From the NCBI GenBank assembly GCA_964636545.1, contig CAZWSR010000011.1, forward strand, positions 1 to 24,273: a stretch of 24,273 nt of DNA, written 5' to 3'. The stretch is from Candidatus Undinarchaeota archaeon (GTDB lineage: Archaea > Undinarchaeota > Undinarchaeia > Undinarchaeales > UBA543). The position numbers were made by a program, and so were the translations under genes. The notes below the pieces were generated by a model, which did no database searches, was not told where the DNA came from, and saw nothing but the letters and a program-made list of their open reading frames with translations. This document shows positions 1 to 24,273 of the stretch, piece by piece; within the stretch, counting starts at the first letter, position 1, and each line of letters starts with the position of its first letter.

Positions 1-579
1 TGGATTGGTTTCATATTCTGCATGATTGCTGCAGTGATGTTTGCTTTTGGAGATTACAAGTGGCTTGTTATTGGCGCTTTAGTTCTTGAACTTGGAAATA
101 TTTTTGACATGGTTGATGGAGATCTTGCAAGAGCAAAAAACATGCTTTCAAAGTATGGCCACCTTTTAGACAGTACACTTGATGCGGTTTTTGACTTTGT
201 AATAATAATTGCATTAACGTATTCGGTCTGGAGAGTTAGACCAGAATTGCATGTTTGGGTAATTGGAATGTTCAGTATGTATTTCCTAGCAGAATTCTTT
301 GTAATGTCCCGTTTCTTCATACTCCCATATGACTTGCCGCATGGTGAATTCAAAAAATCATTTGGAAAACTTGGAAAAAGCAAAATTTACAATCTTTTGT
401 TTTACGCAAGACAGCATCATATGAATCTGATAGCAGTATTCGCAATACTAAACCAGTTTTACATTCTACTTTGGTGCTGGGCAATTATTGGAAACATCTA
501 CTGGATTACTTATACAATCTGGCAGCACAAAGCAATGATAAAGGCCTTTAAAAAACATGAGAAAGAAAAAGAAAAATGA
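1..579 (+). CDS. CDP-alcohol phosphatidyltransferase family membrane protein (probably 5'-truncated)
   Basis: DMVDGDLARAKNMLSKYGHLLDSTLD matches the D-x2-DG-x2-AR-x8-G-x3-D-x3-D signature. The protein has several hydrophobic segments. The frame is open from base 1 (WIGFIFC), so the true start is probably upstream of the window. Confidence 0.85.
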   Translation, partial: WIGFIFCMIAAVMFAFGDYKWLVIGALVLELGNIFDMVDGDLARAKNMLSKYGHLLDSTLDAVFDFVIIIALTYSVWRVRPELHVWVIGMFSMYFLAEFFVMSRFFILPYDLPHGEFKKSFGKLGKSKIYNLLFYARQHHMNLIAVFAILNQFYILLWCWAIIGNIYWITYTIWQHKAMIKAFKKHEKEKEK

Positions 580-2462
580 CTACCAAAAAGACTGCCTTAA
601 TCCTTGATTCGCAGAAAATGGTGTTTTCACACCCACTTAGAAAAGTCTATGATTTTGTGAAAGATATTGAACAGTCAGCAAAGTTCAAACGAATTCCTTC
701 TAAAATAAAATCCTTGAAAAAAAAGTACAACAACCTTATTCCTTTAGCACTTGATTATAAAACAAGCCAAGAACTAGAAAAAAGTGGTATAGAACATAAG
801 TGTCATTCAGAGGTTACTGAACAATTTTTAGAATTTAATTCATGGAACCACACCTACAAATTCATGAAGAGAATGGATCCTGTAATAAAACAAATAGATC
901 CTAGTATGGTCCATCGTGGACAGCTCTTGTGGGATTTGAATCAGGCAGAAATTTGGCGGTTCTATGCTGTTCCAATTATAAAAACAATTGAAGAGGCATA
1001 TAAAATTCTTGATGAAGGTAGATACGAGAGAGTGATTATTTTTGACAACACAAGTTCATACCAAAAAGCATTTGCACTTGTAGCTGAGCAATTGAATATT
1101 GAAGTTGTTGACAAAACCCGAGTTTACAAAAAAGCAAAGACAGGAACGGAAATACGTGCAATAAAGCTTCTTGCTGAAAAAAGCGCAAGAGCACTTCTGA
1201 AAACACTTGGAAAAAAGAACAAAGAGAAAATTGAAAAGAAAAAAGACAAGAAAATTTTAGTGTTTTATGATCATTGTGAAACAGATAAAGTAACTTCTTG
1301 GGGAAAATTCCTTCCAGACACTTATGAAAAGAGTTGTGTTGGGTTAGATTCGGAAAAAGAAGTTAAAAAAGAGTTTCAAGAAGCTGGTTTTGAATATGAA
1401 CGCTTGTATAATTATGCAAGTGAACCAATTTTGAAAGAACTAAAAACAGTCAAAAAACAACTTGGAGCCGTGTTCAAAACACTTGAAAAAAATAAAGTAT
1501 TCCAGCACGGATTCGCTTACAGGAATGTTCCAATGTGGCCAGTTACCAAAAAATTATTTGCATTTCTATTTTATGAACGGTTTTTGGAAACGGCAACGAG
1601 AATAGAATTATTCAACAGGATGTTGGATGTTGAAAAACCAGACATGGTTATTTGTGTTGATGATTGGAGTAGATACCCATTCACACTCTTGTCAATAACA
1701 AAACAAAGAGGAATAAAATCAGCAGTTGTTAGATATGGAATGCTTGACCTGCGGCCAGAGGGTGTGCCAATGAATGGAGACAAAATAATGGTTTATGGGG
1801 AAACTGGAAAAACTGCTCTTTTGAATAGTGGAGTTAGTGCTGACAAAATTGAAGTTACAGGACAGCCAGAAGGTAAAGAAGAAAATAGAGTACTTGAAAC
1901 TGACAAAGCACTTGCAATACTTGGACTTGATAAAAGCAAGCCAATAATCGCTTTTGGCGGAACTTGTATGCCAGAGAGTGCAACTTACCACCCATATGAT
2001 ATTTTTTACAATACAATAAAGAAAAATTACCAGAACGCACAGGTTGTTTCAAAAATGCACCCATCTGAAAATCCCACATTACAACAGGTACTAGTGAAAA
2101 AGCACGGACTGAATAACATAATTCTCACAAAAAAATATCTTTTTGAACTTCTCACTGCATCATCAGTTCTGGTAACACCTGGATCAACTGTTGCAAATGA
2201 AGCAATTGCATACGGAACTCCAGTGATTTACATAAATACACTAAATGCACCAGAAGAAATCCTTCTCAAGAAAAACCCAGGAATTGTCGAGGTTGTTTAT
2301 GATGAAAAACAGCTAGAAAGTGCACTTAAGCGTATTCTGGAGAAAAATAGGAGAACTGAAATAAAGAATATGAGTAATGAGATTTCAAAAAGCTCAATTC
2401 TTCAGAAAGGTGCTGTTGCAGGAAAAGCTGTAGTAAGTGTTCTAAAAACCATGATTGACTAA
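576..2462 (+). CDS. Surface-carbohydrate biosynthesis protein with a GT-B-like C-terminus (NeuC/TagF/KpsS-like); candidate nonulosonate transferase
   Basis: 628 aa. The C-terminal half has PDMVICVDD, IMVYGE, IEVTGQP, KMHPSE and STVANEAIAYGTPVI motifs typical of GT-B capsule/teichoic-acid proteins. ATGA overlap with the upstream gene. Confidence 0.55.
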   Translation: MTTKKTALILDSQKMVFSHPLRKVYDFVKDIEQSAKFKRIPSKIKSLKKKYNNLIPLALDYKTSQELEKSGIEHKCHSEVTEQFLEFNSWNHTYKFMKRMDPVIKQIDPSMVHRGQLLWDLNQAEIWRFYAVPIIKTIEEAYKILDEGRYERVIIFDNTSSYQKAFALVAEQLNIEVVDKTRVYKKAKTGTEIRAIKLLAEKSARALLKTLGKKNKEKIEKKKDKKILVFYDHCETDKVTSWGKFLPDTYEKSCVGLDSEKEVKKEFQEAGFEYERLYNYASEPILKELKTVKKQLGAVFKTLEKNKVFQHGFAYRNVPMWPVTKKLFAFLFYERFLETATRIELFNRMLDVEKPDMVICVDDWSRYPFTLLSITKQRGIKSAVVRYGMLDLRPEGVPMNGDKIMVYGETGKTALLNSGVSADKIEVTGQPEGKEENRVLETDKALAILGLDKSKPIIAFGGTCMPESATYHPYDIFYNTIKKNYQNAQVVSKMHPSENPTLQQVLVKKHGLNNIILTKKYLFELLTASSVLVTPGSTVANEAIAYGTPVIYINTLNAPEEILLKKNPGIVEVVYDEKQLESALKRILEKNRRTEIKNMSNEISKSSILQKGAVAGKAVVSVLKTMID

Positions 2463-2465
2463 AAG

Positions 2466-2480
2466 AATAAAAGATATAAA
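2466..2480 (+). promoter_or_regulatory. Putative archaeal BRE/TATA box for wbuX-1
   Basis: AATAAAAGATATAAA lies about 30 nt upstream of ATG 2510. There is also an SD-like GGGAG at 2503-2507. Confidence 0.45.
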
Positions 2481-2509
2481 AGAAGAATTTAAAACAAAAC
2501 GAGGGAGAA

Positions 2510-3655
2510 ATGAAATACTGTAAAAACTGCGTAATGCCAGACACAAGACCAAATCAGGTTTTTGATGACGAAAGAGTCTGCGACGCATGTAGATCCCATG
2601 AACAAAAAATACTGCATGTTGACTGGGATACTAGAAAAAAAGAATTTGACGAACTTATTGAAAAATATAGATCAAAAGACGGGAGCAATTATGACTGTAT
2701 TGTACCTGTGAGCGGAGGAAAAGATAGCACATACCAAGCTTGGTTTATGAAGGAAGTTTACGGATTGAAGGTATTGTGTGTTTCATTTGAACCAACACTT
2801 CCAACAGAAATTGGGAAACAAAATTTAAAGAATTTACAAGATATGGGAATTGACCTTATTCATTTTAGAAAAGATCCAGAAACATACAGAAAACTTGAAC
2901 TTAAAGCATTGAAAATGGTCGGGGACAATGATTGGCCAAATCATGTTGGAATATTCACGGTTCCAGTTCGTGTTGCAGTAAATTATAAAATCCCATTAAT
3001 TGTTTGGGGAGAAAACCCAGAAGAAGAATATGGTGGACCAGCTGCAGAAAAGGCAATGAAAACAAAAGGAAGACGAAGGCTGGAAGAATTTGAGATGCTT
3101 GGATTACGGGTTCATGATATGGTTGGAGATGGAATAAAACTGCAGGACCTTTTACCATATATTTATCCTTCTGATGAAGAAATTAAAGAAGCTGGTGTAA
3201 TTGGAACTTATCTTGGTTATTACTTTAAATGGGATGTTCCAAAGCAAATTAAAATTGTTGAAGAAAAATGTAATTGGAAACCAAAACCAGGTGAGCCAAT
3301 GGAAGGAACATTCACTAATTATGAAGATATTGATTGTGACGGAATGGTTGTTCACGAATATTTGAAATATGTAAAATATGGATTTGGTCGAGGAACTGAC
3401 CATGCATGTAATAAAATCAGAGAAGGTTTAATGTCAAGAGAAGAAGCAGTTGGACTTGTTAACAAGCATGATGGAAAATTCCCAAAAAATGCAATGAAAC
3501 GACTTTTACCTTATCTTGGAATAACAAAAGAAGAATTCTTTAAAATTGTCAAACCATTTACAAATAAAGAGATTTTTGAAAGAGATGAAACTGGAGAATT
3601 CAAGAGAGACGAAGATGATAATCTAATTAAAAAAGAGGATTGTATTCTAAAATAA
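2510..3655 (+). CDS. wbuX: N-acetyl sugar amidotransferase (WbuX/PseA family), copy 1
   Basis: N-terminal CKNC...PDTRP...CDAC, PP-loop SGGKDS, WGE and LKYVKYGFGRGTD motifs. Adjacent to HisH- and HisF-like genes. Confidence 0.9.
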   Translation: MKYCKNCVMPDTRPNQVFDDERVCDACRSHEQKILHVDWDTRKKEFDELIEKYRSKDGSNYDCIVPVSGGKDSTYQAWFMKEVYGLKVLCVSFEPTLPTEIGKQNLKNLQDMGIDLIHFRKDPETYRKLELKALKMVGDNDWPNHVGIFTVPVRVAVNYKIPLIVWGENPEEEYGGPAAEKAMKTKGRRRLEEFEMLGLRVHDMVGDGIKLQDLLPYIYPSDEEIKEAGVIGTYLGYYFKWDVPKQIKIVEEKCNWKPKPGEPMEGTFTNYEDIDCDGMVVHEYLKYVKYGFGRGTDHACNKIREGLMSREEAVGLVNKHDGKFPKNAMKRLLPYLGITKEEFFKIVKPFTNKEIFERDETGEFKRDEDDNLIKKEDCILK

Positions 3656-3657
3656 AA

Positions 3658-4287
3658 ATGATTGTAATAATTGACAACAACATGGGAAATGTTCGTTCTG
3701 TACAAAAAGCATTTCAGAGATTGGGTCAAAAAGATGTTATTATTTCTAAAAAACCAGAAGATTTAGAAAAAGCAGATCGAATAATTCTTCCAGGTGTTGG
3801 TTCATTCAATGACGCAATGACAAATTTAAAGAAAAACGGATTTATTGAACCACTAAATAAACAAGTTATAGATAATAAAAAACCGTTTCTTGCTATTTGT
3901 TTAGGGATACAATTACTTGCAGAAAAAGGGTATGAAGGAGGAGAACAAGAAGGTCTTGGCTGGATATCTGGTGAAGTGAAGAAATTTGAACTTCCAAGAG
4001 ACTTTAGAATACCACATATGGGTTGGAATAGCATAATTCCAAAAAAAGACAATATACTATTTCAAGGAATTGGAGATGATGCTGCATTTTATTTTGTGCA
4101 TAGCTATCATTTAGATTGTCATGATAAATCAATAATAACTTCAGAATGTGATTATGGAAAGAAATTTGTGGCAAGTGTGAGAAAGGATAATATATTCGGC
4201 ACGCAGTTCCATCCAGAAAAAAGTCAAGTAAAAGGATTTCAGATTCTTGAAAATTTCTTAAAATATGAGGAGGAAACAAAGAAATGA
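3658..4287 (+). CDS. hisH: HisH-like class I glutamine amidotransferase (glycan amidation-associated), copy 1
   Basis: MIVIIDNNMGN, LPGVG, ICLG (catalytic Cys), PHMGWN, YFVHSY and QFHPEKS motifs. ATG 3658 is preferred over TTG 3640 because it gives the canonical HisH N-terminus. Confidence 0.9.
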   Translation: MIVIIDNNMGNVRSVQKAFQRLGQKDVIISKKPEDLEKADRIILPGVGSFNDAMTNLKKNGFIEPLNKQVIDNKKPFLAICLGIQLLAEKGYEGGEQEGLGWISGEVKKFELPRDFRIPHMGWNSIIPKKDNILFQGIGDDAAFYFVHSYHLDCHDKSIITSECDYGKKFVASVRKDNIFGTQFHPEKSQVKGFQILENFLKYEEETKK

Positions 4288-5093
4288 CTTTGAAAAAAAG
4301 AATTATCCCTTGTCTTCTTCTGAATAAGTGGCTTCTTGCTAAAACTATAAAATTTGGAGAAATAAGAAACTTAGGAAATGCAGCTCAGGCAGCTAAAGTT
4401 TACAATATGAGAAATGTAGATGAGCTTATGTTTTTGGATATTCAGGCGTGTAGAGAAAATAAAGAGCATAATTTAGAACTTGTAAAAGAACTTGCAGATG
4501 AGTGCTTCATGCCGCTTACACTTGGTGGTGGAGTGAAAAGCGTTGAGGATATGAATAAACTTTTGCAAGCAGGAGCTGATAAAATTGCAATAAACACAGC
4601 AGCTGTTGAAACACCAGAATTAATTACAAATGGAGCTCAAAAATTTGGTTCACAATGCATTGTTGTTTCAATTGACGCTAAAAAAACAGAAAAAGGATAT
4701 GAAGTTTTCATACAATCAGGTAAAAAAGCAACGGGATTAGATCCAGTTGAATGGGCTAAAAAAGTAGAAGACCTTGGTGCTGGTGAAATTCTAATAACTT
4801 CAATTGATAAAGATGGAACTTTTGAAGGGTTTGATCAAGAATTAACAAAAAATGTTTCAGAAGCTGTAAAAATCCCAGTTATTGCAAATGGTGGAGCTGG
4901 AAAACCAAAAGATTTCGTAGATGCAGTCAAAATTGGTGGAGCATCTGCTGTTGCAGCAGCTAGTATATTCCAATACACTCAATATTCCCCAGTAGCTGTG
5001 CGAGAACATATGGCAGAAGCAGGAATTGATGTACGAACAAATGTGTATGCAGAACATTTAACTGGCTCAGACTTGAAATTTAGTATAACATAA
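4284..5093 (+). CDS. hisF: HisF-like TIM-barrel subunit (WbuZ-type), copy 1
   Basis: [38 protein letters not shown] and PVIANGG motifs. GAGGAGG RBS upstream. Lacks the first catalytic Asp of true HisF. Confidence 0.9.
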
Positions 5094-5111
5094 TGAGTGA
5101 GAATTGACATA

Positions 5112-5128
5112 CATAAACGATTTATAAC
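5112..5128 (+). promoter_or_regulatory. Putative archaeal BRE/TATA box for the neuB-1 operon
   Basis: CATAAACGATTTATAAC. The TTTATAA core is at 5121-5127, 34-40 nt before ATG 5161. Confidence 0.55.
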
Positions 5129-5160
5129 GGATTTTTACCTCTTTTATTAGAGAGATAAGA

Positions 5161-6180
5161 ATGAAAATCACAATTAATGGAAAAGAATACAGCAAGAGGA
5201 ATGTGCTAGTAGTTGCTGAAATGGCTAATTCGCATGATGGAGACATGGAAACAGCCAGAAACATAATAAAAAGCTCAGCAGAAGCTGGAGCTGATGCAAT
5301 AAAAATACAGAGAATAATTGCTGATGAGATTTCAATACCTGAATATTCCTATTATGAAATTCTGAAAAACTGTGAAATGCCAATAGAATCTTGGGAAGAA
5401 CTTGTAAATTATGCAAAGGAGCTTGGAATAATGGTTTTTGCAGATGTTTTTGGAGAAACCAGCTTAGCTGATATGGAACGACTGAACCTAGATGGTTATG
5501 AAATTCATTCTTCAGATATTACAAACCCTTTCCTAATCAAAAAAGTTGCTGAAACAGGAAAACCATTGTTCTTGTATGTTGGTGGAGCAACACTTGAAGA
5601 AGCTGAATATTCTGTGAACAAGGCAAAAGAGTATGGTGCAAAGGAAATTATTATCATGCACGGATTCCAAGCATTCCCAACAAAAATGCAGGACAGTAAT
5701 CTTGAAAGAATTAAAATGCTTCAGGAAAAGTTTGGATTGCCTGTTGGATATGCCGGACACCTTGACGGTGATGATGAAATGACTAATTTCTTCCCACTGG
5801 TTGCAATGGGAATGGATGCAATTATAATTGAAAAACATGTTGGTTGGGACAGAAGCAAAAAGGGAACAGACCATCATTCTGCACTAAATCCAGATGAGTT
5901 CAAGAAACATGTTGAATTTGTAAGAAGAGCTCAAGATAGTTACGGAAATACTGAATTTAAGCTCAATCCAGCTGAAATTGAATACAAAAAACTAGTGAAG
6001 AAGCACATTCTTGTAGGTGCTGACATAAAACAAGGTGAAGAAATCACAAATGAAAAAATCCATCTAAAGCGTGTTGAAAGTGATTTACCATTTATATTTG
6101 TTGAAGATGTTGTTGGAAAAACAGCTGCTCAAGATATTAAGAAAAATGAAATAATGACAAAAGAGATGGTGGTACAATGA
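5161..6180 (+). CDS. neuB: NeuB/SpsE-family nonulosonate synthase homologue, divergent copy, with C-terminal SAF/AFP-like domain
   Basis: AEMANSHDGD, ADAIKIQ, IIEKH and DHHSAL motifs plus a C-terminal GKTAAQDI SAF-like domain. Several active-site motifs are non-canonical. Confidence 0.85.
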   Translation: MKITINGKEYSKRNVLVVAEMANSHDGDMETARNIIKSSAEAGADAIKIQRIIADEISIPEYSYYEILKNCEMPIESWEELVNYAKELGIMVFADVFGETSLADMERLNLDGYEIHSSDITNPFLIKKVAETGKPLFLYVGGATLEEAEYSVNKAKEYGAKEIIIMHGFQAFPTKMQDSNLERIKMLQEKFGLPVGYAGHLDGDDEMTNFFPLVAMGMDAIIIEKHVGWDRSKKGTDHHSALNPDEFKKHVEFVRRAQDSYGNTEFKLNPAEIEYKKLVKKHILVGADIKQGEEITNEKIHLKRVESDLPFIFVEDVVGKTAAQDIKKNEIMTKEMVVQ

Positions 6181-6917
6181 CCAAATTCGTTGCTGTTCTA
6201 GCTTGCAGAGTTCAGTCAGAACGATTATATGCAAAACCGCTACAGCTTGTTGGTGGAAAACCAATTCTTCAGCACGTAATAGATAGAATCAAAGAACAAT
6301 GCAAAAGTATTGATGAGGTTATTCTTGCAATTAGCGAGAATCCAGAAAATATTCCATTTGAAACTTATGCAAAAGAGCACAATATCAAATATGTTTATGG
6401 TGATGAAAATGATGTTCTTGGTAGATTGATTAAAGCAGGGCACGCAGCTGAAGCAGATGTTATTTTGAGAAGCACAACTGAGAATCCATTTATTTATGTT
6501 AAAACAATTGATGAAATGTATAAAAAGCATGTGGAAGAAAAGGCAGATATTTCAGTTTGTGAAGAAGTTCCAGTTGGCGCTTATGTTGAAATTATAACTT
6601 TGAAAGCTCTTGAACAATCGCATGCAGATGGAGAAGATAAACATAGAAGTGAATTGTGCACACTTTACATTAAAGAAAATCCAGACAAATTCAAAAAACT
6701 TTCTTACAAAGTTGATGAAGAAATTCGTAGACCAGAAATTCGCCTGACTGTTGATAATCCAGAGGATTTGATTGTTGTTAGGAAAATCTGGGACGCAATT
6801 GGAACACAAGAAGGAGTTATTCCTCTTGCAGATATTATCAAATTCCTTGATGAAAATCCAGAGATTAAAGCAATTAATTCTGGAATACTTGCAGGTACAG
6901 CAAAAACATGGAAATAG
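6177..6917 (+). CDS. spsF: SpsF/NeuA/KdsB-family cytidylyltransferase (CMP-ulosonate synthetase)
   Basis: ACRVQSERLYAKPL, GDENDVLGR and RLTVDNPED motifs. Coupled to neuB-1 by an ATGA overlap. Confidence 0.8.
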   Translation: MTKFVAVLACRVQSERLYAKPLQLVGGKPILQHVIDRIKEQCKSIDEVILAISENPENIPFETYAKEHNIKYVYGDENDVLGRLIKAGHAAEADVILRSTTENPFIYVKTIDEMYKKHVEEKADISVCEEVPVGAYVEIITLKALEQSHADGEDKHRSELCTLYIKENPDKFKKLSYKVDEEIRRPEIRLTVDNPEDLIVVRKIWDAIGTQEGVIPLADIIKFLDENPEIKAINSGILAGTAKTWK

Positions 6918-7600
6918 AAACAACAAAGATTAGTGTCATCCTAAGAACTTACAATAGTGCAGAATTTGTGCAAAAAGCACTTGGAAGTATTGCAGTTCAG
7001 ACCTTGCCCGTTAGCGAGTTTGAACTTGTTTGTGTTGATGATGGTTCAACAGACAATACAATTGAAATTCTTGAAACTTTTGCAAGTGAGCACCAAGACA
7101 TTAATTTAAAGATTGTAAAAAGTGAGCATGGTGGAGCAATTCGTGCAATCAATACTGGAATAAATAATTCAACTGGACAATACATTGTTCTACTTGACTC
7201 TGATGATAATTTTGAGCCACTTATTCTTGAAAACCTGTCTTCAGTTCTTGATACAAAACCTGAAATTAGTTTTGTTTATTGTGATTATTATGAAAAAACA
7301 GGAGAGAAGAAGAAAATAGTTGCTGTTTCAGACCTTATGAAGACACTTGCAATAGGTGTGATGTTCAGAAAAGATGTTTTGGATGCAGTTGGACCTTATG
7401 ATGAGTCGCTGATTCTTCCAGAATATGATATTATTTTGAAAGCAAACAAAACTTACACTAGCGAGCACATTGCTGAGCCACTTTTCACTTACAATAGACG
7501 CGATGGAAGCATAACAGCAGATCCAGCAAGAGTTGAGCTAGCTGAAAAACAATTACGAGAACGTCATGGTGAAATAATTGACAAGATGAGGTCGTACTAA
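6908..7600 (+). CDS. Glycosyltransferase family 2
   Basis: ISVILRTYN, VDDGSTD, AINTG and the DxD motif LDSDD. Confidence 0.9.
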   Translation: MEIETTKISVILRTYNSAEFVQKALGSIAVQTLPVSEFELVCVDDGSTDNTIEILETFASEHQDINLKIVKSEHGGAIRAINTGINNSTGQYIVLLDSDDNFEPLILENLSSVLDTKPEISFVYCDYYEKTGEKKKIVAVSDLMKTLAIGVMFRKDVLDAVGPYDESLILPEYDIILKANKTYTSEHIAEPLFTYNRRDGSITADPARVELAEKQLRERHGEIIDKMRSY

Positions 7601-8529
7601 TGATGAGAGTAGTTTATATTGGATGCAAAGAAATTGGAAAAACAGTACTAGATGCATTAATGGAGTTTTACACAGAGGGAATTGTTGGAGTTTACACTTA
7701 TGCTGATGAAATGAGCAACAAATACACAAGAAACTCCTCATTCGATAGTGTAATGGCAAAATATCCAGATACTCTTTACAGAAAAATTGAAGATATTAAT
7801 AATCCAGATGTGTTGGATGAGATCCGAAGTTTGAAACCAGACGTAATTATACAATTTGGCTGGTCTCATTTAATAAAAAAAGATTTGATAAATATTCCAC
7901 CAAAAGGATGTGTTGGATTCCACTCTTCACTTCTTCCAAAATACAGAGGCGGGTCTCCACTGAATTGGGGAATCATAAATGGAGAAACAGAATGGGGAAT
8001 GACTTGCTTCTATTTGACTCCTGGACTTGATGATGGCGATATTATTGCTCAAGAAAAGTTTCCAATAGAAGAATATGATACTTGCAAAACACTTTATGAC
8101 AAGGCAGTAGAGTCCTCAATTAAGATGCTGAAAGAGAATTTGCCAAAAATAGCAAATGGAACAGCTGAAAGAATTCCTCAAAATTCAGCAGAAGTGACAC
8201 TAGTTAAGAGGCGGAAACCAGAAGATGGGAAAATTGACTGGGATATGCCTGTAAAAAAGATTTATGATTTGATTAGAGGAACTACAAGACCGTTCCCAGG
8301 TGCTTTCACATTCCTAGGAGATGAAAAAATAATTGTTTGGGCTAGTAGGAAAACTGGAAAGGACTCTTCAGGTAGTGCTTCAGGAAAGATTTTGGAAATA
8401 ACTGACAAAGGAGTTGTTGTTTCAACTGGGAATGAATCGCTTTTACTAACAGATATTGAATATGAAAAAGCGCATGACACTAAGATTGACAAACAATATA
8501 TAGGCAAAAAATTGGGTGAAATAGTATGA
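7600..8529 (+). CDS. Fmt-like N10-formyl-THF-dependent (sugar) formyltransferase
   Basis: GFHSSLLPKYRGGSPLNW, LDDGDII, DGKIDW and PFPGAFT motifs, in a glycan-locus context. Confidence 0.85.
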   Translation: MMRVVYIGCKEIGKTVLDALMEFYTEGIVGVYTYADEMSNKYTRNSSFDSVMAKYPDTLYRKIEDINNPDVLDEIRSLKPDVIIQFGWSHLIKKDLINIPPKGCVGFHSSLLPKYRGGSPLNWGIINGETEWGMTCFYLTPGLDDGDIIAQEKFPIEEYDTCKTLYDKAVESSIKMLKENLPKIANGTAERIPQNSAEVTLVKRRKPEDGKIDWDMPVKKIYDLIRGTTRPFPGAFTFLGDEKIIVWASRKTGKDSSGSASGKILEITDKGVVVSTGNESLLLTDIEYEKAHDTKIDKQYIGKKLGEIV

Positions 8530-9176
8530 ATGTATTGATAGTTGCTGCACATGCAGATGATGAAACACTTGGTTGTGGAGGTGCAATTGCAAAGCACACT
8601 CAAGCAGGCGATAAGGTAACTTTGTTGATATTAGGAAAAAGTGGAACTTCACGAGAAGGAGAAGACACTTCAAATGAACTTAGAGAATGTGCAAAAAAAG
8701 CAGCTGAGATTCTTGGAATAAATGATATTATTTTCACAGACCTTCCTGACCAGAAATTTGATACAATCCCACTTGTTGATATTATAAAACCAGTATCAGA
8801 CGCAATAGAAAAATCCGGAGCAGAAATTGTTTACACTCATTATGAAAATGACTTGAACCGCGATCACAAGCTTGCTTTTGAAGCTACTATGATTGCAGCA
8901 AGACCACAAAGTAATGTGAAAAAGATACTCTCATATGAAGTTCCAAGCTCAACAGAATGGGTTTCTTCAGAGAATGTGTTCAAACCGAACCACTTTGTTG
9001 ACATTACAGCCAACTTAGACAAGAAACTGAGTGCAATGGAACAGTATAGTGGAGAATTGCGCGAATTCCCAAATCCACGAAGTTTGGAATATTTGAAGAT
9101 ATTGGCTGGTTATCACGGAGCAACAGTTAACGTTAAAGCTGCTGAAGCATTTATTCTTATACGAGGAATTAAATGA
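8526..9176 (+). CDS. PIG-L/LmbE-family de-N-acetylase
   Basis: AHADDETLGCGG metal-binding motif, THYENDLNRDH, YEVPSSTEW and AEAF. GGTGA RBS upstream. Confidence 0.9.
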   Translation: MNVLIVAAHADDETLGCGGAIAKHTQAGDKVTLLILGKSGTSREGEDTSNELRECAKKAAEILGINDIIFTDLPDQKFDTIPLVDIIKPVSDAIEKSGAEIVYTHYENDLNRDHKLAFEATMIAARPQSNVKKILSYEVPSSTEWVSSENVFKPNHFVDITANLDKKLSAMEQYSGELREFPNPRSLEYLKILAGYHGATVNVKAAEAFILIRGIK

Positions 9177-10267
9177 TTGAACTTGAAGGTCATAAAATAG
9201 GCGGAGATGCACCTTGTTTTATTATTGGAGAGGCGGGAATTAACCACGATGGCGATCTTGAAAAAGCAAAAGAAATGGTCAAGGTTGCAAAAGATGCTGG
9301 TTGCGATGCTGTAAAATTTCAATTGATAACTGCGGAGCGATTGTATATCAAGGATGCAGGTTCATTTACAACTGATTTTGGAGAGGATTTTAATATTTTT
9401 GATGTTTGGAAAAATGTTGAGCTTACAAAAGAGTGGCTTCCACAACTTAAGCAAGCTTGTGAAGAAAATAATATAATTTTCATGTCAAGTGTTTTTGATG
9501 AAGTTGGAGCAGACGTAATTGAGGAATTTATTGGCATTTACAAAATTGCTTCATATGAACTTACACATTTACCACTACTCAAACATGTTGCAAGCAAAGG
9601 AAAACCAATTATAATGTCAATTGGTGGTTCAACAGGACTTAAGCAGATTAGGGAAGCAATTGAAACAGTGAAATCTGCTGGAAATAATCAAATAATTATT
9701 ATGCAGTGTGTTGCACAATACCCTGCAAAACTTGAAAACACAAATGTTAATGTGCTGGATACATTAAGAAAAGAATTCCCAGAGGTAATTATTGGTTTTT
9801 CAGACCACAGCATGGACCCAGAAAAAGTTCCAGGTGCTGCTGTTGCAAAAGGTGCAAAGTTGGTTGAGAAACACTTCACAATTAGTAGAGAATCACAAGG
9901 AATTGACCATAAAATGTCAATTGAACCAGAAGAACTAAAGAGAATGGTCACAACAATAAAAGAAACAGAAGCACGGATGAAACGTGGGGAAGCAATAGAA
10001 ATTGATCCAATTTTACTTGGAACAGGAGAAATTGCACTTGCAGATGACCAGAAAGATTTAATGAAATTCACACGAAGACGGGTTTTTGTAAAAACAAATA
10101 TTATTACAGGTGAAGAAATCACTGCAGATAAACTTACAATATTGCGACCTGGAAATAGGCATGTAGAAACTGGTTTGCCGGCAAAAGATATTGACACAGT
10201 TATTGGTAAGAAAGCAGTAAAAGACCTAGCGGAAGGCCATATGATTGGAATTATGGATTTTGAGTAA
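9173..10267 (+). CDS. neuB: NeuB-family nonulosonic acid synthase (PseI/LegI/SpsE-like), canonical copy
   Basis: GEAGINHDGD, AVKFQ, KIASYE, QCVAQYP, GFSDH, EKHFT and SAF-domain LRPG motifs. Confidence 0.92.
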   Translation: MIELEGHKIGGDAPCFIIGEAGINHDGDLEKAKEMVKVAKDAGCDAVKFQLITAERLYIKDAGSFTTDFGEDFNIFDVWKNVELTKEWLPQLKQACEENNIIFMSSVFDEVGADVIEEFIGIYKIASYELTHLPLLKHVASKGKPIIMSIGGSTGLKQIREAIETVKSAGNNQIIIMQCVAQYPAKLENTNVNVLDTLRKEFPEVIIGFSDHSMDPEKVPGAAVAKGAKLVEKHFTISRESQGIDHKMSIEPEELKRMVTTIKETEARMKRGEAIEIDPILLGTGEIALADDQKDLMKFTRRRVFVKTNIITGEEITADKLTILRPGNRHVETGLPAKDIDTVIGKKAVKDLAEGHMIGIMDFE

Positions 10268-11491
10268 TTAGAAATAATATCTTTTCTCGTCTTTTTCTCT
10301 TGGAGAATCAGTTAATGAATAATTGTGATCTCCAACAATTGGCAATCGGGCTTCTTCAACTCCAGGATCATTAGCATGGTCCCAAACATTATCTGGCATT
10401 TCCCACGCACCTTGTTCATTTTTCTTCCAAGCAATTGGACTTCGCATAGTGTCAACACAAGCTACAAATTCTTCTTCAGTCATGTCAACGAATTTTAAGA
10501 ACATATCAAGATCATCTGGACGAAGAGCATCATATTTCCGAACCATTTCAATACCTTCCTCGCGAGTCATTCGACCAAACCGAATGTCCTTATTAGCGTG
10601 GTCAGTAGCACGACCGTAACCAAATTTCAAGTATTTTAGCCAGTCATGCAAACCATTATCATGCCAGCATTCAACATCCCATTGAGTATTGTAGGTTCTC
10701 TGGAACTCTGCTGTTTCAAAACCATAATCCTTTATCATTTTATCAGTTTGTGGCTTTGAATCCCATTTAATGTAATTCCCCATGAAAACACCCCTGACCC
10801 CAACACTTTCAAGTTCTGCATCAGATGGATATTTTGCCCACCGAAGATCATCAGCAGTTATTCCTTCTTCTTCATCAACAAGGTCTTCTGCATCATAACC
10901 ACGCAATTCCTGCTCTTTTCTGACTTTTCGTGTCATTTCAACCTTATCTTCAAGTGAAAACATGCCACCAAGGTCAAGGAAGCCCTGCTCACCCCAAATA
11001 AGCAAAGGAATCTTGTATTTGACAGCAATTTGAACAGGAAAAGTTGTAAGTCCGGCGTGGCAGTGCCAGCAAGGATCGCCCATTGTTTTTAGTGATTTTC
11101 TAGCAAGGCGAGGTATTAATTTTGGATCAGGAGAGAACCTAATATGGTCGCATCCGAATTTTTGAACCATATTCTCCAAATTTCTTATTCCAGCAGCAGT
11201 GTTCCACTGATGGTTAAATGTTACAAGAAGAGGATTCATTTTGAAAACTTCTTTGATAAGATAAGTTTGATAGTGACTGTCCTTGCCTCCGCTAACAGGT
11301 ATGATACAATCGTAATTTCCATCTTTAGAACGGTACTGTTCTAGAATTTTTCCAAGCTCTTTGAACCGAACATCCCAATCAATTTTCTTTTTTTCCTCTT
11401 CTACGCGGCATGCACTACATATCCCCCGATCATCGAACGTGAGTGGTACAGCTGAAGATTCCGGTAACAAGCATCGTGTACAATACTTCAT
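10268..11491 (-). CDS. wbuX: N-acetyl sugar amidotransferase (WbuX/PseA family), copy 2
   Basis: MKYCTRC...CSAC, SGGKDS, CWHCH, WGE and LKYLKFGYGRATD motifs. ATG 11491 is preferred because it matches the copy 1 N-terminus MKYC. Confidence 0.9.
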   Translation of the reverse strand: MKYCTRCLLPESSAVPLTFDDRGICSACRVEEEKKKIDWDVRFKELGKILEQYRSKDGNYDCIIPVSGGKDSHYQTYLIKEVFKMNPLLVTFNHQWNTAAGIRNLENMVQKFGCDHIRFSPDPKLIPRLARKSLKTMGDPCWHCHAGLTTFPVQIAVKYKIPLLIWGEQGFLDLGGMFSLEDKVEMTRKVRKEQELRGYDAEDLVDEEEGITADDLRWAKYPSDAELESVGVRGVFMGNYIKWDSKPQTDKMIKDYGFETAEFQRTYNTQWDVECWHDNGLHDWLKYLKFGYGRATDHANKDIRFGRMTREEGIEMVRKYDALRPDDLDMFLKFVDMTEEEFVACVDTMRSPIAWKKNEQGAWEMPDNVWDHANDPGVEEARLPIVGDHNYSLTDSPREKDEKRYYF

Positions 11492-11512
11492 GTTTAACAA
11501 CAAAACGCTTGG

Positions 11513-11535
11513 ATTTATAGTTTATATATTTTGTT
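11513..11535 (-). promoter_or_regulatory. Putative TATA box for wbuX-2
   Basis: The minus strand reads ACAAAATATATAAACTATAAAT, ending about 22 nt upstream of ATG 11491. A T6 tract (11554-11559) follows the hisF-2 stop. Confidence 0.5.
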
Positions 11536-11569
11536 TAAAAAGAATCTTTCAATAAAAAAGAGTGGAAAC

Positions 11570-12379
11570 TTAGTTAATTTCAAGCTTTTTCAAATGGCCA
11601 CGTTCAAGATAAGTAGCTTCCGTGCTGATACGAACGTCAATTCCAGCATTTCTCATAGTTGCTTTTGCCTTGATTGTGCTGTGTTCAGTATAATGGAAAA
11701 TATTTGAAGCTGAGACTGCTGAGGCGTGTCCGTCTTTGATTCCCTTTACAAAATCTTCCATACAACCAACCCCACCGCAGGCGATTACTGGGATTGAAAC
11801 AGCATCAGAAACATTTCTGATAAGTTCAATGTCATAGCCCTGTTTTGAACCGTCCATATCAATTGAGGTTAAGAAAATTTCGCCAGCACCTAGTTCTTCA
11901 GCTTTTTTTGCCCATTCAACCGGATCCATGCCTGTTGCTTCCTTTCCGCAGGCAGTTATTACTTCATATCCCTTCTCTGTTCTTTTCACATCAATTGAAA
12001 CAACAATGCACTGGACACCAAACATTTCAGATGCCTTTGTAATAAATTCTGGATTGTGAACTGCAGAAGTATTTATGCAAACTTTGTCAGCACCTGCACG
12101 GAGAACTTCTTTGATATCTTTGGTTGTCTTAATTCCACCACCAATTGTAAGTGGAATAAAACATTTTCGTGAGAAAGCAGAAATTACATCAAGCATTGCT
12201 ATTCGTTCTTCAGGAGTTGCACTCATGTCAAGAAAAACAATTTCATCAACATCCCAATCAATAAAACGCTCAAGCGTAAATCTAGGTCGACCCTGGATTT
12301 TGTAATCATGAAATCCCATACTCTGGACAAGGTAGCCCTGTCGAAGAACCATACACGGAATTAAACGAGTTTTAAGCAT
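11570..12379 (-). CDS. hisF: HisF-like TIM-barrel subunit (WbuZ-type), copy 2
   Basis: TRLIPCM, DEIVFLD, GGGI, GADKV, VVSID, GAGEIF and PVIACGG motifs. Confidence 0.9.
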   Translation of the reverse strand: MLKTRLIPCMVLRQGYLVQSMGFHDYKIQGRPRFTLERFIDWDVDEIVFLDMSATPEERIAMLDVISAFSRKCFIPLTIGGGIKTTKDIKEVLRAGADKVCINTSAVHNPEFITKASEMFGVQCIVVSIDVKRTEKGYEVITACGKEATGMDPVEWAKKAEELGAGEIFLTSIDMDGSKQGYDIELIRNVSDAVSIPVIACGGVGCMEDFVKGIKDGHASAVSASNIFHYTEHSTIKAKATMRNAGIDVRISTEATYLERGHLKKLEIN

Positions 12380-13001
12380 TTTGTTCCTCCACTTTTTCGT
12401 AATTCAAGAAATTTTTAAGAACTTGAAGACCAACTTTGTGGCTTTTTTCAGGATGAAACTGAGTTGCGAATATGTTTCCTTTTTGAACTGCAGCAACTAA
12501 GTCAGAACCGTAATTGCAAGTTGCAGCAATATCCTTTTTATCATTACAGAAAAGTGCATAACTATGTACAAAATAAAAGTTTTTGTCAAATTCAACTTCA
12601 TTGAAATAATCTTTTTTCAGTATTTTAATATCATTCCAACCCATGTGTGGAAGTTTGAGACCATTGGAAACTTCAATTTTCTTTACAACACCATCAATCC
12701 AGCCTAATCCATCAATTTGTTTTCCTTCGAACCCCTCTTTTGCAAGAAGTTGGAGCCCAAGACAGATTCCAAGAAATGGCTTCTTTTTATCAATTACTTC
12801 CTCATTAAGAACATCAATAAGCCCTGCTGCTTTCAGGTTTTTCATTCCATCAGGGAAAGCACCAACTCCAGGAAGAATTATTTTATCTGCTTTTCGAATC
12901 TCCTCGGGTTTGTTAGTTATGCAAAACTCCTGCCCAAGCTCCTCAAGAGCATTTGAGATTGACAGTAAGTTCCCTAATCCATAATCAATAACAGCAATCA
13001 T
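12372..13001 (-). CDS. hisH: HisH-like class I glutamine amidotransferase, copy 2
   Basis: MIAVIDYGLGN, LPGVG, GICLG, PHMGWN, YFVHSY and QFHPEKS motifs. Confidence 0.9.
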   Translation of the reverse strand: MIAVIDYGLGNLLSISNALEELGQEFCITNKPEEIRKADKIILPGVGAFPDGMKNLKAAGLIDVLNEEVIDKKKPFLGICLGLQLLAKEGFEGKQIDGLGWIDGVVKKIEVSNGLKLPHMGWNDIKILKKDYFNEVEFDKNFYFVHSYALFCNDKKDIAATCNYGSDLVAAVQKGNIFATQFHPEKSHKVGLQVLKNFLNYEKVEEQNA

Positions 13002-13020
13002 AACTTGTAAGCATTTTCAA

Positions 13021-13068
13021 CAGTTTATAATATTTATCAAACTACTTTTTTTGCATAAAGCTTATAAC
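13021..13068. promoter_or_regulatory. Divergent pair of putative BRE/TATA promoters
   Basis: Minus strand GATAAATATTATAAAC (TATA 13030-13024, 23-29 nt before ATG 13001). Plus strand CATAAAGCTTATAAC (13054-13068) lies before ATG 13100. Confidence 0.6.
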
Positions 13069-13099
13069 AGTAAAGTCAAACCCTAACAACAAGATTATC

Positions 13100-14059
13100 A
13101 TGAAAGTACTTGTAACCGGTGGCGTCGGATTAATTGGTCAAGAAGCAGTTAGACAGCTTCTGGAAAAAGGCCATGAAGTAAATGTCCTTGATGTTTGGGA
13201 CCCTAGGAATGAGAATACAACCCATTTCAAAGGCTCTGTTCTAAAAAAAGAGGATATTCTAAAAGCAATGGAAGGATGCGATTATGTCATGCACCTTGCT
13301 GCAGTTATGGGAGTTGCAAATACCACAAAAAAGCCACTAGAATGCCTGGATGTCAACATACTTGGAACACGAACTGTACTTGAATGTTGTGTTGAGAAGA
13401 ACATCAAAAAAATAGTTTTCTCGTCTTCTTCTGAAGTTTATGGAGAACCAAAAACAGTCCCAGTTCTAGAATCAAATACACTAAGGCCAAAATCAGAATA
13501 TGGAATAAGTAAAGTTGTTGGAGAAGAATATGTAAAAGCATTTAGTATCGGTCATGGTCTTGATTACTCAATTGTCAGATTTTTCAATGTTTATGGACCA
13601 ATGCAGACAGACAAATTCGTTATTCCAATGATGATGAGAAATACATTTTTTGGGAAGCCAATACAGATTTACGGTGACGGAAGCCAAGTACGGGCCTTCT
13701 GCTATGTTAAAGATGCTGTAAACGGAATGATAACTGCATTATTTGATGAGCGTGCAAATAATAAGATAATGAATATTGGAAATCCAGAAGGAAAAACCAG
13801 CATCAAAGAACTTGCTGAGAAAATTGTTGAAATCACAGGAAATGAAACACAGATTGAGTATGTAGCATTTGGTGATTCAGATAGAAGTGAAAAGAGAGAG
13901 ATATTCAACAGAATTCCAGATATTAGCAAGGCAAAAGATACAATTGAGTATGAACCAAAATACTCACTTGATGATGGTTTGAAAGAGATTTACAATTATT
14001 ACAAAGCAAATCCAGATTGGGTTAAAGCAGATCCAGATTGGGATGATAAAATAGAATAA
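13100..14059 (+). CDS. NAD-dependent nucleotide-sugar epimerase/dehydratase (extended SDR)
   Basis: TGGVGLIG, HLAA, SSSEVYG, YGISK (YxxxK), RFFNVYGP and GDGSQVR motifs. Confidence 0.9.
   Translation: MKVLVTGGVGLIGQEAVRQLLEKGHEVNVLDVWDPRNENTTHFKGSVLKKEDILKAMEGCDYVMHLAAVMGVANTTKKPLECLDVNILGTRTVLECCVEKNIKKIVFSSSSEVYGEPKTVPVLESNTLRPKSEYGISKVVGEEYVKAFSIGHGLDYSIVRFFNVYGPMQTDKFVIPMMMRNTFFGKPIQIYGDGSQVRAFCYVKDAVNGMITALFDERANNKIMNIGNPEGKTSIKELAEKIVEITGNETQIEYVAFGDSDRSEKREIFNRIPDISKAKDTIEYEPKYSLDDGLKEIYNYYKANPDWVKADPDWDDKIE
14003..14042 (+). repeat. 21-bp-period tandem duplication at the 3' end of the epimerase gene
   Basis: AAAGCAAATCCAGATTGGG-TT-AAAGCAGATCCAGATTGGG (18/19 identical), encoding KANPDWV-KADPDWD. 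Confidence 0.8.
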
Positions 14060-14067
14060 GTTGAGCT

Positions 14068-14087
14068 AAAAAAGAATTATTTTTTTT
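14068..14087. terminator. Putative bidirectional oligo-T terminator
   Basis: A6 (14068-14073) and T8 (14080-14087) at the junction of convergent genes give a U-tract after each stop, with no GC hairpin. Confidence 0.4.
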
Positions 14088-15081
14088 CGTAGACATAACT
14101 ATCAAGAGATGGACAGTTTTTGCAAACAGGAATTTCATTTAGTTTGCCTGCAAGATGCATCCTCCTTATATTACTTAGTTTTTCTCCATGCCAGATACTG
14201 TGAATGGATTGGTGGGTGACATCACCAAGAATACAGCCCATGTTCCAGTCATCACAGCACATCATTACTTTTCCGTCATAAGAAATAATGAGGCGTTGCC
14301 AGATTTGGTTGCAAGGTTTTCTTTCTTGTAATTTCAAATTTCCAGAAGAACGATCTACTTCATTTGCATTTGGATCAAGATAAGACATATCAAGGAATGG
14401 ATTAACAATAACTTCATCAATTTTTCCTTCCCAGGTTTTCTTGAATAATTCTGACTCGTGCATATTTTCCTTCATTTCAACAAATTGAATTCTTGTAAGT
14501 GGGAGTTTCTTTTTCATTTCTTTTTTCAAACGAAGAAGTGTTTCAATGTTGTTTACAAGACGCTCATAAATGCCTCCGCGCCTTATTTTCTCATAAGTTT
14601 CCTTAGTTGCGCCATCAACAGAGAAAATTATTCTGTCAAGACCCGCTTCAATTAATCCCCTGGCCTTTTCTTCAGTAAGAAGTTGACCATTAGTATTAAA
14701 CTGAACCTCAACAATTCCTTTTTCTTTAGCATATCGAACCATATCAACAACACGAGGATGTAAAAGCGGTTCGCCACGCCAGTTTAATTTAATTGAACAA
14801 AGCCCGTGTTGAACCCCTTCATCAATAATTTTTTGAAAAAGCTCCCAGGTAATAGATCCAAATGTTTCTTTTGCGAAATTAATTCCACACATTACGCACC
14901 GAAGATTGCAGTTGTTTGTAGTTTCAATATCAATGTGAATAGGAAAATCATACACTTTGTGTTTTTTTGAAGCTAGAAGCCACTTGAGCCGGTATTTTCT
15001 GTATTTGAGATCCAAGCCACGCTCCCAATAACCAAATAATGGCTTAAGTGAAACTCCAATTTCAAAGGAAGATTTAGACAT
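14077..15081 (-). CDS. Radical SAM protein with SPASM/Twitch domain
   Basis: CNLRCVMC (CX3CX2C), GEPLLH, NTNG and FSVDG motifs. The C-terminus has CNQIW...CCDDW...CKNC. Confidence 0.9.
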   Translation of the reverse strand: MSKSSFEIGVSLKPLFGYWERGLDLKYRKYRLKWLLASKKHKVYDFPIHIDIETTNNCNLRCVMCGINFAKETFGSITWELFQKIIDEGVQHGLCSIKLNWRGEPLLHPRVVDMVRYAKEKGIVEVQFNTNGQLLTEEKARGLIEAGLDRIIFSVDGATKETYEKIRRGGIYERLVNNIETLLRLKKEMKKKLPLTRIQFVEMKENMHESELFKKTWEGKIDEVIVNPFLDMSYLDPNANEVDRSSGNLKLQERKPCNQIWQRLIISYDGKVMMCCDDWNMGCILGDVTHQSIHSIWHGEKLSNIRRMHLAGKLNEIPVCKNCPSLDSYVYEKK

Positions 15082-15106
15082 AATTATAATTTTAAAACAA
15101 AGATTA

Positions 15107-15148
15107 GTTTATAACTCTTTTGAAATGAACATCATAAAAGGTATAAAG
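15107..15148. promoter_or_regulatory. Divergent pair of putative BRE/TATA promoters
   Basis: Minus strand CAAAAGAGTTATAAAC (TATA 27-33 nt before ATG 15081). Plus strand CATAAAAGGTATAAAG (TATA 25-31 nt before ATG 15172). Confidence 0.6.
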
Positions 15149-15171
15149 CCGAGTTTTCAAGAGAAAAAAAG

Positions 15172-15684
15172 ATGACAGAAGAAACCGTATTTTCAGTTCA
15201 GGAAAAGGCACTTACTGTAAGTTATGCTGATGAAAATGACAGAGAACTGCTCTGGGAGTGGAGAAATGATCCAGAAACGCGACGTACTGCTTTTGAAACA
15301 GGTGAAATCCATTTTGAACAACATTGTGAGTGGTTTAATTCTAAAATTAATTCAGAAACTACAAAGATTTTCATTATAAAAGATTCAAAACAAACACCAG
15401 TTGGACAGATTCGTTTTGATATTGATGAAAATAAGAATACTGAAATTGATGTTTTTATTGCAAAAAGCGAACGTGGAAAAGGGTATGCTACAGCTAGTTT
15501 GAAAAGCGCATGTGTTTATGGTTTTACAACTCTTGGGATTGAAAAATTCACAGCACACATAAAAACTGAAAATGCTGCTTCAATTGCTCTTTTTACAAAA
15601 GCTGGTTTTACAAACAATGGCGAATTAACATTCAAAAACACTCCAGCAATTAAATTTGTTTTAGAGAAGACGATCAACGAATGA
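15172..15684 (+). CDS. GNAT N-acetyltransferase, PseH-like
   Basis: LLWEWRNDPETR, HCEWF, VGQIRFD, RGKGYA (AcCoA motif A) and NAASIALFTKAGF. Confidence 0.8.
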   Translation: MTEETVFSVQEKALTVSYADENDRELLWEWRNDPETRRTAFETGEIHFEQHCEWFNSKINSETTKIFIIKDSKQTPVGQIRFDIDENKNTEIDVFIAKSERGKGYATASLKSACVYGFTTLGIEKFTAHIKTENAASIALFTKAGFTNNGELTFKNTPAIKFVLEKTINE

Positions 15685-17172
15685 ATTAACAATATTTCTG
15701 ACAAGTGGAATTTTGCTGAACACCATTTTGATTTCTTTTTTTGATAAGACCTTAAGAACTAATAACATTATCCCATAAACTGCCCCGCCAATAGCAATGC
15801 TAATGAAAGTCCAAATATGAGAACTAACGGGTATGAAATAAATCACAAGCCCCATAACTAGGCCGGAGAGTAGGATTTTTGGAATCTTTACAAAAGCATA
15901 ATCAATTTTGCAGTGTCGTCTGAAAATAATATGCATATATGTAACCATAATAAAATAACTTACTGTTGTTGCAACAGCTGCTCCGATTAACTCAAATCTT
16001 GGAATAAGCACCCAATTTAATCCAATATTACTAATTGCAGCAAGGCCATAAGCACCTGCAATGTGCTTGGTCTCCCCAGCAACAAGAAGGCCACTACAAA
16101 AAACACTACTTACAAAATAAAATAATGGGAATAAAAGAAGAGGAATAAGAACTGGAACAGAAGACAAGTATTTTTCTCCTGAAATCAATAAAATAACTGG
16201 CTCTCGGAGAATAAAACCACCAACAAGACAGGGAATTGCAATAAGAAAACCGAATTTAAGAGATGCACTAATAAGCTTAACAGAATCCTTTCCAGTATTC
16301 CGTGCCTCAGCAAAATAAGGCATTATTACAACGCTGGCAGAAGCACTAACTGTTTTAATTGTACCAAGTAGGGAATATGGAAGTGTATAAAGGCCAACTG
16401 CACTTGCACTCATAAAATAATTTATCAAAAAACGATCACTAATTGAAATAAACCAGCCAGCAATAACAACTGGAACAAGAGGAAGGCCAAAGTATAGTGC
16501 TTTTTTTACAACTGGGGAGCTGAAACGCTCATGGAAGAACAGCTTCAAGTCAGAAAATGAACGAATGAAATATATCAAAACAGACAAAACAACTCCAGCA
16601 AGCCAGATAAGAAGAACATGGCTTAACGTGAAGCTCTTGAAAAGGAAGAACAATCCGAAAAGCAATAGCATCCAACCCTTACTGACAAGAAAGTCCATTG
16701 TATTGACAAAATTCATCTGTTTTCTAGCACTAAAGAATTCAAAAAAGAGTTTTGTCATTGAAAGGAAGAAAATTAGCAAAAGACAGATTCCAAATTCAGT
16801 TGAATAGGCAGTCAGGTTTGTGAAATTAAGGAACCAGGCCTTGAATGGTGTGAAATATAGAGAAAGTAGGATAAGTAAAACAACAATTACATCAAAAAAT
16901 ACAATTTTCCAGAATTTTTTTGCTTGTACTTCTTTAGCTTGCCCAGGAAGCCGTGCAAGAATAAAATTTGACATTCCAAAAACAAGTCCAAGTGCAAGTA
17001 AGGACACAAACGCGGAAAGTAAGGAGTAAACACCATAATCTTCAACACTTAGAACACGAGTAAGGAGTGCAAGAAGAGCAGGAGAAATTAGAATAGTAAA
17101 AAGAAGTAAAGAATTTGAGAAAATCACTTGACCTGAAATTCTACTGTAGTTTTTGTCTTGTTGTTCTTCCAT
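15661..17172 (-). CDS. Wzx/PST-family oligosaccharide flippase
   Basis: 503 aa with many TM segments. LTRVLSVEDYG, DRFLI, VGLY and LNWVLIPRFELIGAAVAT motifs. Confidence 0.88.
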   Translation of the reverse strand: MEEQQDKNYSRISGQVIFSNSLLLFTILISPALLALLTRVLSVEDYGVYSLLSAFVSLLALGLVFGMSNFILARLPGQAKEVQAKKFWKIVFFDVIVVLLILLSLYFTPFKAWFLNFTNLTAYSTEFGICLLLIFFLSMTKLFFEFFSARKQMNFVNTMDFLVSKGWMLLLFGLFFLFKSFTLSHVLLIWLAGVVLSVLIYFIRSFSDLKLFFHERFSSPVVKKALYFGLPLVPVVIAGWFISISDRFLINYFMSASAVGLYTLPYSLLGTIKTVSASASVVIMPYFAEARNTGKDSVKLISASLKFGFLIAIPCLVGGFILREPVILLISGEKYLSSVPVLIPLLLFPLFYFVSSVFCSGLLVAGETKHIAGAYGLAAISNIGLNWVLIPRFELIGAAVATTVSYFIMVTYMHIIFRRHCKIDYAFVKIPKILLSGLVMGLVIYFIPVSSHIWTFISIAIGGAVYGIMLLVLKVLSKKEIKMVFSKIPLVRNIVNSFVDRLL

Positions 17173-17202
17173 GTGATATCCTCAAATCTATTACTTGTTT
17201 AT

Positions 17203-18771
17203 TTAAGAGTTTTGAAACTCGTAAAGGAAGAAGTCTGTTTCATCTTCTCCGTAAATGTCTTTGTAGGTGTTCGAGTATGTGTTAATAAGATTATAATTTG
17301 ACTCAAGGCATTGTTTGATTAGTTTATTAGAGTCTAAATTTGAAGGATTGTTTTGAAGTAAATAGATTTTTTGAGGAGAACCAATTTTTCCAATAAAGTT
17401 GCACATATTGTCACTTGTTATTGGTTTTTCATTTGTAAGAAAATCAGAAAACGTAATGTCTGCCTTGTTTATATCAGTCCCGTCAGGAGTCAAGTAAATT
17501 CCAGCTGGACCTTTGTAAATAAGTTTTAGATTAAGTGAGTACATTGCAGAATTCACAAGAATAACATCTCCAAGATTAGCGTCTATATTCTCTGATAAGG
17601 ATTCAAAATCGTCTTTGTGTAATTGAACAGTGTAATATTCGTAAATTGAAATTGAGTTTAGTGCAAGAACAATTATAATAAAAACAATTGCTAGTTTTTT
17701 GAAATTGATTGATTTGCTGAGTTTAGAAACACCTTTTGCAATAAACAAATAATACAAAGGAGAAACGAACAAGATAAACCGAGCATATGTTTGATATGGT
17801 AAAAGTCCAGTTGCCCAAAGAATTGACAAAGATGTGAGAACCGTTATTGGGAAAATTGCCGTGAAAAAGACCTTTTTCTTGAAAATATCCTTGATGTTTG
17901 CAAGAATTGGAAGTCCAAAAGCAGCAAGCGCGAAGCCAATAAATACTAGGAAACCAAGCCCAGTACTAACTGGATGATAACCAACACTCAAATGGAAAAT
18001 CATCATTGGAATACGGACAAAAAGATTGTTTGAATTTAGTTGGAATAAATTGAACTCTAGCAACGGATCATTGAAATTATATGCAGGATTTGTGACTTCG
18101 GTGGCGTGTACTCTCTGAGCATAAACTATTGGTAAAAGTGGAGCTATAAGCAAAGCAAGAAGGAAACAAGACACAAATAATGTTTTCAGAAGTTTTTTAT
18201 CGTGCCGATGATAGAACATAACATAAACAACTTTTGCAAGCAAAATAAAACCAAAGAAATAATGAATCCAGCAGGCAAGTGCAGAAGCGATTACCCATAA
18301 AACAACTTGCTTAGTTTTTCTATCTTGTAGATAAGATACAAAAAAGTAAATTGCAAGCATAGTAAGGAACGTGAAAACAGCATAACTGCGAATTATTTGA
18401 GCATATTTAATATTTGGTTGAGCAACTGCAAATAAGAATGAGGACAATAACCCAACCCTTTCACTGAATAATCGTTTCCCAAGCAAAAATAGCAGAGGAA
18501 TAACACCTAAACTAGCAACCACAGACAATAAGCGGAATGGAGTAATTGAACCAAATGACGGAATGGCTTTTAGTAAAACATAATAAAGTGGTGGGTGTGC
18601 ATCAGCTTTCGTGGAAGCCCACCATTTTGAAACGGGCCCATCTCTTAGAAAAATTGCAGGACCTTCATCACCGCGGACATTAGGAGTTGACACAAATGAA
18701 AATCGAAAAACAGCACCAAGTAATAGTATTAGAATAAGTATTGTAAGCGTCTTGTTGTTTAGTTTGAACAT
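17203..18771 (-). CDS. GT-C membrane glycosyltransferase (PMT/ArnT-like, GT39/GT83)
   Basis: DE motif after TM1 (RGDEG), HPPLYY, RLLS and RSYA motifs, multiple TM segments and a soluble C-terminal domain. Confidence 0.8.
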   Translation of the reverse strand: MFKLNNKTLTILILILLLGAVFRFSFVSTPNVRGDEGPAIFLRDGPVSKWWASTKADAHPPLYYVLLKAIPSFGSITPFRLLSVVASLGVIPLLFLLGKRLFSERVGLLSSFLFAVAQPNIKYAQIIRSYAVFTFLTMLAIYFFVSYLQDRKTKQVVLWVIASALACWIHYFFGFILLAKVVYVMFYHRHDKKLLKTLFVSCFLLALLIAPLLPIVYAQRVHATEVTNPAYNFNDPLLEFNLFQLNSNNLFVRIPMMIFHLSVGYHPVSTGLGFLVFIGFALAAFGLPILANIKDIFKKKVFFTAIFPITVLTSLSILWATGLLPYQTYARFILFVSPLYYLFIAKGVSKLSKSINFKKLAIVFIIIVLALNSISIYEYYTVQLHKDDFESLSENIDANLGDVILVNSAMYSLNLKLIYKGPAGIYLTPDGTDINKADITFSDFLTNEKPITSDNMCNFIGKIGSPQKIYLLQNNPSNLDSNKLIKQCLESNYNLINTYSNTYKDIYGEDETDFFLYEFQNS

Positions 18772-19734
18772 TTAATCCCTCTTTAAGAGTTCAGGATTTT
18801 CTTTCAAATACTTGACAGTTCTTCGGATTCCGTCTTCAATGCTAACTTCTGGTTTCCAGCCTAAATTCATTATTTTCTTTACATCAAGCTGAACAAACGG
18901 AGCATCACCAATCCAACCCCTTTCACCGCCAGTAAATTTATACTCAACATCACTTAATCCAAGCTCTTCGATTATGATTTTCGCAACATCCTTAACATTC
19001 ATGTATTCAACATTTCCAAGATTAAAGATGTTGACTTTCTCGTCTGCATTTTCAATTGCAAACACCATTGCATTAACGCAATCATTAATATAAAGATATG
19101 ATTTCTTTTGTTCTCCATCGCCAAGAATTTCCAATTCTTTTGGATTTTTATTTAGCTTTTTAACAAAATCAAAAATAACGCCATGGGTGTACCGTTCTCC
19201 AATTAATGAAACAAAACGGAATATCCAAGATTTTATTCCAAAACCTTCACAAAATGCCTGAATCATTGCTTCGCCTGCAAGTTTTGAAGCGCCGTAGAGG
19301 GAAGTTTGAACAGGACAGTAGTTTTCTGGGGTTGGGAACTTGTTTGGCTCGCCGTACATTGCAGATGTTGATGAGAACGCGATTCCTTTAACATCATTTA
19401 AACGAATTGCTTCCAGCACATTCCAAGTGCCAATTGTATTTTGTTCTAAATCAATTCGTGTATTGTTTATGCCACCACGAACATCAGCATTTGCAGATAA
19501 ATGAAAAACGAAATCGTGACCTTGCATTGCGGTTTTAAGTGCCCCCAAATCCATTATGTCGCCTTTAATTAATTTGAATTTAGGATTTTCAGATTGATTT
19601 TTCAGAAAAGCACTCTGACCAGTTTTCATACTGTCATAAACTGTGACTTCACAGCCCATTTCAAGTAATTTGTCAGCAACATTACTACCAACAAATCCTG
19701 CACCACCAGTTATGAATACTTTTTTCATTTTCAT
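18772..19734 (-). CDS. NAD-dependent nucleotide-sugar epimerase (GalE-like extended SDR)
   Basis: TGGAGFVG, SANADVR, YGASK, HGVIFDF and LGDGEQKKSY motifs. Confidence 0.9.
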   Translation of the reverse strand: MKMKKVFITGGAGFVGSNVADKLLEMGCEVTVYDSMKTGQSAFLKNQSENPKFKLIKGDIMDLGALKTAMQGHDFVFHLSANADVRGGINNTRIDLEQNTIGTWNVLEAIRLNDVKGIAFSSTSAMYGEPNKFPTPENYCPVQTSLYGASKLAGEAMIQAFCEGFGIKSWIFRFVSLIGERYTHGVIFDFVKKLNKNPKELEILGDGEQKKSYLYINDCVNAMVFAIENADEKVNIFNLGNVEYMNVKDVAKIIIEELGLSDVEYKFTGGERGWIGDAPFVQLDVKKIMNLGWKPEVSIEDGIRRTVKYLKENPELLKRD

Positions 19735-20453
19735 TTTTTCACCACCGCCAATAGACCAGCACCTTTTGGTAAATTAATATGCTGAACAAGATAACTTTCA
19801 AAGAGCGTATATGTTTTTAGAAGGAAACCAAGAATTATTCCCTTGAATGTTTTTCCTTTTCCTGAAACTTCCCATTCCACTTCCGAGTTCCGTAAGTTCT
19901 TGAAAACACGTAGAGGGAAATATTGAGCAAAATGAATGTAAGAGAATTTCAAAACTTTAAGATCTTTAAAAAGTTTTTGAAGTTGTTTTTTTGAATATCT
20001 TCTGTAATGATGAAGTTCGACATCGCTTTTTGTCCATAATTTTTGATTTGCAGGAACAGTTATTATTGCAACTCCACCTGGTTTCAGAACTCTTTTTGCC
20101 TCTTTCATTGCTTTTGGGTCATTGAGAAGGTGTTCCAGAATATCAGAAAGAACAACAAGATCAAATGTGTTGTCAGGATAGTCGAGAGAATCAGCTGAAC
20201 ATTTTTTTACATTACGAAAACCTGCAGTGTTACAAAGAGACACGGCTTTTTCTGAAAAATCAATACCATGAACCTCTCCATGTTCTGAAAGAACTTTCAG
20301 CAAAGCTCCGCAACCACAACCAACATCCAAAATTTTCATATTTTTATTTGGAGTATATTTTTCAATCATAGAAGAGATTAGTTTTCGCTTTCCGCACCAG
20401 TACCAGGAATATTCCTGATGGATATTCATACGCTCGATGTCTTGGTCTTCCAT
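19731..20453 (-). CDS. Class I SAM-dependent methyltransferase
   Basis: LDVGCGCG, DILEHL, LKPGG, TVPA and HYRRY motifs. Start placed at ATG 20453 because a perfect GGAGGTGA lies about 10 nt upstream. Confidence 0.88.
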   Translation of the reverse strand: MEDQDIERMNIHQEYSWYWCGKRKLISSMIEKYTPNKNMKILDVGCGCGALLKVLSEHGEVHGIDFSEKAVSLCNTAGFRNVKKCSADSLDYPDNTFDLVVLSDILEHLLNDPKAMKEAKRVLKPGGVAIITVPANQKLWTKSDVELHHYRRYSKKQLQKLFKDLKVLKFSYIHFAQYFPLRVFKNLRNSEVEWEVSGKGKTFKGIILGFLLKTYTLFESYLVQHINLPKGAGLLAVVKK

Positions 20454-21178
20454 TGTGGATGCTTCACCTCCCTCCAAACATGTATTAGTTCACGCGCAAC
20501 TGCAAGAATTGTTTTTGGTGAAAGCAAACCGAATTTAATTTCATATAGTGGTTTACCAGCACCACGATTGAAATGATTTACGCCAACAGATTTTATCTTG
20601 TAGCCTTTGCATTTTGCTTTTATCAGCATTTCAGTGGTTACTGTACCATAGATTGAATGTAATGTGATGTCATCAACAACTCGCTTTTTCACTAATCTAA
20701 AAGCGGTATTGACGTCCCAGAGATCCATTCTAAAAAACAATCGTATCAGGAAGTTGTAACCAAATGAAATCATTTTCCTAAGAAATGGATCATTTCGTTT
20801 TAGTTTGTAGCCAGCAATAATATCGTACTCGTCAAGAAAGGGCAGGAACTTCTCAAAATCTTCCAAGTCAAACTGGTTATCTGAGTCAGAATAGAAGATG
20901 TTTTCATATTTGGCCGTATTCAAGCCAATTCTGTACGCCTTACCAACTCCGTGGTCATCTTTTGCCTGCAGAACAAGCCTAACATTTGGATCGTTTTGCG
21001 AATAACTCCTCACGATTTCCGCAGTATTATCAGTAGAGCCCTCATAAAGAACAATCAGAATTTCATAATTATTTGCATTCTTTCTGAGAACTTTTTGCGC
21101 ATCTTCAATAACACGGCGGATGTTTCCTGCCTCATTGTAGGCAGGGAAGAACATTGAGATGTTTGGCTTCAAATCCAT
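20426..21178 (-). CDS. GT2, dolichol/polyprenol-phosphate glycosyltransferase (DPM1/GtrB-like)
   Basis: FPAYNEAGNI, EGSTDNT, GVGKA, SDSDNQF (DxD), DVNTAFRL and HFNR motifs. Confidence 0.82.
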   Translation of the reverse strand: MDLKPNISMFFPAYNEAGNIRRVIEDAQKVLRKNANNYEILIVLYEGSTDNTAEIVRSYSQNDPNVRLVLQAKDDHGVGKAYRIGLNTAKYENIFYSDSDNQFDLEDFEKFLPFLDEYDIIAGYKLKRNDPFLRKMISFGYNFLIRLFFRMDLWDVNTAFRLVKKRVVDDITLHSIYGTVTTEMLIKAKCKGYKIKSVGVNHFNRGAGKPLYEIKFGLLSPKTILAVARELIHVWREVKHPQWKTKTSSV

Positions 21179-21180
21179 GA

Positions 21181-21834
21181 TTATTTGTGGTTTTTCTTGT
21201 AGTCAGCCCAAAAGTCAAGGAATTCTTGAATTGTCTCCTGTGTGCGAGGATGAACATACATTTTGTTCAAGATTTTTGGAGGGATTGTTAAAATATCCGC
21301 TCCTGCACGCATTGCAGACATAACATCATAAACAGAGCGTATGCTTCCGATTATGAGTTTTGCATCAAGATCACAGTCATCAAATAACTCAGCGCATTCT
21401 TTTGTAACATCAAATGCATTGTAACCCATGTCTCCAACTCTTCCAAAGAACAGTGAAACATAAGTTGCACCAGCTTTTGCAGCTAGAACACATTGACTTG
21501 AACTCATACAGCAAGTAACATTTGTTTTAATTCCTTTTTCTTTTAGAATTTTAGTTGCGCAAAGACCGTTTGCATCCATAGGGATTTTAACAACAACATT
21601 GTCACCCCATTTGGAGTAAGTAACAGCTTCCTCGACCATTTGTTTGGTGTCAGTTGTAGTTACTTCAATGCTCACAGGACCGTTTACTAGTTTGAGAATC
21701 TCTTTCATCCTAGTTTCAAAGTCACAGCCCTCTTTTGAGACAATTGCCGGGTTTGTGGTGCATCCATCTACAATGCCCATGTCAAGACCCTTTTGTATTT
21801 CTTCTAAATTTGCAGTATCTATGTATATATCCAT
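21181..21834 (-). CDS. tal: Transaldolase (TalC/MipB type)
   Basis: IDTAN, TTNP, SIEV, VVKIP (Schiff-base Lys), NVT, SLFFGR and GSIR motifs. GAGGAGG RBS upstream. Confidence 0.9.
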   Translation of the reverse strand: MDIYIDTANLEEIQKGLDMGIVDGCTTNPAIVSKEGCDFETRMKEILKLVNGPVSIEVTTTDTKQMVEEAVTYSKWGDNVVVKIPMDANGLCATKILKEKGIKTNVTCCMSSSQCVLAAKAGATYVSLFFGRVGDMGYNAFDVTKECAELFDDCDLDAKLIIGSIRSVYDVMSAMRAGADILTIPPKILNKMYVHPRTQETIQEFLDFWADYKKNHK

Positions 21835-21835
21835 T

Positions 21836-22441
21836 TTATTTCTCCTCCTCTAAGTTTTTAATTAATAGAGCAGCATCATATAAAGTTTTCACTTTGTGAT
21901 TTGGGGTGTTTGGTTGTTCAGCAACCAAGTCATAATGGGATTTAATCATTGGATGTTCAACCTTAATTGTGGTGCAGCCAAGCGAATTTCCAACTTTTAT
22001 GTCCCGCCAGCTATCGCCAATCATATACGAGTTTTCCATTTCAATTCCAAATTTCTCCTTTGCTTTCAGAAACATCCCTTGTGCTGGTTTCCTGCAATCA
22101 CAGATTCTTGTGAATTCAGGAACTTTTCCTTTTCCGGGTTCTGAATGCGGACAGTAGTAAACATCATCAACCTGAGCACCAAGCACTTCAAGATCTTTTT
22201 TCATTTTCTCATGAATTTGCTCAACCAATTCAACTGTTGTTTTTGCTTTTGCAATTGCAGGTTGGTTTGTGACAACGATTATCAGGAATCCAAGTTCATT
22301 GAGGATTTGAATCCCTTCTGCAACTTGTGGAAGCAGTTTGAATTGTTCTGGTTTTAGTGGACTATCAATTATGTTGGTTTCAGGAACGTAAACAGGTTCG
22401 TTGATTGTACTGTCTCTGTCAATGAAAACTGCACGATTCAT
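21836..22441 (-). CDS. gmhB: GmhB-like HAD sugar-bisphosphate phosphatase
   Basis: AVFIDRD, VTNQ, CPH...CDCRKP Zn motif and MIGDSWRD. ATG 22441 overlaps the gmhA stop (ATGA). Confidence 0.85.
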   Translation of the reverse strand: MNRAVFIDRDSTINEPVYVPETNIIDSPLKPEQFKLLPQVAEGIQILNELGFLIIVVTNQPAIAKAKTTVELVEQIHEKMKKDLEVLGAQVDDVYYCPHSEPGKGKVPEFTRICDCRKPAQGMFLKAKEKFGIEMENSYMIGDSWRDIKVGNSLGCTTIKVEHPMIKSHYDLVAEQPNTPNHKVKTLYDAALLIKNLEEEK

Positions 22442-23040
22442 CCTTCGTTTACAATTTTCTCCTTCAAGCAATTTGTAACCAAGTGCTCAACAGCCACATG
22501 TAGTGATTCTGAATGAGGTGTGCTTTCAACTGGAGTGACTATGCAGTGGTCAGCCATTTGTTTCATTGCTCCACCATCAAAACCAGATACACCAATCGCA
22601 ACTCCACCATTATCTTTAACATATTGAAGTCCTTTCAAGAGATTTTGTGACCAAGCACCTGCTTTATCGCTTCCTGAACCACCATGTACGCTGAATGCAA
22701 TTACAACATCTCCAGCATTGAAGAAGTTTTTGAGTTGTTCAACATAAATTTCGCCCCAACCATCATCATTTGTTAGTGCGCTGACAATTGGAATATTATC
22801 AACAAGTGCTAGTGCTTTCATTCGCTTTTTTCCTTCAACAATTGTGCATTTGTTTAGATCGCAAGCCATGTGAGTTGCTGTGCTAGCTGAACCCCCGTTT
22901 CCTATTAGGAAAACCTGATTTCCATTTTTCCAAGCAGTAAATAGTGCATCAACTACGCCTGCAATGTCCTCTGAATTGATTTTGTCAATGACATCTTTCA
23001 TTTCAGAGAGGTAATTTTTAATATACTCTACATTATCCAT
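22438..23040 (-). CDS. gmhA: GmhA-like SIS-domain phosphosugar (sedoheptulose-7-P) isomerase
   Basis: GNGGSASTATH, TNDDG, EQL, GFDGG and ESLH motifs. The start could be GTG 23049 or ATG 23040. Confidence 0.82.
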   Translation of the reverse strand: MDNVEYIKNYLSEMKDVIDKINSEDIAGVVDALFTAWKNGNQVFLIGNGGSASTATHMACDLNKCTIVEGKKRMKALALVDNIPIVSALTNDDGWGEIYVEQLKNFFNAGDVVIAFSVHGGSGSDKAGAWSQNLLKGLQYVKDNGGVAIGVSGFDGGAMKQMADHCIVTPVESTPHSESLHVAVEHLVTNCLKEKIVNEG

Positions 23041-23072
23041 TATTATCACAAAAATGGTCGGGATAAGGGGTT

Positions 23073-24059
23073 TTAAGGGTTATGTATTTTAGTGTCATTC
23101 GCCTTGTAGAGCTCTGAAACTACTTTAAAATTCCCATAACTTTCTTCAATTGAACTCATAACTTCACTGCCATGAGCAATTGCAGTTGAAAATTCCTGCC
23201 ATTCTTTCTTCCAGGAATCATCTTCTTCCCAGCTCCACTGTTCTTGATCAGGAATTCCCATTTCTGGCTTCATTTTGTAGAATGTGAGTGTCTCTTTTCC
23301 ATAGCTTCCGCCTAATCCATCAATTACAAGCAATCCAGTCTTACAATGAATTTCAAAACTGAACAAATTCTTCCACTGAGTACAGCTTGCAGTTAGCCAA
23401 GCAACTTTTCCATTTTCAGTTTTCAAAAGTGCAAAACCATTATCCTCAACAGGCATATTCCAGAAAAAAGTTCCAACATGACCATTAACTTCAGTAAATT
23501 CTCCGCAGAACCATCTTGCTAAGTCAATTAAGTGGGTTCCCTGATCTAACATTTCTCCACCACCAGACTTTTGAGGATCTGCGCGCCATTCTTTGTCATA
23601 TCCAAGGCGTCCACCGTGGCCGTAGCGTCCTCGCACAAACATCACTTCACCAATTTCTCTAGAATCAACAATTTCCCGTGCTTTTTGGAAGGATGGATGA
23701 AATCTGTGATTGTAACCAATCTTGACTTGTACCTCTTTTTCTTTTGCCAAGTTCATTAATTGCTCATATTCAACTAAAGTTCTTGCTCCTGGTTTTTCAA
23801 TTAAGCAATGTTTGTTATTGTGAATAGCGTCAGTTGCGATTTCTGCAAGAAATTGGTTAGTTGTTGCAATTATTACTGCTTCAACTTCAGGATTTTGAGT
23901 AACTTTACGATAATCAGTTGCGAATTTGCAATTGTATTTATCGGCAAGCTCTTTTGCACGCTGTTCACTAACATCTGCAACTATAACAAGTTCGTCTTCT
24001 CCAAGAAAATCTGCTCTTCTGCCACCAATTAAACCACACCCAACTATTCCGACTTTCAT
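23073..24059 (-). CDS. Gfo/Idh/MocA-family oxidoreductase
   Basis: GIVGCGLIG, EKP, GYNHRFHP, WR...SGGG and DQGTHLIDL motifs. Confidence 0.9.
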   Translation of the reverse strand: MKVGIVGCGLIGGRRADFLGEDELVIVADVSEQRAKELADKYNCKFATDYRKVTQNPEVEAVIIATTNQFLAEIATDAIHNNKHCLIEKPGARTLVEYEQLMNLAKEKEVQVKIGYNHRFHPSFQKAREIVDSREIGEVMFVRGRYGHGGRLGYDKEWRADPQKSGGGEMLDQGTHLIDLARWFCGEFTEVNGHVGTFFWNMPVEDNGFALLKTENGKVAWLTASCTQWKNLFSFEIHCKTGLLVIDGLGGSYGKETLTFYKMKPEMGIPDQEQWSWEEDDSWKKEWQEFSTAIAHGSEVMSSIEESYGNFKVVSELYKANDTKIHNP

Positions 24060-24273
24060 TTTTCTAGTTTCTCCAAAAGTAATTCATCGAGTCGCCTTAG
24101 CGAGTACATATCTGATTCTGAAATTTCAGGAGTGAAATCAGTGTAATTATCTTTAATGTGAATAAATTTTCCAGTAATTCCATTTGATTTTTCAGAAGAA
24201 AGATACAAAATCAGTTTTGAAACATCTTCTGGATTAGCCCATTGAGCAGGTGCTTTGTCAACTGTCTCTTCTT
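24056..24273 (-). CDS. C-terminal fragment of a short-chain dehydrogenase/reductase (truncated by the window; absent from the ORF track)
   Basis: Manual translation gives EETVDKAPAQWANPEDVSKLILYLSSEKSNGITGKFIHIKDNY...DMYSLRRLDELLLEKLEK*. PEDV..L..YL.S....ITG is the classical SDR C-terminus. ATGA overlap with the next gene. Confidence 0.75.
   Translation of the reverse strand, partial: EETVDKAPAQWANPEDVSKLILYLSSEKSNGITGKFIHIKDNYTDFTPEISESDMYSLRRLDELLLEKLEK

Follow-up and report, generated by a model that had tools for sequence, protein, structure and literature searches.

The protein encoded at positions 5161 to 6180 of the window, i.e., the whole 24,273-nucleotide stretch of DNA from Candidatus Undinarchaeota archaeon that was analyzed, belongs to a large and deep clade of the NeuB family that spans archaea and bacteria. 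We refer to the protein as P0001 and, as an operational name, to the clade as GQ, after the invariant Gly and Gln at positions 182 and 184 of Neisseria meningitidis NeuB (NmeNeuB), within the motif HGFQxxPT. The explanation that we tentatively favor is that P0001 is teamed with the cytidylyltransferase encoded by the next gene, beside a canonical synthase, that it has most likely lost canonical PEP condensation, and that it probably binds or processes an amino sugar or a nonulosonate.

Table 1. Features of the window and the evidence on which each assignment is based.
Feature	Positions	Strand	Evidence
628-aa protein with C-terminal GT-B-like region	576..2462	+	TIGR04396 (37 bits) and NF046086 (31 bits), both below cut-off
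WbuX/HisH/WbuZ(HisF)-type N-acetyl sugar amidotransferase set 1	2510..5093	+	TIGR03573 (400 bits), TIGR01855 (252 bits), TIGR03572 (303.6 bits)
P0001, NeuB-family TIM barrel plus SAF domain, GQ clade	5161..6180	+	Pfam, NCBIfam, predicted model
CTP_transf_3 cytidylyltransferase, KdsB/SpsF-like	6177..6917	+	PF02348 (66.6 bits); closest solved chain 6oew, 'Cytidylyltransferase'
GT2 glycosyltransferase	6908..7600	+	Pfam PF00535
Formyltransferase, Fmt/ArnA N-terminal type	7600..8529	+	Pfam, NCBIfam profiles
PIG-L family N-deacetylase	8526..9176	+	Pfam, NCBIfam profiles
NeuB-2, canonical SpsE-like nonulosonic-acid synthase	9173..10267	+	Pfam NeuB (250.5 bits); 364 aa
WbuX/WbuZ/HisH amidotransferase set 2, convergent on NeuB-2	10268..13001	-	NCBIfam profiles
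NAD-dependent sugar dehydratase/epimerase, LegB- or RmlB-like	13100..14059	+	Pfam, NCBIfam profiles
Radical SAM/SPASM enzyme	14077..15081	-	Pfam, NCBIfam profiles
GNAT acetyltransferase, PseH-like	15172..15684	+	TIGR03585 (60.5 bits), below cut-off of 93.1

The P0001 reading frame is open throughout and encodes 339 amino acids. Both Pfam profiles were passed, i.e., NeuB (PF03102) with 168.9 bits against a cut-off of 22.1 and SAF (PF08666) with 36.9 bits against a cut-off of 21, and together with the barrel/SAF fold they place P0001 in the NeuB family. It scored below the cut-offs of two equivalog models, with 210.9 bits for PseI (TIGR03586, cut-off 340.25) and 208.3 bits for NeuB/NnaB (TIGR03569, cut-off 399.65). 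The predicted model has a pLDDT of 96.6. Comparison with the orthologue from a genome of the same genus (G001) gave a dN of 0.208 and a dS of 1.449, i.e., a dN/dS of about 0.14, and neighboring genes gave similar values. P0001 is thus intact, as the initial annotation had stated, and is under purifying selection. The same annotation had called the gene apparently promoter-proximal, a label that could not be confirmed, the gene being the sixth of eleven co-directional ORFs, most of which overlap; the 67-bp gap 5' of P0001 contains TTTATAA. A bacterial-type promoter scan found 7 sites where 5.4 were expected, a count that is uninformative given a bacterial model and an archaeal host. Searching the ESM Atlas returned generic names only for P0001, and a phage collection gave two weak, unannotated matches. 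No close relatives were found when genome contigs were searched with P0001 alone; with a narrower alignment of relatives as the query, related loci were retrieved from these contigs.

To compare the pocket with that of canonical NeuB, residues were numbered by a HMMER alignment of P0001 to NmeNeuB (2wqp), in which the stretch covering T110, K129 and S154 is free of gaps; the S213 region is likewise free of gaps in an alignment to C. jejuni PseI (8h2c). Unchanged in P0001 (NmeNeuB residue first) are E25=E20, K53=K48, Q55=Q50, S132=S117, H215=H200, E234=E224, H236=H226, D247=D237 and R314=R304, the last being the SAF-domain Arg. The canonical metal/acid set (equivalents of H215, H236, E25, E234 and D247) is therefore complete, and the metal His residues, N-terminal Glu, KxQ, DH and SAF Arg are retained as had been claimed. 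The substitutions are T110 to D95, K129 to E114, G131 to H116, E134 to D119, S154 to Y139, C182 to G168, N184 to Q170, Y186 to F172, S213 to A198 and D214 to G199, so that D95, E114, Y139 and A198 occupy the positions of the canonical PEP-side set (T/S110, K129, S154, S213). With regard to a possible pseudo-enzyme, P0001 has lost K129, S154 and D214 and has kept the metal ligands and E25/D134/E234. A BLASTP alignment of P0001 with NeuB-2 (27% identity, E 2e-42) contains, in register, all of the motif pairs first quoted for the two proteins, i.e., MSSVF/FADVF, YKIAS/YEIHS, IMSIG/FLYVG, QCVAQYP/HGFQAFP and GFSDH/GYAGH. NeuB-2 itself carries the full set of PEP, metal and sugar ligands, and its closest solved relative is B. 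subtilis SpsE (1vli, 298 bits).

The alignment to 2wqp agrees with the earlier description of a remodeled PEP-side pocket with conserved metal and sugar ligands. Among 59 canonical NeuB-type sequences from the same loci as the GQ genes, T/S110 was present in 58, K129 in 58, S154 in 56 and S213 in 57; since these positions are near-invariant, the changes in P0001 are far from chance. In the P0001 lineage, K129 has become Glu, T110 Asp and S154 Tyr, which makes the PEP side strongly acidic. This rebuilt pocket, together with K129E, S154Y and D214G, suggests that canonical PEP condensation has most likely been lost. We take Ser154 of NmeNeuB to be a PEP-side site. In the accessible portion of an NmeNeuB inhibitor paper, the bound intermediate analogue is contacted by Thr110, Lys129, Asn184, Tyr186, Ser213, His215, Glu234 and Arg314, among others (PMC6795526). 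Of the residues that the initial annotation named as binding PEP, Thr110, Lys129 and Ser213 are on this contact list; Ser154 lies outside it in that portion.

Most of this remodeling turned out to be clade-wide and not special to P0001. GQ membership was defined by G182 and Q184, an acidic residue at 110, the absence of Ser at 213, and a KdsB/SpsF-like CTP_transf_3 gene fused on or coming next; P0001 has HGFQAFPT, D95 and A198, is followed by such a gene and clusters with the other GQ proteins in the phylogeny. In the 121 sequences P0001-P0121 (P0001 numbering), G168 was found in 119, Q170 in 120, D95 in 87, H116 in 97 and D119 in 108, and H200, H226 and D237 in every one. We then compared 80 GQ sequences with the 59 canonical ones. 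Position 182 was G in 80/80 GQ and C in 57/59 canonical sequences, and position 184 was Q in 80/80 GQ and in none of the canonical sequences. S213 was present in only 7/80 GQ sequences, S154 in 32/80 and T/S110 in none, against the near-invariance of these residues in the canonical set. E25, H215, H236 and D247 were found in all 80 GQ sequences, Q55 in 79, E234 and R314 in 78 each, K129 in 75 and K53 in 66. In the phylogeny, one branch (SH-aLRT 100) sets off 57 of the 59 canonical sequences as a single group, with two changes needed per label. Carriers of the clade range from archaea with small genomes to Bacillus, Paenibacillus, Nitrospira and anammox bacteria; database records usually name its proteins 'N-acetylneuraminate synthase family protein' or legionaminate synthase.

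Clade-wide changes are T110D, G131H, E134D, C182G, N184Q and the loss of S213; K129E, S154Y and D214G alone are specific to the P0001 type. Three sequences including P0001, here termed the E-lineage, are the sole carriers of K129E plus S154Y. When compared with 162 main-clade sequences at positions conserved in at least 80%, the E-lineage differs mainly at K114E, S139Y, D199G (in two of the three), L229W/F and G219 (P0001 numbering). All three members have E114 and Y139, with an overall identity of 59-69%. This constancy argues against P0001 being a functionless, decaying duplicate, as do the intact frame, a dN/dS like that of its neighbors, the translational coupling to the next gene and a fold predicted with very high confidence; the loss of three otherwise highly conserved residues is what would speak for decay, which we regard as extremely improbable.

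The tightest link of P0001 is to the cytidylyltransferase gene directly 3', the start of which overlaps the P0001 stop by 4 bp, and not to NeuB-2, which had been proposed as a possible partner. Across 80 public loci, a KdsB/SpsF-like cytidylyltransferase was fused to the GQ protein in 37 and encoded by a same-strand neighbor in 31; in six more it lay within 3 kb, and in the last six none was found, i.e., it was fused or adjacent in 68/80. A cytidylyltransferase domain was also present in 74 of the 119 closest database matches. In the genome of P0001, which is 83% complete, a PF02348 search detected one gene, that at 6177..6917; a second cytidylyltransferase could be missing from the assembly at this completeness. 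Elsewhere, one PF02348 gene was found in G001 and three each in G005 and G011. The GQ domain is almost always fused or adjacent to a sugar activator with a normal synthase alongside, and its role is therefore probably not the textbook reaction. In the mechanism that we propose, NeuB-2 would condense PEP with an amino sugar, and the CMP-sugar would be made by the 6177..6917 product, for which no alternative was detected. P0001, which keeps the metal and N-acyl-sugar sites but has a rebuilt site for the phosphate and carboxylate of PEP, would cooperate with the cytidylyltransferase, possibly in a physical complex, in binding or processing the amino sugar or the completed nonulosonate. Complex prediction for P0001 and the adjacent cytidylyltransferase, run with alignments, returned a score of 0.00, which is no answer and weighs neither way.

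Two loci, from Paenibacillus (L093) and Clostridiaceae (L096), bear on the role of this linkage. Both contain PseC and PseI above cut-off, a PseB-like protein below cut-off, and PseH, and among the ORFs scanned the sole cytidylyltransferase in each is the GQ fusion. In some systems, therefore, the canonical product must depend on the GQ-linked cytidylyltransferase. The 29 of 61 loci with a single cytidylyltransferase-like domain point the same way, as do the lone PF02348 genes of P0001's own genome and of G001. L093 also carries PseG, and replacement of PseG by the GQ domain was rejected on this ground. AKR and SDR genes lie 3' of the GQ fusion in L093, and fusions of CTP_transf_3 with GFO/IDH/MocA adjoin GQ genes in two further loci (L063 and L075).

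A canonical NeuB gene was located within 8 kb of the GQ gene in 61/80 loci; of the other 19 genomes, 14 had one elsewhere, two gave split matches and in three none was found. The proposed check, whether the substitutions mark a clade co-occurring with canonical NeuB, was therefore positive, the co-occurrence being nearly constant. The two types also occur in single chains, i.e., a 1378-aa protein comprising DegT, a full canonical NeuB, GQ, SAF and CTP_transf_3 (L056) and a NeuB-GQ-CTP_transf_3 chain (P0122). In L056, P0002 is 45% identical to the canonical part and P0001 is 36% identical to the GQ part. The fusion gene of B. spizizenii TU-B-10 (L068), by contrast, stands alone, with the other NeuB gene 130 kb away, which counts against the explanation that we favor.

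In canonical synthases, the SAF-domain Arg reaches the active site of the partner in a domain-swapped dimer. P0001 might accordingly be a non-catalytic paralogue that forms a putative domain-swapped heterodimer with NeuB-2 and tunes it, e.g., by lending its SAF-domain Arg. The near-universal co-occurrence, the tandem fusions, the presence of R314 in nearly all GQ sequences and the loss of K129, S154 and D214 in the P0001 lineage are all compatible with such a role. Borrowing of the GQ SAF domain by a canonical partner was nevertheless rejected: in both L056 and P0122 the canonical part matches P0002 over its full length, SAF Arg included, and this Arg is present in 54/59 canonical sequences, NeuB-2 among them. 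Furthermore, about 80/80 GQ sequences keep the metal and acid/base residues, for which a mere scaffold would have no use, the cytidylyltransferase linkage is much tighter than that to NeuB, and the cluster of the G001 orthologue has no adjacent canonical NeuB. The near-invariance of these residues likewise disfavors a plain dead subunit at the level of the clade, and we consider the heterodimer quite improbable.

A further alternative is that P0001 is a working synthase of a second ulosonic acid, using another aldose or the opposite facial selectivity and binding PEP or a related 2-oxo-acid donor differently, with the adjacent cytidylyltransferase activating the product. The gene order, synthase then cytidylyltransferase, mirrors that of NeuB/NeuA pairs, and the metal ligands, E25, E234, D247, Q55 and R314 are kept. 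Two or more cytidylyltransferase-like domains were found in 32/61 loci, the second often being a GT2 plus PseF-like fusion beside the canonical NeuB; this number, like the three genes in G005 and G011, fits two synthase/activator pairs working in parallel better than an accessory role. The window also has two divergent amidotransferase sets, one per NeuB homologue, and organisms with several CMP-ulosonic acids, one of them longer-chain, are reported in the available part of a recent preprint (bioRxiv 10.64898/2026.04.20.719630). As most of the clade keeps K53 and K129, the lysines expected to bind PEP, and as all three presumed catalytic Glu/Asp residues are retained, the main clade could still be a PEP-dependent synthase, in which, judging from sequence, H116 and Q170 could replace serines at a rebuilt phosphate site. 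For P0001, however, Glu at K129 departs from the Lys of nearly all canonical and most GQ sequences, and T110 and S154 are Asp and Tyr. Moreover, the Pse-type loci L093 and L096 show no separate precursor pathway, and P0001's own genome and G001 each have a single cytidylyltransferase. We therefore hold a second synthase to be somewhat unlikely.

A bolder proposal, which we judge unlikely, is that GQ proteins are no synthases and that, using metal but not PEP, they edit nonulosonic acids or pass them straight to the fused cytidylyltransferase, e.g., as a retro-aldol/aldol C4 epimerase or a catalyst of another C3-C4 reaction. If so, the NeuB fold with new chemistry would underlie a large hidden diversity of sialic-acid-like sugars in archaea and bacteria, and the K129E/S154Y lineage would be a more specialized or binding-only form.

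Some other genes of the window also have counterparts in related loci. Amidotransferase set 1 lies directly upstream of P0001 and is 39-50% identical to set 2. Many relatives of the GT2 protein carry a C-terminal PseF-like cytidylyltransferase domain that is absent here; its 459- and 463-aa homologues in L016 and L017 match GT models and the PseF model TIGR03584. The radical SAM/SPASM gene, present in 23/80 loci, is found directly upstream of the GQ gene in these two same-order relatives. The 576..2462 product is at most a candidate transferase; its homologues occur in 17/80 loci and lie next to the module in L015, L016 and L017.

In many microbes, surface glycans, flagella and S-layers are capped by nonulosonic acids, such as sialic, pseudaminic and legionaminic acid, and the gene clusters for these sugars are currently read with three enzyme labels, i.e., NeuB, PseI and LegI. 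P0001 points toward a fourth, deep branch of the NeuB family, with a donor-side pocket that is systematically different and a tie to an activating enzyme. If GQ proteins do another job, many predicted 'two-synthase' clusters have been misread and a missing step toward unusual CMP-sugars could be found; if they are merely variant synthases, the finding is ordinary. Culturable carriers, i.e., Paenibacillus and B. spizizenii, exist. A search of the literature found no account of the GQ clade, of a NeuB plus CTP_transf_3 fusion or of a NeuB pseudo-enzyme, although the supplementary sequence logos of PMC8208679 might show the clade. The accessible portion of that study gives E134D in 29.2% of environmental NeuB sequences and defines no GQ-like clade, and none of the residue names looked for was present in PMC12531865.

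Compared with known systems, P0001 shares the TIM barrel and SAF/AFP-like domain of NmeNeuB (2wqp, 1xuu/1xuz; TM 0.85 to 2wqp) but differs from it by ten substitutions, from T110D to D214G, and by its score below the NeuB equivalog cut-off. C. jejuni PseI (8h2c) is its best sequence match of solved structure (120.9 bits, TM 0.87), and relatives of P0001 are located inside complete Pse-type clusters; these clusters, however, also encode a true PseI that scores above cut-off (472-482 bits). As with B. subtilis SpsE and SpsF, of which we take SpsF to be the CMP-sugar synthetase, a NeuB-family gene adjoins a CTP_transf_3 gene, and NeuB-2 is closest to SpsE. The SpsE pocket is nevertheless canonical (MHCVAKYPA, GFSDH), and P0001 falls in the other clade. 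The B. subtilis sps genes are reported as a legionaminic acid pathway in the available part of PMC7439481. In Acinetobacter prophages, EpaA is a fusion of CTP_transf_3 with an aldo-keto reductase, and 8-epimerization of a nonulosonic acid has been shown for EpaAB of A. baumannii prophages, according to the accessible sections of PMC12053666. EpaA is thus a precedent for the GQ fusions, and resembles the GFO/IDH/MocA fusions of L063 and L075, in joining CTP_transf_3 to a second enzyme domain, which in EpaA edits a nonulosonic acid, but that domain is an aldo-keto reductase, whereas the GQ partner is a NeuB-like barrel, and within those sections the chemistry is shown for EpaAB alone. Finally, the AdoMetDC prozyme of trypanosomatids, described in the available part of PMC5201418 as a catalytically dead paralogue that activates its active partner, is like P0001 a paralogue with altered active-site residues beside an active enzyme; the GQ clade differs in that it keeps its metal and acid/base residues.

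P0001 belongs to the NeuB family on the evidence of both profile and fold. It matched the Pfam NeuB domain at 168.9 bits and also carried a SAF domain, and its predicted model (pLDDT 96.6) superposed on NeuB and PseI with TM scores of 0.85-0.87. It scored far under the cut-offs of the NCBIfam NeuB and PseI equivalog models and lacked the PEP-side residues that mark canonical synthases. NeuB-2 gave 250.5 bits with the same Pfam domain, its nearest solved structure being B. subtilis SpsE (298 bits). Every motif pair by which the initial annotation had distinguished P0001 from NeuB-2 was present and aligned, and the N. meningitidis NeuB (NmeNeuB) numbering given there was borne out, with T110, K129, S154 and S213 corresponding to D95, E114, Y139 and A198; the substitution observation is sound. 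The alignment revealed further changes (G131 to H116, E134 to D119, C182 to G168, N184 to Q170, Y186 to F172, D214 to G199), and equivalents of E25, K53, Q55, S132, H215, E234, H236, D247 and R314 are kept. An NmeNeuB inhibitor study places Thr110, Lys129, Asn184, Ser213, His215 and Arg314 among the residues surrounding the bound analogue of the intermediate (PMC6795526). In the P0001 model, D95, E114 and Y139 each fall at the end of a barrel strand, the three strands (91-96, 112-115, 136-139) being neighbours, and by TIM-barrel geometry they should make one contiguous acidic/aromatic patch at the place of PEP in NeuB.

It had been asked whether these substitutions define a clade. Most of them do, but E114 plus Y139 occurred only in P0001, P0003 and P0004 (the E-lineage). 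The wider group, which we term the GQ clade after G and Q at NmeNeuB positions 182 and 184, has a signature common to the best 120 database matches to P0001 (35-69% identity): AEMANSHEG, KFQ, FVDVFG, YKIHSxD, MHGFQxYPT, GxMDH, EKH, DYYSAL and FKR. An exhaustive search yielded 884 representatives at E <= 1e-30. When 80 GQ-type and 59 canonical NeuB-type sequences from the same public loci were compared, both sets kept E25, Q55, H215, E234, H236, D247 and R314. Canonical sequences had T/S110 and K129 (58/59 each), S154 (56/59), and C182 and S213 (57/59 each); the GQ set had D/E110 in 65/80, G182 and Q184 in all 80, K129 in 75/80, S154 in 32/80 and S213 in 7/80. Hence the metal site and N-acyl-sugar residues are constrained as in real synthases and the PEP-side Ser/Thr cradle is gone clade-wide, the E-lineage having lost the Lys in addition. 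A tree parted the two types: 57/59 canonical rows grouped together beyond a branch of SH-aLRT 100, and each label required two changes.

Loss of K129 and of further pocket residues also marked several sub-branches of a broader 270-domain set. One of these, within the GQ clade (P0097, P0102, P0103, P0106, P0111, P0113, P0114, P0116, P0117, P0119 and P0121), is another independently remodelled pocket, with K53 to S/N, T110 to M/Q, K129 to V, E134 to C and S154 to R, and with the metal histidines, D247 and SAF Arg kept. The E-lineage matches the main-clade consensus at highly conserved positions bar E114, Y139, D199G (2/3) and a few others. P0003, the same-genus orthologue of P0001, is 99.7% identical to the gene in the related genome G001. 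Searching G002, a third genome of the genus (~81% complete), with this query brought up no GQ gene; what it carries is a classical cytidylyltransferase-NeuB pair whose pocket is canonical (CTTGYPS, GQSDH). The GQ clade is large and unstudied: full-text literature searches found no description of it, of a GQ-cytidylyltransferase fusion or of a NeuB pseudo-enzyme, and a large phylogeny paper, in its accessible text, notes E134D in environmental sequences without setting the GQ group apart (PMC8208679).

That P0001 is simply a gene in decay is very unlikely. Its reading frame is unbroken, as first annotated, and against the G001 orthologue dN was 0.208 and dS 1.449 (ratio 0.14, dS being near saturation), similar to the dN/dS of the neighbouring cytidylyltransferase (0.18) and GT2 (0.19). 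Moreover, E114 and Y139 are identical across all three E-lineage members.

The GQ gene is closely linked to a cytidylyltransferase. In a census of 80 public archaeal and bacterial loci with a GQ gene, a CTP_transf_3 domain was fused to it in 37, was its same-strand neighbour on either side at no more than 150 bp in 31, and lay within 3 kb in six; it was absent from six, in three of which the contig ends at the gene. Co-occurrence with a canonical NeuB was also seen, such an ORF lying within 8 kb in 61/80 loci. Of the other 19 genomes, 14 had a second, high-scoring NeuB elsewhere and two had split matches; none was found in the remaining three. In L056, a single chain joins an aminotransferase, a complete canonical NeuB (a SAF Arg of its own included), GQ, SAF and a cytidylyltransferase, and P0122 fuses NeuB, GQ and cytidylyltransferase; by these Rosetta-stone fusions, the window encodes as three separate proteins (NeuB-2, P0001 and the cytidylyltransferase) what is known elsewhere as a single polypeptide. 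The heterodimer model of the initial annotation, in which P0001 is a non-catalytic partner of NeuB-2, seems to us rather improbable.

Features of the window and of related loci
Feature	Location	Strand	Remark
CDP-alcohol phosphatidyltransferase fragment; 628-aa GT-B-like protein	22-2462		first and second in left-half array; genes overlap
WbuX/HisH/WbuZ amidotransferase set	2510-5093	+	5' of P0001, adjoining it
P0001	5161-6180	+
CTP_transf_3 cytidylyltransferase	6177-6917	+	4-bp overlap with P0001
GT2, formyltransferase, PIG-L deacetylase			between cytidylyltransferase and NeuB-2
NeuB-2	9173-10267	+	end of left-half array
Second amidotransferase set	10268-13001	-	converges on NeuB-2
Radical SAM/SPASM protein	14077-15081	-
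Transaldolase/FSA, HAD phosphatase, SIS-domain isomerase, GFO/IDH/MocA oxidoreductase	21181-24059	-	consecutive
UDP-GlcNAc 3-dehydrogenase-like; NeuD/PglB-type acetyltransferase; DegT-type aminotransferase	own-genome contig C10 (L105, last 4 kb): 3778-4734; 4715-5347; 5430-6530		at contig end
Sugar-phosphate nucleotidyltransferase-like, iron-type alcohol dehydrogenase, CDP-alcohol phosphatidyltransferase	L015:11390-15595		same genus; first two genes precede the third
Classical cytidylyltransferase-NeuB pair	G002 contig C10: 21357-22809
GQ-cytidylyltransferase fusion, Bacillus spizizenii	L068:7917-9764; L073:7965-9764		between spoIIQ + GNAT gene and cardiolipin synthase gene
GT2 + PseF-like fusions	L016:5936-7315; L017:8342-9733
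GT2 ORFs, 455-468 aa	L026, L029-L031, L034, L038, L041, L044, L048, L059, L067, L070, L079
DegT + NeuB + GQ + CTP_transf_3	L056:5610-9746		1378 aa
NeuB + GQ + CTP_transf_3	P0122
CTP_transf_3 + GFO/IDH/MocA	L063:8987-10759; L075:3018-4784		adjoin GQ genes
GQ + CTP_transf_3 + GT2; CTP_transf_3 + GQ + CTP_transf_3; PseB-like + CTP_transf_3; GNAT + GQ	L032:7998-11135; L046:7275-9806; L061; P0245		other fusion types around GQ parts

The left half of the window (contig C11) is a single co-directional array of mostly overlapping genes; a second amidotransferase set lies on the opposite strand, and more sugar genes come after it. Both WbuX/HisH/WbuZ-type N-acetyl-sugar amidotransferase sets are complete. 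They share only 39-50% identity, one directly preceding P0001 and the other converging on NeuB-2, an arrangement that points to two distinct steps of amidine formation or to two substrates. The NCBIfam model TIGR04321 'spiro-SPASM protein' is matched in the window by two proteins, the cytidylyltransferase aligning with its N-terminal half (positions 12-225) and the radical SAM/SPASM protein with its C-terminal half (216-502), so that fusion occurs here in split form. Of 80 related loci, 23 had a radical SAM/SPASM gene; in L016 and L017 it lies directly 5' of the GQ gene. The CDP-alcohol phosphatidyltransferase genes here and in L015 hint that a CDP-alcohol head-group step is coupled to the glycan cluster. 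The genes from transaldolase to oxidoreductase look like part of a heptose-phosphate route, but no kinase or nucleotidyltransferase for such a route is present in the window. The window has no aminotransferase; that of L105 is the only strong DegT-type one in the genome. In B. spizizenii, the fusion stands alone in one strain and is followed in another by a complete pseudaminic-acid operon with a separate cytidylyltransferase.

P0001 might instead be a second working synthase, which we regard as somewhat unlikely. Among the 61 loci with both NeuB types, 29 had a single cytidylyltransferase-like domain and 32 two or more, and a second cytidylyltransferase in about half of loci fits a second synthase/activator pair for another ulosonic acid. 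A preprint reports unusual CMP-ulosonic acids, one longer-chain, as well as a legionaminic cluster whose deacetylase and formyltransferase resemble those of the window (10.64898/2026.04.20.719630). 

In the pseudaminic-acid clusters of Paenibacillus L093 and Clostridiaceae L096 (PseC and PseI above cut-off, PseB-like below it, PseH, and in L093 PseG), the sole cytidylyltransferase among the ORFs scanned sits on the GQ fusion. A single PF02348 gene, adjoining the GQ gene, is present both in the window's small genome (840 kb, 39 contigs, 83% complete) and in G001; the same-order genomes G005 and G011 have three each. With one such gene detected in the window's genome, the NeuB-2 product is activatable only by the P0001-coupled gene, barring the unassembled 17%. 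In G005 and G011 the module runs from a 630-aa protein through radical SAM/SPASM, GQ and cytidylyltransferase to a GT2 fused to a PseF-like cytidylyltransferase, with a canonical NeuB nearby. Such a fusion follows the GQ-cytidylyltransferase pair in many relatives; its PseF-like domain is missing from the GT2 of the window (230 aa) and of G001 (226 aa). From two E-lineage genomes versus two, this loss appears to accompany K129E, and both changes fit a system pared down to NeuB-2 as its single synthase and a single activator, P0001 being retained as partner of the latter.

We therefore tentatively favour P0001 as a companion or non-canonical protein, a plausible reading against which it counts that most of the GQ clade keeps K53 and K129. 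P0001 would no longer perform canonical PEP condensation and, with its cytidylyltransferase, may bind or process an amino sugar or a finished nonulosonate. For the clade at large any function is putative, that of an ordinary variant synthase being among the readings. Physical coupling of a CTP_transf_3 domain to an enzyme that edits nonulosonates has a precedent in print: EpaA, in which the domain is joined to an aldo-keto reductase, acts with EpaB to give 8-epi-pseudaminic acid (PMC12053666).

Follow-up and report, generated by a model that had tools for sequence, protein, structure and literature searches.

A candidate archaeal gene cassette for a higher-carbon sugar, coupled to a putative lipid-carrier glycosyltransferase pair

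A long minus-strand run of genes in an Undinarchaeota genome probably specifies a route in which a GDP-activated C7 or C8 sugar would be tailored, placed on dolichyl phosphate and transferred outside the cell. The initial annotation had interpreted the downstream part of this run as a path from a higher-carbon sugar through a lipid carrier to the surface, and that interpretation is supported by the analyses described below. A self-contained cassette of six enzymes would yield the GDP-activated sugar, and the genes of the whole proposed pathway are closely packed on one strand. We infer all substrates and products, including the identity of the sugar, its loading onto dolichyl phosphate and the acceptor, from relatives of the encoded proteins.

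Organization and conservation of the gene run

The analyzed window of 24,273 nt corresponds to the full length of contig C11 in a genome of 840 kb (39 contigs, 83% complete), the source of which is a tiny marine archaeon. Contig C2 begins with the same 55 nt with which C11 ends, a sequence absent from the rest of the genome. Joining the contigs at this overlap results in a single unbroken frame of 252 aa for a classical SDR, the C-terminal 71 residues of which are encoded by an open frame running off the window (24056-24273, codons 24056-24271, minus strand) and the remainder by bases 56-596 of C2, a part that scores 160 bits with PF00106. The gene order across the junction is found on single contigs in the relatives L005, L006 and L007. 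One long minus-strand run crosses both contigs, extending from approximately position 7828 to 1 of C2 and then from 24273 to 15661 of the window, of which region 17203-24273 is the downstream two-thirds. Intergenic distances within the run range from -52 to +88 nt, and several neighbouring genes overlap by 4 nt. Profile searches with Pfam and NCBIfam located on the minus strand all nine families previously named for the region, each where it had been placed. An HddA/LmbP-type kinase and a nucleotidyltransferase, for which the initial annotation had proposed looking upstream of the window, are encoded directly upstream on C2, together with a PF03706 flippase-like protein and two AglB proteins. 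C2 also encodes a transketolase on this strand, 9 kb upstream.

Genes for the core enzymes (epimerase, nucleotidyltransferase, kinase, SIS and HAD), in full or for the most part, are found together in 40 loci, which come from DPANN archaea, Thermoplasmatales, Nitrosopumilus and no fewer than eight bacterial groups. In L005 and L006 the succession transaldolase, GT2, epimerase, GT-C and MOP is retained, and the SIS gene is present in both of the two same-genus genomes (83-89% identity). Synteny in relatives, on which the initial annotation had made its reading depend, is conserved. The core gene set moves among many archaea and bacteria, accompanied by its own special transaldolase.

Putative sugar-building enzymes and the cassette transaldolase

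The SIS-domain ketose-phosphate isomerase (22438-23049, minus strand; PF13580, 48.7 bits) is GmhA/LmbN-like and would convert a ketose phosphate to an aldose phosphate. Its 15 PDB matches, led by 1TK9 (72 bits), are all GmhA or DiaA. A 9-residue insertion is present in the loop equivalent to the C7-phosphate-binding loop of GmhA, in which Ser/Thr residues bind the C7 phosphate (PMC7705670); relative to GmhA this loop also has Val in place of Thr and His in place of Ser. In the catalytic pair, Glu is replaced by Asp and Gln by Glu. The earlier label of GmhA therefore holds in the wider sense of SIS/GmhA-like and not for GmhA proper, given the remodelled phosphate loop and a TIGR00441 score of 81.2 bits against a cut-off of 209.45.

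The aldose phosphate would be phosphorylated at C1 by the HddA-like GHMP kinase, for which the best PDB matches are the heptose kinases 3K85 (160 bits), 4N3O and 4USK and the top NCBIfam match is HddA. The terminal phosphate would be removed by a GmhB/LmbK-like HAD-IIIA sugar-bisphosphate phosphatase (21836-22471, minus strand; NF006506, 135.2 bits, cut-off 178; TIGR01656, 105.5 bits, cut-off 84.15). Its best PDB match is E. coli GmhB 2GMW (94 bits), the genome has no other gene of this type, and its start is probably the ATG at 22441, giving a 4-nt overlap with the SIS stop. The nucleotidyltransferase would then form an NDP-sugar, probably a GDP-sugar. The 6-deoxy-manno-heptose pathway protein 5XHW/6JQ8, which we take to be HddC of Yersinia pseudotuberculosis, is within its top six PDB matches; among NCBIfam models MurU (137 bits) and archaeal GlmU (126 bits) both score above HddC (106 bits). 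Curated equivalog cut-offs were reached by none of the SIS protein (81 vs 209), kinase (168 vs 600), HAD phosphatase (135 vs 178), nucleotidyltransferase (106 vs 300) or GT2 (58 vs 375), so that the substrate assignments are extrapolations from distant relatives.

The cassette epimerase (18772-19734, minus strand; 320 aa; PF01370, 163 bits) is an extended-SDR NDP-sugar 4-epimerase that would invert C4. Its best PDB matches, all full length, are 3EHE (307 bits), 8RDG (275), 3ICP (224) and 3AW9 (211), of which 3EHE, 8RDG and 3AW9 represent the archaeal promiscuous GDP-sugar 4-epimerase subgroup (PMC12171764); by sequence, the cassette enzyme is a member of this subgroup. It is mainly this membership that suggests GDP as the nucleotide. 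An ortholog is found within the cassette in most related loci.

The ketose phosphate would be supplied by a short-type transaldolase of 217 aa (21181-21834, minus strand; PF00923, 164.7 bits), which scores 227.4 bits with TIGR00875 (cut-off 245.95) and has T. maritima 1VPX as best PDB match (201 bits). Among the 10 genomes with a cassette transaldolase, 8 encode a second, higher-scoring transaldolase elsewhere, which adjoins transketolase in three genomes. A tree with the housekeeping copies, as had been proposed, placed the cassette type as a separate paralog in those 8 genomes: 13 of the 14 cassette transaldolases cluster together, separate from 7 housekeeping enzymes (UFboot 88, aLRT 99), with group-specific columns, while that of L017 falls outside on a long branch. 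Clade support is moderate, a single origin of the cassette transaldolases being required in only 36% of bootstrap trees. Linkage follows the isomerase insertion. The insertion clade comprises 21 loci (20 aligned plus the fragment L031, counted by similarity); a transaldolase gene lies beside the cassette in 15 of them, five are on contigs cut at the expected place, and L018 is without one. No linked transaldolase was found in the 19 loci lacking the insertion. In uncut loci the linkage is 15/16 with the insertion and 0/19 without (Fisher p = 5e-9, kinship of the loci being ignored). The transaldolase is a dedicated paralog and co-occurs with a remodelled isomerase phosphate loop.

Proposed tailoring and transfer to the surface

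Oxidation of a ring carbon, probably C3, followed by re-reduction would be carried out by the classical SDR and a NAD-dependent Gfo/Idh/MocA sugar dehydrogenase (23073-24059, minus strand; 328 aa; PF22725, 108.9 bits; PF01408, 77.4 bits), the genes for which are adjacent and retained in DPANN loci. The best PDB matches of the latter are 6A3F ("putative dehydrogenase") and DgpA 7XR9, both of which presumably oxidise C3, with glucuronide-3-dehydrogenase 8TDI lower; the top NCBIfam matches include levoglucosan dehydrogenase and UDP-GlcNAc 3-dehydrogenase. A SAM-dependent class I methyltransferase (19731-20477, minus strand; PF08241, 80.5 bits), the start of which is probably the ATG at 20453 after the AGGGAGGTGA stretch, would O-methylate the sugar. 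A methyltransferase gene is likewise present in L005, between the epimerase and GT-C genes.

The GT2 glycosyltransferase (20426-21178, minus strand; 250 aa; PF00535, 75.6 bits) is a candidate dolichyl-phosphate sugar synthase that would load the sugar onto dolichyl phosphate. Outward flipping of the lipid-linked sugar would be the task of the PF03706 protein or of a MOP/Wzx-type flippase (15661-17172, minus strand; 503 aa; PF13440, 70.2 bits; PF01943, 63 bits), both encoded on the same strand as the two AglB genes. The MOP protein has approximately 12 or more hydrophobic segments, and its gene is the last of the run, 30 nt past the GT-C gene and in the same position in L005. The GT-C glycosyltransferase (17203-18771, minus strand; 522 aa; PF13231 PMT_2, 40.7 bits, cut-off 26.1) would transfer the sugar to a surface glycan or glycoprotein, the simplest acceptor being an N-glycan made by the two neighbouring AglB enzymes. 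A PDB match to the GT-C protein was not found by sequence search. The predicted model (pLDDT 74.7, pTM 0.81) has 9-10 membrane helices, approximately, and a C-terminal soluble domain, and among the 28 Foldseek matches with E ≤ 0.001 only GT-C enzymes were noticed (STT3, ArnT, ALG9/12, PglB, AglB, Pmt4 and DPY19), confirming at the level of the model that the protein has a GT-C fold. Residues D35-E36 are invariant in 14 aligned homologs.

Alternative readings and known systems

The ketose phosphate entering the pathway may be sedoheptulose-7-P, giving a heptose, or octulose-8-P, giving an octose as made by LmbR and LmbN; the two are about equally likely, each falling somewhat short of an even chance, and a different substrate is improbable. 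The dedicated transaldolase and the remodelled isomerase loop sharpen this question. In the first case the transaldolase only feeds or balances S7P or is the housekeeping enzyme of a reduced genome, and the insertion is a neutral clade marker, an explanation that rivals the entry step only and that we consider possible. Heptose enzymes are indeed the closest relatives of known structure for the isomerase, kinase and phosphatase, and a heptose nucleotidyltransferase ranks high for the nucleotidyltransferase, but the same genome encodes on contig C8 a more canonical GmhA with an RfaE-type kinase and an adenylyltransferase. The catalytic substitutions of the isomerase are common to the transaldolase-free clade, whereas the insertion lies exactly in the C7-phosphate loop and tracks transaldolase linkage. 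The cassette transaldolase is the sole TAL_FSA gene found in this genome, where RpiA, Rpe and transketolase are encoded elsewhere, and may for that reason have a role in central metabolism as well; in the closest relative (G006) and in G005, too, the only transaldolase is of the cassette type, which probably still runs the standard reaction. In contrast, a housekeeping transaldolase in 8 of 10 genomes and a Transketolase_N family gene in all 10 argue that S7P is available without a second transaldolase, transketolase yielding S7P with no transaldolase in established pentose-phosphate biochemistry. Heptoses are common in prokaryotic glycans and we know of no neutral aldo-octose in one; on the other side, no characterised heptose cluster carrying a transaldolase is known to us, and a literature search also found none.

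A second alternative concerns the GT2, which could instead act as a Leloir enzyme, transferring the GDP-sugar, or some other sugar, directly to a lipid-linked oligosaccharide at the cytoplasmic side, with the GT-C protein using an ordinary Dol-P-hexose or another acceptor. No hydrophobic segment or membrane helix was found in the GT2, and its best PDB match is a chondroitin synthase domain (52 bits), a likeness to ordinary Leloir GT2 enzymes; however, ArnC (42.5 bits) and P. furiosus DPMS (38.7 bits) weakly match residues 6-212, and the top NCBIfam match, Dol-P hexose transferase, is also a polyprenyl-phosphate transferase, at a score (57.9 bits) far under its cut-off of 375. The GT2/GT-C pairing is retained only in the two closest relatives, and in Micrarchaeota a GT4 gene follows the cassette in its place. 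The genome has a second GT-C gene and, at other places, two better ArnC/PpgS-like GT2 genes that might supply ordinary Dol-P sugars. Yet the GT2 gene is inside the sugar operon between those for transaldolase and epimerase, as in L005 and L006 (58-75% identity), the GT-C gene is 0 nt from the epimerase gene, and two flippase-type genes are within the run. Loading of dolichyl phosphate by the GT2 is accordingly preferred by us, and the Leloir alternative is judged unlikely. Very improbable is adjacency with no shared function, in which the transaldolase would be a central-metabolism gene in a glycosylation island, or the cassette product a soluble metabolite. That the gene is a sole copy with transketolase upstream on the same strand fits such an arrangement, but the transaldolase accompanies the cassette as a separate paralog in 15 loci of archaea and bacteria, transketolase is linked to the cassette in none of the 40 related loci, and the surrounding genes encode GT2, GT-C, flippase and AglB proteins.

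The preferred route, from higher-carbon sugar to surface, combines features of several known systems. The proposed likeness to the Streptomyces lincosamide GDP-octose genes agrees family for family with the gene table of PMC4351081, which lists transaldolase, isomerase, kinase, phosphatase, guanylyltransferase, epimerase and oxidoreductase. Compared by family with that table, seven are in common (LmbR transaldolase, LmbN isomerase, LmbP kinase, LmbK phosphatase, LmbO guanylyltransferase, LmbM epimerase and LmbL/LmbZ oxidoreductases), including the transaldolase, unusual in such clusters and there also a pathway-dedicated copy. In contrast, the locus described here is without an LmbS-type aminotransferase, has only one Gfo gene, and adds the classical SDR, methyltransferase, GT2, GT-C, flippases and AglB; it occurs in an archaeon, and its product would end up in a surface glycan and not in an antibiotic. 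Heptose systems (Burkholderia WcbL, Campylobacter, Yersinia) have the same four enzyme families, with 1TK9, 3K85/4USK, 2GMW and 5XHW as nearest structures, whereas the locus here has a dedicated transaldolase paralog and an isomerase with a remodelled phosphate loop and catalytic pair, and meets no curated equivalog cut-off.

The initial annotation knew of no characterised archaeal example. For the lipid-carrier branch this does not hold, a precedent for mannose being AglD/AglR/AglS of Haloferax volcanii, in which, according to the review PMC3871713, a GT2 places one sugar on dolichyl phosphate, a flippase of the MOP type assists in turning it outward and a GT-C enzyme adds it to an Asn-linked glycan, with AglB encoded nearby. 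The likeness is one of gene architecture (GT2, MOP flippase, GT-C and AglB); the sugar there is mannose from ordinary GDP-mannose, and the locus here has an extra PF03706 flippase-like protein. In the ArnC/ArnT system for undecaprenyl-phosphate Ara4FN, a GT2 and GT-C pair is likewise encoded with enzymes that make and tailor an NDP-sugar; ArnT 5F15 is among the best fold matches of the GT-C protein (TMq 0.54) and ArnC is a weak sequence match of the GT2. That system, however, uses a bacterial carrier and lipid A as acceptor, and ArnC, unlike the GT2 here, has membrane helices. The archaeal GDP-sugar 4-epimerases of Pyrococcus horikoshii (PhGal4E_1, 8RDG), A. fulgidus (3EHE) and P. calidifontis (3AW9) are the best matches of the cassette epimerase (211-307 bits), the gene for which differs in residing within a higher-sugar cassette, a context that suggests a native substrate for this subgroup.

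Gene organization and distribution of the cassette

The G+C content of the 24,273-base window was approximately 36%. Pfam and NCBIfam matches revealed nine minus-strand genes from position 17203 to the window end, encoding a GT-C glycosyltransferase (PMT_2), an extended-SDR epimerase, a class I methyltransferase, a GT2 glycosyltransferase, a short-type transaldolase, a HAD-IIIA phosphatase nearest GmhB, a SIS isomerase nearest GmhA, a Gfo/Idh/MocA dehydrogenase and, at the window end, a classical SDR of which the final 71 residues are encoded. The matches confirmed every one of the nine families listed for this run in the initial annotation. Intergenic spacing ranges from -52 to +88 nt, with several 4-nt overlaps if the likely ATG starts are used, and the gene for a MOP-type flippase (15661-17172) lies 30 nt after the GT-C gene.

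The window constitutes one entire contig, C11, of a genome represented by 840 kb in 39 contigs with an estimated completeness of 83%. The first 55 bases of contig C2 are identical to the last 55 of the window, with no further copy in the genome, and joining the two contigs leaves the SDR frame open to encode a protein of 252 residues. The family scan of this SDR covered the 198 residues encoded on C2, and no curated name rests on the whole protein. Upstream on C2, and on the same strand, are genes encoding a GHMP kinase, a nucleotidyltransferase, a PF03706 flippase-like protein, two STT3/AglB proteins, TruD, PTH2 and transketolase. Since the order nucleotidyltransferase, kinase, SDR, Gfo and SIS is identical on single contigs in three relatives (L005 of archaeon UBA543, L006 and L007), the join is considered sound. 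An upstream kinase and nucleotidyltransferase had been the key test proposed for the higher-sugar assignment, and both were found on the adjoining contig. The tandem STT3/AglB paralogs (739 and 724 residues; L003:3392-7828 on C2) are located directly upstream of the flippase-like gene and the cassette. Transketolase was rejected as a cassette member, its gene being present in none of the 40 related loci and separated from the run here by those for TruD and PTH2. The stretch was detected in near-identical copies in 20 metagenome runs of marine and vent origin, which belong to 16 studies, with no RNA dataset listed among the 20.

Related loci were obtained by scanning one genome per species with the SIS protein, which yielded 40 loci; all 15 proteins of the run then served as tblastn queries against them. 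All or most of a core comprised of the epimerase, nucleotidyltransferase, kinase, SIS and HAD proteins is found again in DPANN archaea, Thermoplasmatales, Nitrosopumilus, Lindowbacteria, Ignavibacteria, Dehalococcoidia, CPR, Flavobacteriia, Desulfobacterales and others. The DPANN loci also retain the genes for SDR and Gfo. Conservation of synteny in relatives, on which the initial annotation had also made its proposal depend, is borne out by this recurrence and by the gene order shared with L005, L006 and L007. The closest SIS relatives are from archaeon UBA543 (89% identity) and an Undinarchaeota MAG (84%). Together with AglB and PTH2, these relatives assign the organism to the DPANN archaea. 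The SIS gene is present in 7 of 17 species genomes of the phylum and in both genomes of the same genus; the island is an accessory one with a patchy distribution.

The relatives carry variations on the gene set. A gene of the UDP-glucose/GDP-mannose dehydrogenase family is in or beside the cassette in three of them (L016:5122-6423, L007:6794-8098 and L043:10714-12039), and some lineages may therefore make a uronic acid of the higher sugar. The related locus L015 instead contains genes for a DegT aminotransferase, a hexapeptide acetyltransferase and a Gfo protein, and the Micrarchaeota loci include a GT4 among the added genes. In UBA543 a single protein (L005:4794-7109, 771 residues) combines the nucleotidyltransferase with a B12-binding radical SAM domain, a fusion that may point to C-methylation of the sugar or to some other radical reaction on it.

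The remainder of the window (1-15684) looks like a nonulosonic-acid island of the legionaminic or pseudaminic type. It encodes two NeuB paralogs (5161-6180 and 9173-10267), a cytidylyltransferase (6177-6917), HisH/HisF-like amidotransferase-cyclase pairs (3640-5093, plus strand; 11570-13001, minus strand), a formyltransferase (7600-8529), a PIG-L deacetylase (8526-9176), a LegB-like dehydratase (13100-14059), a radical SAM/SPASM protein (14077-15081) and a PseH-like GNAT (15172-15684). Two open reading frames in the island (2510-3655, 381 residues; 10268-11503, 411 residues) had no Pfam match at E<=1e-5.

Predicted enzymes of sugar activation and tailoring

No protein of the run reached a curated equivalog cut-off and, therefore, all substrates discussed here are extrapolated from distant relatives. 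The GHMP kinase contains PF00288 and PF08544, and its top four PDB matches are heptose kinases (E 1e-45 to 2e-37). The best solved relatives are D-glycero-D-manno-heptose phosphate kinases (3K85, 160 bits) and the top NCBIfam model is HddA, with a score of 168.3 bits against a cut-off of 600 for the HddA equivalog NF049969. The HAD phosphatase scored above the cut-offs of TIGR01662 (95.8 bits; cut-off 44.6) and TIGR01656 (105.5 bits; cut-off 84.15), consistent with a HAD-IIIA, histidinol-phosphatase-like protein. Its best PDB match is E. coli GmhB (2GMW, 94 bits), and it scored 135.2 bits with the GmhB equivalog NF006506, for which the cut-off is 178. The nucleotidyltransferase matched PF00483 with 89 bits and the HddC model with 106.3 bits (cut-off 300), under the scores for MurU (136.8) and archaeal GlmU (125.5). 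The PDB matches include a protein of the 6-deoxy-manno-heptose pathway (5XHW/6JQ8), which we take to be HddC, and mannose-1-phosphate guanylyltransferases.

The strongest matches of the extended SDR are A. fulgidus 3EHE (307 bits), P. horikoshii 8RDG (275 bits) and P. calidifontis 3ICP (224 bits) and 3AW9 (211 bits). Since these are by far the strongest and are 4-epimerases, identity as a 4,6-dehydratase was rejected. In PMC12171764, 3EHE, 8RDG and 3AW9 constitute an archaeal subgroup of promiscuous GDP-sugar 4-epimerases. The closest relatives place the cassette epimerase in this subgroup with a correspondingly predicted activity, and this assignment gives the strongest indication that the nucleotide is GDP. 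Conversely, the cassette may offer a native substrate context for these promiscuous enzymes as they are described there.

The Gfo protein has 6A3F and DgpA as best solved relatives, with glucuronide-3-dehydrogenase further down, all of which we take to be sugar C3 dehydrogenases. The NCBIfam matches, levoglucosan dehydrogenase and UDP-GlcNAc 3-dehydrogenase, agree with a C3 dehydrogenase. Together with the adjoining classical SDR, the Gfo protein could accomplish oxidation and re-reduction of one ring carbon.

The cassette transaldolase and isomerase

The cassette transaldolase matched PF00923 with 164.7 bits as a short-type protein of the TalC/FSA subfamily and aligned over its full length with the transaldolase of T. 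maritima (201 bits). The score with TIGR00875, 227.4, is narrowly under the cut-off of 245.95. The Schiff-base Lys, the catalytic Asp, Glu and Thr, and a Phe rather than a Tyr at the Tal/FSA switch position were all aligned. By the Phe-versus-Tyr switch rule, the Phe led to rejection of identity as a fructose-6-phosphate aldolase.

A search with the TAL_FSA profile was conducted in ten genomes with a transaldolase in the cassette, eight of which contain two TAL_FSA genes. The cassette copy scored lower in all eight (126-172 bits versus 197-280 for the other copy), and cassette copies cover profile positions 1 to about 250. The non-cassette gene adjoins transketolase in three genomes, and the cassette type occurs alone in this genome, in UBA543 and in an Amesbacteria genome. 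Maximum-likelihood analysis of 21 sequences placed 13 of the 14 cassette copies in one group apart from the seven housekeeping copies (UFboot 88, aLRT 99, branch length 0.59). The exception, a Lindowbacteria copy, is a long-branch outlier outside the group, and a single origin was needed in just 36% of bootstrap trees. The catalytic residues are kept in the cassette proteins and the group-specific changes adjoin active-site motifs. By these sequence comparisons the cassette transaldolase is a dedicated paralog. Transketolase alone supplies sedoheptulose-7-phosphate (S7P) in pentose-phosphate chemistry, and a Transketolase_N family gene is present in all ten genomes; RpiA and Rpe are also encoded in this genome.

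The SIS protein, labelled GmhA in the initial annotation, is a member of the SIS fold and SIS_2 family (PF13580, 48.7 bits; cut-off 27), and its Atlas model (pTM 0.92) has nearest clusters that are all SIS_2. All 15 PDB matches are GmhA or DiaA. The label stands at this level and is not upheld at the level of the equivalog TIGR00441, with which the protein scored 81.2 bits against a cut-off of 209.45, or of the phosphate loop. In GmhA a Ser-Thr-Ser-x-x-Ser loop (Ser121, Thr122, Ser123 and Ser126 of MtbGmhA) binds the C7 phosphate of S7P (PMC7705670). The corresponding loop of the cassette protein reads Ser-Val-His-Gly-Gly followed by nine inserted residues and Ser. Both His residues and the GNGGS motif are kept, and the catalytic Glu and Gln are conservatively changed to Asp and Glu, respectively; these two changes are common to proteins with and without the insertion.

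Alignment of the window protein with 39 SIS proteins from related loci and a second GmhA of the same genome, encoded on contig C8, showed that the window protein and those of 20 related loci share the nine-residue insertion, which the other 19 and the C8 protein lack. The insertion clade was counted as 21 loci, the 20 aligned and L031, a fragment too short to align that was assigned by similarity (68% identity, residues 109-199). A transaldolase gene is beside the cassette in 15 of these 21 loci; in five the contig is cut on the side where it would lie, and one locus (L018) has full flanks and no transaldolase. None of the 19 insertion-less loci has a transaldolase beside the cassette. A Fisher test of the linkage (15/16 versus 0/19) gave p=5e-9, a value that overstates the case since the loci are related. 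The locus defines a widespread, unnamed isomerase clade marked by the insertion and travelling with its own transaldolase. The corresponding ESM Atlas cluster, of 603 members, is labelled just "SIS domain-containing protein". Another Atlas cluster near the protein encoded at 22438-23049 consists of 58 proteins, most commonly from Dictyoglomota, in which a SIS domain of this kind (TM 0.91 across that portion) and a HAD phosphatase domain form one polypeptide; the fusion links both steps and is noted as a lead only.

The C8 GmhA is more canonical (184.9 bits with TIGR00441). It is encoded (L004:3407-9223) side by side with an RfaE kinase domain, an RfaE adenylyltransferase domain scoring above cut-off and a GT9 LPS-type heptosyltransferase, so that the genome holds a second heptose gene set, of the more canonical ADP-heptose kind. 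A GmhB-type phosphatase gene was found in the genome in the window alone, with none in the C8 set. Genes for PEP mutase and phosphonopyruvate decarboxylase (phosphonate synthesis) adjoin the C8 set, as does, next to GmhA, a gene for a FemX-like peptidyl/aminoacyl transferase (51 bits; L004:9272-10297) that is unusual in an archaeon. Also on C8 is a second lipid-carrier set (L053:350-7412) encoding an HldD/LegB-like SDR, a 549-residue GT-C protein, a TIGR00374 flippase-like protein, an ArnC-like GT2 (218 bits), GlmM and a PpgS/AglJ-like GT2, followed by a MraY-like protein.

Candidate lipid-carrier branch and proposed route

The GT-C protein matched PMT_2 above the cut-off and has the fold, the multi-span N-terminal domain and the acidic motif in the first outer loop of this class. 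It is predicted to span the membrane about 9-10 times and to end in a soluble domain. A large protein collection yielded just 13 homologs, all with PMT_2, and Asp35-Glu36 of the first loop is invariant in 14 sequences. The AlphaFold model (pLDDT 74.7, pTM 0.81) gave 28 Foldseek matches at E<=0.001; those inspected were all GT-C enzymes and included STT3, ArnT, ALG9, ALG12, PglB, AglB, Pmt4 and DPY19. A sequence search of the PDB with the same protein produced no match.

The GT2 protein (250 residues, no membrane helix) has as its top NCBIfam match a haloarchaeal Dol-P hexose transferase (57.9 bits versus a cut-off of 375). Weak, full-length PDB matches were obtained to ArnC (42.5 bits) and the Dol-P-mannose synthase of P. 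furiosus (38.7 bits), behind chondroitin synthase (52.4 bits). The gene is inside the sugar operon between those for transaldolase and epimerase, and this order, followed by the GT-C and MOP genes, is kept in the two closest relatives. Elsewhere in the genome are two better ArnC/PpgS-like GT2 genes and, on C8, a second GT-C gene; ordinary Dol-P sugars probably have their own enzymes.

Overall, the cassette likely encodes a self-contained route that starts from sugar phosphates of central metabolism and yields a GDP-activated higher sugar that is tailored, placed on dolichyl phosphate and attached outside by the GT-C enzyme. The GDP-linked sugar would be epimerised at C4, then probably oxidised and re-reduced at another carbon, methylated, loaded on dolichyl phosphate and flipped, after which the GT-C enzyme would attach it outside.

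The carbon number is assigned with less confidence, a heptose and an octose being about equally likely. In the octose reading, the cassette with its linked transaldolase would produce GDP-octose. This dedicated transaldolase would join the C3 unit of fructose-6-phosphate to ribose-5-phosphate forming octulose-8-phosphate, the SIS isomerase with its phosphate loop longer by nine residues would accept the longer substrate, and the kinase, phosphatase and nucleotidyltransferase would complete GDP-octose, which in this lineage would be delivered via dolichyl phosphate and the GT-C enzyme to cell-surface glycans. Several points speak for an octose: genomes already making S7P carry the transaldolase paralog with the cassette, the isomerase has its phosphate loop altered at the very place where the length of the substrate counts, and a more canonical GmhA is encoded elsewhere in the same genome. 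A heptose, about as probable, agrees with prior knowledge and with the nearest solved relatives, although the latter cannot discriminate between the two sugars since the libraries compared are without the lincosamide enzymes. Entry of another ketose phosphate is rather unlikely.

To our knowledge, almost nothing is known of DPANN surface chemistry and the lineage cannot yet be grown alone; the locus presents a complete pathway testable in vitro. The portions of the literature searched (heptose and archaea; octose and transaldolase; Undinarchaeota glycosylation) yielded no description of this cassette and no archaeal glycan containing a heptose or octose. Relative to that literature the parts are of known kinds and the combination is new, namely an archaeal transaldolase-linked cassette with a marked isomerase clade feeding a Dol-P/GT-C branch. 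If the octose assignment is true, the locus would represent the first route to an eight-carbon aldose outside lincosamide antibiotics, and a surface-glycan pathway that gene transfer would have carried into DPANN archaea, Thermoplasmatales and a number of bacterial phyla. The lincomycin sugar pathway would then be one offshoot of this much older and broader pathway.

In a review (PMC3871713), AglD, AglR, AglS and AglB of Haloferax volcanii transfer a single mannose via Dol-P to an Asn-linked glycan, and the arrangement of GT2 (AglD), flippase (AglR), GT-C (AglS) and AglB is mirrored by this locus. The lincosamide set, as tabulated in PMC4351081, is comprised of a transaldolase, isomerase, kinase, phosphatase, guanylyltransferase, epimerase, Gfo-type oxidoreductases and an aminotransferase. 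The aminotransferase and a second Gfo gene of that set are absent from this run, whereas seven families of the GDP-octose pathway described there are also present in it, a correspondence that further favours an octose.
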